The notes: a model not told the origin generated them from the sequence alone. A stretch of 64,000 bases of DNA from Candidatus Latescibacterota bacterium (GCA_965203175.1 OZ241867.1:5728001-5792000), one strand, 5' to 3'; counted from the stretch's first letter, positions 1 through 64,000 are shown. Numbers and translations: made by a program.

Positions 1-175
1 CTTGATCGTAGTCGAAAAACGCTGCGCCGCTGCCAGTGGATTCGAGGATGAAGCGCTTGTGCGGGCTGCCACTGACGGTGGGATGATCTAGACCGGCTTC
101 TCGCGTCGCATCCACGAAGAAGGGATCGGCCTGAACGCTGGCGGCGAGCAGGAGGACAAAAATTAGCGCGGGCAT
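1..175 (-). CDS. ASPIC/UnbV FG-GAP (CRTAC1-like) protein, N-terminal part; runs off the window edge
   Basis: ATG at 175 abuts the upstream stop. Translates MPALIFVLLLAASVQADPFFVDATREAGLDH...ILESTGSGAAFFDYDQ, the same signal peptide + F.D.T.EAG + GSGAAFFDY start as the other paralogs in the window. Confidence 0.85.
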   Translation of the reverse strand, partial: MPALIFVLLLAASVQADPFFVDATREAGLDHPTVSGSPHKRFILESTGSGAAFFDYDQ

Positions 176-880
176 TTAGCGGGCGCAGCGAAAGCCTATG
201 GTGTTGCCCTTGATGTACGAATGCGAGTCCTTGGTGTTGGTCCGCTTGTTGCACTGGGTCAAGGTCGGGCCATTGACCCACGATCCCCCGCGCAGGAACT
301 GCATTTTCTCGCCTCCTTGCGTCCACTCCCACACATTGCCGCCCATATCCAAGAGTCCAAAAGGACTGGCTCCACTCGGAAAGGATCCCACCGGCGCCGT
401 TCGCGCATGGCCGTCTTTGTCTCCGAAAATATTAGCGCGTCCCTCCTCAAAATCCGCCCCCCACGGGTACTTTAGCCCTTCAACTCCCTCACAGGCGAAT
501 TGCCATTCCTCCTGCGTCGGCAGGCGCTTGCCCGCCCACTGGCAATAGGCCATCGCCCCGTACCACGACACCTCAATGACCGGATGCCGCGCAAATCCTT
601 CTTTGACCTTGTACACACCGTCTTCCTCCACTAGCGCCGTATATCGACTCCCCAACTCCACCCAGTACATGCCCTCCACCTTGGCGTTTCCCTTCTCGGT
701 CAGAAAAGCTGCGTACTCCTCGTTGGTCACCTCGTATTTATCTATGTAAAATTCGCTCTTTTCTCCTGCGATCTTTACCATCTCCCCGCCCTTGAGGGAG
801 TCGGCCGCGGCTTGTCCCTCCTGGGCCAAAGCCGAGGCCGCAACGGCAACACACAGCGCGATTCCGCAAAACACCTGCAT
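176..880 (-). CDS. Secreted FGE-sulfatase (SUMF1/EgtB/PvdO-fold) domain protein
   Basis: Signal peptide; motifs FYIDKYEVTNEEY, HPVIEVSWYGAMAYCQWAGKRLPTQEEW, FGLLDMGGNVWEW, RGGSW, IGFRC. Confidence 0.9.
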   Translation of the reverse strand: MQVFCGIALCVAVAASALAQEGQAAADSLKGGEMVKIAGEKSEFYIDKYEVTNEEYAAFLTEKGNAKVEGMYWVELGSRYTALVEEDGVYKVKEGFARHPVIEVSWYGAMAYCQWAGKRLPTQEEWQFACEGVEGLKYPWGADFEEGRANIFGDKDGHARTAPVGSFPSGASPFGLLDMGGNVWEWTQGGEKMQFLRGGSWVNGPTLTQCNKRTNTKDSHSYIKGNTIGFRCAR

Positions 881-1746
881 TATTTCTGCTCCCGTCCATC
901 CAGCGCGTATTCCCGCACCATTTTGGCAAATCCATCGTCGGCAAAACTCGGTCCAATCCGCACTCCATCCCCGGCTACGGCCGTCTTTACCTCGTCCTTT
1001 GCATTCCCCAGCAACACCCCAGTCCCCGCCGCGCGCAACATGGGCAAGTCGTTGTCCGCGTCCCCTACCGCCAAGACGCGCTCTGTACTCCCACCTATCC
1101 GCTCGGCTAGCGTCCGCAGAGCTACGCCCTTATCCACGCCCCGGCGCATAAATTCCACCCGATCGGGAATCGCCCACGCTATATAGACCCGATCTCCGCA
1201 CAGCGCTTTGATATCGGCGATGTGCTGCTCCCGCCGCGCCGGATCTACCTCCAGCATGAGCTTGGGCGGTACGCCCAACTCGCCGCTCTGGCAACGCGCG
1301 TACAAATCAACGTCGAGCACCATGCCCGGCCCTCTGAGTGCTTCGAGGTGATCTATAGGCCGGACATGCCGGTACTCCTCGGCGATCCCTGCGTCCGTGC
1401 GTTCGAATAGACAGTACATCAGGTTTAGCCCCTCGGCGCGTCCGTATTCGACTATTTGGGCAAAGGACTCCTCGTCCAATCGCTCCTCGTGCAGCACCTC
1501 TCGCTCCGCTCCTTCTCCCGGCCCGAGAATCACCGAGCCATTATAGCCAGCCATGTAAAGTGCCCGCGCCAGTGTTGGATGAGACTCAAAAGGGTGTTGG
1601 ATGCGCAGGATGCTGCGCCCAGTGACGCTGGCTATGGGGATGCCGCGCACAATCAGCTCCTCGAGCGTCGCCGCAGCCGAATCTGCCAGCCGCCCTTCTG
1701 CGTCGAGTATTGTACCGTCGAGGTCAAAAGCCACTAAGTCGATCAT
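880..1746 (-). CDS. Cof-type HAD-IIB hydrolase
   Basis: Start re-set to MIDLVAFDLDGT (ATGA overlap with the upstream stop). Motifs DxDGT, VTGR, DKG, VGDADNDLPML. Confidence 0.9.
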   Translation of the reverse strand: MIDLVAFDLDGTILDAEGRLADSAAATLEELIVRGIPIASVTGRSILRIQHPFESHPTLARALYMAGYNGSVILGPGEGAEREVLHEERLDEESFAQIVEYGRAEGLNLMYCLFERTDAGIAEEYRHVRPIDHLEALRGPGMVLDVDLYARCQSGELGVPPKLMLEVDPARREQHIADIKALCGDRVYIAWAIPDRVEFMRRGVDKGVALRTLAERIGGSTERVLAVGDADNDLPMLRAAGTGVLLGNAKDEVKTAVAGDGVRIGPSFADDGFAKMVREYALDGREQK

Positions 1747-3134
1747 CGTTCCTCCTGTTGTAAAGTTTGCAACCGCGAGCGCGCGTGGACCAGTCGCTGC
1801 GCCTCGCTCGCGTCGTCTTCTGCCAAAGATGCGTACGCGCGCCACTCGGCCCGCGCTCGGCCGGGGTCTAACCGCTCGTAGGTCGAGGCGAGGTGAAAGC
1901 GCCACAGCGCCCGCTCGGGTTCGAGCCGAACGGCCTCCTCACCGGCCTGCACAGCCGCGGCGAGCAAGCCCAACTGCCGATAGACATCGCCCAAGGACGC
2001 GAAAAGCTCGGCGTGGTGCGGATGCGCGACCGTGGCTTCTTTGAACACCTGCACAGCCGCGCGCAGCCGCCGCTGATGCACGTATAGCCCTCCTAACTTC
2101 AAGGCCGCATCCCCTTCCGCTCCGCCCAACGCGATCGCTGCCTTGAACGCCTCTTCCGCTGCGTCGAGCGCGCCCATGCGACTGTGGACGATGCCAATGC
2201 TTACTTGGGCCGCGGCATTGCCGGGCTGTCGGTTAGCAAACGCGGCAAACGCGGCCAGTGCCGAGTCCAGCCGCCCTTCTGCGCTGTGAATCAAACCAAG
2301 ATAGCGATAAACCGGGTACAGGTCGGGATCGGCGGCCTGCGCCCGTTCAAACTGCGCCAGGGCCCCTGTTCCATCTCGTTCCTCCCAGAGCAGCCGCCCC
2401 AGTTCGTAGTGCAAGACGGCTTCCTCGCCCCCCCCATCGCGTGCGCCCAAACCCTCGACGAGCGCGGCGCGGGCCAACTCCCGTTGCCCGGTCTCTCTGT
2501 ATAGCGCGGCGAGGTCGGCCCGGATCCCAGGGTCTTTGGGCGCACTAGCGAGCGCCTGCTCCATCAGAGCGCGCGCCTCCGCGTCCCGCCCCAACCGCAC
2601 CTCTACCCGCGCTAGTTGGTAGCGCACCTCCGCCTGCTCGGGCGCAAGCTGTAGGGATGCGCGATAGGCCGCCTGCGCCGCGTGGAGATTTTCTTGCAAG
2701 TGGCCGAGCGCCTGATAGGCGTGGCCCAGCCACGCGTAAATAAGCGCCGACTTCTCGCCCCGGCGCACGGCGTCCTGATAGGCACGCAGTGCCCCGCTAT
2801 AGCGCCCTTGGGCGGCTAGGCTAAGCCCCAGTTCGGCATAGGCGCGCCCGTCGTCGGGGCGTGCCTCCACTAGGCTGCGGTAGAGTGCGGTCGCGTCTTC
2901 GTACGCACCGCGCGCCACGTAGAGCGCGGCCAAGGTAAAGCTCGCCTCGTACAATTCGGGATCGAGTGCCCGCGCCTGCGCTGCTAGGCGTTCGGCCTGT
3001 GCCAATTCGGCCTGACTCAAGCTCCGCAGCGGCCGGCCGCCGATCAACTCCTGCGCTTGGCGGTACGCGGTCGGCGCATCCGGCTCGGCGGCGCACCCAG
3101 CCAATAACAGCGCGATTGCAGCCAGCACCTTCAC
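1743..3134 (-). CDS. TPR-repeat lipoprotein
   Basis: Lipobox LLAGC; many TPR-like helices (A..LG..Y...G....A...Y..A....P). Confidence 0.85.
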   Translation of the reverse strand: MKVLAAIALLLAGCAAEPDAPTAYRQAQELIGGRPLRSLSQAELAQAERLAAQARALDPELYEASFTLAALYVARGAYEDATALYRSLVEARPDDGRAYAELGLSLAAQGRYSGALRAYQDAVRRGEKSALIYAWLGHAYQALGHLQENLHAAQAAYRASLQLAPEQAEVRYQLARVEVRLGRDAEARALMEQALASAPKDPGIRADLAALYRETGQRELARAALVEGLGARDGGGEEAVLHYELGRLLWEERDGTGALAQFERAQAADPDLYPVYRYLGLIHSAEGRLDSALAAFAAFANRQPGNAAAQVSIGIVHSRMGALDAAEEAFKAAIALGGAEGDAALKLGGLYVHQRRLRAAVQVFKEATVAHPHHAELFASLGDVYRQLGLLAAAVQAGEEAVRLEPERALWRFHLASTYERLDPGRARAEWRAYASLAEDDASEAQRLVHARSRLQTLQQEER

Positions 3135-5197
3135 CGCGTCTCCCTTTCCCTGAGCAACAAGTGCTGGTCGGCCTCAATATCCCGATACACATCGACCTGC
3201 CCACTGGGCCACGCCACCTTAATGCGATCAGCCCGCACCCGTTGCCCCAAACCAAATTCCAACTCCAAGCTGTTGCTGTTGCCAAAGCTGTATCCAGAAG
3301 CTACCTCTTGGTACTGCATCAAGTCGCCGGCATACACCCATACTTTGGCACCGATTCCGTCGCGATTGCTCTCGACCCCTTCCAACTCCAGCACCAAGTA
3401 GTGATTGCCAAAGCCCTCGCTGCGGTAGAACGCATTGGGCCACTGGTCGCCCGGCTGAGCGCCGCCCACTGGCGCATAGAGGTCGAGATCGCCGTCGCGG
3501 TCGTAGTCGGCAAAGGTCACGCCGTGCGATTTGCCCAAGTGCCCCAGCCCGGCGGCTACCGTCGCATCGACAAAGGTGCCATCGCCCCGATTGCGGAAAA
3601 GCACATCCGGCTCGCGCCGGCCCATCTGCGGCCCGCCGTTGCCGAGGTAGATATCTACCCAGCCATCGTTATCCACATCGCCGGGAACGCCGCTCATCGT
3701 GCCCAGCGCTCGCTCTAGCCCGGCAGCTTCCGTCACATCGGCAAAGGTGCCGTCGCCCTTGTTGCGAAAAAGCACCGGCCGGTCGCGCTCGCTCGTCGAT
3801 TTTCCCGCGACTCGATCGGCCAGCACCACCAGGTACTGGCTCCAGTTGCCCACGAAGATGTCCAGCGCACCGTCGTTGTCGTAATCGAGGACAAACGTTA
3901 TAAAGCCATCGATGTACTCGGCACCTACACCGGCCGCTTCCGTCTGATCCGCGAACGCACTGCCACTTCGATTGCGATAGAGCACATTCGGCTCGGTAAA
4001 ATTGCACACGTACAGATCAGGCCAGCCATCTCCGTCAAAGTCGCCCCACGCCGTGCTTAACGCCTGCCCCTTGTGCGCCACCCCGGCGGCTTCCGCCACA
4101 TCGGCAAAGGTGCCATTGCCACGATTGCGATAGAGCACATTGGTCGAGTCGCCAGTCGCGCCCGTGCCATTGGCCACGTAGATGTCGAGGTATCCATCGC
4201 GATCGAAATCGCTCCACGCCGCGCAAAAGCTCGATCCCGGATCGCCCGTACCCGACACTTCCGTCGCATCGGCGAAGACGCCCCGGCCGTCGTTTTGGAA
4301 GAGCGCATTCACGCCGCCGCCAAACCACCCATCGCGCGTCACGTACACATCGGCGTCCCCGTCGTTGTCGTAGTCAGCCGTCTGCACCCCGATCCCGCCC
4401 TCGGGTAGTACCAATTCAGCGGCCTGCGTCCGCTCGGCAAAACGCGCGCCGTCGTTGCGGAAGTACGCCAGTGCTGGATGGCCGATGACGATCAAGTCGA
4501 GATCTCCGTCCTCGTCGTAGTCGGCCCAAGCGCTAGCGCGACCTCCGTCGAATTTATCGACTCCCACCTCGGCCCCGATCTCGCTAAACCGCCCGCTGAT
4601 GGTTCCCTGCGGCACGGCATCGGCAAATTCCCCGGTCGCCGACCGCCCCAATGCCTCCTGCAACCACTTCCGGTGCCAGCGCAACTCCAGCGGCTCGGGA
4701 TGCAACGCCACGGCCTGTTGCAAGATCGAATCGGCGTGGGCGTAATCCTCCTGCCACAGCGCGGCAACCGCCGTCCAGTAGAGCGATTCATATCCCTCGG
4801 GATCGGCGGCCAGCGCCCGCTGCAAATACTTTTCCGCCTGCGCGAACTGCCCCTCTTCCAGCGCCTCTTTCCCCCGACCCAAAAACGTCTCCAACACCAA
4901 AGACCGCGCCGCCGTTAATTCAGGGTCCAGGCTCGCCGCCTGTTCCAGCAACCCCACGCCTTCTTCTATCCGCCCCTGCACGAGCCGCACCCTCCCTAGC
5001 TGCCAGTAGCCCTCGGCGGCCTCGGGTTCCAGCCGAACGCAATGCGCAAAAGCGCGTTCGGCCGCCCTGAGCCGATAGCGCTCCAGCAAGTCCAAGCCCT
5101 GGTAGTACGACTGGAGAAACGCCTCTGAGCGGCCAGTCGGCTCTTGGCAACCGCTTAGGACGAGGAGAGAAAGGGTAATGACTAGAGAAACTCTCAT
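3131..5197 (-). CDS. Lipoprotein with N-terminal TPRs and an FG-GAP/ASPIC-UnbV (CRTAC1-like) domain
   Basis: Start re-set to MRVSLVITLSLLVLSGC (lipobox). Repeated DYDNDGDxD / FRNxGDGTFAD motifs; C-terminal SNRDGIGAKV...LEFGLG...WPSG. Confidence 0.9.
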   Translation of the reverse strand: MRVSLVITLSLLVLSGCQEPTGRSEAFLQSYYQGLDLLERYRLRAAERAFAHCVRLEPEAAEGYWQLGRVRLVQGRIEEGVGLLEQAASLDPELTAARSLVLETFLGRGKEALEEGQFAQAEKYLQRALAADPEGYESLYWTAVAALWQEDYAHADSILQQAVALHPEPLELRWHRKWLQEALGRSATGEFADAVPQGTISGRFSEIGAEVGVDKFDGGRASAWADYDEDGDLDLIVIGHPALAYFRNDGARFAERTQAAELVLPEGGIGVQTADYDNDGDADVYVTRDGWFGGGVNALFQNDGRGVFADATEVSGTGDPGSSFCAAWSDFDRDGYLDIYVANGTGATGDSTNVLYRNRGNGTFADVAEAAGVAHKGQALSTAWGDFDGDGWPDLYVCNFTEPNVLYRNRSGSAFADQTEAAGVGAEYIDGFITFVLDYDNDGALDIFVGNWSQYLVVLADRVAGKSTSERDRPVLFRNKGDGTFADVTEAAGLERALGTMSGVPGDVDNDGWVDIYLGNGGPQMGRREPDVLFRNRGDGTFVDATVAAGLGHLGKSHGVTFADYDRDGDLDLYAPVGGAQPGDQWPNAFYRSEGFGNHYLVLELEGVESNRDGIGAKVWVYAGDLMQYQEVASGYSFGNSNSLELEFGLGQRVRADRIKVAWPSGQVDVYRDIEADQHLLLRERETR

Positions 5198-5294
5198 AGC
5201 AGAAACAACATCCGCCGTCTTTTGCCTGCTGTCAATTTCTAGTACGTTGTTACGTCTCTTTTGACATCTTTCACCAATAAAAGGAGCACCCATA

Positions 5295-6407
5295 ATGAAA
5301 TGGACCCTCTTCTTCGTCGCTTTCCTCTGGACGGCTTCGCATAGCACGGCCGAAGACCGCCCCACCCTCGTACTCGACGGCCAAGCAGCCATGCTAGTCG
5401 TCGATTTAGGCGGCGGCTCCATTTCCGACTTCCACCTCAAAAGCAATCCGCTCAACCCCTTGCAATGGGATTCTTGGTCTTTCGGCGACACCCCCAACCA
5501 AGCGCCGCCCATAGAGCCGCGCTCCATGGGGCACTTCCTCTGCCTCGACCGCTGGGGGCCGGCCACCAAAGCCGAGCAGGCCCACGGCATGGGCTGGCAC
5601 GGCGAGGCCACGCGCGTGTGGTGGACCGTAGATGAGGACGTCCGCGCAGAAGACGGTCACCTCATGGCCCAAATGTCGGCCGAACTGCCCCTGGCCAGCC
5701 TCAAGGTAGTGCGCTCGATTCGCATGGCTCAGGATCAGGCCATCTTTGCAGTCGCCGAGGCCGTCACCAACACCCGCCATTTGGGACGCGTGTACAACAT
5801 CGTCCAGCACCCAACCATTGGTCCACCCTTTTTGGACGAGAGCACCCGCGTTGATGCCAACGGCACGCGCGGCTTTATGCAGGAAACGCCCATGCCAACG
5901 CCCGAGAACCCGGAGGTGAGCTGGCCCTCCGCACTCAAAAAAGACGGCACCGAGGTCGATATTCGCCATTTGACGGATGACGCCTCTCCAGCGGTCGTCT
6001 CGTACATAATCGAGGAAGAATACGGTTGGACCACAGCCATCAACGCCAGCAAAGGACTCCTTATTGGCTACATCTGGCCGGAGGAGGAATACCCTTGGTT
6101 CGACGCTTGGCGGCACGTCCGCGACGGCAAGCCCTTTGCCCGCGGCTTGGAGTTTGGCACTACGGGCCTGCACCAACCTAGCCCGGTGTTGTTGGAAAAG
6201 GGCCAGATTTTCGGCCGCTATCTCTTTCACTATATCGATGCCGACGAGACCCAGGTTTTCACCTACGCCAATTTTCTCATGGAGATTCCCTCCGACTTCG
6301 CCGGCGTTTCTGATGTCGAATACTCCGAGGGGCAGCTAGTGGTGCGCGAGGACGGCGGTCAGGGCCGAGAGCTGACGATGGAGGCGGGAGAACTTTTTGC
6401 GTGGTGA
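5295..6407 (+). CDS. Secreted galactose-mutarotase/aldose-1-epimerase-fold protein
   Basis: AAGGAG RBS at 5281-5286; signal peptide; GWHGEA, VQHPT and RGLEFG motifs in the order expected for the mutarotase His/His/Glu residues. Confidence 0.55.
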   Translation: MKWTLFFVAFLWTASHSTAEDRPTLVLDGQAAMLVVDLGGGSISDFHLKSNPLNPLQWDSWSFGDTPNQAPPIEPRSMGHFLCLDRWGPATKAEQAHGMGWHGEATRVWWTVDEDVRAEDGHLMAQMSAELPLASLKVVRSIRMAQDQAIFAVAEAVTNTRHLGRVYNIVQHPTIGPPFLDESTRVDANGTRGFMQETPMPTPENPEVSWPSALKKDGTEVDIRHLTDDASPAVVSYIIEEEYGWTTAINASKGLLIGYIWPEEEYPWFDAWRHVRDGKPFARGLEFGTTGLHQPSPVLLEKGQIFGRYLFHYIDADETQVFTYANFLMEIPSDFAGVSDVEYSEGQLVVREDGGQGRELTMEAGELFAW

Positions 6408-6563
6408 AGAGATAAGAGGGATAGGTTATAACTGATCCGCTAACTTTGGCCGTTGATGCCCTGAAGCAACCGATGGAGAGTAGGAAAGAGTGAGGACTGT
6501 GGGCCCGAAGTAATTCTCAAACTGAAGGATCGGCCCCGCGTCGAAAGTTCGCAGCCTCTCAGC

Positions 6564-7397
6564 CTACCCTTCCTCCCGCGCCACCTTCCCCTTGACGACC
6601 CACTCGGCCAGCGCCGGCCACAGGGCGTGGACCATCGCCAGCAGCCTGAGCCGCCTCGGAACGTAGAGCTGCTGGCGCCGCTTCAGCATCCCGCGCACAA
6701 TCGCCCGCGCCGCCTTCTCCAAGCTCACCGCTCCCGCCCGGTGTTTGCGCGATGCATCGCCCAACGCCTTCCCGTCTTTTCCCAGAGCACGTTGCCGCAA
6801 CTCCGTCCCCTTGAGCCAGTGCAAGAGCACGGTCATCACCCCCACCCCACTCTCGGCCACCTCCATCCGCAAAGCATCGCAAAACCCCTGTAGCGCGTGT
6901 TTGGACGCCGAGTACCCTGTGTGCAGCGGCACCCCCACCTGCCCCTGAATGGACGAAATAGCCACGAATAGCCCCTTGCTTTTTTTCAGATGCGGCAGCG
7001 CCGGATGCGCGCAATGCACGGCCCCCAAGTAATTCACCTCCATCAGCTTGCGGAATAATGCTACATCCTCGATCGCGGCAAACGCGGTCCACATGCTGAC
7101 GCCAGCGTTGGCGACCAAGTAATCTATGTGCCCAAAGCGCTCGATCGCGGCCTCCACCAGCCGCTTGCCATCCTCGGCTATGGCGACATCCCCAACGACA
7201 GTCAGCACCTCGCTCCCCAACTGCTCGCACTCTTGGGCGACGGCCTCCAACCGCTCGGCATTCCGCGCTAAGAGAACCAGCCGCGCTCCCTGCTGGGCGC
7301 ACTCCACCGCCAGCGTCGCGCCCAAGCCCGCAGAAGCACCAGTGATAACAACGGTCTTATTGCTCAGGCTTCCGGCGCGCACTCCCAAAAATCCCAT
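6564..7397 (-). CDS. Short-chain dehydrogenase/reductase, DHRS7B-like
   Basis: TGASAGLG, LVANAG, ISSIQG, YSASK (YxxxK). Start at ATG 7397 (MGFLGVRAGSLSNKTVVITG) is inferred. Confidence 0.9.
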   Translation of the reverse strand: MGFLGVRAGSLSNKTVVITGASAGLGATLAVECAQQGARLVLLARNAERLEAVAQECEQLGSEVLTVVGDVAIAEDGKRLVEAAIERFGHIDYLVANAGVSMWTAFAAIEDVALFRKLMEVNYLGAVHCAHPALPHLKKSKGLFVAISSIQGQVGVPLHTGYSASKHALQGFCDALRMEVAESGVGVMTVLLHWLKGTELRQRALGKDGKALGDASRKHRAGAVSLEKAARAIVRGMLKRRQQLYVPRRLRLLAMVHALWPALAEWVVKGKVAREEG

Positions 7398-7506
7398 TCT
7401 GAATGCCGAAAATATTCTGGGGATCCAGCGCTTCTTTAGTCTTGCGCAGGACCTCGATGCTGTTGTCGCTCTGGATGTGCTGGACAAAGCTCTGCCGAAT
7501 TTTGCC
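7334..7506. repeat. 173-bp direct repeat, copy 1
   Basis: Matches 8449-8621 with 4 substitutions. Contains the 3' end of the FAD oxidase gene and the 5' end of the SDR gene. Confidence 0.97.
7357..7506 (-). pseudogene. Duplicated 3' fragment of the alkyl-DHAP-synthase-like gene
   Basis: Encodes GKIRQSFVQHIQSDNSIEVLRKTKEALDPQNIFGIQNGIFGSARRKPEQ* with no matching upstream coding sequence. Confidence 0.85.
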
Positions 7507-8448
7507 GGCCCTATGGGTGAAGGGACAGCTCCTGGGCCGCTGCGTATGTCAGCCGCGCCAGCTCGGCCGGCGATTCACCCCGGCGAGGAGTGGCCACCTC
7601 GAAGGTCCAGAAACCGCGGTAGCCGACCTCTCGCAGGGCCTCGCGGATCGCCTCCCAGTCGAGGTCCCCCTGCAGCGGGGCCCAGTGGTTGTCCTGCGGG
7701 TCCTCGCCGTCGACGTCCTGCAGATGGGTTCCCCACAGGCGCTCGCCCGCGGCCCTGATTTCCCCGCCCGGGTCGTTCCCCGCGGTCCAGGCGTGGCCGG
7801 TGTCGACCACCAGCCCCACCGCCTCCTCCGGGTAGTCGTCGACGAGGCCGCGCAGCTCCGTCATGGTCAGGAACGGGTAGTGGGAGCGGTAGGGCAGGTT
7901 TTCCAGCAGAATTCGCACCCCCGACTCGAGCGCCACCGGCACCAGGTCGTCGAGGGAGCGCCGCGCCGCCCCGGACATGATCCCGGTCAGCTCCGGGCGT
8001 TCCGGATCCTCGACGAACCGCGGGTTCGGCACCGGGTGGATGACCATGCCGCCGGCGCCGAGGGCGCCCGACATGCGCAGGTACTCCCCGAGCAGGGCGG
8101 CCTTCTCCCGCCGCCAGTCCTCCTCCGGGGCACCGAGCACGTTGCGCATCATCGGCGCGTGCACGGTGCCGGTGCGCAGATCGGACCCCTCGATCCGCGA
8201 CCGCAGCTGCTCGAGCTCCCGGCTCGTGAAGATCCGTTCGAGGTGGCCCTCCTGCGAGGAAAGCTCGATGTGGGAATACCCGGCGGCGGCGATCTCATCG
8301 AGGGCCTCATCGAGCGGGTCCTTGAATCCTGCGGTGGCGTAGCTGATTTGCATTGGTCCGGTCCTCCTAAGGGAATCGGTTGATCGGTAACTTGATGGAC
8401 AGCCCGGGCCCGGCGAGGGCCGCAGACCCGTGGGGCGTTTTCACAACA
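7507..8448. mobile_element. 942-bp higher-GC single-gene insertion between 173-bp direct repeats (no recombinase)
   Basis: Bounded exactly by the two repeat copies; by eye more G/C-rich at third codon positions than the flanks. Confidence 0.7.
7511..8353 (-). CDS. Sugar phosphate isomerase/epimerase (xylose-isomerase-like TIM barrel, AP_endonuc_2)
   Basis: AGGAGG RBS; motifs IEL, VHAP, VIHP, ILLENLP, VDTGHA, THLQD, HWAPLQGDLDW, TFEV. Confidence 0.88.
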   Translation of the reverse strand: MQISYATAGFKDPLDEALDEIAAAGYSHIELSSQEGHLERIFTSRELEQLRSRIEGSDLRTGTVHAPMMRNVLGAPEEDWRREKAALLGEYLRMSGALGAGGMVIHPVPNPRFVEDPERPELTGIMSGAARRSLDDLVPVALESGVRILLENLPYRSHYPFLTMTELRGLVDDYPEEAVGLVVDTGHAWTAGNDPGGEIRAAGERLWGTHLQDVDGEDPQDNHWAPLQGDLDWEAIREALREVGYRGFWTFEVATPRRGESPAELARLTYAAAQELSLHP

Positions 8449-8512
8449 AAGCACCGGTGATAACGACGGTCTTATTGCTCAGGCTTCCGGCACGCACTCC
8501 CAAAAATCCCAT
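8441..8512 (-). pseudogene. Truncated duplicate of the SDR 5' end
   Basis: Reads MGFLGVRAGSLSNKTVVITGALL*; the frame stops just after the repeat/insert junction. Confidence 0.8.
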
Positions 8513-8621
8513 TCTGAATGCCGAAAATATTCTGGGGATCCAGCGCCTCTTTAGTCTTGCGCAGGACCTCGATGCTGTTGTCGCTCTGGATGTGCTGGAC
8601 AAAGCTCTGCCGAATTTTGCC
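8449..8621. repeat. 173-bp direct repeat, copy 2
   Basis: Matches 7334-7506 with 4 substitutions. Confidence 0.97.
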
Positions 8622-10313
8622 TACCCCGTGGTGGTGGGATAGCGAGCCGCCGTTGTCCAAGATCGTCTGCCGCAGCGCGTGCTCAATGTCGTGATAGACC
8701 TCAATGGGATGCTCCAATCCCCGCCCAGAAAATCCCATCGTAAAGTAGATGCACACCCCCGTGTGGTACGTCTGCGTCACCCGGTACGACAGGTAGGGCC
8801 GCCCGGCGACGCCGCGCGCGCTACACTGCGCGGTCAACTCCGCTTGTACGGCCTGCGTCACGTCGTGGATGCGACTCCAAGGCACAGAGGTCTCAAAGGT
8901 TTCGCCTAAAAAATCGAACTGGTTCAAAAAGTCGCGTATATAGGCGATCCCAAAGGTCGCCATGTAGCCGCGCCGGCCGTTGGTAGCGCCGGCGCTCTTG
9001 CCACCGTGGGCCTTGGCCAGCTTGAAGATCGTCCGCTTCTGGTGCGCGACCTCGGCATGGGTTCCCTCCATGGCGATCGTACACGCCGCCATTTTTAGCG
9101 GATCAAATCCCAACACCTTCAACAAGGCGAACTTCTGCACCTTTTCCTTGAGGTGTTTCAAGGGAGAGGGCGCAGCCTTGAGGGCCTGGCCGAAGCGAAA
9201 TTCTTGGTTGTTGACCAAGCGGATACTCGCCGGCAAGGTCCCGGTCTGGCGCAATGCCTGCAAGTACTCCACGCCTTGGGCGAAGGACTTGAACACCAAC
9301 GAGCCGTATTCGCGCACTTCTGGTAGGGGATGGATCTTGAGCACGGCCTTGGTGATGATGCCGAGGTTGCCCTCTGAGCCAAAAAGCAGCCCGCGCGGCT
9401 GGATGCCAGTCGAGTTGCGCGGCGTGGTGTGCAAGGTCTCCACCGCTCCGGTCGGCGTCACCAAGGTCGCTTCGAGGACGATATCTTCGATATTGCCGTA
9501 GCGGTTTTTCTTCATGCCGCTGGCATTGGTGGCGATCCAGCCGCCCAAGGTCGAAAGCTCAATGCTGTCGGGATCGTGGCCGACGGTGTAGCCCCGAGCG
9601 GCGAGTTCTCGCTCCAGCTCCTTGCCCGAAATCCCCGCTTCGATGCAAGCTTGGAGGTTGTCCTCGTCGAGATCGACAATTCGGTTCATGCGCCGCATAT
9701 CGACCGAGGCGAAAACGCGATCGTCGTCAGTGGGCAGGGCCAGCGCACCGCTGACGTTGGTGCCACCACCGTAGGGCACGAGGCAGACATTGTGCTCGGA
9801 AGCGAGGCGCACGATGGCGCGCACGTGATCTCCGCTTTCTGGATAAATCACCAGATCGATCACTCGCTCCAAGGCGTCGCCGTAGAGCAAGCGATAAACC
9901 TCATCGACGCTGAGCTGGCCGTGACTGTGGATCAGGCGCTCCTCGTCGTCGAGCGAAACCCGCTCTGCGCCGAGCTCGTCTTGCCAAGCGGCGACGAGGC
10001 TTGCGTCTGCCCGCGAGGGCGGTACCTCGTGGCTCTCTTTTTCGACGGCCATCTCGTCGGGGTCAATCGGAACCTGGAGCATTTCTTCGACAAAGGGGAT
10101 GAAATGCGGCATGGTGAAGCCGGCCAGCGGATAGCGGCTGCCGGTCACCCGCACGGTCTTCGGCCCATCGAACTCAAAGCGGGTGTCCGTGTAGCCCCAT
10201 TTGTGCGGATGGCGCTCTCCGTCGGAGAGATCGTAGCACGCATCGGCCGCGGCTTGGCGGACAATGGCCGCGGCAACGGCGAAGACGGCGACGGCGAGGA
10301 CGACTTCGAGCAT
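8472..10313 (-). CDS. FAD-linked oxidase, alkyl-dihydroxyacetonephosphate synthase (AGPS/ADAS)-like
   Basis: KWGYTDTRF...TGSRYPLAG, HSHG, PYGGGTNV, GHDPDSIELSTLGGWIATNASGMKKNRYGNIED, GSEGNLG, PASIRL, ETFETSVPW, VTQTY, GGSLSHHHGVGK; hydrophobic N-terminal anchor. Confidence 0.88.
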   Translation of the reverse strand: MLEVVLAVAVFAVAAAIVRQAAADACYDLSDGERHPHKWGYTDTRFEFDGPKTVRVTGSRYPLAGFTMPHFIPFVEEMLQVPIDPDEMAVEKESHEVPPSRADASLVAAWQDELGAERVSLDDEERLIHSHGQLSVDEVYRLLYGDALERVIDLVIYPESGDHVRAIVRLASEHNVCLVPYGGGTNVSGALALPTDDDRVFASVDMRRMNRIVDLDEDNLQACIEAGISGKELERELAARGYTVGHDPDSIELSTLGGWIATNASGMKKNRYGNIEDIVLEATLVTPTGAVETLHTTPRNSTGIQPRGLLFGSEGNLGIITKAVLKIHPLPEVREYGSLVFKSFAQGVEYLQALRQTGTLPASIRLVNNQEFRFGQALKAAPSPLKHLKEKVQKFALLKVLGFDPLKMAACTIAMEGTHAEVAHQKRTIFKLAKAHGGKSAGATNGRRGYMATFGIAYIRDFLNQFDFLGETFETSVPWSRIHDVTQAVQAELTAQCSARGVAGRPYLSYRVTQTYHTGVCIYFTMGFSGRGLEHPIEVYHDIEHALRQTILDNGGSLSHHHGVGKIRQSFVQHIQSDNSIEVLRKTKEALDPQNIFGIQNGIFGSACRKPEQ

Positions 10314-10352
10314 AGCTCAATCTCCTAGCACTAATTAAGTGATCAGTAGCTA

Positions 10353-11405
10353 CTACAGCCCCTCCTGCACGTCCTTTTTCCGCACCTTCCATATAAATGC
10401 GTCGTAGTAGTAGTGGATCAGGGCAAAGGAACTGAGCAGCGAATAGCTGAAGAGGTCGAAATTGGTGTTGAAGCCAACGAGGCCAAAGCCAAAGTCGCGC
10501 ACCAAGCCCTCGCTCAGCGCGTGAAAGACGACGGCATAGGCTGCGCACAGCAGGAGAAAGAACTTGACGCCCCCCTTGCCCGCCACGTAGCGCATGAGGG
10601 CCGAGTCGCCGCCCGTGCGCTCGACCTTGTGGCGGTTGTAGAAATACACCATGACGATGTACTGGATCCCGTGCATGATCCGGTGCGCCACCGCAAAGAC
10701 GAGCAGATAGGCCGTGGTAAAACTAGTGAAGTACCACAGAAAATAGCTCGACAATAGAAAGGCGTATTTGAGGGGATTGAGCGCGTAGCCGCGCCAGGCG
10801 CAATAGGCAATGTGTCCCACGTAAACCAGGCCGTAGGCAATGGCAATAGTCCACGAGACTAGGTGTACCGTCGTCACCGCTTCCGCGCTGATGGGCAGGT
10901 GCCACTCGTGCAACATGCGCACCCAGACCGTAGAAAAAAGCGGCGACACCACGAGCATGTTGCCAAAGAAGATCCAATTGAAGGCCAAGTCGAACTTGGC
11001 AGTCGCGGGCGTGCCGGCCTTGGCCTTGAAGTCGTACACGCGCGCAAAGCCGTATTGCTGCATCAAACTGTGCTGGTGATCCCACAAAGTCACGATCAAC
11101 ACCAAGCTCAACGGTGCCCACTGGATCAGGCCGTAGGCAAAGGCGACCAATACTATCGGCCCGAGAATGAACCGCTCCTTGAAGCGGGCGAATTCCGCCG
11201 GCGAGCCATAGACGCGCAACCAAGTGACGAAGTGGTGCGGAATGGTTACCCACAAGGCAATGGCCGCCAGCGCCGCCCCCGGCAGGTAGTGCCCCGACAC
11301 TAACGCAAAGCAGACCGCGGCAAAGGGCAGGCTTACAAACCAGATATAGTCCTGCCGGCGATCGACAATATAGGCAGGTTGCAGAACGATGGAATTACTC
11401 GCCAT
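10353..11405 (-). CDS. Polytopic membrane protein with conserved-looking His motifs, function unknown
   Basis: Many hydrophobic segments; PHHFVTW, WDHQHSLMQQYG, AHRIMHGIQY, LIHYYYDAFIW. Confidence 0.75.
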   Translation of the reverse strand: MASNSIVLQPAYIVDRRQDYIWFVSLPFAAVCFALVSGHYLPGAALAAIALWVTIPHHFVTWLRVYGSPAEFARFKERFILGPIVLVAFAYGLIQWAPLSLVLIVTLWDHQHSLMQQYGFARVYDFKAKAGTPATAKFDLAFNWIFFGNMLVVSPLFSTVWVRMLHEWHLPISAEAVTTVHLVSWTIAIAYGLVYVGHIAYCAWRGYALNPLKYAFLLSSYFLWYFTSFTTAYLLVFAVAHRIMHGIQYIVMVYFYNRHKVERTGGDSALMRYVAGKGGVKFFLLLCAAYAVVFHALSEGLVRDFGFGLVGFNTNFDLFSYSLLSSFALIHYYYDAFIWKVRKKDVQEGL

Positions 11406-12960
11406 GAGAAGTCAGGGCTAGTGCCACAGCGTCTGGGCTGAAGCGGATTTCGTTGGCGCGGCGCTGGCGCAGAGACGCAGCCAGCTCCTTGACCGCAGCT
11501 TGGAGCTGCGCCGTCGCCCAATCCGCCTCGACCCGCTCGCGGATCTCGTCCAGCGGCGGCAGTCGATCCGGGCGGCGGCGCAATACCTGTAAGACAATAT
11601 AACCATTATCCGTGGCAAAGGGACCGTGAAAAGTCCCTTCGTCGGCGCGCAGAGCGCGGCTGACCGGATTGTCGCCCTCTAGCGCGCCGCTGCCGTAAAT
11701 CACGCTGACGAAACGATCCGCTAGCTCGGTCGTATCGCGACCGGCGCGCATCCGCTCGACAATGGCGGTGCCCTCGGCCTCGTCGCGGGCGAGGAGCCGG
11801 CGCACCTCCACCTCGGCCGGCGCGGTGTAACGGAGCTTGTGCTCCTCGTAAAACAGGCTCAGGCCGTTGGGATTGGGCGGTGGCACCTGCGCTTGCAGCG
11901 CGTCCTGCAAGCGCCGCGCAAGCTGCACCTGCCGCAGTCGCTCCAACTCGCGTTGCAGGTCCGGGTCGGCGGCGAGTGCGAGCCGCGTGGTTTCGAGCGG
12001 GACCAACACGCGCCGCCCGACCTCGCGCCGCAGCACCTTCTCGCTCGCGCCTTGGCCCTTTAGCAGTTCGCGGGCCCGCGCGACCGTTAGCACCCCGCCG
12101 TCGTACTCGGCCACGACGGCCTCTGGCGAACGGTCCGCCGCTAGCCCATCCAGCTCGTAGCGCACATTATAGCGCGCGTGCAGGGTGTCGTAATAAGCCA
12201 AGAGCTGCCGCCCGAGCTTTTCCCGCATCACCAAGCGCTGAATGGTCTCTCGCTCCTGCTCGAAACTAACCGGGTGCATGTCCGTGAGCTTGATGAGAAA
12301 GTACCCATCGGCCACCTGCATCGGCTCGGAGATCTCCCCGATCTGCATGGAGAAGGCCCTTTCGGTCAGGGCGGCGTGCGAGGCCATGGTATCGCCCCAG
12401 CGGTGATAGCCCATGTCGGCCTGACGCTCTAGAATCCGCGAATCCTGCGAGTGCCGCATCGACAGTTCCTCAAAGTCCGCTCCTTCGGCGAGTGCGGCCA
12501 AAATCTCCGGCAGTTGCTCTTGGTCGCGCACCATCAGCAGGCTGAAGCGCACGCGGCGGTTGTACGGGCTGCGCTGGAAATAGGCTCGCAGTTCCTCCTC
12601 GGCGACCTCGGGTTGGACGATCCCGGTGCGCTCGTACAAAGCCTGCTGCACCAGCCGCGCCTGCGCCTGCGCCTGCCACTGCAAAAACTCCGCGCTCTCG
12701 CCCAATCCCCGCCGCTCGGCTTCCTGCACGAGCAGCGTTTGCTCGACGATGGCTTCCAACAGTTTCTCAGCCCCGTATTCCACCCGCAATTCCGGTGCCA
12801 CTCGCGCGATGTAGTGGCGATAGTCCGCCACCCGAATCGCCATTTGCCCCACCTCCACCAAAACGGCATCCTCGGTGGCCATGGCCGGGCCGTCCTCAGC
12901 GCAGCCGATTAGGCCGAGCAACGCCGAGCAAAGTGCCATTCCCATCCAACGCTTACTCAT
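11395..12960 (-). CDS. PpiC/SurA/PrsA-like foldase lipoprotein
   Basis: Lipobox LIGC; EAERRGL SurA-N-like helix; GADFEELSMRHSQD...DMGY...GEISEP...GYFLIK parvulin domain plus a second degenerate one. Confidence 0.85.
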   Translation of the reverse strand: MSKRWMGMALCSALLGLIGCAEDGPAMATEDAVLVEVGQMAIRVADYRHYIARVAPELRVEYGAEKLLEAIVEQTLLVQEAERRGLGESAEFLQWQAQAQARLVQQALYERTGIVQPEVAEEELRAYFQRSPYNRRVRFSLLMVRDQEQLPEILAALAEGADFEELSMRHSQDSRILERQADMGYHRWGDTMASHAALTERAFSMQIGEISEPMQVADGYFLIKLTDMHPVSFEQERETIQRLVMREKLGRQLLAYYDTLHARYNVRYELDGLAADRSPEAVVAEYDGGVLTVARARELLKGQGASEKVLRREVGRRVLVPLETTRLALAADPDLQRELERLRQVQLARRLQDALQAQVPPPNPNGLSLFYEEHKLRYTAPAEVEVRRLLARDEAEGTAIVERMRAGRDTTELADRFVSVIYGSGALEGDNPVSRALRADEGTFHGPFATDNGYIVLQVLRRRPDRLPPLDEIRERVEADWATAQLQAAVKELAASLRQRRANEIRFSPDAVALALTSHGE

Positions 12961-14323
12961 GCTGCTCGCTCTCTTTCATCTGCTGGATCGCCGCTAGCTC
13001 CCGCTTGCTCTCTTCTACCTTTCCCAACTTCAAGTACGCCACAGCTAACTTCTGCCGCGCGTCGAGCCAGTCCGGCCGGGCCGCCACCACAATGGTCAGC
13101 ATCTCGGCAGCCTTGGCGTAATCACCGACGCGCGCGTGCAGCAGTCCCAAAAAGTAATGTGTCTCCACATCTTCCGGCGCTAAGCGGCGCGCCTCTGCGA
13201 GGCTAGCTAGGGCCTCGTCAAAGCGCTGCAAGCGCATGTACGCCTGACCTAGATTGTAGTGGGCATTGGCGTATTCTGAGTCCAAGGCCAGCGCGGCTTG
13301 ATACTCGACGACGGCCTCGGCGAGTTGGCCCAAGCGCAGGTAGAGGTTGCCTAGGTTGTTGCGGTAGCGCAAGCTGTCCGGCGCGAGCCGCACGGCCAGC
13401 CGATATGCTTCGGCCGCTTCAGTCAAGCGCCCCTGTTCTGTATACAGCAGGCCCAGTTGCGCCCGCGCCTCGTGGTCGTCGGGCGCATTGCCCAACATCC
13501 GCAGTTGGTCGTCGATTTTGTCGAGCTGCTGGTCGAGCTCCCGAAACTGCGTCAGCACTTCGGTGCTCTCTTCGCGGCGGCCGAGCCGCTTGAGGGCATT
13601 AGCCAGCGCGAAGTACGCCTCTTTGGACAAGGAGTCGAGCGCAATGGCGCGGCGAGCAGCGCGTTCAGCCGCCGCGTACTCGCGCCGCTTGAGTTCCACC
13701 TGCGCCAGATCGACGTACGCGGCCGCGGCCGTGCTGTCCAGCTCGACCGCGCGCGTCAGAGTCGCCGCAGCCCGCTCAAAGTCGAGTTCCTTCAGGCGCG
13801 TCCGGCCCAAGAGCCGGTAGAAGGAAGCATTGGTCGAGTCGCGGTCCAGGCCCGCTTGCAGCAGCGTCTCCACCTCGCCGTACTCACCGCGCAAGAAGTA
13901 GATGTAGCCGAGGTCGTAGTAGGTCGTCAGATGGCTGGGATCTAACGAGAGCACCCGGCGGTGTTCGTCAATAGCTTGGGCATAGTTGAGCTGTTTGACG
14001 TACATGGCCGCGAGGTTGTGCCGCGCTGATACGTGCGTCGAATCCAGCGTCAATACGCGCTGATAGGCCGCCATCGCGCTGGGGTAATCGAGCTGGCGCA
14101 CGTAGGCATTGCCGAGGTTGTAGTGAATCTTAGCGGATTTAGGTGCGAGTGCGGCGGCCTGTTTATAGGCGTCAATAGCTTCCGTGTGGCGGCCTTCGGA
14201 GGCGAGCGCAGTGCCGCGCGTAAAGAGCACTTCGGCGTCCATGGCTGCGCCAGGACGCACTTTTTCCTGCGGACTTTCCTCCGCACAGGCGTACAATGCG
14301 AGACAGATCAGCAGCACCTTCAT
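12953..14323 (-). CDS. TPR-repeat lipoprotein
   Basis: Start re-set to MKVLLICLALYAC (ATGA overlap); repeated HYNLGNAY / NNLGNLY TPRs. Confidence 0.9.
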   Translation of the reverse strand: MKVLLICLALYACAEESPQEKVRPGAAMDAEVLFTRGTALASEGRHTEAIDAYKQAAALAPKSAKIHYNLGNAYVRQLDYPSAMAAYQRVLTLDSTHVSARHNLAAMYVKQLNYAQAIDEHRRVLSLDPSHLTTYYDLGYIYFLRGEYGEVETLLQAGLDRDSTNASFYRLLGRTRLKELDFERAAATLTRAVELDSTAAAAYVDLAQVELKRREYAAAERAARRAIALDSLSKEAYFALANALKRLGRREESTEVLTQFRELDQQLDKIDDQLRMLGNAPDDHEARAQLGLLYTEQGRLTEAAEAYRLAVRLAPDSLRYRNNLGNLYLRLGQLAEAVVEYQAALALDSEYANAHYNLGQAYMRLQRFDEALASLAEARRLAPEDVETHYFLGLLHARVGDYAKAAEMLTIVVAARPDWLDARQKLAVAYLKLGKVEESKRELAAIQQMKESEQHE

Positions 14324-15948
14324 TGCGCCGCTCCTTCGACGAGCAAATGCTCTTGGTTGATGCCTAAATCTGCGTATTCCTCGACCCGGCCGCTCGGCCA
14401 ATAGACGATTACACGCTCAATACTCGTGGCCGTTCCTAACCCAAAGTGCAGTTGCACGTCGCTCTGCGAGAGGTAGCTGGCCCCCGAGCGTACTTCGTCG
14501 GTTTGCACCCGTCCGTCACTTACTACTTCGACGCGGGTGCCGATGCCCGCGCGGTTGCTGTCGCGGCCCTCTAGCCGCAGCCGCACCCAGTGGCCACTCG
14601 CGCCGTCGTTGCGCATCAAGGTCGGCTGAGCGGCGACATTGGCCACTAGCATGTCGATATCCCCATCGTCGTCGTAGTCGCCAAAGGCCGCGCCGCGACT
14701 GACTCGTTTCAACGACAAGGCACCGCCGTCCTCTGCGTATTCCTCAAAACGGCCGTCGCCAATGTTGAGAAAGAGCTGATTGCGCTGCGGGAAGGTCGCG
14801 TTCTCGTATTGCTCGACATCGCTTTCCAAGTGGCCATTGGCGATAAAAAGATCGCGGTCGCCATCGTTGTCCACATCGAAAAAACGCGTACCCCACGCCA
14901 AGTAGGCAATGCTGCCCTTGCCCAACCCAGCCAAGAAGGTTTCATCGACAAAGGTGCCATCGCCGAGGTTTTTGTACAGTGTATTCGTCTCCCACTGAAA
15001 GTTGGTAACGAAGAGGTCGGGATCGCCGTCATTGTCATAGTCGCCCATGTCAACGCCCATGCCCGCTTCGACATCCCCGTCCTCGTTGTACGCAACTCCG
15101 GCCAGCAGCGCTTCGTCCGCAAAGTGGCCAGTGCCGTCGTTGAGATACAAGAAGTTCGAGGTCTTGTCGTTCGCTAGGTAGAGGTCGGGATCGCCGTCGA
15201 GATCCACATCGCCGAAGACCACCCCTAGCTCCTTGCCCTCGGCACTGCCCAACCCGGCTGCGGTCGTGATGTCGGCAAAGGTGCCATCGCCCCCGTTCCG
15301 ATATAGCACGTCGGTCACCCCGTCAAAGGCCTCCGGGCCGCAATAGAGCTGAAGCCCGCTGCCACCCTCGGCGCAGACGCGGTGATTGGTATAGGAGAAG
15401 TTGTGGTAATTGCCCACGTACAAATCGACGAAACCATCGCGATCAATGTCGGCAAACGCAGCACTCGCTCCCCAACCCTCGTCGCCGACTTGGGCCGCGA
15501 CTGTCACATCCGCAAAGGTGCCATCACCCTCGTTCCGATATAGCACATTCGCGCCGAAGTTGGTCACGTACAGATCGAGGTCGCCATCGTTGTCGTAGTC
15601 GCCGACCGCGCACCCCATGCCGTAACCCGTGTCGCCGACACCGGCGTGCGCCGTTACATCGGCAAAGGTGCCGTCGCCGCGATTGTGGTAGAGCGCGTTT
15701 TGCGGCGCGGGGTCGTAGTCGGTCCCAGGCACAGCGGCCCCGTTGATTAGGTAAATGTCGAGACGACCGTCCCCATCGTAGTCGAAAAGTCCCCCGCCGG
15801 GACCGACTGTTTCAATGACGAACTTCTGGCCGTTGGCCCCATTGACGTGGACAAAGCCAATACCCGCTTCTTGGGTGGCGTCGTGGAAGCGAGGGCTGGC
15901 GTAGAGGGGGACGGACAAGAGAAGCAGAAGCAGAAAGAAATTGAGCAT
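14320..15948 (-). CDS. ASPIC/UnbV FG-GAP (CRTAC1-like) secreted protein
   Basis: Signal peptide; DYDNDGDLDLYVTN repeats; NFQWETNTLY; SGASYLSQS...HFGLG...WPSG. Confidence 0.92.
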   Translation of the reverse strand: MLNFFLLLLLLSVPLYASPRFHDATQEAGIGFVHVNGANGQKFVIETVGPGGGLFDYDGDGRLDIYLINGAAVPGTDYDPAPQNALYHNRGDGTFADVTAHAGVGDTGYGMGCAVGDYDNDGDLDLYVTNFGANVLYRNEGDGTFADVTVAAQVGDEGWGASAAFADIDRDGFVDLYVGNYHNFSYTNHRVCAEGGSGLQLYCGPEAFDGVTDVLYRNGGDGTFADITTAAGLGSAEGKELGVVFGDVDLDGDPDLYLANDKTSNFLYLNDGTGHFADEALLAGVAYNEDGDVEAGMGVDMGDYDNDGDPDLFVTNFQWETNTLYKNLGDGTFVDETFLAGLGKGSIAYLAWGTRFFDVDNDGDRDLFIANGHLESDVEQYENATFPQRNQLFLNIGDGRFEEYAEDGGALSLKRVSRGAAFGDYDDDGDIDMLVANVAAQPTLMRNDGASGHWVRLRLEGRDSNRAGIGTRVEVVSDGRVQTDEVRSGASYLSQSDVQLHFGLGTATSIERVIVYWPSGRVEEYADLGINQEHLLVEGAAQ

Positions 15949-16079
15949 TTTTTACGTAAAGATCGCATTCTATCTATGGGAAGTATCGATACATATCCTG
16001 ACGCGGCAACCATCGTACAAAAACTACCGCATCCTCGTTCAATAGCAAACCAAGCCTATGGTTGCAATCCGAAAGACCG

Positions 16080-17051
16080 TCAGTCGCCGCCAGCTAGGGC
16101 CTCGGCGATAAGCTGGTAAGCCCGCTGTCGGATATCGTCGGGAAAGTCGTGGCCGCAGTCGGGATGGACCACTTGGAGGGCCTCGCCGGCACCGTACAGA
16201 TCGTACACCGCTCGGGCTGTTTCGACCACTGAATCGACGCTGCGCCAGCGAAAATTGGAGTCGCCCAAAGGTGCAGAGATGAAGCAAGGACGCGGTGCTA
16301 ACGCGGCGATCATATCGTGGAAGTCGAAGGGAAGGTCCGCTAGGATGTAGTCCTTTAAGCGTGGCATGTAGCGATCGCTGGTCCAGCCCGTGATATCGCC
16401 GTCCATATAATCTTGGTAGGAATCGAGGCCGCAATTGGAGACGACAACGGCGATGCGCAGATCGAAAACCGCGGTGTAGATCGAATTGTGACCGCCCAGC
16501 GAGTGGCCGATGGAGGCGAAAGACGACCCCGCGACATAGGGCAGTTCAGCCAGTAGATCGAGGCCGCACATATTGTCCCATATCGCCTTCATAGTCCCCG
16601 ACTGGTAGCCAAGAGCACGCCAGTCGGGGCGATAGTCGGCTAGCAAGGGATAAGCCGGAGCGAGCGTGACAAAGCCAGCCTGAGCCAATTCGCTGGCATA
16701 CGCGCAGTTGGCACGATCTCCCAAACCGACGACCACCTTGTGGCCGATGCGGTCGTCTGTGGGATGGGGACAAAGCACGGCCGGGGCCGGAGCTTTTAGG
16801 GCGGCGTGGGGAATCAGCAAATAGGCAGGAACCCGACAATTCGGTTCAGAGACGTAGGTAATGAGACGGCGAGTATAAGAGCCGCAGTCCACTTCCTCGT
16901 CGATTTGGACATCGAGCGGCCCGCGCTTCTCCGGTCCGGGCAAAGGCCCCATGATCTGCTGCATGGCCTCCAAGAGAGCGGGACGTTGGGCTTCCCAAGC
17001 ATTCCGAGAGGAAGGCGGAGCGGCGAGGCGCAGGCTGGAAAAGGTGGACAT
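16080..17051 (-). CDS. Alpha/beta hydrolase (dienelactone hydrolase/acetylxylan esterase-like)
   Basis: GHSLGG nucleophile elbow; PFDFHDMIAALAPRP; CGHDFP catalytic His. Confidence 0.88.
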   Translation of the reverse strand: MSTFSSLRLAAPPSSRNAWEAQRPALLEAMQQIMGPLPGPEKRGPLDVQIDEEVDCGSYTRRLITYVSEPNCRVPAYLLIPHAALKAPAPAVLCPHPTDDRIGHKVVVGLGDRANCAYASELAQAGFVTLAPAYPLLADYRPDWRALGYQSGTMKAIWDNMCGLDLLAELPYVAGSSFASIGHSLGGHNSIYTAVFDLRIAVVVSNCGLDSYQDYMDGDITGWTSDRYMPRLKDYILADLPFDFHDMIAALAPRPCFISAPLGDSNFRWRSVDSVVETARAVYDLYGAGEALQVVHPDCGHDFPDDIRQRAYQLIAEALAGGD

Positions 17052-17059
17052 AAGCGGTC

Positions 17060-17803
17060 TTAATCAGATAGCCGGAAGGGTGGATACTGGTCGGTGACTA
17101 GGATAAAGGCGTAAGCGTCAACGCGCAGCCACCAGCGATCAACACCAACTACTAGATTGAACAAGTCTCGGGGATAGCGCCCAGTAAAGAGGATGGCAAA
17201 CCAAGCCACGATGATACAGAGAAGAGCTACAATGCTCAACGGGATCAGGATGATGTAGTGGGGGATGGCCAAAAACCACTTGATTAGGGGCAACCAGCGG
17301 TTGAGATCTTGCTGGGCATCTGGGTAATCGATGTCCAAGTGAACAGCCTGTTCCTCGTCCGTGGAGGGGTATTCGTCGCGCAGTAGCGATGCGTAGGTCC
17401 AGACTCGGGTAGCGAAACGCAGGAATTCGAGATTAAAGTCGAACCACCAGCGGGGATACTTGCGGCGGAAGAGCAGCATAAGCAGGATCGGGATGAAGAG
17501 CAGGCCGAAGCCGTAATTCCACTCCCATTCGCCTTCTGCGTTTTGGACCCACCCGAAGAAGCTGACCCAATTGAAGAAGACATCGGAGACCCAGTTGAAG
17601 AGATTGTTGGGGAACCATTCGAAGAGGTACTCAAGGTAACCAAAGTAACCAAGGCTGTACATCATACTGGAGTCTATAAAGGCCAAGACGATCGCAATGG
17701 GAATGACGGTAAACAACCGGAAGAAGGTCGTGAGGCGATTGAGGGGCCGGTCGGGATAATCGACGTCAAAGCGGAGGGGATAGGAATCGGTGGGTGCGTT
17801 CAT
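17060..17803 (-). CDS. DUF4389-like membrane protein
   Basis: Start re-set to MNAPTDSYPLRFDVDYP. Two homologous halves (LNR..RKYPRWWFD..RDEYP / LNRWLP..GRYPRDLF..TDQYPPF). Confidence 0.8.
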   Translation of the reverse strand: MNAPTDSYPLRFDVDYPDRPLNRLTTFFRLFTVIPIAIVLAFIDSSMMYSLGYFGYLEYLFEWFPNNLFNWVSDVFFNWVSFFGWVQNAEGEWEWNYGFGLLFIPILLMLLFRRKYPRWWFDFNLEFLRFATRVWTYASLLRDEYPSTDEEQAVHLDIDYPDAQQDLNRWLPLIKWFLAIPHYIILIPLSIVALLCIIVAWFAILFTGRYPRDLFNLVVGVDRWWLRVDAYAFILVTDQYPPFRLSD

Positions 17804-17933
17804 AGGGACGCTCCTGAAGAGGATTGGGAATGTATGGGAACATTGTAAAGTAGGTATCGACCATTCTTGAGCAATAGGTTGGGTTGCGGTCCAAAACAGC
17901 GTCGGAATGGGAAAATGTAGCGAAATTGAGCCT

Positions 17934-20384
17934 TCAAAAGTCCCGCAGCGCATCCGGCCACACCTCGGCCGCAATCGGCGGGCGCGGATGAGCAGCCGAA
18001 GGGGCTGCACCCCAATAGCGCGCGCCGATAAAGCTAAAGGCCGCATACCACAGCAGAGCGACCAAGAGCAGAGCACCCACCGCCCAGCGGCCCGCACTAG
18101 CCGGGCGAGTCACTTCCACGTCCGCAGAAGTCCGGCGGCTGCCCAAGAAGAGCGCCGTACCCACCGCCACATACGCAGCCGCGCCGACCGCGAGCGATGC
18201 GCTCGCTCCCCATTCCATACCCAAAGCCACGGCTCCGACCGATCCGAGCACCGAGAAGAAACCATTGACAGCCCACAGCCAAGGGACGATTCCGGCGCGT
18301 TGTGAACCACCCAAGCGCAGGCAGGAGGGAAAACAGGTGCCTAACAACATCCCGAGTGGCGCGACGAGAGCCAGAGTCAACCCGACGCGCGCAGCCAGCG
18401 GCCACGCCAACGCCCCAACGAGCGCACCATCGAGCAAGAACCCATAGAGATAACAGACAAGGCCGACAGCCACGCCAACCCACCCCAACCCCCGAGGGTG
18501 CGCAAGTGTGCGGCACCACCCACCTACGAGACTCCCGGCCCCCGTGCCCAGCAATAGCCCGAAGAGCGCGACTGCCAGCGTCAGGGTTGGATAGCCTAAG
18601 AACAGGCCAAAGCGCTGCAAGAGATGGATTTCGACCATCATAAAGCCCACGCCCAACCCAGCGGCGAACAACGCCCACAGCAGAGGCGGCAGCCCAGACG
18701 CGCTCCGCTGGCGCATACTCGGCGCACCAAGCGGCACCAACATCACCAGTGCGCACGCCAACAGCGCACCGACCAACAGCCGAGTTAGCTTGGAATCCAG
18801 CCCGCGAGTAGCGTCGTAAAAAAAAGGGCGGTCGTCAGTCGTCGGCGAAATATCGAGTGCAGATGCAGCGACAAAGTCCGCCAATGTAGTCCCGCGCAAC
18901 GCCGCCAGCGCAGGCCGTTCGCGTCTGCCGGGCGAGAAGTACGCATCTAAACCCAACTCCTCCATGACCGCGTGTAGTCGCGCCAATTGCTCGACCGTAT
19001 AGGGCTGCTGTTGCACCAGCAACAAGGGACGGTGCGCCTCTTGCCGCGCCGGGTCGCCGCGAGCACCGTTGACGACGACGAGATGGTCGAGGACCGCACT
19101 CGGCTCGTAGCCGCGCTCTTCCCACAAGGCACCTAAAGTGGCGACCACGCGCAACATCAGCGCGTGATTGTGAACTATGAGCGCCAGTCGTCCCCCCTCA
19201 GCGAGGTGATCGAGATAGGCGGCAAACGCCTCGCGAGTGAACAGGTAATTCTCGGAGAGCGCGTACCCCACCAAATCGGCCGCCTCAGCATACACCAAAG
19301 GCAGAGCAATTAGATCGTAGCGCGCACGCGAACGCTCCAAATAGTTGCGGCCATCGCCAATGTGCAACTCCACGCCCTCCAAGTCGTACAAACCGCCATT
19401 GTACTCTCCGTATGAGCGAACCAGCGCAGCGATCTCCGGGTTAATCTCTACAGCTTCGATATGCCGCCAGCCGGTCATCAGCGCGTAGAGCACGTCGGCA
19501 CCACCGCCCGGCCCAATAATCAGGGCGCGCTCGCGGCGCGAAAAGTAATAGGGGAAAAACGCGGCCTCGCGGCGCACAAAAAACAGCCGCCGGTAATCCC
19601 CGGAGAAGCGGAACATGTACGAGCCAGCCCCGCCGTCTACATACAGATTCAGGCCCGTGTCGCCCGTGCGATCGACTAAGTCAGTGCGCGCGTACGCGCT
19701 CCAGCGCGTGTCCTTCACTTCCCCACGATGGCGCTCCGCACCCAAGGCGCGGAACATCGGCTTGTCGCCGTCCTCAGCTAGGGCACTGAGATCAATGAGT
19801 TCGCGTTGTTGGAAACTGTAAACGACAAGCCCAGTCGCTAAAATAATTGGGCAGGTCCATATCCAGCGATTCAAAAAGAAAGCCGCGGCGGCCATAGCGA
19901 AGACGCTCGCGCCTAATAGGACACCGACGCCGCCCAGCCATTCGAGGGCCGGCACGACGTAGAGGATGCCCAGCGCTGCGCCGACCAAGTCCCAAAAGTA
20001 GAGAATTTGGCTTTGTTGATAACGCGCCCGAAAGGCGAAGGCAAGGAATGCGCCAGCGGCGATGAAGGGAAGGCCGGCTATGCCGACCAGCAGCAGTAGT
20101 GGCATGCGGGGAAATTGCGCTACGGCAAACGCACCGCAGATCATGCTGACGCCACAGCCGACCGCCCAATAGCCCAAGTGCCAGTGTAGCCGCTCTTCCC
20201 GCACGTGCAGCACTGCACTCAACGCGGCCCCAAGCCCCAAGCCGCACACCGCCCCTGAGACCACTAAGAACGTATAGTGATAGTGTTGCAAAAAAGAAAA
20301 CAGCCGGACGAGGCCGATTTCATAGCCAATGACGGCCGCGGCTATCAGCCCCACGCCGAGCTGCAGCCACCGCTCAGCGCTCAC
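17934..20384 (-). CDS. Membrane-embedded spermidine-synthase-like (class I SAM/dcSAM-dependent) protein
   Basis: GTG start (VSAERWLQ) overlapping the upstream stop. TM bundles flank IIGPGGGADV, VEINPE, GDGRNYL, ENYLFTREAF, TTDDRPFF; WLWAVNGFFSVLG. Confidence 0.85.
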   Translation of the reverse strand: MSAERWLQLGVGLIAAAVIGYEIGLVRLFSFLQHYHYTFLVVSGAVCGLGLGAALSAVLHVREERLHWHLGYWAVGCGVSMICGAFAVAQFPRMPLLLLVGIAGLPFIAAGAFLAFAFRARYQQSQILYFWDLVGAALGILYVVPALEWLGGVGVLLGASVFAMAAAAFFLNRWIWTCPIILATGLVVYSFQQRELIDLSALAEDGDKPMFRALGAERHRGEVKDTRWSAYARTDLVDRTGDTGLNLYVDGGAGSYMFRFSGDYRRLFFVRREAAFFPYYFSRRERALIIGPGGGADVLYALMTGWRHIEAVEINPEIAALVRSYGEYNGGLYDLEGVELHIGDGRNYLERSRARYDLIALPLVYAEAADLVGYALSENYLFTREAFAAYLDHLAEGGRLALIVHNHALMLRVVATLGALWEERGYEPSAVLDHLVVVNGARGDPARQEAHRPLLLVQQQPYTVEQLARLHAVMEELGLDAYFSPGRRERPALAALRGTTLADFVAASALDISPTTDDRPFFYDATRGLDSKLTRLLVGALLACALVMLVPLGAPSMRQRSASGLPPLLWALFAAGLGVGFMMVEIHLLQRFGLFLGYPTLTLAVALFGLLLGTGAGSLVGGWCRTLAHPRGLGWVGVAVGLVCYLYGFLLDGALVGALAWPLAARVGLTLALVAPLGMLLGTCFPSCLRLGGSQRAGIVPWLWAVNGFFSVLGSVGAVALGMEWGASASLAVGAAAYVAVGTALFLGSRRTSADVEVTRPASAGRWAVGALLLVALLWYAAFSFIGARYWGAAPSAAHPRPPIAAEVWPDALRDF

Positions 20385-23300
20385 CTTGGGCCTCGCGCTG
20401 ACGTAGCTTGGCGAGCATCTGCTGCGCCTTGCGGTGTTCGGGGTCGGCTTCGACCGCTTGGGCAAACGCCGCTGCGGCACGCGCCCCCTCGCCAGCCAAC
20501 AGGTACGCATTACCCAAGTTGTAATGGGCACGAGCGTAATCGGGATCGCGGCGCAACACCTCTTGGTACGCAGCAACGGCCAGCCCCAATGCCCGGCGGC
20601 GGAGGTAGATATTGCCCAAGTTGTTGCGGGCGTCGAGATGACCCGGTGCCACGGCTAAGGCCGCTTGGTACGCTTGGCTGGCGGCCTCGTAGCGACCAAT
20701 CCGCGCATAGACCACACCCAATTTGTAATACGCGTCCGCGTCGTTGGGGTTGAGCACCACGGCCGTTTTGTGGGCCAGCAATTTTTGGTGCTCCTGCTGC
20801 AACGAGTGGAAATAGTCGAGGAGCTTGCGGCCGCGCACGGTCGCGCCGCGCCGCAACAACGCCTGGCCCAAGTGATAGTACACTTCCTCGCGATCCGGAT
20901 CTGCCTTTAAGGCCCGCTGCAAAAGGGGTATGGCTTCGGCGTCCGCGCCCTCCTGCAAGAGCAGGATGCCCAACCGCCCCAAGAGCGCGGCGCTGTTCGG
21001 AGCGTGCTCCAGCCCCTGTTGCAAAGCGGCACAGGCCGCAGCCACATCCTCGCGCGCCATCCAGATCTGGGCCGCCAGCTCATGTGCTTCAGCGCGCGGG
21101 GGCTGCGCTTGTACCACGCTGGCGAGCTGCGCTAGCGCAGCTTCGTATTGCGCCTGGGCAAAGTAGATCCGCGCCAATTGCAGCATGAGTTCCACTTCTT
21201 CGGGCAGGGCCGCAAGACCTCGGTGCAAAACGTCTATGGCCGGGCCGTAATCAGTCTGCCGCGCGTGCAAGCCGGCCAAGTTGAAATAGGCTTGAAGGTA
21301 GCGCGGCGACAGCGCGATGGCGCGCTCGTAGAGCGGTACGGCTGCGGCCAAACGCTGTTGGCTCAGGTGGATGTTGCCTAGCACGTAGTGCGGCTCAGCT
21401 AGGGTACTGTCGAGTGCAATCGCTTGTCTCAGCGCGGCGACCGCTTGTCCTAGCGCCCCGCGGTCGGCGTAGAGCTTCCCCAAGCCCACGTAGGCTGGGG
21501 CCACGCCCGCGTCGAGTTGCAACGCACGGCGATAAGCCGCCTCCGCTTCGCCGTACGCGCGCTCGCGCGCAAGCGCGGCGGCTAGTGCGGTGTGGACGCT
21601 GGCTACTTCCGGCTGGACGCGGGCCGCAGTGCGCAACTCGGACAACGGGGTTGCGCGCGGCAGAGGAGCGCGTGTCTTTTCCGGCAAGACTAAGGGTGCT
21701 TCCCTCCAGAACTGCTCCAGATCCTCGGCATCGCGGCCTTGGGGCGCAGCCTGCGCGATAGCTGCATCAGCCGCTTCTTGTGGCGCACTCGCATCCGGCT
21801 CGACGACCCGCAGCACCTGACCGGCGCGCACGCCCTTTAACACTTGGCGAATGCCCGACGGCCACGCGATCTCCACCCGCTCGGCCTCCTCGCTCGACCC
21901 CAAGCCAAAAAACATCCGCGCGTCGTTTTGCGACAAATAGCTCGCTGCGCTGCGCTTTTCCGCCACCAGCGTCCGGCCGGCCACGTGCACCACCACGCGA
22001 GCGCCGTAGCCATCTCGATTGCTCGTCCGCCCCTCTAGCGCCAGCGCTAAGTAGTGCCCCGCTTGGGTGTCGTTGCGCCAGAGCAGAGCGCGTTGCCCAG
22101 TGTTGACCAAAAAAATATCTAAGTCCCCATCGTTGTCGTAATCGGCCACAGCCGAGCCACGGCCGACCAAATCCCGCGTCGGCGCGGCCACGCCAGTGCT
22201 CACACTCGCATCGGCAAAGCGACCTTGACCATCGTTGAGGTACAACTGATCGCTCTGGCCGTACGCGGCCTGTGGGTCAAACCGATTGATGTCTTCGTCG
22301 ATGTGGCCATTGGCCACGTAGAGATCGGGATCGCCGTCGTTGTCGGCGTCGAGGAAGTTGATGCCAAAGGCCAACTTGTCCAAGCTGTTGGCAGCTATAC
22401 CCGCGGCCAGTGATTCGTCGGCAAACATCCCGCCGCCCGCATTGTGGTACAGGGTGTTGCTCTCCCATTGGAAATTGGTCATTACCAAGTCGAGGCGACC
22501 ATCGCCATCGCCGTCGGCCACATCCACGCCCATTGTCCCTTCGGGCTTGCCTCCGGCATTGTACGCCACGCCAGCCACGAGCCCCACTTCGGTAAAGCGG
22601 CCGCCGTCGTTGCGCCAGAGAAAATTCGGCGTGGCGTCGTTGCCCTGAAACAGATCGGGATCGCCGTCGAAGTCGCAATCGACAAATACTGTGCCCAACT
22701 CGCGGCCTTCGCGCGTGAGCAGCCCAACCGCGTCTGTCACATCCACAAAGCGACCGCCGTCGTTGCGCCAGAGCGCGTTCCGCTCCCCCGGGTATTCGGT
22801 AGGAGCCAAGTGCCGCCGCGGCCAGCGCAGCGTTCCCCCCTCACTCAGCTCGCCGCGCTCAAATTCGTAGCGCAAGTAATTCGCCACGTACAGATCTAGA
22901 TCGCCGTCGAGATCGTAATCGGCAAACGACGATCCGGTTGACCAGCGTTCGTCCGCCCCAATCCCGACCGCAGCCGTCACATCCGCAAAGACCCAATCCA
23001 TCGCCGATCCTTCGTTGCGATAGAGCCGGTTGCGGCCAAAGTTGGTGACGAAGAGGTCGGCATCCCCGTCGTTGTCGTAGTCCCCGGCGGACGCGCCCAT
23101 GCCGTAACCCGCATCCGCCACCCCGAGGCTTGCGCCGATCTCGGCGAAGTACCCGCCGTCGTTGCGATACAGCGCGTTTTGCGGCGGCACCGCCGAGACA
23201 TACCCAGGCAAATCCGCCCCATTGACCACGTACAAATCCATCCACCCATCGCGATTGTAATCGAAAAACGCCGCTCCAGAACCAATCGTCTCCACCCCGT

Positions 23301-23457
23301 ATTTGCGCCCGGACCGGCCGCTGGTATGCACAAAATCGATTCCTGCTTCGGCGGTCGCATCGACAAAGCGCACAGTAGGCACAGCCGGTGGCTCGCTCGC
23401 AGTACAGCCGCATACTAAGGCGACGATGCACGTTGAAAGTCTGCTTGGAATAATCAT
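20374..23457 (-). CDS. FG-GAP/ASPIC-UnbV (CRTAC1-like) protein with C-terminal TPR array
   Basis: N-terminal Cys lipobox-like segment; FG-GAP repeats; NFQWESNTLY; ASPIC motif followed by many TPRs. Confidence 0.92.
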   Translation of the reverse strand: MIIPSRLSTCIVALVCGCTASEPPAVPTVRFVDATAEAGIDFVHTSGRSGRKYGVETIGSGAAFFDYNRDGWMDLYVVNGADLPGYVSAVPPQNALYRNDGGYFAEIGASLGVADAGYGMGASAGDYDNDGDADLFVTNFGRNRLYRNEGSAMDWVFADVTAAVGIGADERWSTGSSFADYDLDGDLDLYVANYLRYEFERGELSEGGTLRWPRRHLAPTEYPGERNALWRNDGGRFVDVTDAVGLLTREGRELGTVFVDCDFDGDPDLFQGNDATPNFLWRNDGGRFTEVGLVAGVAYNAGGKPEGTMGVDVADGDGDGRLDLVMTNFQWESNTLYHNAGGGMFADESLAAGIAANSLDKLAFGINFLDADNDGDPDLYVANGHIDEDINRFDPQAAYGQSDQLYLNDGQGRFADASVSTGVAAPTRDLVGRGSAVADYDNDGDLDIFLVNTGQRALLWRNDTQAGHYLALALEGRTSNRDGYGARVVVHVAGRTLVAEKRSAASYLSQNDARMFFGLGSSEEAERVEIAWPSGIRQVLKGVRAGQVLRVVEPDASAPQEAADAAIAQAAPQGRDAEDLEQFWREAPLVLPEKTRAPLPRATPLSELRTAARVQPEVASVHTALAAALARERAYGEAEAAYRRALQLDAGVAPAYVGLGKLYADRGALGQAVAALRQAIALDSTLAEPHYVLGNIHLSQQRLAAAVPLYERAIALSPRYLQAYFNLAGLHARQTDYGPAIDVLHRGLAALPEEVELMLQLARIYFAQAQYEAALAQLASVVQAQPPRAEAHELAAQIWMAREDVAAACAALQQGLEHAPNSAALLGRLGILLLQEGADAEAIPLLQRALKADPDREEVYYHLGQALLRRGATVRGRKLLDYFHSLQQEHQKLLAHKTAVVLNPNDADAYYKLGVVYARIGRYEAASQAYQAALAVAPGHLDARNNLGNIYLRRRALGLAVAAYQEVLRRDPDYARAHYNLGNAYLLAGEGARAAAAFAQAVEADPEHRKAQQMLAKLRQREAQGER

Positions 23458-23499
23458 TACTTTGATGCGTTTACAATAACCTAATTAGCATTTAGCAAA

Positions 23500-23528
23500 T
23501 TTACACGGCACTAAGGCGCTAATATATT
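23500..23528 (+). promoter_or_regulatory. Putative sigma70-type promoter in an AT-rich divergent intergenic region
   Basis: TTTACA-17 nt-TATATT upstream of AGGAGG and the 23566 start. Confidence 0.5.
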
Positions 23529-23565
23529 TATTGGAATAGATGAAAATTTCCACCAGGAGGCCTCT

Positions 23566-25191
23566 TTGCTGCGTCTTTTTCTTTTGTTGCTCACTGCTGT
23601 ACTCCTCGCCTGCACCTCCCCCGAACCTCCGCCCAGCCCAGATGTCCTCGCCCGCGTCGGCGACGTCACCATCACGCGCGACCGCGTCGAGCGCGCTGCT
23701 GCACGGCTTTTTCCCAAGAACGCCCAAGGCGACCTCCAGCGCCAAGCCCTTGAGCGACTCATCGACGTCGAGATCTTGCTGTTGGCCGCTCGTCAAAACG
23801 GCCTAGAAAACGACTTCCAGGTCAAAAGCAAGGTCGCGCAACGACAACAGGAACTCATCCTCGACGAAATGTACCGCCGCGGCGTGGTCGCTGTCGCCGA
23901 GGACATAAGCCGCGACGAGGCCCGCCAGTACTTTGAGCAGCACCGCATCGGCCAGCAGCGCCGCCTGAGCCGCATCCTCGCCAGCGGGCCAGCCGCTATC
24001 GACCAAGTACTCGCCCGGCTGCGCGGCCCCGACAGCTTTGCCACCGTGGCGAGCGAACTCTCCGACGACGGCAACACCGCCCAGCAAGGGGGAGACCTTG
24101 GCTGGAAGAGCCGCCTCGATTTCAAAAACTACGTTCTGCGCCGCCAGATATTCAGGGCCAAACCCGGCGAGATCATCGGTCCCGTGCAGGAGCCAGACGG
24201 CTTCTCGGTCTTCGTCGTCACCGACGAGCGCAAAGTGACCTTCGAGGAGATGGCCCCGGCCGTCATCAAAGCCATGCAGGAGCAGAAGCACGCCCTCGCC
24301 ACCTTTGAATTCCTCGAAGGACTAGCCAACCGCGCCGACATTACAGAACGACGTGAAACCTTAGAGCTGCTCTTGGCTCGGCTCAGCGAAGCTGGCGAAG
24401 AAATGCCCACGTTCAAAAAGGGAGAGACTCAGCTAGTGCTGCTCGAACTCGACGGCGAGCCGTGGACGCTGAGTAACTTTATGGCCGCCATGACCAGCGA
24501 GCGCAACCCGGCGGAGATCCGCGAATTGGATGACTTGCGCCGCTTCGCCCGTCGCCTCTATGCCCTCAAGGTTTTGTTGCCACGCCACGCCCGCGAAATA
24601 GGCATCCACGAGGCTGAGGGCGTCGCCAAGGGCATTGAAACCACGCGCCGCCAAGCCTTAGTCGAGCGCATCCGCCAAATCAGAGTACTCGAAACGCTCA
24701 AACCGTCCAAAGAGGAAATTCGCGCGTACTACGAGGCGCACAAGGACCTCTACGTGCGCGAAGAGCGGATCTCGATCCTCGAAATCCTCGTCGATACCCG
24801 AGTCCAAGCGGACTCGCTGTTGGCCGCCATCGAACGCGGCGGCGACCTCGGCGAGTTGGCCCGCCGCTACTCGCGGCGCAGCACCCGCATCCGCCGCGCT
24901 GAAGGGCGCATCCAGCTTTTGCGCCCCGACAAGTACGGCAATTTAGGTTGGGAAGCCAAAGACGCCGAGGTCGGCCAGATCGTCGGCCCGGTCAAAACCG
25001 CGCAGGGTTTTACGGTCTTCAAGGTGCTCAACAAGGTGCCCAGTCGCCAGCAGAGCTTGGACGAGGTCTGGGGCCGAGTGCGCTCCCACGTGCTTCAAGA
25101 CCTGACTCAAGAACGCTTCGATGCGTTGCTGGTCAAACTCAAGGATCAGTACGCCGACCAGATTCACATCTACGAGGACCGCCTGCATTGA
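23566..25191 (+). CDS. PpiC/SurA-like foldase lipoprotein with two parvulin domains
   Basis: Lipobox LLAC; FATVASELSDD..TAQQGGDLGW; GDLGELARRYS..GQIVGPVKTAQGFTVFKV. Confidence 0.88.
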   Translation: MLRLFLLLLTAVLLACTSPEPPPSPDVLARVGDVTITRDRVERAAARLFPKNAQGDLQRQALERLIDVEILLLAARQNGLENDFQVKSKVAQRQQELILDEMYRRGVVAVAEDISRDEARQYFEQHRIGQQRRLSRILASGPAAIDQVLARLRGPDSFATVASELSDDGNTAQQGGDLGWKSRLDFKNYVLRRQIFRAKPGEIIGPVQEPDGFSVFVVTDERKVTFEEMAPAVIKAMQEQKHALATFEFLEGLANRADITERRETLELLLARLSEAGEEMPTFKKGETQLVLLELDGEPWTLSNFMAAMTSERNPAEIRELDDLRRFARRLYALKVLLPRHAREIGIHEAEGVAKGIETTRRQALVERIRQIRVLETLKPSKEEIRAYYEAHKDLYVREERISILEILVDTRVQADSLLAAIERGGDLGELARRYSRRSTRIRRAEGRIQLLRPDKYGNLGWEAKDAEVGQIVGPVKTAQGFTVFKVLNKVPSRQQSLDEVWGRVRSHVLQDLTQERFDALLVKLKDQYADQIHIYEDRLH

Positions 25192-25268
25192 GAATTAGGA
25201 ATTAAGAATTGAGAATTGAGAATTAGGGCTGGGGCCGGGAATTCCTAATTCCTAATTCTTAATTCTCA
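25189..25268. repeat. Inverted array of 7-bp repeats (TRRGAAT) between convergent genes; probable bidirectional hairpin
   Basis: Left arm TGAGAAT TAGGAAT TAAGAAT TGAGAAT TGAGAAT; GC spacer; right arm reverse-complements to TGAGAAT TAAGAAT TAGGAAT TAGGAAT. Confidence 0.9.
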
Positions 25269-25742
25269 GTAAAGATCATCCTCGCCAAACCGCATCTTCC
25301 CTTTTGAAGCCTCCCCAAAGTACTGCTCCACCTTCTCCCGCGACCGAGGAAAGTACCGATTCAATTCTTCCACCACCTCTTGCACTTTTTCCGCATCCTC
25401 TCCCATATCCAGCAAAAGCCGCGCGTACAAAAAGAGTAGCTGCAAATTGCGCCGGTCCACTTCCATCGCCTTCTCCAGATGCGCCCGGGCCTCCTCCAAC
25501 CGTCCCTCGTCAGCTAGAGCCGTACCCATCAGCAGATTGGCTTCGGCTCCCTCTGGATACAGTTCCAGCAACACTCGCGCCAGCTCCTGCAAGGACGTGC
25601 CTTTGAGCTGAGGTTGCCCCCGTGCGTGCGTGCGTTCCAAAAGGTGCCCGTACTCAGTCGTACGCTGCCGTTCAAAAAAGGCTAGCCCGGCACCGATGAT
25701 CGCGACAGCCAAGAGCAATTTGAGCGAGCGCAAGTATCGCAT
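25266..25742 (-). CDS. Small membrane-anchored TPR protein
   Basis: N-terminal TM segment; ANLLMGTALADEGRLEEARAHLEKAMEVD TPR. Confidence 0.75.
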   Translation of the reverse strand: MRYLRSLKLLLAVAIIGAGLAFFERQRTTEYGHLLERTHARGQPQLKGTSLQELARVLLELYPEGAEANLLMGTALADEGRLEEARAHLEKAMEVDRRNLQLLFLYARLLLDMGEDAEKVQEVVEELNRYFPRSREKVEQYFGEASKGKMRFGEDDLY

Positions 25743-25772
25743 TTGGATTTCCTTTTCGTGCCCTTTAGAACC

Positions 25773-27683
25773 TCAGAATACGAAAATCATATTGCCCTCT
25801 ACCCCGAATGCTCCGTCGATAAAGACCCAGAGTGCAGAAGCGGAGAACTCGCCCAGCGCTAGGCCCAAAAAGAAGGGTCTCATCGTCCGATAGAGCCGCA
25901 CCCCACCGTAGCGCAGGATCGCCGCCTTGCACAACCAAGCCAGCAGGATAGACAACCAGCCGAAGGTGATGATCGGGTGGGTGTTGGACACTGGGAAACC
26001 GATGGGGTGCAAGGGCCAGGCCAAAAAGCGCTGGCGCAGGTACAGTAGCGCGCCCATGACGCCAGCCCCTAGGGTAATAAAGGTCAGCCTCGGTGCAAAA
26101 CTCGCCTCGGGCGCATTGGCCAGTGAAGCCATGTGATTGAAGGGCCAGCGCACCACGCCGCGAAAGTACCAGCCGTGCAGATTAATACCGCCGTGAGTGT
26201 AGGCCAAGCTCATGGTGTACCAGATCGAACCGGCTAGGGCTATCATTAGAGCGATCAGCAGCGCCCAAGGCAGGTGGCGTAGGTGCCGCTCTTGGCCAGA
26301 GCTCAGGCGCAAGCTATGCATCACTGAATTCATCATATTGGCCGCAGTATCTCCCAACCACACCGTACTCAACCCCAAGCCGGTCATGTTCTGCAGGCCC
26401 AGCACTTGAGGACCAAAGCCGCGGATCATAAAAGCTTGGGGTACCATCGGTGTCTGGATACTGGGCAGACCAGCCTCGCAGGTTATACGCGCTAGGCCGA
26501 TAAACACAACTAAGGCACCAACGACTAGCAGGATGGCTACATACACATCGAGCCCCGTGCTTATGAGCCAAACCGACATGAAGAGTACCCCCCCTGCGAA
26601 ACCGCACACTGCCGCTCGCGGGCCGAGCAATTCCCGGCGGGTCGATTCCTCGCGGCCTAAGGCTTGACGCCAAAAACTGCCCAGATGCTGGCGCGCATTC
26701 CACAATACAAATACAACCAGCACTAACATAGCGCCCGACATCTGCAGTGAAAGGGGCGGGCTTGCTCCACCGGAAGTCCACATATCCCCGCCGCTGAGCT
26801 GTACGCCGATGCGAGCAAAGGCGCTTTGTTCGAGCAGCCCCACCAGGCAGAAGAACCACAGGCTGAAGGAGACGCCCAGCGGCATGAGGTAAGACAAACC
26901 GAGCACGGGAAAATTGAGCAGGAAAGGCACGCTCATCCGACCGTCGAGCAAGGGTATCCTGCCTTTTACGGCGAGCGGCTGAAAGGCGTCGTGGTAGTTG
27001 TGCAACGAATTCCACGAGTGCAACAATAGAGGTAGCAAAATCCCCAGCCACAGCAAGCGGCTTTTGAAGAAGCGACCGACGCGCCGTTCTGCGCTCTCGG
27101 CATCCTCGATCATTGCCAGGGGTAACTGGGTCAGCGGAAAGACCAGTCGCTCCCGGTCTATCCACTGGCCGCGCAGCATAATGCCTAGACAGAACATAAC
27201 CACCGAAAAGGCTATCATAAAAGAAGTCCACGCCGCCAGTGATATGATCCAAGCGGACCAGGGAATCGGAGCGCCTGGAGGCAGCCCCTCGAAAAACAAG
27301 TGTACTGCTTGGGGGTCTTGGGGAGTGACCCAAGGATCGAGGTGGGGAATAAAAAGATTGGCCCAATTGTTTTCGGGCGTGGCGTAGTAGTAGATCCCGG
27401 AAATGATGGACATGAAACCGCCAGTAAAGCCGGTAGTGACCACGGCTCCGGCTACCAGCATCATGGCGTAAATGAGGATCAGATCGGCGCGGGTGAAAGC
27501 GAGATGGCGGCTCAGGGATTTGAGCAGGGGCGAGACCAGTGCTGTCAGCACAAAGAAGAACAGCACGGCGATGACGGGGATGGCATTGCCGGTCAGGAGC
27601 GAACCTTTGACGATGAGCACGGCCCACGGGCTTATCAGGCTTATAGCCGCGACCAGCACCACACCGATCAAGAGGGCGCGCAT
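25773..27683 (-). CDS. DUF6785/DUF6784-type polytopic membrane protein (putative transporter)
   Basis: YYATPENNW, QWIDRERLVFPL, ARITCEAG, WPLHPIGF, YGGVRLYR..RPFFLGL; paralogous to 53924-55834. Confidence 0.85.
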   Translation of the reverse strand: MRALLIGVVLVAAISLISPWAVLIVKGSLLTGNAIPVIAVLFFFVLTALVSPLLKSLSRHLAFTRADLILIYAMMLVAGAVVTTGFTGGFMSIISGIYYYATPENNWANLFIPHLDPWVTPQDPQAVHLFFEGLPPGAPIPWSAWIISLAAWTSFMIAFSVVMFCLGIMLRGQWIDRERLVFPLTQLPLAMIEDAESAERRVGRFFKSRLLWLGILLPLLLHSWNSLHNYHDAFQPLAVKGRIPLLDGRMSVPFLLNFPVLGLSYLMPLGVSFSLWFFCLVGLLEQSAFARIGVQLSGGDMWTSGGASPPLSLQMSGAMLVLVVFVLWNARQHLGSFWRQALGREESTRRELLGPRAAVCGFAGGVLFMSVWLISTGLDVYVAILLVVGALVVFIGLARITCEAGLPSIQTPMVPQAFMIRGFGPQVLGLQNMTGLGLSTVWLGDTAANMMNSVMHSLRLSSGQERHLRHLPWALLIALMIALAGSIWYTMSLAYTHGGINLHGWYFRGVVRWPFNHMASLANAPEASFAPRLTFITLGAGVMGALLYLRQRFLAWPLHPIGFPVSNTHPIITFGWLSILLAWLCKAAILRYGGVRLYRTMRPFFLGLALGEFSASALWVFIDGAFGVEGNMIFVF

Positions 27684-27711
27684 TCGGCTTGCTCCTCACA
27701 CCCCGTCGCAA

Positions 27712-27753
27712 CCAAAGAAGGGAGGGCAGGTACTCCCCGCCCTCCCTTCTTGG
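27712..27753 (-). terminator. Strong hairpin downstream of the 27779-28696 gene
   Basis: AAGAAGGGAGGGC...GCCCTCCCTTCTT inverted repeat. Confidence 0.7.
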
Positions 27754-27778
27754 CACAAAAGAAAAACGACCTAATGGC

Positions 27779-28696
27779 TTACAGACCTTCCCCTATCAGG
27801 CCTTTCACCTGACCCCAAGAAGTAACTTCAACCGCGGTGTCCACGTCTTCTGTCGGCGTCATGAAGACATCGGGGATGCCTCCGGTGTTGGCGAACTGAT
27901 CGCCCATGCTCACATACGCCTGCCACCAGAAACCATTCTCGCAGCATTCCTCAGACAATGGATCGTTGCCGTTGGCGTTGAGGCCCTCGTCGGCATCGTC
28001 GAGGGAAATGCCCATGCCGATGGTCGATTCAGGCGTCAGAATCCATTCCGTGCTGGCGTCGGGCCCGCCGCTGATCGACAGCGGATCGAAGAATAGGAGA
28101 CTGAACTCGTAAAAGTACTCGTTACCCACGTTGGCGTTGACGTTCTGGACGAAATCGCCCGAATGCGTCCACCAGAAATTGAGCGCGTCCTGCTCAAAGT
28201 TGCCCAGCGCTCCATTGTACATCTGCACCCGGGGGAACTGCTCGGACATACTCAAGCAGATCTGATAGGCCGGCTGTAGGTCCTGGTCGTTGGGTGCCGA
28301 GTAGGGACCGCCGCCTTGATTGTCTGGATCGAAGTGAATCTCGCAATTGTCGTCGCGGAAGGTGCAACCGGGGTTTTTGTCCACAATCAGATAATCGTCA
28401 ACCACGTGGACCATGCCGTACACCCGATTCTGCCCTTCGTTCCAGCCGAGCAGAATGTCTATGAAGTGGTCGTCGGCGTCATCTACTCCGCCGGTCAGGA
28501 TGAACATATCGGTACTAGTTATCTCAAAGCTCGGATCCACCCACGCCCAATCATCGCGTTCTCCGTCGATGGTGGGCAGGATGTTGTCGGGAATGCCCAC
28601 GGCAAAATAGAGCGGCACTTCGACTGGATCTTGGGCGAAAGAGGAAGTCGCAACGAGAGGCAACAAAAAGGCAACCAGTAACAGCGAGCGTCGCAT
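27779..28696 (-). CDS. Secreted acidic protein with CBM9/DOMON-like fold hints and C-terminal TAVE..SWGQVK tail (paralog 1)
   Basis: AAGGAG RBS; signal peptide MRRSLLLVAFLLP; PTIDG..DDW, GW...N..Y..V.V.DD, DN.E..FD.DN and YEFS motifs; near-identical to 37363-38274. Confidence 0.8.
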   Translation of the reverse strand: MRRSLLLVAFLLPLVATSSFAQDPVEVPLYFAVGIPDNILPTIDGERDDWAWVDPSFEITSTDMFILTGGVDDADDHFIDILLGWNEGQNRVYGMVHVVDDYLIVDKNPGCTFRDDNCEIHFDPDNQGGGPYSAPNDQDLQPAYQICLSMSEQFPRVQMYNGALGNFEQDALNFWWTHSGDFVQNVNANVGNEYFYEFSLLFFDPLSISGGPDASTEWILTPESTIGMGISLDDADEGLNANGNDPLSEECCENGFWWQAYVSMGDQFANTGGIPDVFMTPTEDVDTAVEVTSWGQVKGLIGEGL

Positions 28697-28850
28697 ATAA
28701 AAGGCTCCTTTTGAAGGGTGAGGCAAGCCCTTGGATGGGACTCGCACAACGGAAAAACTAGTGAGAGCCGCTACCTCCTTTCGAGCTCCTTGCGGAATTG
28801 AAGAATGGTGGCTAAATGGATGCTCTCCTTAAATAATTAAAATCCAACCT

Positions 28851-28879
28851 CATAACAAGCTAATTCTGCTCTTGTTATG
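28851..28879. promoter_or_regulatory. Inverted repeat CATAACAAG-N11-CTTGTTATG (operator or terminator)
   Basis: Perfect 9-bp arms between the 28887 stop and the AT-rich region upstream of 28696. Confidence 0.5.
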
Positions 28880-28886
28880 GGCATGT

Positions 28887-31800
28887 TTATGGTGGAGACC
28901 CAGTCAGTTCCTCGTAGATCGCTAACTGTTGCCGCGCTTCGGCAATTTTCCCCTGCTGCATGTAGAGTGCACCTAGACTGGAGTACGCCTGAGCGTATTT
29001 GGGATCAATCGCAATCGCTTTTTTATACGTTTGGATGGCCCGCTGAGGCAAGTTGATGGCCAGATAGGCATAGCCGAGGTTGTTGTACGCTCGCACATAG
29101 CTCGAATCGGCCTGTAGCAAGGCGCTGAAAACCTGGATGGCTTGGTGTGGACGCTGCTGGCGCAGATAGATATTGCCCAAATTGTTCTGGGCGTCGATAT
29201 GGCTGGGATCGATCTTCAAAACGGCCAGATACGCTTGGCGAGCCGCTTCGTAGCGCCCGATGCGCCCATACACCTTTCCCAGCCCGAAGCACGCTGCGGC
29301 ATCGCTGGGATTGAGCACGATAGCCGTTTTCAAGTCCAGTAATTCCCGGTAGTTATTCTGCAAAAGCTCGAAGTAGTGCAGCACGGCACGGCCCCTATCA
29401 CTTAGACCGGTGCGCAAATAGGCCTGCCCTAAGCTGTAATAGGCTTCTGCGTGATCTGGATCTTCGCGGATGGCCCGCTCGAGGTATTCACTAGCCTGAA
29501 CGGGATTTCTCGCATCGAGCAGCAAGACCCCCAATCGCGCCAGCAGGGCACTCGCGTCGGGATGAGCCGCTAGGGCTTGCTGCAAAAGTTGCTGGGCCTC
29601 TTCCCTCTTCTCCTGGGCCATGTACATCCGCGCGATAAAGTCATAGGCTTGGTGGCGTTGGGGATCCAAGCGGATAACTTGTTGGAATTGCTCCACTGCT
29701 GCCGCATGGCGGCCTTGGACAGAGTAATTCCACCCTAGGCGAAACTTGAGTTCGGCGCTGCCGGGCAGCGCGGCAACGCCCCGCGTCAGGATCTGAATGG
29801 CCGTGCTGTATTCTGTTTGGCGGGCATAGACGCCAGCCAAATTGATGTAGGCCTGCTCGTAGTCGGACCGACGCTCGATAGCCTGCTGGTAGTGCGAGAT
29901 AGCCTGTTGGTACGAGCCTTGGCTGGCGTAAAAATTTCCCAAGTAGTAGTGGGCGATGGCTTCGTCCCCTAGGGCCAGCGCCTGCTGAAGCGCCGCCAGC
30001 GCCTTAGTTCGATCGCCCTGATCGCCGTAGAGTTTTCCTAGTCCGGTATAAGCCTGGGCATGGGAGGAATCGAGGGCGACGACTCTTTGGAAATGAACCT
30101 CTGCCTCCTTATAGCGTCGCAGTCGGTACAGGGCTTCGGCCAAGCGGAAGTGGGCGTCTGGATCTCGGGGTTTGCTGGCGACTGCTTCGGTCAGCACATC
30201 GACTGCATCGCCAGACGCGCGGTCTGCGCCATCGGGCGGGGCAAAGCGACCGGCGTCGATCAAGACGGGTGGGGCTTCCCGCCAGAACCGCTCTAGTTCA
30301 AATGCGGACGGTGCCGAGTGTTGTCCTGCTTGGATCGTTCTTTTGTGGATGCTATCCCCGTGGGGTGTGCGATCTGCGACCGGCTCTGTTGGCTCCAAAA
30401 TATCCAGTAGCTGGTCGGCCTCCACGGCTTTTAATTGCTGGCGGATGCCGGAGGGCCAAGCGATGTCTATCCGGTCGGCCCGGTCGTATGCACCCAGTCC
30501 AAAGAAGAGACGGGGATCGCTCTGCGATAGATAGCTAAAACTGCCGCGGGTTTGCAGCGTTTGTTCGCGGTCTCCCGTCCGCACGGTAACCCGAGAGCCC
30601 AAGCCGTCCCGGTTGCTGCGAGTGCCGACCAAGCGCAGGGCCAGCCAGTGGTTTGCCGACGCCGTATCGTTGCGCAGCAGTACGGCGGATTGGTTGCTGT
30701 TGACTACGAAGAGATCGCCGTCGCCATCGTTGTCGTAATCCGCCGTGGCCGCGCCGCGCCCCACCATGGCTCGCTGAAAAAAAGGACCGGCTTGCTCGGA
30801 GATTTCGGCGAAGCGCCCCTGGCCGTCGTTGAGGAAAAGCTGGTCGCGCTGGCCATGCGAAACCTGGGGGTCGAAAGCGGCGATATTGTCGTCGATGTGG
30901 CCGTTGGCCACGTAGAGATCCGGGTCGCCGTCGCGGTCGAAATCGAAGAAGTTGACCGCGAAAGCCAAGCGGTCGAAGCTGGGTGCCCCCAATCCCGAAG
31001 CGGTGGACCGATCGCGCAATAATCCATCTCCCCTACTTTGGTAGAGGGTATTGCTCTCCCACTGAAAATTGGTCACCACAATCTCTAAGTGGCCATCTCC
31101 GTCTGTATCGGCAATGTCGGTGCCCATGCCCCCTTCGGGCTTGCCCGCTTCGTTGTAGGCCGCGCCGGCCGCCAAGCCGATTTCGCTAAAAGAGCCGTTC
31201 CCTTCGTTGCGGTAGAGAAAATTAGGCGTGGCGTCGTTGGCCTGGAACAGATCGGGATCGCCATCGCCATCCCAGTCGAAAAAGACGACACCCAATTCGC
31301 GTCCTTCGAGGCTGAAAAGCCCCGCTTCTTCGGTGATATCGACGAAGCGACCTTCGCCCTCATTGCGATAGAGAAAGTCGCGCTGACCGGGGTATTCAGT
31401 GGGGGCGTAGTGACGTCTGTCTTTCTTCAGGCGACCGTTTTCATCGAGAGGATCGGTTTCGAACTGGTAGTCGAGATAGTTGGCCACGTAGAGATCCAAG
31501 TCGCCGTCTAAGTCGTAATCGGCGAAAGCCGAGCCTGTGGACCAGCTGCGGTCGCTATCCGGGATGGCCGCAGCCGTCACATCGGTGAAGCGAACGCCTT
31601 CGTTGCGGTAGAGCACGTTGGTGCCAAAATTGGCGACAAAGAGATCAGCATCTCCATCGTTGTCGTAATCACCCGCGCTACAGCCCATGCCGTAACTGGT
31701 ATCGGCGACCCCGGCCACCGTTTCAACGAAGCGTCCGTCTGTTCGGTTGCGGTAGAGCGCGTTGCGGGGCGGCTGGGGCGACACGTGACCGGGCAGGTCG

Positions 31801-32084
31801 GCCCCGTTGACGACGTAGAGATCCATGTGCCCGTCGCCATTGTAATCAAAAAAAGCAGCTCCCGAGCCGAGGGCTTCCACCCCGTATTTCCGACCTGAAA
31901 GACCGCTGGTATGCTTAAAGTGGATACCAGCGGCCGAGGTGACATCGGCGAAGTGGACCACCGGCGACGACCGCTCTTGCAGGCGCAGGGGCGGATCGGC
32001 TACTGGGGAATCAGGCTCTCGTCCGCATCCCCACAGCAGCAGGATGGCGGCCAGTGCCGCAAAGGTAAAAACCTGCCGGTCCAC
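28887..32084 (-). CDS. FG-GAP/ASPIC-UnbV (CRTAC1-like) lipoprotein with C-terminal TPR array
   Basis: Lipobox LWGC; FG-GAP repeats; HYAPTEYPG, NFQWESNTLY; TPRs; closest paralog is 20374-23457. Confidence 0.92.
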   Translation of the reverse strand: MDRQVFTFAALAAILLLWGCGREPDSPVADPPLRLQERSSPVVHFADVTSAAGIHFKHTSGLSGRKYGVEALGSGAAFFDYNGDGHMDLYVVNGADLPGHVSPQPPRNALYRNRTDGRFVETVAGVADTSYGMGCSAGDYDNDGDADLFVANFGTNVLYRNEGVRFTDVTAAAIPDSDRSWSTGSAFADYDLDGDLDLYVANYLDYQFETDPLDENGRLKKDRRHYAPTEYPGQRDFLYRNEGEGRFVDITEEAGLFSLEGRELGVVFFDWDGDGDPDLFQANDATPNFLYRNEGNGSFSEIGLAAGAAYNEAGKPEGGMGTDIADTDGDGHLEIVVTNFQWESNTLYQSRGDGLLRDRSTASGLGAPSFDRLAFAVNFFDFDRDGDPDLYVANGHIDDNIAAFDPQVSHGQRDQLFLNDGQGRFAEISEQAGPFFQRAMVGRGAATADYDNDGDGDLFVVNSNQSAVLLRNDTASANHWLALRLVGTRSNRDGLGSRVTVRTGDREQTLQTRGSFSYLSQSDPRLFFGLGAYDRADRIDIAWPSGIRQQLKAVEADQLLDILEPTEPVADRTPHGDSIHKRTIQAGQHSAPSAFELERFWREAPPVLIDAGRFAPPDGADRASGDAVDVLTEAVASKPRDPDAHFRLAEALYRLRRYKEAEVHFQRVVALDSSHAQAYTGLGKLYGDQGDRTKALAALQQALALGDEAIAHYYLGNFYASQGSYQQAISHYQQAIERRSDYEQAYINLAGVYARQTEYSTAIQILTRGVAALPGSAELKFRLGWNYSVQGRHAAAVEQFQQVIRLDPQRHQAYDFIARMYMAQEKREEAQQLLQQALAAHPDASALLARLGVLLLDARNPVQASEYLERAIREDPDHAEAYYSLGQAYLRTGLSDRGRAVLHYFELLQNNYRELLDLKTAIVLNPSDAAACFGLGKVYGRIGRYEAARQAYLAVLKIDPSHIDAQNNLGNIYLRQQRPHQAIQVFSALLQADSSYVRAYNNLGYAYLAINLPQRAIQTYKKAIAIDPKYAQAYSSLGALYMQQGKIAEARQQLAIYEELTGSPP

Positions 32085-32085
32085 T

Positions 32086-33696
32086 TCAGCGCACGAGGGT
32101 CATCCGCGCGATATAGCGCGTGCCACCCATCTGCGCCGAGACGAGATATACTCCACTGGCAGCCGCGTGCCCGCCCTCGTCGCGCCCATCCCATGTCAGC
32201 TGATAGACGCCGGCTGGCCGGTATCCCCTAAAGAGCTGCCGCACCACCTGCCCCAAGATATTGTACACCTCGACATCGACTTCGCCCGCCTCCGGGAGTG
32301 CCACTGAGATCGAGGTTGAGGCGTTGAAGGGGTTGGGAAAATTGAACACGCGCACGGCCACAGGTCGAGCCGACGGTGCGGGAACCGGGACCACGAGGCC
32401 CGCCTCAGCGGCCAATTCGAGGCCGGCTGGCGGCAACCCGCTGGGTACCCGCGCTGGTACGTGAACCGCTATTGTCGAATCAGTCAGGGCATGCATGAAG
32501 GCCAACAGGTCTTGTTTCTCCTCGTCGATCAGGCCTAGGGGGACTAATTCGGGATCGATATTCTCGGCGGGGATGGAGGCTTCGTCCCCACCGCCGCGGT
32601 CGTAGAACTCGATGACATCCTCCAGTGTCGCCAGAGCGCCGTCGTGCATATAGGGAGCCGTCTGCACAATTTGGCGCAAACCCACCACGCGGAAAGCACC
32701 GATGTCACTGCGGTTGCCCGTATTGAGAAAGCGGCCTTCGTCTTTCCCCGTCGGACGCGGGGTGCCCGTGTTGGTCGTAGCTGACGCTCGGCCCGGCCCG
32801 ATCTGCTCGACTCCTTGGGCGCGAAAGCTCGAATCCGTAAACAGCGGGCCGCTGTGGCAGTTGACGCAGCGCGCCTTAGTGTGAAAGAGCTCAAGGCCGC
32901 GCTTTTGCGCCGACGTCAGGGCCTCGTCGTCGCCGGCCACGTAGCGATCGTACGCGGTGTTGACCGTGTTTTGCTCGCGTTCAAACGCGGCGATGGCCCG
33001 GCCGAAGGTCGAGCGCGTAATGACCGACTGCAAGGGCGTCGGGTCGTGGGCACAACCAAGGCGCGGCAACTGCCGGGCCACAGAGTCGGCTTCGGCCGGA
33101 AAAGCTTGCTCGAAGAGCGCGACATATTCGGGGATCCCCCGCAACCTCGTCAACACACTATCGACGGCCATCTCGCGCTCATAGGCGTCGCCGCGTAACT
33201 CCACGCGCACGATGAGCGGCCGCAGCGCTTGGGCCTCCAAACCGCGGTCCTTGCCGTCCCACAGCATGAAGCCTTTGGTCGAGGGCAGTCCGGACTCGTC
33301 GCCGTTGTACCCGACGTTAAAGAGGGTCATGGTGTGCCGTGGCTCGGTAATCACGGTGTCGCCGGTGACCGCCGAACGCCCCGTCACCCGCTCCGGTCCC
33401 AAGCCCTTGCCCCCAACACCCACCGCGAGTGGTAGCCCATCGGCCATGCCAAAGGTCGGCAGGTGGCAGGTGCCGCAGGCCGTGTCCTTCTCGCCGCTGA
33501 GGATGGGGTCAAAGAACAGCAGGCGTCCCAACTCGACGCGGTCGGGATTGTAGGAGTTGTTCTCGGGATAGGGCACTGGCGGCAGCGGCTGGAGGCCGAA
33601 GCGCTGCCGCAAGTCGTCTTCCTGCCCCGGTGCGCTTGCGGCACTGGCGAACAGAGCCAGCGCAACGACGACTGCTATAGGCCTCTGTTTATTCAT
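32086..33696 (-). CDS. Di-heme cytochrome c peroxidase/MauG-family protein fused to a C-terminal FlgD-Ig (T9SS-CTD-like) domain
   Basis: LGRLLFFDPILS, CGTCH, LWDG, CVNCH, TAPYMHDG; tail NFPNPFNAST...VYNILGQVV...WDGRDEGG...SGVY. Confidence 0.9.
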   Translation of the reverse strand: MNKQRPIAVVVALALFASAASAPGQEDDLRQRFGLQPLPPVPYPENNSYNPDRVELGRLLFFDPILSGEKDTACGTCHLPTFGMADGLPLAVGVGGKGLGPERVTGRSAVTGDTVITEPRHTMTLFNVGYNGDESGLPSTKGFMLWDGKDRGLEAQALRPLIVRVELRGDAYEREMAVDSVLTRLRGIPEYVALFEQAFPAEADSVARQLPRLGCAHDPTPLQSVITRSTFGRAIAAFEREQNTVNTAYDRYVAGDDEALTSAQKRGLELFHTKARCVNCHSGPLFTDSSFRAQGVEQIGPGRASATTNTGTPRPTGKDEGRFLNTGNRSDIGAFRVVGLRQIVQTAPYMHDGALATLEDVIEFYDRGGGDEASIPAENIDPELVPLGLIDEEKQDLLAFMHALTDSTIAVHVPARVPSGLPPAGLELAAEAGLVVPVPAPSARPVAVRVFNFPNPFNASTSISVALPEAGEVDVEVYNILGQVVRQLFRGYRPAGVYQLTWDGRDEGGHAAASGVYLVSAQMGGTRYIARMTLVR

Positions 33697-34600
33697 CGTT
33701 CCCCCCTTTAAGCCAGAGTAGCGAGGAGTTTTTTATCTCGCCCCACGTCTTGCGGCGCTGCACCGTACCCGTGCCCATCTTGGCGCTGGCGGCACAGCGA
33801 AATCCCACGTCCGGGCCTTTGAAGTCCGGGGCATCCCGCGCTCGGTACGAGGGCCGCACATGGCTGGCGTCAACCGCATACGAGCCACCGCGCACGGCCT
33901 TGACCCCAGTGCTGTCCGGCCCCGCGGGATTGACATCTGGGCCAAAGACGTAGTAGCTCGGATGGTACCAGTCGTTGGTCCACTCGAAGACATTGCCCAC
34001 CATGTCGTAGGCCCCAAAGGGACTGGAGCCATCTCGCGTTTGGTAGCCGTCCCTATTGGAACCGTCGAAAAAGCCGACCGGGTTGGTGCTGAGGATGGCC
34101 CCGAAGCCGCGTTCGAACGGATCGTCGCTTTGGAAGTAATTGGCGCGAAAGGCATCGAGGCCGTCGCCCCAAGGATACTTGCGGCCGTCGTCGCAGCGCG
34201 CGGCGCGCTCCCACTCGGCTTCCGTGGGCAGTCGCTTGCCAGCCCACTGGCAGAAGGCCGCAGCGTCGTACCACGTCACCAGCGTAATGGGGTGATTTTG
34301 CCGCGCGGCCGTATTCTGCAGGGTCCACTCCGGTATCATCGCACCCGTGTCGCGCTGGTACTCTCCCCATTGCGCCACCGTGACCTCGTACTTGTCGATC
34401 AGGTACGCGTCGAGGTAAATCTCGCGCACGGGCTGCTCGTCAAAAGCTTCGCCTTCCATGCCCCGGGGGAAAAACCCGGCCGGCACTAGGACCATGACGG
34501 TGGGCCAACCCGTGGGCAGGTTGACGCTCCGCTCGACTTTCTCGTGCTGGGCGCAGACCGGCAGGGCGATCAGCGCGCTGAGGGCAATTCGACCAATCAT
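33689..34600 (-). CDS. Secreted FGE-sulfatase-fold protein with C-terminal TWGEIK tail
   Basis: IDKYEVT, KRLPTEAEWERAAR, YDMVGNVFEW, RGGSY, VGFRCA, then GTVQRRKTWGEIK. Confidence 0.88.
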   Translation of the reverse strand: MIGRIALSALIALPVCAQHEKVERSVNLPTGWPTVMVLVPAGFFPRGMEGEAFDEQPVREIYLDAYLIDKYEVTVAQWGEYQRDTGAMIPEWTLQNTAARQNHPITLVTWYDAAAFCQWAGKRLPTEAEWERAARCDDGRKYPWGDGLDAFRANYFQSDDPFERGFGAILSTNPVGFFDGSNRDGYQTRDGSSPFGAYDMVGNVFEWTNDWYHPSYYVFGPDVNPAGPDSTGVKAVRGGSYAVDASHVRPSYRARDAPDFKGPDVGFRCAASAKMGTGTVQRRKTWGEIKNSSLLWLKGGNDE

Positions 34601-34700
34601 ATTGGCATATTCTCCAGAAAGGACTTAGTTCGGGCTATTTAGAAAGTAAGATACAAATAGAGCAGAAATTCCGCTCCAGCCTGCGGGCAGCCTATTTGCC

Positions 34701-34729
34701 TTGCTCTGCGCCACAGGTATTTTTAACAT
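34701..34729 (+). promoter_or_regulatory. Putative sigma70-type promoter of the large plus-strand cluster
   Basis: TTGCTC-17 nt-TAACAT in the divergent intergenic region. Confidence 0.45.
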
Positions 34730-34792
34730 AGAAATTTAAGTAAGTGATTGGGACATTCCCTCTCTGCGATACGTGCCCGAAGGAAGGTATTT

Positions 34793-37141
34793 ATGAATTT
34801 TCGCATGGCCCTCGTCGCCGTCTTGGTCTTGGGCAGTAGCTATCCGCTAGCAGCCGATCAGATACGCTATGACTCGGCGCGCGACTGGCGGCAATGGGAG
34901 GATCTGCCTTTGGGCGCGGTGGAATTGACGCCGTCGGGCTCGATCCAGCCAACCCGGATTGAAAAGGCGACCGACGCCGTGCGCGATTTGGACAAATTCG
35001 GCGGCGGCATCCGCAACGCGGGATCCAATCTCAACACCACTCGTTTGGCCATTGACGGCAATCCAGCGACCGGCTGGGCACCCGATCCAGAAGCCGGTCC
35101 GGACGAGTGGTTTATCGAGATTGACTTGGGCCGCGCAGTCTCGGCCAAAAGCGTCACTTTGGTATTCGACGCGGAGGCTCCGCCCTTTGAACTTTTCGAC
35201 CTCCTGCTCTCGACCGGCGAGCCGGAAACCGACTTTATCGCCGCACCTATTGAAGGTTCCTTGGTCTATCGCGTCAAAGGGCGTATCAAGGAAAACACCC
35301 ACCATCGGGTGACGTACCAAATAGAACAAATCGACGAAGAGCCAATCCAATTCATCCGCTTTGAGCCACTGCTCCTAGTGCCCGATGCCCGTCTCACCGA
35401 GATCGAAGTCGAGACCATCGGCGACAACATCGCCCTCGGGCTATTGGAACGCGGCGGGTCGGTCGATATCAACATTAATCTCGCTAGCAACGAATCGCAG
35501 CCTCTCGGCAAAGCGAGAGCGCTCTTTGACGGCGACTTGTACGAGCGCTGGCGTGCTGGCACGGCCTCTAGGGGCCTCACCGATATCCTCGCCCACATGG
35601 TTCTCGACTTAGGCGCAGTCTATTGGGTCGATCAAACGCGGATCATCGGCGGCGTGGTCGTGCGCTCCGGCTTTGGTGGTGGCATTACCACTCGCCACTA
35701 CGTTCACCGCCGGCGCTGGGACTTCCGCTTCTACGAGTTTATGACCTCGGACGGCTCGCTTTCGCCCGACGGCACCCGCCTATGGACCAAGCACTTTTCC
35801 GGTGCCTCGCCTGGCAGTCAGACCTCCAAGGGCCTAGTCGATCACAACTTCGACCTGCTGCCGACGCGATTTGTCCGCATCTTCTGGAAGTACTGGGACA
35901 CCAGTTGCTATTCCTTGCAGCGGCTCGGCGAGGTGGGCGGTGCCAGCACGATCCCAGGCTGCGGAGCTGGTGGGACCACCGACGAGATTCAGATTTTCGG
36001 CGAGGGGTTCCCGTCGGAGGTCGATTTCCGCTCCCCTCTGATCGACTTAGGTGCCGGCAAGAACCTCAACTCCGTGGAGTGGAGCGGAGACGAGCCGCCC
36101 GGTACGCGCATTGAGATTCGCACCCGTACCGGCAACGAAATTTTGGAAACCTATAGCTTCTATGACAAAAACGGCAAGGAAGTCTCCGAGAGGAGATACA
36201 ACAAGCTCATTCCCAGCTTCAAAGGCCCGATCGATACCACTCTCGCCGCGGGCGGCGATTGGAGTGCGTGGAGTCGCATTTACAGCTTCTCAGGCGAGGC
36301 TTTTCTCTCGCCCTCGCCGCGCCGCTACCTCGAAATCGACGTGCGCATGACCTCGGATTCTCCGACTGTGGGGGCTTCTCTCGACCACTTGGCCGTCAAT
36401 TTCACCCAACCGCTCGCCGGCCGCGTACTCGGCGAAATTTCTCCTCAGCAGGCCCTACCGGGAGTACTGACGGAGTTTACCTACTACTTGCGGCCCGAAA
36501 ACGCCAGCGGATTCGACCGCCTCGCCGTCGAGTCGGACACACCGGTGCAATTTACGAGCGTCGCGCACAATGGCACCGCGCTCGACGACGCGCAGGTGGA
36601 CACCACCGCGAGCGGCTTCTTAGTCCATCTGCCCAACCACATCCGCACCGACCAACTCATCGAGCTAAAATTTGAATCCTCCGTATTTAGACAATCTACG
36701 CGCTTCGACGTCTTTTTGCAGGACAGCCGCCAAGACGAGAGCGTGCGGCAGCGCGTGGACCCGGGCGACGCCACCGACCAGATTGAAAGTAACACCAACA
36801 TCGTCAGCTTGCCGGTCTCCCAGGAGTTACTCGCCAATATGTCCCTTTTGTCCAAGGCAATTACCCCCAACGGCGATGGGATCAACGACGAACTGACGCT
36901 GGAGATCGCACTGGTCAATGTGCTGACACCGCGCCCTCTGCGATTGCGCCTGTACGACCTCGCCGGCCGGCCGGTGTACGACCGCAGCGAAGACAGCCGC
37001 GCTGGCCAGCGCGAACTCGTCTGGAATGGCCGCGACAGCCGTGGAGATCGCGTGGCCCCAGGCCTGTACGTGCTCGAAGTCCTCGTCGAGGGCGATGCTG
37101 GCGACGAGAAAGCGCAAGCGCTCATTTCCGTAGCCTACTAG
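34793..37141 (+). CDS. Secreted protein type A: discoidin-like domains + FlgD-Ig/CHU_C-like C-terminal domain
   Basis: Start re-set to MNFRMAL; AIDGNPATGW..IEIDLGR; SPLIDLG; RTRTG; DWSAWS; SPSPRRY; ITPNGDGINDEL...YDLAGR...WNGRD...PGLY; ends VAY. Confidence 0.85.
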   Translation: MNFRMALVAVLVLGSSYPLAADQIRYDSARDWRQWEDLPLGAVELTPSGSIQPTRIEKATDAVRDLDKFGGGIRNAGSNLNTTRLAIDGNPATGWAPDPEAGPDEWFIEIDLGRAVSAKSVTLVFDAEAPPFELFDLLLSTGEPETDFIAAPIEGSLVYRVKGRIKENTHHRVTYQIEQIDEEPIQFIRFEPLLLVPDARLTEIEVETIGDNIALGLLERGGSVDININLASNESQPLGKARALFDGDLYERWRAGTASRGLTDILAHMVLDLGAVYWVDQTRIIGGVVVRSGFGGGITTRHYVHRRRWDFRFYEFMTSDGSLSPDGTRLWTKHFSGASPGSQTSKGLVDHNFDLLPTRFVRIFWKYWDTSCYSLQRLGEVGGASTIPGCGAGGTTDEIQIFGEGFPSEVDFRSPLIDLGAGKNLNSVEWSGDEPPGTRIEIRTRTGNEILETYSFYDKNGKEVSERRYNKLIPSFKGPIDTTLAAGGDWSAWSRIYSFSGEAFLSPSPRRYLEIDVRMTSDSPTVGASLDHLAVNFTQPLAGRVLGEISPQQALPGVLTEFTYYLRPENASGFDRLAVESDTPVQFTSVAHNGTALDDAQVDTTASGFLVHLPNHIRTDQLIELKFESSVFRQSTRFDVFLQDSRQDESVRQRVDPGDATDQIESNTNIVSLPVSQELLANMSLLSKAITPNGDGINDELTLEIALVNVLTPRPLRLRLYDLAGRPVYDRSEDSRAGQRELVWNGRDSRGDRVAPGLYVLEVLVEGDAGDEKAQALISVAY

Positions 37142-37154
37142 GAGGATCTGTGGG

Positions 37155-37215
37155 CAAAAAAATCTTGACAGCCAAGTACATATTTATTTGTTTACCCAAC
37201 TATATATTATAAAAT
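37155..37215 (+). promoter_or_regulatory. AT-rich internal promoter region
   Basis: TTGACA at 37165-37170 and TATATATTATAAAAT at 37201-37215; the -35/-10 pairing is ambiguous. Confidence 0.5.
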
Positions 37216-37362
37216 GCCCCGAAAAATCGCCGATGAAAGGAGGTTTGTAGTACCAACCACTGCACTTTTGAGCAACTCCGTAAATTCCGCCCGTTGAAGC
37301 TCTATGGCGGGCCTTTTCTTTTCACTTTTTATGTCCAGCAACTATATGAGGAGGATTTAACA

Positions 37363-38274
37363 ATGCGCAAAGTCCTAGCTTTGACTCTAGGCGCGTTGCT
37401 CGTCGCTGGCACTGCCTTCGCGCAGGAGCCGGCTGAAGTACCGCTCTTTTTCGCCGTGGGTATCCCTAGCAACGCCTTGCCCACCATCGATGGCGACAAT
37501 TCCGACTGGGCTTGGGTTGATCGCAGCTTTGAGGTCACCATTGAAGACATGAATCCGCTGACCGGCGGTGCCGACGACGCCGATGACCTGTTCATCGACC
37601 TGATCATTGGCTGGAGCGATGCCAACAACCGCATTCACGCCATGGTTCACGTCCACGACGACTTCCTGATCGTCGATAAGAACCCCACCTGCACCTTCCG
37701 CGATGACAACTGCGAAGTGCATTTCGACCCCGACAACCAAGGCGGCGGTCCGTACTCGGCGCCCAACGACCAAGACTTGCAGCCGGCCTACCAGATGTGC
37801 CTGAGCTTCTCCGAGCAGTTCTCGCGCGTCCAGATGTACAACGGCGCGCTGGGTAACTTCGAGCAGGACGCCCTGAACTTCTGGTGGACCCATACCGACT
37901 TTGTCGATGCCGGTCACGTCAACGAAGGCCAAGAGTACTACTACGAGTTCAGCGCCGAGTTGATGGACCCGCTCTCGATCAGTGGTGGCCCGGACGCCAG
38001 CACGGTGTGGACGCTTGCGGCCGAGCAGACCATCGGCATGTCGATCTCGATTGACGACGCCGACGAAGGTCTCAACGCCAACGGCAACGATCCAATGTCT
38101 GAGAACTGCTGTGAGAACGGTTTCTGGTGGCAGGCCCAGTACAGCATGGCCGAGCAGTTTATGAACAGCGGCGGCATGCCCGACATCTTCCTGACGCCAA
38201 TTGAAGCTGTAGACACGGCAGTCGAGGAAACCTCTTGGGGCCAAGTCAAGTCGCTGGTAGGCGAAGAGCTCTAA
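37363..38274 (+). CDS. Secreted acidic CBM9/DOMON-like protein with TAVEETSWGQVK tail (paralog 2)
   Basis: GAGGAGG RBS; signal peptide MRKVLALTLGALLVAGTAFA; near-identical core to 27779-28696. Confidence 0.82.
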   Translation: MRKVLALTLGALLVAGTAFAQEPAEVPLFFAVGIPSNALPTIDGDNSDWAWVDRSFEVTIEDMNPLTGGADDADDLFIDLIIGWSDANNRIHAMVHVHDDFLIVDKNPTCTFRDDNCEVHFDPDNQGGGPYSAPNDQDLQPAYQMCLSFSEQFSRVQMYNGALGNFEQDALNFWWTHTDFVDAGHVNEGQEYYYEFSAELMDPLSISGGPDASTVWTLAAEQTIGMSISIDDADEGLNANGNDPMSENCCENGFWWQAQYSMAEQFMNSGGMPDIFLTPIEAVDTAVEETSWGQVKSLVGEEL

Positions 38275-38311
38275 ACCAAACTTTAGCAGTCTTCGTCTTA
38301 CAGTTAAGTTC

Positions 38312-38352
38312 ACAAGGGGAGGGGAATCGGTTCCCCTCCCCTTGTTTTGTTT
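38312..38352 (+). terminator. Rho-independent terminator-like hairpin
   Basis: ACAAGGGGAGGGGAA-TCGG-TTCCCCTCCCCTTGT followed by TTTGTTT. Confidence 0.85.
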
Positions 38353-38377
38353 ATGGGGACGAGAGGCAACACGCGCT

Positions 38378-40177
38378 ATGTTCAAATGGCGATTTAGGCT
38401 GTTGATCTGCATTCTGTTGGGCGCTAGGGCGGCCAGCGCCGTGGACGTGTGGACCGCGGGAGGCTCTGGCTTTGCATGGGACGATGTCGGCGAACTGACC
38501 GGACTCACCACCGATGCATCTGTCCTGCTCCCTGCCGTGGTGGACTCGACCACCAATGCCGTCGCAAACCTCACCCTGACGCGGCGGGGTGGCAACATCT
38601 CCTCACCGCAGTCGCGCGAGAACCTGACCGGCCTGCTCACTGACGGCAATGCCGAGACCTTCTGGCGCGTCACGCGCGAGCGACGCCCCGATGGCACCTC
38701 CATGGTCATCGACTTAGGCGCGATCCTGCCGATCAACCGCATTCGCTTTCAGGGCAACCCCGACATCTTCCTCCGCGCCTATGAGCTTTTTGTTCACGAC
38801 GGCAACCCCGCGCAACTGCGCGAGGATCGTCCGATCGCCTTCATCAACCAAGTCAGCGCCAATCTCGAACAGAGCGAATCGGATATTGACGCTCATATCC
38901 CCCTCCAGTTTGTGCGCTTCATCCGCCTGATTAGCCGCTCGGGCCAAGAGTTCATCATCGAGGAAGTCGAGGTCTTTGGCGATGGCTTCGCGCCCACTGG
39001 CAGCTATCTCTCCGAAGTCATCGACCTCGGCGAGGCGGCCAACTTTGGCCAAATTCGCCTGCCGACCCGCTTTGACCCCTTAACTAACGTGGTATTGCAG
39101 ACGCGCACAGGCTCGGTGCCCGACCCCAAAATTTTCTATCGCAAAACCGATATCTTTGAGGGCGAAGATCGGCAGGAAGAACCCATCTTGCCGATAGGCT
39201 CACCCGAGGCGGCCGACGAGTATGACGATCTGACCTCGTCCGACAAGGGCGCGATCATCGACAACATCGACGAGTGGAGCCCTTGGTCGGCACCATACGA
39301 GGACTTCTTTGGCGATCTACTCTCGCCGGGCAACCGCCGCTACGTCCAGTTCCGTCTGTTGTTTTCGTCCGAGGACGCGCGCCAGTCGGCCTTTGTCGAT
39401 TCGTTCTCCTTTGACTATTCGATTCCGACACTGGCTGAAGAACTGACAGCCGAAGTCACTCCGGCGACGGTCACCCTCGGCGAGAGCAACACCTTCGACT
39501 ACTACATTCGCTCGACTTTCGGTGATGCCAACGATGGGTTCGACCGCGTGGAAATCCGCACGCCTTTCAAGGCCACGGTCAATAGCGTCGAACTAGACGG
39601 GGGACCCGTCGCTTTTACAGAAGAGGACGCGCAGGACGAGAGCAGGCTAGCCATCCAACTGACCGACGACCGAGTGACTGAATCGGGCCAGCTTTTGCGC
39701 ATCCGCTTCGAGGCCATGGTAACGGTCTATGGCACCACTTTCTTTGCCAAGGTTTTCGACAGTCAGACCGGCGAACTCGGTCAAGACGTGGTGGCCGGAG
39801 ACGCTACCCCCGAAGCCCAAGCCGACCGCTTGTCCATCCAAGGTGCGTTGCGCCAAGAACTCGTCCTCGAATTGAAGGCCGATCCGCCGGTATTTAGTCC
39901 CAACGGCGATGGAGTCAACGACCAGCTCCAGGTGTCCTACATCTTGCTGCGCGCGCTCTCGCAGGTGCCCGCCGATCTAATCGTGTACGACCTCGCGGGC
40001 CGCCCAGTGCGGCATTTGCAAAAAAGCGGCGCGCTCAATGGCCCACAACAAGTGGCTTGGGATGGCTTGGACGAGAGCGGTACCACGGTACCGCCCGGAC
40101 TCTACCTCTTGCAGCTTTCCATTGATACAGATACCGGCTCTGAGGACCGGTCATTGTTAGTGGGACTAGCGTACTGA
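38378..40177 (+). CDS. Secreted protein type B with FlgD-Ig/CHU_C-like C-terminal domain
   Basis: Signal peptide; LTDGNAETFW..IDLGA; SEVIDLGEAANFG; EWSPWS; SPGNRRY; FSPNGDGVND...PPGLY; ends LAY. Confidence 0.85.
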   Translation: MFKWRFRLLICILLGARAASAVDVWTAGGSGFAWDDVGELTGLTTDASVLLPAVVDSTTNAVANLTLTRRGGNISSPQSRENLTGLLTDGNAETFWRVTRERRPDGTSMVIDLGAILPINRIRFQGNPDIFLRAYELFVHDGNPAQLREDRPIAFINQVSANLEQSESDIDAHIPLQFVRFIRLISRSGQEFIIEEVEVFGDGFAPTGSYLSEVIDLGEAANFGQIRLPTRFDPLTNVVLQTRTGSVPDPKIFYRKTDIFEGEDRQEEPILPIGSPEAADEYDDLTSSDKGAIIDNIDEWSPWSAPYEDFFGDLLSPGNRRYVQFRLLFSSEDARQSAFVDSFSFDYSIPTLAEELTAEVTPATVTLGESNTFDYYIRSTFGDANDGFDRVEIRTPFKATVNSVELDGGPVAFTEEDAQDESRLAIQLTDDRVTESGQLLRIRFEAMVTVYGTTFFAKVFDSQTGELGQDVVAGDATPEAQADRLSIQGALRQELVLELKADPPVFSPNGDGVNDQLQVSYILLRALSQVPADLIVYDLAGRPVRHLQKSGALNGPQQVAWDGLDESGTTVPPGLYLLQLSIDTDTGSEDRSLLVGLAY

Positions 40178-40241
40178 GCGCGGCCCGCAGCCAGCCCGCT
40201 ATGGCATATCAATATGCAGGACGGGCTAAGGGAACACGGCT

Positions 40242-42611
40242 ATGACAATCACTCGCGCACTATGCCTCGTTATGGTGTTGGGCAATTTCGCTTTTGGCGA
40301 GCGCGTCTCGTTTAACTCTCGCTCTGCTTGGCAAGAGTGGACGCACCCGGTCGGGGCCGTGGAACTCCAAGCGACTGGTCGGATCCAGCCTGTATCCGTG
40401 CGTAAAAACATCGACGCCGTGCGCAATGCCGAGCACTTTGGCGGCGGCATCCGCAGCGTTGGCAGCAATGCCCGCGACGCGGACCACATCATGGATGGCG
40501 ACCCAGCGACTAGCTGGTCTCCCGATCCGGCCGACGGCATTGAAGACGCCTATATCGAACTCGACTTGGGCCGCTTGGTCACGGCCTCCGAAATCGTCAT
40601 TACTTTCGACAAATCCGCGCCGCCCTTTGAGTTTTTCACCATCCTGCTGTCGAGCGGCGAGAAGTTCTTTACCAACGCATTGGTGCCTGTAGAAGGCACC
40701 TTAGGCTACGGCCTCTCCAAGGGAGTTGGCTTCAATGAGAGCCACGAGCTCGTCCTCGATCCCCGCCAGCGCACCTTGGGCTTGAGCGCGTCTGGCTCGG
40801 ACGACATTGGCGGTAGCTTTGCCGATGGCAGCGGCAGCGAGTTCAAGAAATCTTCGGGCCTGATTCGCATCATTCGCATCGAACTAGCCAAGTTCGTCGA
40901 GGGTGCCGGCCTAGCCGAGATTTCGGTCTCTACTATCGGCGACAACATCTCCCTCGGGATTATTGAGCGCGGCGGCAACATCGAACTCATCACCGACTTG
41001 CAGGCCGTGCTCTCCGGCGGCGAGAACATGGTTGACGGCGATATTGTCACCAACTGGGGCATGCAGACCTACCACCAGACCCAGACCGGCTTCGATATCT
41101 TCAATCGCATCATCTTCGACCTAGGGGCCCATTACTGGATTGACCAGATTCGCATCATCGGCGAGCCAGCCGGTGCCCCGTCGCGGATTCGCAGCCGCTA
41201 CGCCAACTTTTTCTGGTACCAGCTCCTCGCTTCCGACGGCTCGATTGCTCCAGATGGTACCCTGAATTTCCACGAGATTGCCTTTGTTGACGACAGCCCG
41301 CTGAACGAGACGGATATCCGCAACTTCGACCATCAATTCGAGTTGCAGAAAATTCGCTACATCAAGCAGTATTTCCCTTCCTCCCGCCACGGCGGCCAGC
41401 GCACGGGCACCCATGGCTCCTACCGCCTCTTCGCCCTGATTAGCGAGTTCCAGATCTACGGCGAGGGCTTTCCAGCCGAGTTGCAGTTAACCTCGCCGAT
41501 CCTCGACTTAGGCGAAGCCAAGGCCCTGACTTCGGTCGAGTGGGACTCCGAGACCCCGCCCGGCACGCGCATTGAGCTGCGCAGCCGCACCGGCAATGAA
41601 GTCGTCGAGAACATTCACTACTTCGACAAGAAGGGCAAAGAGATTACCGAGCGGAAGTGGAACAAGACGCCCAAGAGCCTGCGCGGGCCGACGAAAATCA
41701 CGATTTCCGTCGGCTCGGACTGGAGCGTATGGAGCGATCCTTATGTAACTTCCGGCGCGCTCTTTAACTCGCCCTCGCCGCGCCGCTATGTCCAACTCGA
41801 CCTGCGCCTGATTTCGGACGATCCTAGCACAGCACCATCGATCAACTCCCTTCACTTGAACACGGAAAATCCCATTGCTCTCGAAACTCGCGCTGAGGTC
41901 TTCCCCAGCCAAGTCGAACCGGGTGTCAAAAAGGACTTTACGTACTTCGTCCTGCCGATCTTTGGCGGGCGCTCGCAGGGCTTTGACCGCTTGACCATGA
42001 TCGCGTCCGTGCCTATTGATTTCACCAGCCTGAAGTTGGGAGACGAGTCGGTGGAGGTCGAAATCACCCCGGTCGCCGAAGGATTTGTCGTCGATTTACC
42101 AGCCACGATCCGCCGCTCGGAGCTAATCGAGCTTTCGTTTAGCAGTATCATTTACCAAAACCAGACGCGTTTCGACCTTTTCCTCGGCAACAGTAACCTC
42201 GGCACCGACGTGCGCCAACTCGTTGACCAAGGCGATGCCAAAGCCGATGTGCCGAGTGAATCCGTCTCCGTGCAACTGCCAATCAACGACCTCCTACTGG
42301 CCAACGTCGCCCTTTCGACGCCTGTGCTGACGCCCAATGGAGATGGGATCGGCGACGAGCTAGCCATTGAATTCGACGCGCTCAAGCTGGTGACTCCGCG
42401 ACCAATTCGGGTCCATATATACGACTTGGCCGGCCGCAAAGTGCGCGCGCTCGACAGCGGCGATGGGCTCGCTCGGCGCTACCACTTTTCTTGGAATGGT
42501 CGCGACGATGTCGGTGCGCTCGTGAGGCCGGGGACTTATTTATTACAAATCGAGATCGCCGGCGATTCCGAAACCGAGACGGTGCAGCGGATCGTACCGG
42601 TGGCCTACTGA
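40242..42611 (+). CDS. Secreted protein type A (paralog of 34793-37141)
   Basis: WQEW..PVGAVEL..GRIQP, FGGGIR, ELDLGR, APPFE, TIGDNI, LTPNGDGIGD; ends VAY. Confidence 0.87.
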   Translation: MTITRALCLVMVLGNFAFGERVSFNSRSAWQEWTHPVGAVELQATGRIQPVSVRKNIDAVRNAEHFGGGIRSVGSNARDADHIMDGDPATSWSPDPADGIEDAYIELDLGRLVTASEIVITFDKSAPPFEFFTILLSSGEKFFTNALVPVEGTLGYGLSKGVGFNESHELVLDPRQRTLGLSASGSDDIGGSFADGSGSEFKKSSGLIRIIRIELAKFVEGAGLAEISVSTIGDNISLGIIERGGNIELITDLQAVLSGGENMVDGDIVTNWGMQTYHQTQTGFDIFNRIIFDLGAHYWIDQIRIIGEPAGAPSRIRSRYANFFWYQLLASDGSIAPDGTLNFHEIAFVDDSPLNETDIRNFDHQFELQKIRYIKQYFPSSRHGGQRTGTHGSYRLFALISEFQIYGEGFPAELQLTSPILDLGEAKALTSVEWDSETPPGTRIELRSRTGNEVVENIHYFDKKGKEITERKWNKTPKSLRGPTKITISVGSDWSVWSDPYVTSGALFNSPSPRRYVQLDLRLISDDPSTAPSINSLHLNTENPIALETRAEVFPSQVEPGVKKDFTYFVLPIFGGRSQGFDRLTMIASVPIDFTSLKLGDESVEVEITPVAEGFVVDLPATIRRSELIELSFSSIIYQNQTRFDLFLGNSNLGTDVRQLVDQGDAKADVPSESVSVQLPINDLLLANVALSTPVLTPNGDGIGDELAIEFDALKLVTPRPIRVHIYDLAGRKVRALDSGDGLARRYHFSWNGRDDVGALVRPGTYLLQIEIAGDSETETVQRIVPVAY

Positions 42612-42651
42612 GGGGACTGCTTTTGCCACCTTACAGCAAAAAGGACCTGCG

Positions 42652-44433
42652 ATGACCCGTGCCGCACTCGCATTAGCCTGCCTAGCGATGGGATATAGCA
42701 CTCCGGCCGTGGCCGCGGAACGGCTCAAAATAGGCGGCGATGGACTGGAGTGGGAGGGCAACTCGATCGTCTTCAACGCACTCGAAGTCACCGACGAAAG
42801 GGGGCTTTCGCCGCTGGAGGCCGACCCCGAGGAAAACATCCTGCCGCGCATCAAGGAACTCGGCGGCAGCGCTGAAACCTCGGTGACCACGGCCGCTGCG
42901 CGTTCCAGATATATAATCAACGAACTCATCGACGGTGACTACAGAACAGGCTGGCGCGTGTACACCAACCCCAACGGTGCCGAACTCAAAGTCGATATGG
43001 GCGCTATCTTCGTCCTCCATCGCCTCTATTTTCGCCGCGGCGTGCTCAACGACGACGAGCGCTCGCTACGCGGCTACGAGTTCTACGCCAACGATGGCGA
43101 TTCGCTCAACTTCATCGGCGGCAATCCCGTTTACGCGCTCATAGCACAAGACCGCTCGCACGGCCTGCCCGAACTGGACCTGAGCTTTCCGCCGACGCAA
43201 GTGCGCTTCTTTATTTTGCGCAGCACGGGCGAACGCGGCTTCCAGATGGGCGACCTCGAAGTTTTTGGCGTCGGCGTCGCGCCCTTTGCCCAGTACATAT
43301 CGCAAGTGATTGACCTAGGTGAAGCGGCCAACTTCGGGCCGGTCAATGTGTATGGCCGCATCGACGGCACCGCTCAAGCCCAGTTCAGCACCAAAACCGG
43401 CTTCGTCGCTACGGACTCGCTCTACTTTCGCCAGACGGGCATTCCCGGTGAATTCGAGGAAGTGGCCCTAGCGGATTTCGACCGTACACTCGACCCCTCG
43501 TACGCCGGCATCGTCCTCGAAAACGACCGCGATTGGAGTGCGTGGTCCCCGCCCTACGCCGAACTCCTCGGATCGCCGATCAATTCGCCGGACAATCGGC
43601 GCTACCTCCAGTTGCAATTCAAGCTCCTGTCGAACAGCTTGCTCGACAAAGCCGCCATTGACTCGGTGGTTTTCAACTACACGGTGCCGTCCCTCGCCGA
43701 TTCGGTCATTGCTGAAATAAGCCCGGCCACGGCGACCTTAGGGCAGGAGAACGAATTTACCTATCATCTGCGCTCGGTCGTCTCAAGCGGCAACCGCGGC
43801 TTTGACACCGTGATCATCCACACTCCGTTTGCAGCCCGCGCCACGGGCGTGCGCGTCGATGGCGTCGAGATTGACAACTTTACCACGGCGTCCGATTTGG
43901 GTCGCTTACAGGTGAGCTTTCCCGACCAACGCATTACCCGCAGTGGCCAAGAAGTCGCTGTGCGCTTCGCCAGCCTAGTAACCGTCTCTGGCACGGAATT
44001 TCGCGGCGAGGTCGCCGACAGCCAATCCGATGCGTTTCCACAGCGAGTCGCCTTTGGCAACGCGGCCGAGGAGGTTACCGACAACACACTCGTCGTCAGT
44101 GCCCGCATCGACGACGAGCTTTTTACCGGCGTCGTGTTCTCGTCTGCGGTAATCACGCCCAATGGCGACGGCATCAACGACCAGATCTCCCTCGACTACA
44201 TCCTGCTCAAGGCGACCCACGAGGTCGAAGTCGAGGTGGTCGTGTACGACTTGAGCGGCCGGCCGGTGCATCGCCTCTACAAAGCCCGCGATCGCTCCGG
44301 CCCCAACCAAGTTAGTTGGAACGGTCGCGACGACGACGGTACCGTGCCGCCGGGTATGTACTTGCTTCGCCTCAAGGCCGCCACCGACGCTGGCATCGCC
44401 ACGCAGATGCGGAGTATCGCCGTAGTGTACTGA
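42652..44433 (+). CDS. Secreted protein type B (paralog of 38378-40177)
   Basis: LRGYEFY, SQVIDLGEAANFG, DWSAWS, SPDNRRY, ITPNGDGIND; ends VVY. Confidence 0.87.
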   Translation: MTRAALALACLAMGYSTPAVAAERLKIGGDGLEWEGNSIVFNALEVTDERGLSPLEADPEENILPRIKELGGSAETSVTTAAARSRYIINELIDGDYRTGWRVYTNPNGAELKVDMGAIFVLHRLYFRRGVLNDDERSLRGYEFYANDGDSLNFIGGNPVYALIAQDRSHGLPELDLSFPPTQVRFFILRSTGERGFQMGDLEVFGVGVAPFAQYISQVIDLGEAANFGPVNVYGRIDGTAQAQFSTKTGFVATDSLYFRQTGIPGEFEEVALADFDRTLDPSYAGIVLENDRDWSAWSPPYAELLGSPINSPDNRRYLQLQFKLLSNSLLDKAAIDSVVFNYTVPSLADSVIAEISPATATLGQENEFTYHLRSVVSSGNRGFDTVIIHTPFAARATGVRVDGVEIDNFTTASDLGRLQVSFPDQRITRSGQEVAVRFASLVTVSGTEFRGEVADSQSDAFPQRVAFGNAAEEVTDNTLVVSARIDDELFTGVVFSSAVITPNGDGINDQISLDYILLKATHEVEVEVVVYDLSGRPVHRLYKARDRSGPNQVSWNGRDDDGTVPPGMYLLRLKAATDAGIATQMRSIAVVY

Positions 44434-44522
44434 CCGACATGGCCGAGCCATTTCGGTCGCCGATTTTTTACTGCGCGGTTAGCCGCGCCAAGCACAAGTG
44501 AACCGCCTAAGGGAGGGTTGTT

Positions 44523-47138
44523 ATGCGCAAAGTTATGTTCTGGGGGCTTGCCCTGCTGGTCCTAGCCGTTGTAGCGTCCAGCGTCCAAGCGGCGACCCCG
44601 GGGCGCGAGCGCGGCGCCACCTCGCAGGTTCGGATCGAGGGCTTCGACCCACTGATCCCGACCATGCGCAAGTGGTACGTGCCCCAAGATCTCTACTACA
44701 TCTATAATTGGGGAGGCTACAAGTACACCAACTACGCCAAGGAACCGTATCAGCGCTACGTCAGCACGCAGCTAGAGGGCACGGGCCAGTACGACATTTT
44801 CGGCAACTGGATCACCCGTGGCTGGCGCGTCTACGAGTGGCGCCAACAGCAGCCGCTGGCCTTTGGCAGCTCGGTCTTCAAAGACAGCCGCTTCAGCGGT
44901 TGGTTTCAAAACCTAATCGTGGCCGCGGACTCCAAGGGCCAGTACTACTCCGCTCTGACCGTCGGCGACTACATCCGCACGACCCTGACCCCACTGACCT
45001 TCAGCCGCTCGCGCTTCAACGGCGTCCAGTGGGACTTTGCGTCCGATAAGTACGAGGCTACGGTGCTGCTGTCGCGCGTCAATCAGCCGGTAAGGGCGGT
45101 ACAGGGGGCCAACCGAGTGCAAGACACGGACTTCACCAACTTCGTCGGCCTGCGCGGTACTGCCCAAATCGGCGATTTCATGGGCTTAGGAGTCACGTAT
45201 GTCAATACGAACTTCGGCTCGGCGAGTAGCAATTTCTCGGAAAACTCGCGCGCCGGCTTGCTGACCAGCAGCCAGAATTCGGGTAACGTCACCGAAATCG
45301 TCATCCGCATCTCCGACGACTCGCCCGGCGATGGCTCCGGTGCTCTATTCTTTTCGGCGCAGATGATCGTCGATGGCCAAGAGACCTCTGTTAATCCCAC
45401 CATTGAGGGCGGCCGTCAGCGCGAGGGCTTCCTCGAAGCCCTCGAAGAGGCTCCGATCCTCCTCCGCTACCGGGTGCCCGACCCGCTGGTGGTGCAAAAG
45501 GTCAGCTACGCCATGGTGCTCTCCAACGACTACCGAGTGGAGATTACCTCCAACTTGCAGACTAATATCAACGGCCAGCCCATCTTCTTGCCAGTCACCC
45601 GCTCCGAAGGCAACGTACGCGACAACACCAACCAGCGCGTCGTCCGCTTTGACTACGGACTGCCCTCGGCCAACCAAATCGCCAGCGTGGACTTGACCAT
45701 CGAGGATATATGGGGCCTAGAGGTGCGCGGCGAATTTGCGCGCAACACCCAGTTTCAGCGCTATCCCAACATCAACATCCAGAAACTGAGCAACCTCAAA
45801 AAGAGTGACCGCACAGCCGATGCTTGGTTTGTCAACGCCACGCGCCGCGTGGGCCGCTACTTTGGCTACGGCGAGGTGTTCAGCATGGACCACGGGTACA
45901 CCACGCGCGGGTACATCACCGACCAAAACGATGTCGTGGATTACGAAAACCAGCGCCAGAACTGGTTCGAGTACATCGACGACAACGATGATCAAGACCA
46001 GCTCGTCGATTGGCCGCGCTGGGGTGGTGCGGGCGGCGACAACGCCGTCTTCCCCGGCCTCGACGAAAACAACGATTTGCTCTCGGATTTCAACGAAAAC
46101 TCCAATCTCACCCCGGACTACGAAGAGCCATTCTTGCGCCACTACATCGACCCACCCGATTTCCTCTTCGGCGTCGATATGAACCACAACACCGTGGTGG
46201 ATCGCTTTGAAAACGACGACGAGGCCGACTATCCCTACCGCAAGGGCCATCGCGGCTGGAACGCGTACGGCGGGACCGAGATTTATCCAGGGGTCAATAT
46301 CACCGTAGGTCGCAATCGCGAGTGGCTGATCGCCGGCGAGGAGCGGTCAACAGCCGTGTACGCGGTGCTCAGCGCGGTGCGCGATATTTCTAGGACGGGC
46401 AAGTTCGAAGCCTTTCACATGATCAAGTCCGTCGAGGACAACATCGCCGACAACCTGCTGCAATGGGTGCAGCGCCCCGGCTCCATTGGCGGCTTGCAAC
46501 CTTTTGACGACCCCCTAATCACCAAAAACACCATCGTCAATCAGAGCTTCATCGGCTACAAGTACACCCGTGGCAACCTGACCTTTGCCAACAAGTTCCG
46601 CCTCGATCACTTCAATCAGCGAGACGAAGCAGCCGAGCGCCTCCGCGACAGCGCGTTCTACGGTGTGATCAACAAGGCGGACTATCCGTTTTCCATCGGG
46701 CGCAATATCACCTTGATCCCGCGCTGGAAAAACATGTGGCGCAAGCGCACCCAACCGCGCACCGTCCAGCTTGAGATCAACGAATTGAGCGAAATTTTCT
46801 CCCTGTCCGCCGTGTTCCCGGTGCTGACGAGAAGCCGCGTCGAGGTCGGGGTGGAAGCCGTAATCTTTCGCAATGCCGAGGAGATCCCCGACCCGCTGCC
46901 GCCCGAATACATCGATGACTTCATCGGCAAGGTGTTCACCGTGCAGTACACCAATCGAGTGCAGTATCAAGGGTACAGCATCACATCCAACGTTGGCTTT
47001 CAGGTCAACGACATCAACTTTGCCAACCTCTCCGACCAAGACGTGAGCAATACCATTGCCTTTATCGAGCTCTATGCTGGGCTAGAGGAGGAGCGCTTGG
47101 GAGGTCGGCCAGCCGAAAGAAGGGGATGGAGCTTCTAA
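44523..47138 (+). CDS. Large secreted protein, candidate outer-membrane beta-barrel with Ca-binding-like loops
   Basis: Signal peptide; alternating beta-strand patterns (FVGLRGTAQIG, LGVTYVN, VEVGVEAV, FIELYAG); DxDxD-like loops; terminal Phe. Confidence 0.6.
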   Translation: MRKVMFWGLALLVLAVVASSVQAATPGRERGATSQVRIEGFDPLIPTMRKWYVPQDLYYIYNWGGYKYTNYAKEPYQRYVSTQLEGTGQYDIFGNWITRGWRVYEWRQQQPLAFGSSVFKDSRFSGWFQNLIVAADSKGQYYSALTVGDYIRTTLTPLTFSRSRFNGVQWDFASDKYEATVLLSRVNQPVRAVQGANRVQDTDFTNFVGLRGTAQIGDFMGLGVTYVNTNFGSASSNFSENSRAGLLTSSQNSGNVTEIVIRISDDSPGDGSGALFFSAQMIVDGQETSVNPTIEGGRQREGFLEALEEAPILLRYRVPDPLVVQKVSYAMVLSNDYRVEITSNLQTNINGQPIFLPVTRSEGNVRDNTNQRVVRFDYGLPSANQIASVDLTIEDIWGLEVRGEFARNTQFQRYPNINIQKLSNLKKSDRTADAWFVNATRRVGRYFGYGEVFSMDHGYTTRGYITDQNDVVDYENQRQNWFEYIDDNDDQDQLVDWPRWGGAGGDNAVFPGLDENNDLLSDFNENSNLTPDYEEPFLRHYIDPPDFLFGVDMNHNTVVDRFENDDEADYPYRKGHRGWNAYGGTEIYPGVNITVGRNREWLIAGEERSTAVYAVLSAVRDISRTGKFEAFHMIKSVEDNIADNLLQWVQRPGSIGGLQPFDDPLITKNTIVNQSFIGYKYTRGNLTFANKFRLDHFNQRDEAAERLRDSAFYGVINKADYPFSIGRNITLIPRWKNMWRKRTQPRTVQLEINELSEIFSLSAVFPVLTRSRVEVGVEAVIFRNAEEIPDPLPPEYIDDFIGKVFTVQYTNRVQYQGYSITSNVGFQVNDINFANLSDQDVSNTIAFIELYAGLEEERLGGRPAERRGWSF

Positions 47139-48433
47139 AGCCGCAGATGGCGGTCTTGGCCTTGGGATTGTGGGCCTGCGCCGACGCGCCGCCAGAAAGT
47201 GCGTCGGCGGTCTTGGCCCGAGTGGGCGAAACCGAGATTAGCGAGCGAGATTTTGCCGCTGCCTTGGAAAAGCTGTCCGACGGCAGCGAAGCCCAGCCCC
47301 TTGCGGATTGGCGTCGCCAATTTCAGGCCCTCATCGACAAGGAACTCCTGCTGATCGAAGCCCGCGCCCAAGGGTTAGACGAAGCGGTCGCCGGTGCAAT
47401 GGAGGCTTGGGAGCGCAAAGAACTGGTCGAGGAATTGCTCGTGCGCGAGATCGGCGAACAGTTTGCTCATGCAGAAACTGAGCTAGCGGAATTCTTTGCC
47501 GAATCGGGTGCGGCCCGCGAAATTCGCCTGCGTCGCTTGCCCGTACGCGATCGGGCTGCAGCTATGGAGGCCCTTAGAAAGGTTCAAGCGGGGGTGGATT
47601 TGGCCGGAGAGTGGAGCGAGAGCGGGTGGCTCAACGCGCTCAACGCGGGCGATGCGCGCATGGCCGCTCTGTTCCTGCAGGAAGTGGGGACTGTTGAGTT
47701 GGTGGAAACTGATGGGCAGTTTTTGGTGGTAGCCATTGCGGCCGAGCGCGAGGTCTCGTTGGCAGATCGCCGCTCGCTCGTGGAAGCGGCCCTAGACCGA
47801 CACAAGAAGCAACAGGCGAACTTGGCTTATCTAGAGAGATTGACCGGTCAGTACGCAGTGCAGTTAGACACGGCCGCGTTGCGGCAGGTCGCCACAGGTA
47901 CAGCACGGCCAGAAATGCGGTTGGTCCGCAGTGCCGCGGGCGATTGGAGCGCGGCGGACTACCAGCAGGCCCTCGCCCGACTCGGAGCGGACGCCGGATC
48001 GCAGCCGACCGATGTCAGCGCCCTTGGATTCAAGGTGACGCGGGCCTTTGTCGCCGACCAGATTCTGCCGCAGGAGGCGCGCAAGCACGGTCTGTACGCC
48101 GAGTTGGAGCCACGCCGTGCCAAGGTGCGCGCAAAGAAGCTGATCCAAGCCCTGTGGGAGCGAGAAATTTACGCGCACATCCAGCTTGACCCCGCGCAGG
48201 TGCGCGCCTTTTACGAGGCCAACGCGCAACGCTACGCCCGCTCGGGCGCGCTAGGGCGGGAACTACAAGCGCAAGTCGCGCGCGATTTGCGCGACGCGCA
48301 GGCCGCGCCCCTGTTCGACCGCTACATCGAGCAATTGCGCGAGAAATACGCCGCGGTTGTCGCCGTAGATGAAGGGCAGTTCGGGAAATTTGTCTCCCAA
48401 CGCAGACAGGCTGCAAATCCCGTCGAGCTATAA
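47126..48433 (+). CDS. SurA/PpiC-like chaperone lipoprotein (degenerate parvulin domain)
   Basis: Lipobox LWAC; VLARVGE..I; LIDKELLLIEARAQGL; same architecture as 11395-12960 and 23566-25191. Confidence 0.75.
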   Translation: MELLKPQMAVLALGLWACADAPPESASAVLARVGETEISERDFAAALEKLSDGSEAQPLADWRRQFQALIDKELLLIEARAQGLDEAVAGAMEAWERKELVEELLVREIGEQFAHAETELAEFFAESGAAREIRLRRLPVRDRAAAMEALRKVQAGVDLAGEWSESGWLNALNAGDARMAALFLQEVGTVELVETDGQFLVVAIAAEREVSLADRRSLVEAALDRHKKQQANLAYLERLTGQYAVQLDTAALRQVATGTARPEMRLVRSAAGDWSAADYQQALARLGADAGSQPTDVSALGFKVTRAFVADQILPQEARKHGLYAELEPRRAKVRAKKLIQALWEREIYAHIQLDPAQVRAFYEANAQRYARSGALGRELQAQVARDLRDAQAAPLFDRYIEQLREKYAAVVAVDEGQFGKFVSQRRQAANPVEL

Positions 48434-48455
48434 GTCCGTCAGAGAGGAGTGTTCT

Positions 48456-49220
48456 ATGTACGCTTACCAAAAAATTTCCATCCTCGCTGCTGCGGCCCTC
48501 TTGTTGGGCTGCGGCCATTACCTAATCCCCGGGCGGTTTCAGCCCTTAGAGGTGGCCCAGCAGCAGACCGATATTCAAGGGTCGAGCATGAAAATCCTCG
48601 ACGACGGCACGGTCACCTTCGTGCAAAACCGCCTTGAAGTGTCCGTGCGGCCCATGACCGACGAGGAGATCAACCGCCAGTACCCGGCCGAGTCCACTAA
48701 CGCCAGCGGTCCGGCCGACGAGCTGCCGTCCAATCCGTTTACCTATGGCAATTGGATCGACCCGCGCACGGGCCAGGCACCGCAGCGTTTGTCCATCTTC
48801 AAGATCACGGTCAAAAACTACGAATACCCCAAAGTCAAGTTCGATCCGCTGATGGTGACCGTGGAGTCGGCCAATGGACGGCGCTATTATCCTTGGGGAA
48901 GTTATGACGTGGAGGAGTACTTCCGGCGTTTCCCCCTGGCCTTCAACGGCCTGGGCTATTTGCGCTACAACGAGCGCCGCGGCCTCTATAACCTAGCCAA
49001 GTACCCAGACGACGAGTTTTGCTTTTCAGGACAAGAGGTTGAAGGCTATGTGATCTTCTCCAAGATCCACGACGATGTCGCCGAGATCGCCGTCGAGATT
49101 CCCGAGTTCGGGCTGCGCTACAACTTCCGCGACGAACCCATAGAAACCATTGACCTCCACTTCCGTTTTAAGCGCGACATCAAAAAGGTCAAAAACATCG
49201 ACAAGGTGGCGGCCAACTAG
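48456..49220 (+). CDS. Lipoprotein of unknown function
   Basis: GAGGAG RBS; start MYAYQK; lipobox LLGC. Confidence 0.8.
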   Translation: MYAYQKISILAAAALLLGCGHYLIPGRFQPLEVAQQQTDIQGSSMKILDDGTVTFVQNRLEVSVRPMTDEEINRQYPAESTNASGPADELPSNPFTYGNWIDPRTGQAPQRLSIFKITVKNYEYPKVKFDPLMVTVESANGRRYYPWGSYDVEEYFRRFPLAFNGLGYLRYNERRGLYNLAKYPDDEFCFSGQEVEGYVIFSKIHDDVAEIAVEIPEFGLRYNFRDEPIETIDLHFRFKRDIKKVKNIDKVAAN

Positions 49221-49246
49221 CTAGACAGGCCAAGCTGAATAGCCTA

Positions 49247-49273
49247 GGGGCAGGCTACGGCCTGCCTCTTTTT
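49247..49273 (+). terminator. Rho-independent terminator-like hairpin
   Basis: GGGGCAGGC-TACG-GCCTGCCTC-TTTTT. Confidence 0.75.
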
Positions 49274-49301
49274 CTGTCCGGTGCCCGACACGCGTTCATC
49301 A

Positions 49302-52300
49302 ATGCTGACTAAATTCCTCCTGTTTGCCACCGCGGCCTTCTTCCTGCTATCGGTCACAGCCTTTGATCCGGCCACCATTTCGCGCTGGATTGAACGAGCC
49401 ATCGGCTGGGTGCCACTGCGCGAAGCGCCAGCGACCGATGAAGCACCCTCCCTGCGCGAAGCCGTCGCGCAAATAAACGCCACCGATCTAGAGCGCCACC
49501 TCCGCATCCTCACCGCGGATTCATCCCGCGTCACCGGCTATGCGGGGGCCGCGAACGCGGCTCGCTATATCGAAGGGGAATTCCACCGCCTCGGCCTCCG
49601 AGTCACCAGCGAACTTTTCCCCCTTTCCGTTCCCCTAGATCGCGGTGGTCGGCTGCGCTTGGGCGGTTCGGACGTAGCCTTTCCCATCTACGGATTGTGG
49701 CCCAACCACGTGCGCTCACCGTCCCTGCCACCGGGCGGTGTCTCCGGCCACCTCATAGACTTGGGGCGCGGCAGCTTAGCCGAGATGGATGGGCAACGGC
49801 TAGCGGGCAGCATTGCGCTGATGGGATTTGGCTCGGGCAACGCCCACGTCGAAGCGCGGTCCTTGGGCGCGCAGGCCATTCTGCTGTACGACGATGGCCG
49901 CGTCACGCGCAGCGAGGCCGCGGAAAAATTCCTCCAAGTGCCCGTGGACATCCCGCGCTTTTGGGTAGAAGCGGCGGACGCGGAAATCCTGCGGCAGCAA
50001 GCGCGCAGCGGCGACGCACAGGTGCATCTCGAAGCGCGCATGGAGTGGGAGCAGGTCCAGGCGCGCAATATATTCGCCGTCCTCCCGGGTTTGGCCGAGG
50101 ATATGCCGCGCGGTCAGCGCCGCGAAATCCAGCAGTGGGACGAGCAAATCATCGTCCTGCAAGCGCACTACGACGCGATCTCGGTCGTCCCCGCACTCGC
50201 CCCTGGAGCCGAAAGCGCGACCGGCATGGCCGCGCTGCTCGAGATCGCGCGTTTGCTCGTCGCCGAAGGCACCCGCTACACCGTGCTCTTTTTGGCCACC
50301 CCCGGGCACTTTCAGGGCTTGGCCGGCGTCAACGATTTCCTCTACCGCCATGCGCGCAAAAGCGAACATTTCCGCGACCAGATCCCACCTGCCGAGCGCA
50401 TCGACTTCCGCCTCTTTGTCGGCCTTGACTTGGCCAGCTACAGCCCTCGGGTCGGCAGCTTTACCATGGGAACGTTCTACAACTCGGCTTGGCGCAACGA
50501 CGACTATCAGAAGAACCTGATGGCGCACTACGCCTCGCGCTTTGCCCGCTATAACCGCGAAATTTTCGCCGACTCGGCTCGCTACCAAGACGCCGTAGCT
50601 CCGCAGAAGCGGGTGTGGAAAAACTTCATGCCCGTGCGGCTGGCCCTCGACAGCGAGGCCGCGGCCTTCGTGGGCAAAGAGGCGCTCTCTTTCGTCACGC
50701 CCAACCAACTGCGTCAGCGCGTCGATACGCCCCTCGACCGGCTCGAATTTGTCGCGCTCGACAACCTCGCCGAACAGACCCGCACCATAGCCGGGCTGAT
50801 GCTCAAGGCCGCTGCCGATCCGGACTTTTTCAACGACACTAAGCTGACCCTGCGCGATTGGGGGCACAGCCTAGAGGGCAACATCTACTGGTTCGACCGC
50901 GACGTGAATTTCGCCGTGCCCAAGGCCCCAGTGCCCAACGCCCTCGTCACCTATCTCCAACCCGGTCCCAATTCCGTGGCCGGCGTGCGCACGCTTATGG
51001 CCACGCACGGAGACGAGAACGGCTACTTCAAGTTCGACATTGTGCGCAACCGCTTTGCCAACCGGATCCAAGCCTTTGAACTAGACGAATACGGGCGCAT
51101 TGTCTCCGCGCCCGACCTCGGCGAAGAAGGCGACAAAACCTATCCGGGTACCCAGCCGTATGGCTGGTGGGAAAACCGCATGTTGCAGGTCCTCTTTCGC
51201 TGCCGCGCCCTGAGCTTCTTGGAAGTGGTCGATCCGCGCTATCTATCGGCCATGGACCGCGTCAACGTCCTCGGCACCAACGACGCGCCGCCGCGCTCTT
51301 TTTCTCTCAACTACATCGAAAACCAGAGCGCAGTGCAGGACCGGGTGGTGCAGGCCGGCGTGGTGTTTGCCGAGCCAGGCACCCGCGTCAAGATCCTCGC
51401 CGGCGAGGGGGCCTTTGGCGGCGAGAGCGCGCTCGCCGGCGTGCGCTACATGCTCACCAACGCGGACTCCGCCTTGTTCGCCGACCTCGATCCAGCCCAC
51501 GTCGATATGGCGACCATTGAGCGGGCACAGGGCGGGGGCTTCCCAGTCGAACAGGGCCTTATTCCCTACCCGGCGTTGCAGGCGGCCCGCGACATCTGGA
51601 TCATCGACGAGGCGCGGATCAAACAAATGGTGCGCCACGGCATCGTTCTCGAACAGCTACAGGCCATGCACGGCCAAGCGCGGGAGGCCCTGATCGAGGC
51701 TCGCGACAAACTCGCGGCCTTCGATTACACCGGCTACCAGCGCGCCGTGCGCCGCGCCCTCGGGCTAGAGGCCCGCATTTACCCGGAAGTCAAGGCCACC
51801 GCCAACGACGCGGTCCGCGCAGTGATTTTCTACTTCGCGCTCCTGTTGCCCTTTGCCTTCTTCTGCGAGCGATTCTTCTTCGGCTTCCCAGACGTGCGGC
51901 GGCAAATCGCCGGCTTTGTCGGCATCTTCGTCCTCGTGTTTCTGATCTTGCGCTTCGTTCATCCGGCCTTCAAGCTGAGCAGCTCGCCGTACATCATCTT
52001 CCTCGCGTTTGTCATCCTCGCCTTGGGTGTCCTCGTCATCTTCATCGTCGTCACCCGCTTCAAGGCGCTTCTGCAACGGCGCAAGGGCGCAGTCTCGGGC
52101 GTGCACGAGACCGACGTGGGCCGCATTGCCGCGGGTTTTGCAGCCGTGCTGTTGGGCATCTCCAACCTGAGCAAACGCCGCCTGCGCACCGCGCTGACGG
52201 CCGCTACTCTGACCTTTTTGACCTTTACCGTCAATTCCTTTACCTCGGTCAAATCCAGCCTCGACTTCTATCGCCTGCCGCGCGACACCTCGCCCCTGTA

Positions 52301-53927
52301 CGAGGGCGGCCTCATCCGCGACCGCGCCTGGCGCGGCATGCAGGATTCCATCTTGGACTACGTGCAGAGCGCGTTCGGCGACCGCGCCTTGGTCGTGCCG
52401 CGCGCCTGGTACTTGTCGCCAGTCGAATCCGAACGAGCCTATATCGACTTTGTCGCCACTCCAACCGGCGCGGCCAGTTTCGCGCACGGCTTGGTGGGCC
52501 TACAGCCGGCTGAAGCCGAGGTCACGGGCCTCGACGCGCACATCTCGGCGGGCCGCTTCTTCGCCGCGGGCGATGACAAGACAGTCATCTTGCCCGACAG
52601 CCTAGCCGCGCTCGTCGGCATTGGCCCCGAGGACGTGGGCACGGCTTCCATCGCGCTCTACGGCGAGGAGTACCAAGTCATCGGCCTGTTTGACAGCGCA
52701 GCCCTGAAAGAAGTCCTCGATCTCGATGGCGAGCGCCTAACGCCCGTGGATACGGTCAAAGACGCCGGCCTCATCACGCGCGAGAGCACCGAAGATCCGC
52801 GCGCCTTGGCCGCCACCGCGGTCGAGACCTTCAACCACCTCGAAGTAATCAACACGCTCTTCTTGCCCTATGAGCGGGTCCGCGCCATGGATGGCCGCCT
52901 GCGCTCCATCGCCATTGCCGCGGACGCAGACGACCCAGAATTCGTCCGGCGCGTGGAGTCCTTTATGTCGCGGGTGGCCTTGACCCTGTTCGTCGGCCAA
53001 GGCGACCGCGTCGTGGCCTACAGCTCGATTGGCTCCACCGAAATAAGCGGGGCCGGCCAGCTTTTGGTGCCGGTGATCATCGCCGCCTTGATCGTGCTCA
53101 ATACCATGATGGGGGCCGTGTATGAGCGCGTGCGCGAAATCGGCATCTACAGCGTCGTGGGCTTGGCCCCCAGCCACATCGGCCTGCTGTTTTTGGCCGA
53201 ATCCACGGTCTTTGCCACCTTTGGCGCGGTGGTCGGCTACGCCCTAGGCCAAATCGCCCATCTGTTCATGCTGCAATACGGGCTGCTCGCCGGCCTGACG
53301 CTCAACTACTCGTCGCTCTCCGCAGTATGGGCTACGGTAGTAGTCATCGGCACGGTCTATTTATCGACCTTGTATCCAGCGCGCATGGCGGCCAACATGG
53401 CCGTCCCAGACGTGACGCGGCAATGGCAATTCCCTCCCCCCGTTGGCGACCACTGGCGCTTTGACTTTCCCTTCACGGTCGGCGGAGCCGAAGTCCCGAG
53501 CATGTACGTGTATCTCAAGTCGGTCTTCGCCGCGTATGGTGAAGGCTCGATCGGCGATTTCATCGCCCGCGACGTCGATTTATCCGTCACCACCGACGGG
53601 CCGGAGCCATCCTACGCCATTGCCATGCGCACTTGGCTGGCACCCTACGACTTGGGTATCAGCCAGCAGGTGCGCCTACAGGCAACTCCCACCGGCGAGC
53701 ACCACATCTACAAAATCGAGACCCACATCGAGCGCCTCAGCGGCGACGTGGCCTCTTGGCAGCGGATGAATCGCAAATTCCTCAACGTGCTGCGCAAGCG
53801 ATTCCTCGTCTGGCGCACCCTAGCACCGGGGATCCGCCAAGAGTACCGCGAGCGCGTGTCATCCGAATTTACCCCCAATGCTGAAGACGCACAGCATACC
53901 CTCAGTAGCGCCGGACAGCCGACATGA
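49302..53927 (+). CDS. Giant membrane protein: degenerate peptidase M28-like ectodomain + FtsX/MacB-like permease
   Basis: SRVTGYAG; AHYDA..APGAESATG.AALLEIAR; NLSKRRLRTALT; ISAGRFF; VLNTMMGAVYERVREIGIYSVVGLAP..LFLAES; LYPARMA. Confidence 0.88.
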   Translation: MLTKFLLFATAAFFLLSVTAFDPATISRWIERAIGWVPLREAPATDEAPSLREAVAQINATDLERHLRILTADSSRVTGYAGAANAARYIEGEFHRLGLRVTSELFPLSVPLDRGGRLRLGGSDVAFPIYGLWPNHVRSPSLPPGGVSGHLIDLGRGSLAEMDGQRLAGSIALMGFGSGNAHVEARSLGAQAILLYDDGRVTRSEAAEKFLQVPVDIPRFWVEAADAEILRQQARSGDAQVHLEARMEWEQVQARNIFAVLPGLAEDMPRGQRREIQQWDEQIIVLQAHYDAISVVPALAPGAESATGMAALLEIARLLVAEGTRYTVLFLATPGHFQGLAGVNDFLYRHARKSEHFRDQIPPAERIDFRLFVGLDLASYSPRVGSFTMGTFYNSAWRNDDYQKNLMAHYASRFARYNREIFADSARYQDAVAPQKRVWKNFMPVRLALDSEAAAFVGKEALSFVTPNQLRQRVDTPLDRLEFVALDNLAEQTRTIAGLMLKAAADPDFFNDTKLTLRDWGHSLEGNIYWFDRDVNFAVPKAPVPNALVTYLQPGPNSVAGVRTLMATHGDENGYFKFDIVRNRFANRIQAFELDEYGRIVSAPDLGEEGDKTYPGTQPYGWWENRMLQVLFRCRALSFLEVVDPRYLSAMDRVNVLGTNDAPPRSFSLNYIENQSAVQDRVVQAGVVFAEPGTRVKILAGEGAFGGESALAGVRYMLTNADSALFADLDPAHVDMATIERAQGGGFPVEQGLIPYPALQAARDIWIIDEARIKQMVRHGIVLEQLQAMHGQAREALIEARDKLAAFDYTGYQRAVRRALGLEARIYPEVKATANDAVRAVIFYFALLLPFAFFCERFFFGFPDVRRQIAGFVGIFVLVFLILRFVHPAFKLSSSPYIIFLAFVILALGVLVIFIVVTRFKALLQRRKGAVSGVHETDVGRIAAGFAAVLLGISNLSKRRLRTALTAATLTFLTFTVNSFTSVKSSLDFYRLPRDTSPLYEGGLIRDRAWRGMQDSILDYVQSAFGDRALVVPRAWYLSPVESERAYIDFVATPTGAASFAHGLVGLQPAEAEVTGLDAHISAGRFFAAGDDKTVILPDSLAALVGIGPEDVGTASIALYGEEYQVIGLFDSAALKEVLDLDGERLTPVDTVKDAGLITRESTEDPRALAATAVETFNHLEVINTLFLPYERVRAMDGRLRSIAIAADADDPEFVRRVESFMSRVALTLFVGQGDRVVAYSSIGSTEISGAGQLLVPVIIAALIVLNTMMGAVYERVREIGIYSVVGLAPSHIGLLFLAESTVFATFGAVVGYALGQIAHLFMLQYGLLAGLTLNYSSLSAVWATVVVIGTVYLSTLYPARMAANMAVPDVTRQWQFPPPVGDHWRFDFPFTVGGAEVPSMYVYLKSVFAAYGEGSIGDFIARDVDLSVTTDGPEPSYAIAMRTWLAPYDLGISQQVRLQATPTGEHHIYKIETHIERLSGDVASWQRMNRKFLNVLRKRFLVWRTLAPGIRQEYRERVSSEFTPNAEDAQHTLSSAGQPT

Positions 53928-55834
53928 CCGCACGCGCCTTCCTCATCGGCTTGGGCCTCGTGGTCCTGATCAACATCGGGGCCCCGTACAGCATCTTCAT
54001 CCTCAAGTCCTCGCAGTGGGCGATCAGCTATCTGCCCTTGAGTGTGGTCTTTCTCTTTACCGGCTTGGTCTTTCTCAACGCCACGGCCAAGTCGCTGCTA
54101 AAAGTGCGCGGCCTGAGCACCAGCGAACTGGGCCTCATCTTCATCATGTCCCTAGTGGGAGCCTCGATTCCCACCTGGGGCACCTCCACGTACATGATCG
54201 CGGTTGTCGCCGCCCCCCAGTACTTTGCCTCGCCCGAGAATCAGTGGCAGAGCAAAGTAGTGCAGCACATCGAAGAATGGCTGGTGCCCAACGACGCGAT
54301 TGCCCTCAAGTGGTTCTACAACGGCCTGCCCGCGGGCGAATCCATTCCTTGGGGCGCTTGGATCGTGCCGCTCTTTTGGTGGACCAGTTTGGTGATGGCC
54401 ATCTTCTTTTTGTGCCAGTGCATGGTCGCGGCACTGCGCAAGCAGTGGGTCGAGTACGAGCGCCTGCCCTTCGCCCTGATGGAATTGCCCCAACAGCTCA
54501 TCGCCCCGCCGCAAGGCTCTAACTGGCCTAGCTTCGTGCGGCAAAAGGCGTTCTGGTTCGGCTTTGCCCTGCCCTTTTGCATGGTCATGTGGAACGTGGT
54601 CACGTACTTTACTCCGGCCTTCCCGCCCATCCCGCGCGATCTTTCCGACCCCATCCGCATTGGCCGCGAATTTCCCGCCATCAACACCAACATCAACTGG
54701 GCCATCGTCGGCTTCACGTACTTCGTCAATCTCGACGTGTCGTTCAGCATGTGGTTTTTCACGGTGCTAACCATGCTCCAACAGGGCCTGTTCAACCGCT
54801 TTGGCTATACCATTGCCGGCCGCGACGTGTACACCCTCGGCCATCCCGGCATCGGCTGGCAGTCTTTCGGCGCGCTAATCGCCCTCGTCGGCGGAATGCT
54901 GTGGATGGCGCGCGGGCACCTCGGCGCAATCTGGCGCAAAGCCGTGCGCAACGATGCAGACATCGACGATACCAACGAGCTGATGTCCTACCGGATGATC
55001 GTCTTTGGCGGCGGGCTGGCTCTGCTCTACATCGCCTTCTGGATGTGGCGGGCCGGCATGAACCCGCCCACGGTCGCGCTCTTCATCTTGGCCACCTTGG
55101 TCCTCTACGTCGGCATTACGCGCATCATCATGGAGGGCGGCTTGCTCTTCAGCCGCGCCCCGCTAGTCGGTCAGACCTTCGTCGGCTACGCGCTCGGGCC
55201 GCACGCTACCGCGCAGAGCAACATCGCCATGGGGCTGTCCTACGGCTGGCACCACGAGCTCAAGGGCTTCTTCATGGTCGCCGCGGCCAACAGCGCCAAG
55301 GTGTCTGGCTACATTCGCGGCAACCGCCGCTGGCTGAGCTTTTTCATCCTCCTCTCGGCACTGGTGGCCCTCGTCGTCTCCATGGCCTTTGCGCTCTACA
55401 TGGGCTACTCCTTTGGCGCGTACAACTACGGAGGGTGGATCTTCGGCACGGGTTCGCAAGTGCCCTACGTGGAAAGCCTGCGCAAAATCGACCTCAAGGC
55501 CCCCGATTGGACGCGGTTGGGCCACCTCGTCAGCGGCGCGGGTGCAATGGGACTTTTGACCTTTATGCGCTACCGCTTCTCGTGGTGGCCCCTGCACCCG
55601 ATTGGCATGCCGGTCGGCATCTGTTCCTACCCCATGACCATTATCGTCTTTTCGATCTTCGTCTCCTGGCTGGCCAAATGGGCTATTATGCGCTCGGGCG
55701 GCATCGGCCTCTACCACCGCGCCCAACCCTTTTTCATCGGCCTCATTCTCGGGTACTTCACCGCAATCGGCCTGTCCTTTTGCATTGATATGATCTGGTT
55801 CCCCGGGCAAGGGCACCCGCTGTACGGAAACTAG
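53924..55834 (+). CDS. DUF6785/DUF6784-type polytopic membrane protein
   Basis: ATGA overlap with the upstream gene; YFASPENQW, RKQWVEYERLPFAL, TRIIMEGG, WWPLHPIG, PFFIGLILG. Confidence 0.87.
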   Translation: MTARAFLIGLGLVVLINIGAPYSIFILKSSQWAISYLPLSVVFLFTGLVFLNATAKSLLKVRGLSTSELGLIFIMSLVGASIPTWGTSTYMIAVVAAPQYFASPENQWQSKVVQHIEEWLVPNDAIALKWFYNGLPAGESIPWGAWIVPLFWWTSLVMAIFFLCQCMVAALRKQWVEYERLPFALMELPQQLIAPPQGSNWPSFVRQKAFWFGFALPFCMVMWNVVTYFTPAFPPIPRDLSDPIRIGREFPAINTNINWAIVGFTYFVNLDVSFSMWFFTVLTMLQQGLFNRFGYTIAGRDVYTLGHPGIGWQSFGALIALVGGMLWMARGHLGAIWRKAVRNDADIDDTNELMSYRMIVFGGGLALLYIAFWMWRAGMNPPTVALFILATLVLYVGITRIIMEGGLLFSRAPLVGQTFVGYALGPHATAQSNIAMGLSYGWHHELKGFFMVAAANSAKVSGYIRGNRRWLSFFILLSALVALVVSMAFALYMGYSFGAYNYGGWIFGTGSQVPYVESLRKIDLKAPDWTRLGHLVSGAGAMGLLTFMRYRFSWWPLHPIGMPVGICSYPMTIIVFSIFVSWLAKWAIMRSGGIGLYHRAQPFFIGLILGYFTAIGLSFCIDMIWFPGQGHPLYGN

Positions 55835-55837
55835 CGC

Positions 55838-57820
55838 ATGGCTCAAGACGACAAAAAATCACCCGAGCTGATTCCCTCGGACCTCCAATTTGAACCGGGT
55901 TTCAACCTCAAGACCCTGTGGGCCGCGCTGTTTGTCGGCTTCATCATGCTGCCCGGGGCCATCTACTTGGGGTTGGTGACTGGCCAGAGCATGGCCGGCG
56001 GTGCCGAGTGGGTGACGCTCATCCTCTTCATCGAAATCGCCAAGCGCTCCTTTGCGCGCCTGCGCACCCAAGAGGTGATCATTCTCTACTGGGTAGCCGG
56101 CGGCCTAGTCATGATGGGCGGCAAGTTGGGCACAGGAGCCGAACTGTTCGGCGGACCTTTTGGCGGGCTGATCTGGGACCAGTACTTGATCCAATCGCCC
56201 CAAGCCGACGGCTTGCACCAGCACATCCCCGATTGGGTGGTGCCCCCGCGCGGTTCACAAGCCCTAGAGGGACGCTCCTTTTTGCACCCCGACTGGCTCA
56301 AGCCCATCGCCCTGCTGCTGACCGTCATCGTGATGCAGAAGGTCAACAGTCTGTCCTTGGGCTACGTGCTCTTCCGCATCACCAACGACATCGAGCGCCT
56401 GCCGTACCCACTGGCCGCAGTGCAGGCTGGCGGCGCGACCGCCCTCGCCGAGAGTTCGGGACCGAGCCAAGGCTGGCGCTGGGAGGTCTTTAGCATCGGA
56501 GCCTTTATCGGCATTATCTGGGGACTGTTCTACGTAGTCATCCCCACGATCTCGGGCATTTTCTTCACCGAAACCGTGACGATCCTGCCGATTCCGTTTA
56601 TTGACCTGACCGTCTCCCTCAAGGAAATGCTGCCAGCCAGCATCATGGGCATTGGCACGGACCTCGGACACGTCATGGTCGGCTTTGTCCTGCCTTTTTG
56701 GATCGTGGTCGGCTCCTTTGCCGCGGCCTTCCTCGTCAACATCCTCATCAACCCGGTACTCTACTCGTACGACGTGCTGCACACCTGGGAGCCGGGCATG
56801 TCGGCAATCCCAACGCAGATCGCCAATTCCTTCGACTTCTGGCTCAGCTTCTCCATTGGCGGCGCAGTCCTCGTGGCCGTGATGGGTTTTGCCATGGTGG
56901 GCAAGACCCTGTGGACTTTGCGCGGGGTTAAGCGCGAAGGCGACGATAGCGGGCTACCCGCAGGACGCGGTGACATCCCCATCCCCCTCGCCTTGGGCAT
57001 CTGGGCGGTGAGCACGCTCGGCTTTGTGGTCTTGGTGTGGTATTTGGTGCCGGAATTTCCCTGGTGGATCAGTGCGTTCTTCGGCTTTGTGTGGACGCCG
57101 ATTTACTCGTACATCGGCGCGCGCATGATCGGCCTGACCGGCTCGCCGCAAGGGGCGTCCTTCCCCTATCTGCGCGAAGGCTCCTTCTACCTGTCGGGCT
57201 ATCAGGGCGCGGCCGTGTGGTTTGCGCCGATCCCGCTCTTCCAGTGGGGCTACGAAGCCGCGGCCTTCAAGCAATTAGAACTGACCCGCACCCACTTCGG
57301 CAGCATCGTCAAGCTGGCCGGCGTGACCTTGCTAATCATGTTCGTCTGCTCGTTTATATTCTGGTCTTTTATCTGGAAGCTTGGGCCGATTCCCTCGTCG
57401 GCCTATCCCTACGTGCAGAAGTTTTGGCCCTTCCACGCCACCATGCAGGCGTTCTGGGCCAAATCAACGCTCGCCGAGGGCGGCAATGAGCTGATCAGGT
57501 CCATCATTCGCTGGGAATACGTGCTCACGGGCGCGCTGGGCAGCGCGGGAATCTTGGGCGGGCTATCACTCTTGCGCTGGCCGGTCGCCCTGTTCTACGG
57601 CTTCATCGGCGGCGTGGGCGCGTGGCCGCACTTTCTGCTGCCCAACTTCATCGGTGCCTTGCTGGGCCGCTATCACTTGCAGAAGCGCTTTGGCGAAGCC
57701 CGCTGGCGGGCGTACGCGCCAATTCTCTTGGCGGGCTATTCGTGCGGAATGGGATTGGTCGGCATGTCTTCCATCGCGCTGGCGCTGATTTCTAAAGCAG
57801 TGTCGAGCATTGTGTTTTAG
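55838..57820 (+). CDS. OPT-like (oligopeptide transporter-like) polytopic membrane protein
   Basis: Many TM segments; GFNLKTLWAALFVGFIMLPG, DIERLPYPLA, PIPSSAYPY, YAPILLAGYSCG. Confidence 0.75.
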   Translation: MAQDDKKSPELIPSDLQFEPGFNLKTLWAALFVGFIMLPGAIYLGLVTGQSMAGGAEWVTLILFIEIAKRSFARLRTQEVIILYWVAGGLVMMGGKLGTGAELFGGPFGGLIWDQYLIQSPQADGLHQHIPDWVVPPRGSQALEGRSFLHPDWLKPIALLLTVIVMQKVNSLSLGYVLFRITNDIERLPYPLAAVQAGGATALAESSGPSQGWRWEVFSIGAFIGIIWGLFYVVIPTISGIFFTETVTILPIPFIDLTVSLKEMLPASIMGIGTDLGHVMVGFVLPFWIVVGSFAAAFLVNILINPVLYSYDVLHTWEPGMSAIPTQIANSFDFWLSFSIGGAVLVAVMGFAMVGKTLWTLRGVKREGDDSGLPAGRGDIPIPLALGIWAVSTLGFVVLVWYLVPEFPWWISAFFGFVWTPIYSYIGARMIGLTGSPQGASFPYLREGSFYLSGYQGAAVWFAPIPLFQWGYEAAAFKQLELTRTHFGSIVKLAGVTLLIMFVCSFIFWSFIWKLGPIPSSAYPYVQKFWPFHATMQAFWAKSTLAEGGNELIRSIIRWEYVLTGALGSAGILGGLSLLRWPVALFYGFIGGVGAWPHFLLPNFIGALLGRYHLQKRFGEARWRAYAPILLAGYSCGMGLVGMSSIALALISKAVSSIVF

Positions 57821-57846
57821 GCTTTGGGTGTGCAACATCAGGTTGC

Positions 57847-57896
57847 AAAATGCCCCCTTTTTCGTACGTATAATGCACGAAAAAGGGGGCATTTTT
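57847..57896. terminator. Bidirectional terminator hairpin between convergent genes
   Basis: AAAATGCCCCCTTTTTCGT...ACGAAAAAGGGGGCATTTT, 19-bp arms. Confidence 0.9.
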
Positions 57897-57902
57897 ATTC
57901 CT

Positions 57903-58946
57903 TTAACCACTCACCTCAACCCCCACCTTCGCCGCACCCGCCACAATCTGCGCCCACGTCTCATCCTCTATAAAGATTCCCTCCACCTGCCGCTTCTCTG
58001 CCATCGCCCGCTCGCTATCTCCAGGCATCAAGATCGCCTCAACTCCCGGTGCAGTGGCTGCGGATTTGACAAACTCGATATACGTGTCGGCCTCGGCGAA
58101 ATAAGCGTCTAATCCCACCAGCTTTTCCACATCGAGTACCAACAGCAATGCCCCGTTGCGGAAGCGCCGATCCTGGGCGAGGCACCCAGCTCCGGCCAAC
58201 GCACCAGCCAACAACTCAACCGCCACATTCAGACCGTAGCCCTTGTGACCGAGACTGCCGCCCAAGGGCAGGATGGTGCCGGGCGGATCGGCGTACAGGG
58301 TGTTGGGATCGTTGGTCGGCTGGCCTTCGGCGTCGAGCAGCCAGCCGTCGGGCACTTCGGCACCGCGATTGCGCTGCACCCGCACCTTGCCCTCGGCGAC
58401 CGCCGACGTGGTCATGTCGAGGACGACCGACGGGCCGCTGCGCGACGGAAACGCCATGGCGATTGGATTGGTGCCGTGCCGGGCCTCGCGCCCGCCCCAC
58501 GGAGCCATGCGGCAGGTCGGCGCACCATTGACAAACATCAGGGCAATAGCAGTCTCCTCCGCAATGCGCTCCACATAGCTGCCGAGGCGGCCGATGTGAT
58601 TGGCTTGGCGGACGGAGATAGCGGCCATACCCGTGGCCTGTGCCTTCTCCAAACCCATATCCACGCCGCGACTCATCGCCACCTGCCCAAAGCCCCAATG
58701 CGCGTCGAGCACGGCGAGCGTCGGAGCCTCGTGAACCACTTCGACAGCGGCGTCTGGCACAATATCGCCAGCTTCGACTTGTCCCAAGTACTGGGGGATG
58801 CGGATGACGCCGTGCGAATCGTGGCCGACAAGATTGGCCTCGACGAGCAATTCGGCAACCACGCGCGCCTCGTCAGCGCGCATACCAGCCGCGGCAAAAA
58901 TGGAGGCGGTGGTTTCGGTCAAGGACGCTGGAGAAAAGACCGGCAT
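57903..58946 (-). CDS. Ldh_2 family oxidoreductase (malate/L-lactate/sulfolactate dehydrogenase-like)
   Basis: Start re-set to MPVFSP; GHDSHG, NHIGRLG, GTNPIA, LDMTTS, GHKGYGL, MPG. Confidence 0.92.
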   Translation of the reverse strand: MPVFSPASLTETTASIFAAAGMRADEARVVAELLVEANLVGHDSHGVIRIPQYLGQVEAGDIVPDAAVEVVHEAPTLAVLDAHWGFGQVAMSRGVDMGLEKAQATGMAAISVRQANHIGRLGSYVERIAEETAIALMFVNGAPTCRMAPWGGREARHGTNPIAMAFPSRSGPSVVLDMTTSAVAEGKVRVQRNRGAEVPDGWLLDAEGQPTNDPNTLYADPPGTILPLGGSLGHKGYGLNVAVELLAGALAGAGCLAQDRRFRNGALLLVLDVEKLVGLDAYFAEADTYIEFVKSAATAPGVEAILMPGDSERAMAEKRQVEGIFIEDETWAQIVAGAAKVGVEVSG

Positions 58947-59383
58947 TACTCTTTCGCTCCGCTGGCGATCCACGCGCGGATTATCTCCACCTGCTCTGCA
59001 GGCAACGGATTGCCCGGCGGCATTTGCTGGCTGATGATTTCGTCGTCGCCGCGCACCTTCAGGAGCAGGTACGACTCGTCGGGATTGCCCGGGTCGACGA
59101 GCAGGAAACCGGACCTCTGCTCGCTGGCGACGCCGACGATGCGAGTAGCAAAGTCGCCCTCCAGCGACAAACCGGCCGCGGGATCCCCGCCGCTGTGGCA
59201 ACCCGAAAAGGCGCAACTGATCGCAAAGACCTCGCTGACCTGTGCCAAGCTAGCCTCGGTAAGTTGGCCTGCGCCGTCCAACCCGTCCGGTCCCACCGTC
59301 GAGTCATCGCCCCCGCAACTGGCCCACAACAGAGCCGCGGTTAACAGCAGCGACAGACGCATAAGTCGTAGCAACATATTCAT
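58946..59383 (-). CDS. Small lipoprotein, c-type cytochrome-like (CX4CH)
   Basis: Lipobox WASC; SCAFSGCH; LVDPGNPDESYLLLK; QMPP; IRAWIASGA. Confidence 0.75.
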   Translation of the reverse strand: MNMLLRLMRLSLLLTAALLWASCGGDDSTVGPDGLDGAGQLTEASLAQVSEVFAISCAFSGCHSGGDPAAGLSLEGDFATRIVGVASEQRSGFLLVDPGNPDESYLLLKVRGDDEIISQQMPPGNPLPAEQVEIIRAWIASGAKE

Positions 59384-59426
59384 ACCCCTCGTAGCAGTTG
59401 GTGTTTACGCGGTAAAACGCGGCGCA

Positions 59427-59455
59427 AGTATATAAATCGCCCTTTGGGAGGTCAA
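59427..59455 (-). promoter_or_regulatory. Putative sigma70-type promoter
   Basis: TTGACC-17 nt-TATACT on the minus strand. Confidence 0.65.
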
Positions 59456-59464
59456 TCTCCCCAG

Positions 59465-59493
59465 GTGACACACCTTCGCTAAAGTGTTAAATT
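59465..59493 (+). promoter_or_regulatory. Putative sigma70-type promoter with extended -10
   Basis: GTGACA-17 nt-TAAATT with TGn. Confidence 0.5.
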
Positions 59494-59541
59494 CGCAGGC
59501 TGTTCAGATTTTTCGCCCCTGCAACCACCACAGGAGTACGC

Positions 59542-61083
59542 ATGCACCTGAGTTGGATTGACTACGCCATCGTCCTCGTCTATGTCGGCGGCACCATCGT
59601 CGCCGGCACGTTGGCGCGAGGTGCCATCAAGGGCATCTCTGACTTCCTCGTCGCCGGCCGCGGCCTCAAAACCCACATGGCCGTCGCCACTATGGTCTCG
59701 ACCGGCCTCGGGCTGGTCACAGTCATGTACATGGCCGAGGAGGGCTTTAAATACGGCTTTGTGCCCTTCGTCTTTGGCCTCATGGCCCTGATCACCACCC
59801 TGATCATCGGCCGCACGGGCTTCATCGTCAGCCGCCTGCGCCATTTGCAGGTAATGACCGTGCCCGAGTTCTACGAACTCAAGTACACGCGCGGCGTGCG
59901 CCTGCTCGGCGGCATCATCCTCGCCCTCGCCGGCACCCTCAACATGGGGCTTTTTCCCATCCTCGGCAGCAAGTTCGTCGTCGGCTTCACCGGCCTCGAC
60001 AAGGAATACGTCAACTACGTCATGATCGGCATGTTGCTCATCGTCGTCTTCTACACGCTGATGGGCGGCATGGTCTCGGTGGTGCTAACGGACTTTGCCC
60101 AGTTCGTGCTGCTGTCATTGGGATTTTTCTTCGGCACGTATGTCATTCTCAATCACCCGCAACTCGGCTGGGACAACCTCGTCCAAACCGTGCAAGTCCA
60201 CAAAGGCGACATCGGCTTTGACCCCATAGCCAACCCCGACTACGGCATCTCAATGATCTCGTTTTTATTTTTTGTCGGTTTGGTCGGCGTGGTATGGCAA
60301 CCCGAAATGATGCGGCCGCTGAGTGCCGAAAGCCCCAAGGTGGCCCGCCGCGTGTTTTGGATCGCCGCAGCCACAGTCATGGGACGGGCGATGGTGCCGA
60401 TGTTTTGGGGCATCGCAGCGCTGGCTTACTTTGGCAACCCCGAGGCCGACCCCCACTACGCCATGCCCGAAATGCTCGGCAAAATCCTGCCCATCGGCAT
60501 AGCTGGTCTGCTCATGGCCGGGATGTTCGCCGCCTTCATGTCCACCCACGACAGCTACCTGCTGGCCTGGAGCGGCGTCATCGTCCGCGATGTGGTCTCG
60601 CCGATCAAGGCCATGCTCGCCAAGTCGAGGGGTGGGCGCGAGGCAGACGGCACTTGGGGGGGGCTGTCGAGCGAGCGCGAGATCTACTGGACCCGGGCCA
60701 TCGTCGTCATCCTCGCCGCCTTCTTGGCCATTTTCGGCGCGCTCTACCAGCTTCCCGAGACGGCTTTCCGCTTTATGTACGTCACCGGCACCATCTACTT
60801 CGCCGGCTGCGTCGGCACCGTGGCCTTGGGGCTGTACTGGAAAAAGGCCAATACCCCGGGTGCGTACTGCGCCCTGATACTGGGCGCGCTGGTGCCGCTC
60901 AACTTCCTGATCATGAACGAAAATCAGCACTTGGTACCCGAGTTTTTGTTGCCGTTAGTCGAAAACTCCAATCTCGTCGGGATTACCAGCCTAGCCTTGG
61001 GCGGCCTCGCCATGCTGGTCGTCGCCTCGCTCACGCAGCGCTCGCATCCGCCTCGTCCCCTAGACTTTAGCAACATGGAGTAG
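59542..61083 (+). CDS. Sodium:solute symporter (SSF) family protein
   Basis: DFLVAGRGL, MTVPEFYELKY, YTLMGGMVSVVLTDFAQF, AGMFAAFMSTHDS, GLYWKKAN. Confidence 0.93.
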   Translation: MHLSWIDYAIVLVYVGGTIVAGTLARGAIKGISDFLVAGRGLKTHMAVATMVSTGLGLVTVMYMAEEGFKYGFVPFVFGLMALITTLIIGRTGFIVSRLRHLQVMTVPEFYELKYTRGVRLLGGIILALAGTLNMGLFPILGSKFVVGFTGLDKEYVNYVMIGMLLIVVFYTLMGGMVSVVLTDFAQFVLLSLGFFFGTYVILNHPQLGWDNLVQTVQVHKGDIGFDPIANPDYGISMISFLFFVGLVGVVWQPEMMRPLSAESPKVARRVFWIAAATVMGRAMVPMFWGIAALAYFGNPEADPHYAMPEMLGKILPIGIAGLLMAGMFAAFMSTHDSYLLAWSGVIVRDVVSPIKAMLAKSRGGREADGTWGGLSSEREIYWTRAIVVILAAFLAIFGALYQLPETAFRFMYVTGTIYFAGCVGTVALGLYWKKANTPGAYCALILGALVPLNFLIMNENQHLVPEFLLPLVENSNLVGITSLALGGLAMLVVASLTQRSHPPRPLDFSNME

Positions 61084-61088
61084 TGTAA

Positions 61089-61268
61089 ATGGACGTCGAA
61101 ACTTGGAAAGTCCTGTGGCAAATCGTCTTTATCGCCGCCAGCGTCCTCTTTTACGGCATTGTCATCGCCGTCGCCTACAAGGCCTTTGGCGACGTGGTCA
61201 AGATGATCCGCAACATGGCCGCCGGCCGCGGGGCCAGCGAAGCCGCCGCTGACTCCGAGCGCGCGTGA
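61089..61268 (+). CDS. Small single-TM protein (59 aa), probable SSF accessory subunit; absent from the ORF track
   Basis: MDVETWKVLWQIVFIAASVLFYGIVIAVAYKAFGDVVKMIRNMAAGRGASEAAADSERA*; GGAG RBS; GTGA overlap with the next gene. Confidence 0.75.
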   Translation: MDVETWKVLWQIVFIAASVLFYGIVIAVAYKAFGDVVKMIRNMAAGRGASEAAADSERA

Positions 61269-62863
61269 CGCGGCGCACCCTCTTGGGAGCTGCTTTAGCG
61301 TGCCTGTGGGCCGCGCTGGGCCGCGCCGAGGTGCAGTTTGTCGAGGTGGCAGCCGAGGCCGGAATCGCCTTTCGCCATCAGAATGGAGCCAAGGGACAAA
61401 AGTATCCAATGGAGACCATGGGCTCGGGCACGGCCTTTTTCGACTACGATGGCGACGGGTGGCTCGACCTATACTTCGTCAACAGCGTCGGACCGGGCGC
61501 ACTCTACCGCAACGCGAGCGCCGGTCAGTTCACCAATGCAACCGACCAAGCCGGCGTAGCCAATTCGGGCTACGGGTTGGGCTGTGCCGCAGCCGACTAC
61601 GACTCAGACGGCGACTTGGACTTGTACATCACTGCCTACGGCCCCAATATCCTCTACCGCAACGAGGGCACTAGCCGGTTCGCCGATGTCACCGACCAAG
61701 CTGGCGTGGCCGGGCCAGTCCTAGTCAATCCAGCGATGAGTACAGGCGCGGCCTTTGCCGACTACGATTTGGACGGCGACTTGGATTTCTTCGTCGCCAA
61801 TTACGCCAAGTTTCGCCCCGAGATACACGAGCCCTGCATCCGCTCCGGCGGGATTGCGGTGTACTGCGGGCCAGAGGCCTTTGAGCCGCAGCGCGACGTG
61901 TTTTATCGCAACGCAGGCGACGCTACTTTTGCCGATGTCACCGAGGAAGCCGGGCTGCTGTCGGATGCCGCCAAGGAATTAGGGGCCTTTTTCATCGACT
62001 ACGATGCAGACGGCGATCTCGACCTGTACGCGGCTGGCGACCGCACCCCTAACTTGCTCTACCGCAACGACGGCGGCCGCTTTGCCGAGATCGGCGCTTT
62101 AGCCGGGGTCGCTTACAACGACGCGGGCAAGCCGCTGGCCGGCATGGGGGTTGACGTGGGCGACTACGATGGCGACGGCCGGTTTGACTTCTTCGTCACC
62201 AATTACCAGTGGGAAACCAACAGCCTGTACCGCAACCTCGGCAACGGGTTTTTCGCCGACGTGACCTTTCAGTCCGGGCTAGGGGTCCCCAGCTTGCAGT
62301 TCCTCGCGTGGGGCACCCTCTTCATCGACTACGACAATGACGGCGACCGCGACCTGTTTGTCGCCAACGGCCACCTCGACGACAACATCCACCTGTTCGA
62401 CGCCGTGACGTATGAGCAGCAAAACCAACTCTTCCGCAATCAGGAGGGACGCTTTGCCGACGTGAGCAATCAGGTGGGACCGGGCTTGCTGTTGCGGCAA
62501 GTGAGCCGCGGCGCGGCCATGGGCGATTACGACAACGACGGCGACCTCGATATCTCAGTAGCCAACAACAACCAGCCAGCCGCCCTCTTGCGCAACGACG
62601 GCGGCAACTCCCAGCACTATTTGAGCTTGCGGTTGGTTGGGGACTCCGTCGGGGCCGAGATCCGCGTTGCCGCGGGCGACTGGGTCCGGTGGGATGTGGT
62701 GCGCGCCGGATCGAGCTACATGTGCCAAAGCGCACTGCGCCCCTTTTTCGGGTTGGGAGATCGCACCCGCGTCGACGAGGTGGAAATCCATTGGCCCAGC
62801 GGCACTGTGCAGCGCTTACAAGACGTCGCAGCCGACCAGATCCTGACTGTGTACGAGCCTTGA
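61265..62863 (+). CDS. ASPIC/UnbV FG-GAP (CRTAC1-like) secreted protein
   Basis: Signal peptide; ETMGSGTAFFDYDGDG; YCGPEAF; NYQWETNSLY; FFGLG..WPSG. Confidence 0.92.
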   Translation: MTRRTLLGAALACLWAALGRAEVQFVEVAAEAGIAFRHQNGAKGQKYPMETMGSGTAFFDYDGDGWLDLYFVNSVGPGALYRNASAGQFTNATDQAGVANSGYGLGCAAADYDSDGDLDLYITAYGPNILYRNEGTSRFADVTDQAGVAGPVLVNPAMSTGAAFADYDLDGDLDFFVANYAKFRPEIHEPCIRSGGIAVYCGPEAFEPQRDVFYRNAGDATFADVTEEAGLLSDAAKELGAFFIDYDADGDLDLYAAGDRTPNLLYRNDGGRFAEIGALAGVAYNDAGKPLAGMGVDVGDYDGDGRFDFFVTNYQWETNSLYRNLGNGFFADVTFQSGLGVPSLQFLAWGTLFIDYDNDGDRDLFVANGHLDDNIHLFDAVTYEQQNQLFRNQEGRFADVSNQVGPGLLLRQVSRGAAMGDYDNDGDLDISVANNNQPAALLRNDGGNSQHYLSLRLVGDSVGAEIRVAAGDWVRWDVVRAGSSYMCQSALRPFFGLGDRTRVDEVEIHWPSGTVQRLQDVAADQILTVYEP

Positions 62864-62935
62864 TCGAGGCGGCATTGCACGAGCACACCCTAGGTATTGT
62901 ATTTATACCCCGTCCTTAAAAGAGGAGACCGCATC

Positions 62936-63751
62936 ATGCAAGCCCTTGCCACTTTTGACGATGCACACCACGAGCAGTTCATGGATCAAGGCTACGTGCG
63001 GCTGGGCAAAGTCCTGTCCCAGGACGAATTGGCCGCCTTGCAGCAACGCATCGACGACATCATGCTGGGCCGCGTCCGCTACGAACACATGCGCTTACAG
63101 GTCGTCGAAGAGGACGGCGAAGTGCGCCGCACCATGGGCAACCAGGTGCAGACGCTCGCGTACCGGCGCATCGACGACCTAGAGCAAGACCCGCTCTTCC
63201 TCGCCTATATTCAGCATCCGCTCTTCCACCAGATTACCCGCCGCTACATCGGCGAGGAAGTCTCGGTCTTCCGCTCGATGTTTATGAACAAACCGCCCGA
63301 ACTCCGCCGCGGGTTGCCCTGGCATCAGGACGTGGGAATTGGCTGGCGCATCGACACCAATCCCATCGTCACCGTGTGGACGGCGCTCGACGAGGCGACC
63401 ACTGCCACCGGCTGTATGCAGATCGTGCCGGGCAGCAACAAGCACGGCATCATCAACGAGCGGCATTTTCTCCCCGCCGAGCAAGAGCCCCAATACACAC
63501 CCCCGGAGGCGGTGATCGACTTGGAAGCCGAGGCAGGGGAGGCCATTCTACTGCACAATTTCCTGCTGCATCGCTCTGGGCCCAACTCCACCACGTCGGC
63601 CCGCCGCGCTTTCAGCGTAACCTATATGGACTCCAAAACCCGCTCCCGGGAAACCGGCCAAACCTTTCCCGTGGTCTTCGGCACACAGGCGCTGGACCCG
63701 GCGACGGTAGATGGCAAACCAGCCGAATTGGTCGCCAAGTTTCACGGCTGA
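62936..63751 (+). CDS. Phytanoyl-CoA dioxygenase (PhyH) family Fe(II)/2OG oxygenase
   Basis: GAGGAG RBS; WHQD, TVWTALD..GCMQIVPGS, LLHRSGPN..RR. Confidence 0.92.
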   Translation: MQALATFDDAHHEQFMDQGYVRLGKVLSQDELAALQQRIDDIMLGRVRYEHMRLQVVEEDGEVRRTMGNQVQTLAYRRIDDLEQDPLFLAYIQHPLFHQITRRYIGEEVSVFRSMFMNKPPELRRGLPWHQDVGIGWRIDTNPIVTVWTALDEATTATGCMQIVPGSNKHGIINERHFLPAEQEPQYTPPEAVIDLEAEAGEAILLHNFLLHRSGPNSTTSARRAFSVTYMDSKTRSRETGQTFPVVFGTQALDPATVDGKPAELVAKFHG

Positions 63752-63768
63752 TTCTCTCGCGCTAGCTA

Positions 63769-64000
63769 ATGTCACCAACACCCGAGCAGACCGTGCCTAA
63801 GGAGTCAGACGCAGTACCGGCTTTTACTGCCAAATCCGTGCTAGTCGGATGCGCCGGAGCCTTCAGCGTGTCGGCTGGGGCCGCCTACGGCACCCTCTAC
63901 TTACACGGCTCCTTTATGGCTCTGGGCACCAGTATGCCTGGAGCGGTGTTCATCCTCTTCCTACTGACCCTTTTTATCAATCCCCTGCTCAAGCTCGTAC
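63769..64000 (+). CDS. Third DUF6785-type membrane protein, N-terminal part; runs off the window edge
   Basis: MSPTPEQ...FTAKSVLVG...YGTLYLHGSFMALGTSMPGAVFILFLLTLFINPLLK parallels the N-termini of 25773-27683 and 53924-55834. Confidence 0.75.
   Translation, partial: MSPTPEQTVPKESDAVPAFTAKSVLVGCAGAFSVSAGAAYGTLYLHGSFMALGTSMPGAVFILFLLTLFINPLLKLV

Follow-up and report, generated by a model that had tools for sequence, protein, structure and literature searches.

Within the window, namely, the whole 64,000-nucleotide stretch of DNA from a Candidatus Latescibacterota bacterium that was analyzed, we studied a plus-strand ORF encoding the large subunit, a PA/M28-FtsX protein (P0001) of about 1,545 amino acids. 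The ORF is real, as judged from its translation and Pfam matches, and comprises 1,541 amino acids if read from the ATG at position 49302 (49302..53927) or 1,548 amino acids if read from the GTG at 49281 (49281..53927); all residue numbers follow the latter start. The peptide strings cited in a preliminary description of this DNA, made from the sequence alone, were found in the translation of 49281..53927 (plus strand) at residues 287 to 385 or thereabouts (~50140-50435). The ATG, assumed there to be the start, is the likelier one because a terminator-like hairpin with a T-run (49246..49269, plus strand; a 10-pair stem with 7 GC pairs and a TTTTCT tail) lies between the upstream lipoprotein gene and P0001. 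The hairpin is only suggestive, since the terminator scan found 1 site where 0.8 were expected. Two genes for polytopic membrane proteins follow on the same strand: P0002 (53924..55834), a DUF6785 and DUF6784 protein whose start overlaps the P0001 stop by 4 nt (ATGA), and P0003 (55838..57820), a protein of 660 amino acids that starts 3 nt past P0002. The position of the hairpin suggests that these three genes form a transcription unit of their own.

P0001 is a giant inner-membrane protein in which an aminopeptidase-like outer domain is combined with a MacB/LolC-type permease. From the N to the C terminus, it consists of an anchor, a periplasmic PA and M28-fold domain, a beta/helical stalk, three extra transmembrane (TM) helices, an FtsX module, and a tail. 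It has eight TM helices, seven of which were detected by a hydropathy scan, and the remaining one, the weakly hydrophobic FtsX TM1, was read from the sequence. The following segments, all on the plus strand, can be distinguished. (i) TM1, or the signal anchor, was located by the hydropathy scan at residues 8 to 26 (49302..49358). (ii) The PA and M28-fold ectodomain covers residues 53 to 515 approximately (49437..50825) and has a remodeled metal site. (iii) One or more beta-rich domains and a long helical stalk that continues into TM2, both read from the secondary structure of the model, span residues 523 to 843 approximately (50847..51809), for which there was no Pfam match at an E value of ≤10 and only slight coverage in fold searches. 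(iv) The extra helices TM2 to TM4 (residues 844 to 923; 51810..52049), defined by hydropathy and conservation, are strongly conserved, including E863-R864 and H894-P895, but lie outside the Pfam FtsX match and have no similarity to the FtsX region according to hhalign. (v) A pre-TM amphipathic helix, FtsX TM1, and a MacB-like periplasmic core domain occupy residues 945 to 1247 or so (52113..53021). (vi) The FtsX domain with TM6 to TM8 (residues 1265 to 1373; 53073..53399) is defined by Pfam (E value of 1.9e-11, 44.5 bits against a cutoff of 25.5), profile alignment to YtrF and MacB, invariant columns, and fold matches. (vii) A family-specific cytoplasmic alpha+beta tail domain (residues 1376 to 1520; 53406..53840) shows the strongest conservation in the protein and does not represent an ATPase. 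For the C-terminal half, AF2 yielded a mediocre model (pLDDT of 72, pTM of 0.43, and pLDDT values below 65 for TM2 to TM4), so that the packing of the domains cannot be read from it.

The ectodomain has the sequence and fold of family M28 (PF04389). Residues 288 to 421 matched Peptidase_M28 with an E value of 6.2e-9 (36.3 bits; cutoff of 21.3), and database searches with the ectodomain retrieved 1,862 clusters (50% identity) at an E value of ≤1e-3 and 667 at ≤1e-30; by these measures, the similarity is far above chance level. To define the metal site, we used a HMMER alignment to the aminopeptidase 2ek8 and a MAFFT alignment that included three canonical M28 proteins encoded in the genome studied here. 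The site residues are H296, D298, E311-S312, H343-F344, D383, and D457-S458-E459. The HxD motif, the equivalent of Asp179 (D383), and the Asp of the SDH motif are retained, but at the equivalents of the five M28 zinc ligands (His, Asp, Glu, Asp, and His) the protein has H296, E311, F344, D383, and S458, and the general-base Glu is replaced by an invariant His, H343. The canonical di-zinc site is thus absent. The preliminary description had rightly noted GAES in place of the GADD motif, and GAES does align with the canonical GAxD; its statement that the catalytic Glu-Glu is replaced by Gly-His needs correction, since both alignments place Glu-Glu opposite His343-Phe344, and the Gly is the preceding residue. 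SDH, in turn, is replaced by D457-S458-E459.

Among 35 aligned homologs (49 to 95% identity), E311, H343, F344, D383, and E459 were invariant. The canonical pattern was found in none of 274 family proteins; the most common patterns at positions 296/298/311/343/344/383/459 were YDEHFDE (78), HDEHFDE (38), and FDEHFDE (20), counts drawn from 316 domain hits, many of which are partial. Since the substituting residues are themselves conserved, the site has been remodeled rather than decayed. The conserved H343, E311, D383, and E459 are compatible with a noncanonical catalytic metal site, which counts against a role as a receptor only, and H296, E311, and D383 of P0001 could form one metal site. 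The ectodomain might accordingly be an active hydrolase with a noncanonical, probably mononuclear site, in which His343 would be the general base and E311, D383, and E459 the ligands, trimming periplasmic peptides or amides for uptake by the DUF6785 and P0003 proteins. The invariance of the replacement residues speaks for such an enzyme, as does the retention of H296, E311, and D383, corresponding to one zinc site, in P0001 and its near orthologs. In addition, the top match in the structure and core-profile searches was 2anp, the E151H variant of the Aeromonas aminopeptidase, which the title of the PDB entry calls "functional." However, position 296, a His in P0001, is occupied by Tyr or Phe in the majority of the family, the equivalent of Glu152 is Phe, and the last His position is variable (Ser, His, Asn, or Cys) ahead of the invariant E459, so that the family as a whole preserves neither of the canonical sites in full. 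We regard an active hydrolase as rather unlikely.

Nicalin, of the BOS complex, and nicastrin, of gamma-secretase, are single-pass type I subunits with membrane-tethered M28-fold ectodomains that lack the canonical catalytic site. The ectodomain of P0001 had been suggested as a possible prokaryotic relative of this lineage, serving as a substrate-recognition lid on a permease without ATPase that is coupled to OPT-like transporters. The suggested resemblance to nicalin motifs was borne out in part: for residues 286 to 335, the best match among solved structures was nicalin (E value of 1.2e-4, 25.5 bits), followed by 2ek8 with an E value of 0.9. The two proteins share a motif of 37 to 61 residues, AHYDA..V.P.L..GA[DE]S..G...LLE.ARL, with equal loop length and GA-[D/E]-S, in which the acidic residue stands one position before the canonical ligand. 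A core-only profile scored nicalin (2.9e-6) about as well as the Aeromonas aminopeptidase (2.6e-6), and the missing canonical catalytic residues are a further point in common. At the level of the whole domain, the proposal was not supported. The full profile favored the bacterial PA-M28 aminopeptidase 2ek8 (2.3e-14) by 10 orders of magnitude over nicalin (1.5e-4 over 61 residues) and gave no nicastrin match at an E value of ≤10; nicastrin reached a nonsignificant E value of 1.3 (11.9 bits) with the core-only profile. The best 50 structural matches comprised aminopeptidases, glutaminyl cyclases, the transferrin receptor, and GCPII, and neither nicastrin nor nicalin was among them. The architecture, with an N-terminal anchor, seven more TM helices, and an FtsX module, also differs, as do the partners. 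Whole-domain sequence and fold favor a placement of the ectodomain with the bacterial PA-M28 aminopeptidases, and any kinship with nicastrin or nicalin would be confined to a motif some 40 residues long. A lid of this lineage is highly improbable, a judgment to which the data on the partner proteins and the ATPase given below contribute.

P0002 matched DUF6785 (2.4e-111) and DUF6784 (1.1e-24). P0003 had no Pfam family match, but hhalign aligned it to the P0002 family over 323 columns (89.7%, E value of 1.8e-6), and it is probably a distant DUF6785 homolog. Genes like P0003 occur only beside M28-FtsX genes. Of 62 loci whose flanking sequence extended for 3 kb or more on either side, 59 had a gene resembling P0002 and/or one resembling P0003 at a distance of up to 3 kb (19 P0002-like only, 23 P0003-like only, and 17 both; 3 had none). 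In the genome studied here, a DUF6785-like gene was found within about 3.5 kb of all seven paralogs, and each of the five P0003-like genes is no farther than 10 kb from a paralog. One paralog is a single ORF of 2,132 amino acids that unites M28, MacB_PCD, FtsX, DUF6785, and DUF6784, and 35 of the 37 database matches to the DUF6785 part of P0190 were fusions of this kind (52 to 100% identity). Synteny and natural fusions show a predicted partnership of P0001 with DUF6785-type membrane proteins, adjacent or, in one subfamily, fused, and argue strongly for the functional coupling to P0002- and P0003-type proteins that had been suspected. The description of these partners as OPT-like was not supported: OPT (PF03169) gave no match in P0002 or P0003 with Pfam and NCBIfam, even at an E value of ≤10. 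The sole signal was an Atlas language-model feature score of 0.76 to 0.78 to "peptide transporter" and OPT-31% clusters, below the tool's mark of 0.9, and an OPT affinity may be kept as a weak lead.

The FtsX module of P0001 has the four-TM topology with the periplasmic core domain between its TM1 and TM2. In solved MacB-type structures, the cytoplasmic loop of such modules contacts the ATPase. The corresponding ER-x-REIG loop of P0001 aligns with that of MacB and YtrF and is invariant in homologs, which makes it a candidate coupling element. Pfam and these alignments support the central observation of the preliminary description, an M28-fold ectodomain without canonical catalytic site joined to a MacB/FtsX-type permease. 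No ABC ATPase was found in the window, neither among ORFs of at least 200 amino acids nor by a motif scan. An ATPase-like ORF within 10 kb was absent at 75 of 80 first-round loci (79 of 81 sequences, window included) and from the surroundings of all seven paralogs, the nearest being 10,091 bp away. These data could be read to mean that the FtsX module serves as a scaffold that needs no ATP, either static or driven by the proton motive force via the DUF6785 and P0003 proteins, with the tail taking the place of the ATPase. That the tail is family specific and extremely conserved and runs straight into DUF6785 in the fusions fits this idea.

However, five loci in three GTDB families, all in single-copy genomes (L046, the same as L104; L055; L105; L106; L107), carry a codirectional cluster of DUF6785, M28-FtsX, P0003-like, an unknown protein, a small FtsX, and an ATPase. 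This clustering with the large-subunit gene was seen only in single-copy lineages. In the genome studied here, single-copy orthologs of the pair are located at a distance of about 118 kb (G000:C1:5900281-5901776), with 58% identity for the small FtsX and 77% for the ATPase; the next-best ATPase reached 53%. The small FtsX lacks a periplasmic domain and scores as MacB/LolCE-like, with only 25 to 32 bits for cell division FtsX (cutoffs of 225 to 255). Large-subunit genes and this pair also co-occur: of 81 genomes of the phylum, 61 had both and 13 had neither, and the 7 discordant genomes were all 57 to 89% complete. The 13 genomes with neither all belong to one family and thus represent one evolutionary event, the relatives not being independent. 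Together with the conserved coupling loop and the fact that other FtsX permeases of this genome are likewise remote from ATPases (with two ATPase genes for about 14 tandem permeases), the clusters and the co-occurrence render an ATP-independent scaffold very doubtful. The permease had been called an orphan without ATPase, which is correct locally but probably does not apply to the entire system. The small FtsX/ATPase pair might serve a separate housekeeping function, and the seven paralogs could share one pair.

We give a slightly better than even chance to the interpretation that a mechanotransmission machine of the type VII ABC class, similar to MacB or LolCDE, has P0001 as its large membrane subunit. 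Such a machine would be an undescribed form of this class, with unknown membrane transporters among its parts and, probably, an ATPase whose gene is at another site in the genome. Energy would come from the single-copy pair of small FtsX and MacB/LolD-type ATPase, in an assembly that may resemble LolC/LolE/LolD2, with the large subunit, the small subunit, and two copies of the ATPase; contacts of the large subunit with this pair or with the DUF6785/P0003 proteins are putative. When ATP drives the FtsX helices, both the periplasmic core and the M28-like domain would be moved; the latter is most likely a ligand receptor or handler rather than a standard aminopeptidase. Its ligand may be a peptide-like amino terminus, and it would pass substrate on to the DUF6785/P0003 membrane proteins or take it over from them.

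A comparison with known systems places these features in context. (i) With MacB, LolCDE, YtrEF, HrtBA, and FtsEX, P0001 shares the four-TM FtsX module, the MacB-like core domain, and the conserved coupling loop and, with LolC/LolE, the likely hetero-pair of two distinct FtsX subunits. Unlike these type VII ABC systems, it adds a huge pseudopeptidase ectodomain, three extra TM helices on the N-terminal side, and a novel tail, its candidate partner FtsX is nearly devoid of a periplasmic domain, it is associated or fused with DUF6785-type polytopic proteins, and its candidate ATPase is unlinked and apparently common to the paralogs. (ii) ADOP permeases (TIGR03434), in whose name "orphan" refers to a location away from an ATPase gene, likewise form large paralogous sets of FtsX-type permeases that are mostly distant from such genes, but they have two FtsX domains and no M28, whereas P0001 has one FtsX and a pseudopeptidase. 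The genome studied here also contains about 14 tandem FtsX permeases beside two ATPase genes, which they share. (iii) The PA-M28 aminopeptidases compared (Aneurinibacillus AM-1 2ek8, Bacillus subtilis BSAP/YwaD 6hc6, and Pseudomonas aeruginosa PaAP 8ac7; the Aeromonas/Vibrio proteolyticus enzyme, 1rtq/1amp, was also in the set) have an equal fold and PA-in-M28 arrangement. P0001 differs from them in having His-Phe for Glu-Glu and GAES for GAxD, in lacking the last His, and in that its domain is membrane anchored and followed by about 1,000 more residues, including the FtsX module. (iv) Like nicalin and nicastrin, P0001 has a membrane-tethered M28-fold ectodomain without a canonical catalytic site, but it is set apart by its eight TM helices, N-terminal anchor, FtsX module, and partners and by a different putative energy module. 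(v) It also differs from the transferrin receptor and GCPII (M28B), which are eukaryotic, single-pass proteins with a C-terminal helical dimerization domain and no permease.

The target gene encodes a protein of the type that we call M28-FtsX, with an M28-fold ectodomain without the canonical di-zinc site and an FtsX permease domain. It corresponds to a single open frame of 1,548 codons at 49281..53927 on the forward strand of the window; residue numbers count from the GTG at 49281. Downstream of the lipoprotein gene and just ahead of the target, a terminator-like hairpin with a T-run occupies 49246..49269. It favours a separate transcription unit for the target and the ATG at 49302, the start assigned in the preliminary description, as the likelier start codon. 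Two Pfam domains scored above their curated cut-offs, namely, Peptidase_M28 (residues 288 to 421, E = 6.2e-9) and FtsX (residues 1265 to 1373, E = 1.9e-11). A hydropathy scan located transmembrane (TM) helices at residues 8 to 26, 844 to 862, 876 to 894, and 905 to 923 and three more inside the FtsX domain, whose weakly hydrophobic TM1, at about residues 968 to 990, was taken directly from the sequence; the total is eight. By analogy with the solved topology of MacB, the two large soluble regions are predicted to be periplasmic and the C-terminal tail cytoplasmic.

The target feature is real and conserved. At least 700 full-length relatives were found at E ≤ 1e-3 among 7,996 scored sequences, and the best 120 share 49 to 95% identity and are nearly all 1,460 to 1,625 amino acids long. 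With the ectodomain alone as query, E ≤ 1e-3 was reached by 1,862 clusters formed at 50% identity, of which 667 also passed E ≤ 1e-30; most of the proteins concerned have 1,450 to 1,800 amino acids. Relatives are named "FtsX-like permease family protein," "M28 family peptidase," or "hypothetical" in their sources. Their taxon labels are mainly Latescibacteria/Latescibacterota, with some Gemmatimonadetes, Planctomycetota, and Handelsmanbacteria; the sole label among 10 distant cluster representatives, carried by one of them, is Latescibacteria. In a pattern search of genome contigs, a relative was encoded at 524 of 599 matches, and 80 loci were kept. Four family members of 2,450 to 3,050 amino acids (P0125, P0127, P0128, and P0218) have long N-terminal extensions before the M28 domain, with Big_5 (bacterial Ig-like) or LysM domains. 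No paper on this protein family was found.

To characterize the active site, the ectodomain core was aligned with three canonical M28 proteins of the same genome and with the aminopeptidase structure 2ek8. The His of the canonical HxD motif is H296 in the target and its near orthologs and Tyr or Phe in most relatives, whereas the Asp (D298) is invariant. The canonical GAxD-N corresponds to GA-E311-S312, which is shorter by one residue; MAFFT and phmmer place the Glu opposite the ligand Asp, and hmmsearch places the nearby gap differently. The canonical Glu-Glu pair is H343-F344 (invariant), the Asp ligand equivalent to Asp179 is D383 (invariant), and SDH is D457-S458-E459, with S458 variable and E459 invariant. 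The GAES motif reported in the preliminary description was thus recovered in the MAFFT and phmmer alignments, and the catalytic Glu pair is indeed replaced, but by His-Phe rather than by Gly-His. Across 35 aligned homologs, E311, H343, F344, D383, and E459 are invariant. A profile survey of 274 family proteins (316 domain hits, many of them partial) retrieved no canonical M28 pattern; the commonest patterns at positions 296/298/311/343/344/383/459 among these 316 hits, many partial, were YDEHFDE (78), HDEHFDE (38), and FDEHFDE (20). Since none of the 274 proteins is canonical and the substitutes are invariant in the 35 aligned homologs, the di-zinc site has been lost across the family and its replacement is under strong selection. 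We read the replaced site, from its conservation pattern, as a remodelled ligand-binding site. Conceivably, the ectodomain is instead a non-canonical mononuclear hydrolase: the zinc-ligand check suggested in the preliminary description showed that the canonical di-zinc site is not intact but that D383 and, in the target, H296 are retained, as is E311, and the title of PDB entry 2anp indicates that a His at the general-base position is compatible with activity.

The fold of the putative ligand-binding ectodomain was assessed with an AF2 model of residues 29 to 870, built from a 35-row alignment (pLDDT 84, pTM 0.84). The top Foldseek PDB matches were bacterial M28 aminopeptidases with a PA domain, that is, a domain inserted in the M28 fold (2ek8 at 6.8e-24, PaAP, and BSAP), followed by the transferrin receptor and GCPII. 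All these matches span model residues ~25 to 500, so that protein residues 523 to 843, which are beta-rich and then form a long helical stalk and which have no Pfam match, are effectively outside the comparison. Neither nicastrin nor nicalin appeared among the best 50 matches in each of the Foldseek pdb, VIA wide, and VIA second-look searches. When the full family profile was compared with solved structures, the matches were 2ek8 (2.3e-14), YwaD (1.5e-7), Aeromonas aminopeptidase (1e-5 to 3e-4), nicalin (1.5e-4 over 61 residues), and the PA region of the transferrin receptor (3e-4); nicastrin was absent at E ≤ 10. When the profile was restricted to the M28 core (24 sequences), nicalin (2.9e-6 over 53 residues) came level with the E151H variant of Aeromonas aminopeptidase (2.6e-6), with the wild-type enzyme at 4.9e-5. 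Over the whole domain, the full profile and the fold searches point to an affinity to bacterial PA-M28 aminopeptidases. For the 50-residue stretch 286 to 335 alone, the best solved-structure match was nicalin (E = 1.2e-4, 25.5 bits), followed by 2ek8 (E = 0.9); nicalin shares with the target the length of the loop between HxD and GA and the GA-[D/E]-S arrangement. The motif resemblance described in the preliminary description is partly right; nicastrin reached only E = 1.3 with the core profile. That description had also set, as the measure of kinship, an affinity to nicastrin and nicalin closer than that to generic M28 proteins; by this measure, kinship has been established for no more than a short motif, the affinity over the whole domain being to the bacterial enzymes. 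A functional analogy, in the sense of an M28 fold without the canonical site within a membrane complex, appears reasonable. Literature searches found nothing on prokaryotic M28 homologs of nicastrin and no relevant paper on the aminopeptidase zinc site of nicalin or nicastrin.

The AF2 model of the C-terminal half (residues 841 to 1548) was mediocre (pLDDT 72, pTM 0.43, TM2 to TM4 below 65), but its predicted domains are clear. Foldseek matched it to MacB (4e-12), LolCDE, YtrEF, HrtBA, YbbAP, and BceAB, and a cytoplasmic loop with the motif ER-x-REIG, invariant in the aligned homologs, could be aligned to its counterparts in MacB and YtrF. The idea that the N-terminal half contains a degenerate second FtsX repeat was dropped, although not disproved: hhalign of residues 780 to 945 against 1200 to 1385 was empty (probability 0.1%), and the fold matches of the C-terminal model begin only after TM2 to TM4. 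An Atlas search with the cytoplasmic tail gave no usable match.

Two genes for polytopic membrane proteins follow on the same strand. The first, P0002 (53924..55834), overlaps the stop codon of the target and matches DUF6785 (E = 2.4e-111) and DUF6784 (E = 1.1e-24) in Pfam; the second, P0003 (55838..57820, 660 amino acids), has no Pfam or NCBIfam family. By profile comparison, P0002 and P0003 probably belong to distantly homologous families (hhalign 89.7%, E = 1.8e-6, 323 columns); pairwise BLAST of the two was not significant (E = 0.18). Flanks of at least 3 kb on both sides were available at 62 loci; at 59 of these, a P0002-like gene, a P0003-like gene, or both lie within 3 kb (19 P0002-like only, 23 P0003-like only, and 17 both), and at two of the remaining three such a gene is present at 3.2 to 4.3 kb. 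The genome of the window, a single contig of 6.58 Mb, contains seven paralogs of the target; a DUF6785-like gene lies within ~3.5 kb of all seven, and the five P0003-like genes of the genome are all less than 10 kb from a paralog. One paralog (C1:2862405-2868803) is a single 2,132-residue ORF with M28, MacB_PCD, FtsX, DUF6785, and DUF6784 domains. When the DUF6785 part (residues 1480 to 2120) of P0190, another fused protein, was searched against the database, 35 of the 37 matches were FtsX(+M28)+DUF6785(+DUF6784) fusions of ~1,200 to 2,160 amino acids with 52 to 100% identity. By the Rosetta-stone argument, these fusions indicate that the two proteins function as a single unit. A complex prediction for the P0003 family with target residues 835 to 1000 scored 0.01, which neither supports nor opposes contact. 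The OPT-like nature ascribed to both partners in the preliminary description is no more than a lead, based on Atlas feature scores of 0.76 to 0.78 to "peptide transporter" clusters, one of them with 31% OPT Pfam. A search of 31 related genomes at E ≤ 1e-10 detected no PF03169. Sequence searches of solved structures with the P0002 and P0003 profiles gave no meaningful match. No paper on DUF6785 or DUF6784 was found.

The absence of an adjacent ATPase, also noted in the preliminary description, is true locally. ORFs carrying both a Walker A and an ABC signature motif lay within 10 kb in only 2 of 81 sequences (the 80 loci and the window), and the nearest of 58 such ORFs in the genome of the window is 10,091 bp from any of the seven paralogs. 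It probably does not hold for the system as a whole, since a candidate pair exists elsewhere, and the "orphan" status of the permease is probably only apparent. The two exceptions (L046, of which L104 is a duplicate, and L055) encode, co-directionally, M28-FtsX, a P0003-like protein, a soluble protein of 323 to 354 amino acids (L046:17574-18545 and L055:7999-9063), a small FtsX (228 to 229 amino acids, of which just ~40 form the periplasmic loop), and an ABC ATPase (254 to 255 amino acids). The soluble protein lacks both a TM helix and a signal peptide and could not be assigned to a family; its counterpart in the genome of the window (G000:C1:6287901-6288809) follows the P0003-like gene of one paralog. 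Orthologs of the small FtsX (58% identity) and the ATPase (77%; next-best ATPase, 53%) are found at C1:5900281-5901776, beyond the window at a distance of ~118 kb from the target, next to glycosyltransferase genes and a TauE-family gene rather than cell-division genes. The small FtsX scores as MacB/LolCE-like, with 25 to 32 bits against cell-division FtsX cut-offs of 225 to 255.

In a sample of 81 genomes of the phylum, the small FtsX is single-copy in 62 and the M28-FtsX tail domain is present in 67, at 1 to 8 copies. Both occur in 61 genomes, neither in 13, and 7 are discordant, all of them 57 to 89% complete; the 13 genomes without either gene count as one event because they are all members of a single family, f10. 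One small-FtsX ortholog is also present in each of five additional genomes reached through loci. In five genomes from three GTDB families with a single large subunit (G033, G035, G044, G059, and G040), M28-FtsX and the small FtsX lie 3.5 to 4.4 kb apart on the same strand, and the four of these regions that were retrieved all contain the full cluster of DUF6785, M28-FtsX, P0003-like, unknown, small FtsX, and ATPase genes. Linkage where the large subunit is single-copy, and an unlinked single-copy pair where it is multiplied, are as expected from a shared motor, and from this gene distribution we infer that the small FtsX/ATPase pair may act as the motor shared by the large subunits. A stand-alone MacB/LolD-type ATPase (G000:C1:3778476-3779225) is now second choice as a trans partner, with 53% as opposed to 77% identity to the clustered ATPases. 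It is the closest paralog (53 to 54% identity) of the system-clustered ATPase and lies outside the window between uvrB and an E1 dehydrogenase gene, with no permease nearby. The genome has 49 FtsX matches, and its FtsX permeases are commonly apart from ATPases. Some 14 ADOP-like tandem-FtsX permease genes (~800 amino acids) at G000:C1:2060276-2110757, outside the window, stand beside only two MacB-type ATPase genes.

The genome also encodes ~56 DUF6785/6784 proteins, mostly beside outer-membrane-protein-like genes; ~60 paralogs of the 871-residue protein upstream of the target, which looks like an outer-membrane barrel because of its signal peptide and C-terminal ...GWSF; 17 paralogs of a 283-residue lipoprotein (lipobox LLLGC); and ~14 CBM9-like genes. 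Window loci of these large paralog sets are 25773..27683 and 27779..28747 on the reverse strand and 44523..47138 and 48369..49220 on the forward strand. The four gene types tend to cluster, in an arrangement that resembles nutrient-uptake loci, and M28-FtsX occurs in only seven such loci. Directly upstream of the cluster, at 34748..44433 on the forward strand, are four tandem secreted F5/8-type-C (discoidin) genes with CHU_C/Por type IX sorting tails, a region that includes a CBM9-like gene (37294..38274). These paralogs, together with the upstream F5/8-type-C genes, suggest that the target system may serve nutrient acquisition, although every characterized MacB-type system known to us acts outward. 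The window further contains five FG-GAP/UnbV_ASPIC proteins (3131..5611, 14320..15948, 20374..23457, 28887..32084, and 61265..62863), of which three are fusions with long TPR arrays, and two FGE-sulfatase-domain genes (176..880 and 33689..34600).

We propose a hetero-oligomeric type VII ABC machine in which the target serves as the large subunit. The shared ATPase would hydrolyze ATP and drive, through the FtsX helices, both the MacB-like domain in the periplasm and the M28-like receptor domain, which, together with the DUF6785/P0003 membrane proteins, would act on a periplasmic ligand. We give this chain as a whole slightly better than even chances. A more far-reaching version is improbable: a six-gene envelope machine (DUF6785, M28-FtsX, P0003, the soluble unknown protein, small FtsX, and ATPase) in which the FtsX hetero-pair, driven by ATP, mechanically works a pseudo-aminopeptidase receptor so as to load substrate into a new family of polytopic transporters, for uptake and not export, with seven copies of the large subunit round one shared motor and with the nicalin-like motif reflecting genuine descent from an ancestor shared with the inactive M28 subunits of eukaryotes.

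The system offers a concrete way into the function of DUF6785 and DUF6784, both so far uncharacterized domains, in uncultured Latescibacterota-like bacteria and a test case for the recruitment of pseudo-enzymes as bacterial envelope receptors, parallel to eukaryotic nicastrin, nicalin, and the transferrin receptor. All characterized MacB/LolC/FtsX-type systems that we know of work outward from the inner membrane, whether to expel compounds by efflux, to extract lipoproteins, or to activate hydrolases, and each has its own ATPase. The system described here differs from them in that (i) the module is coupled to a remodelled aminopeptidase fold, (ii) it is coupled to a large uncharacterized polytopic family, DUF6785/6784, and (iii) one motor may serve many interchangeable large subunits.
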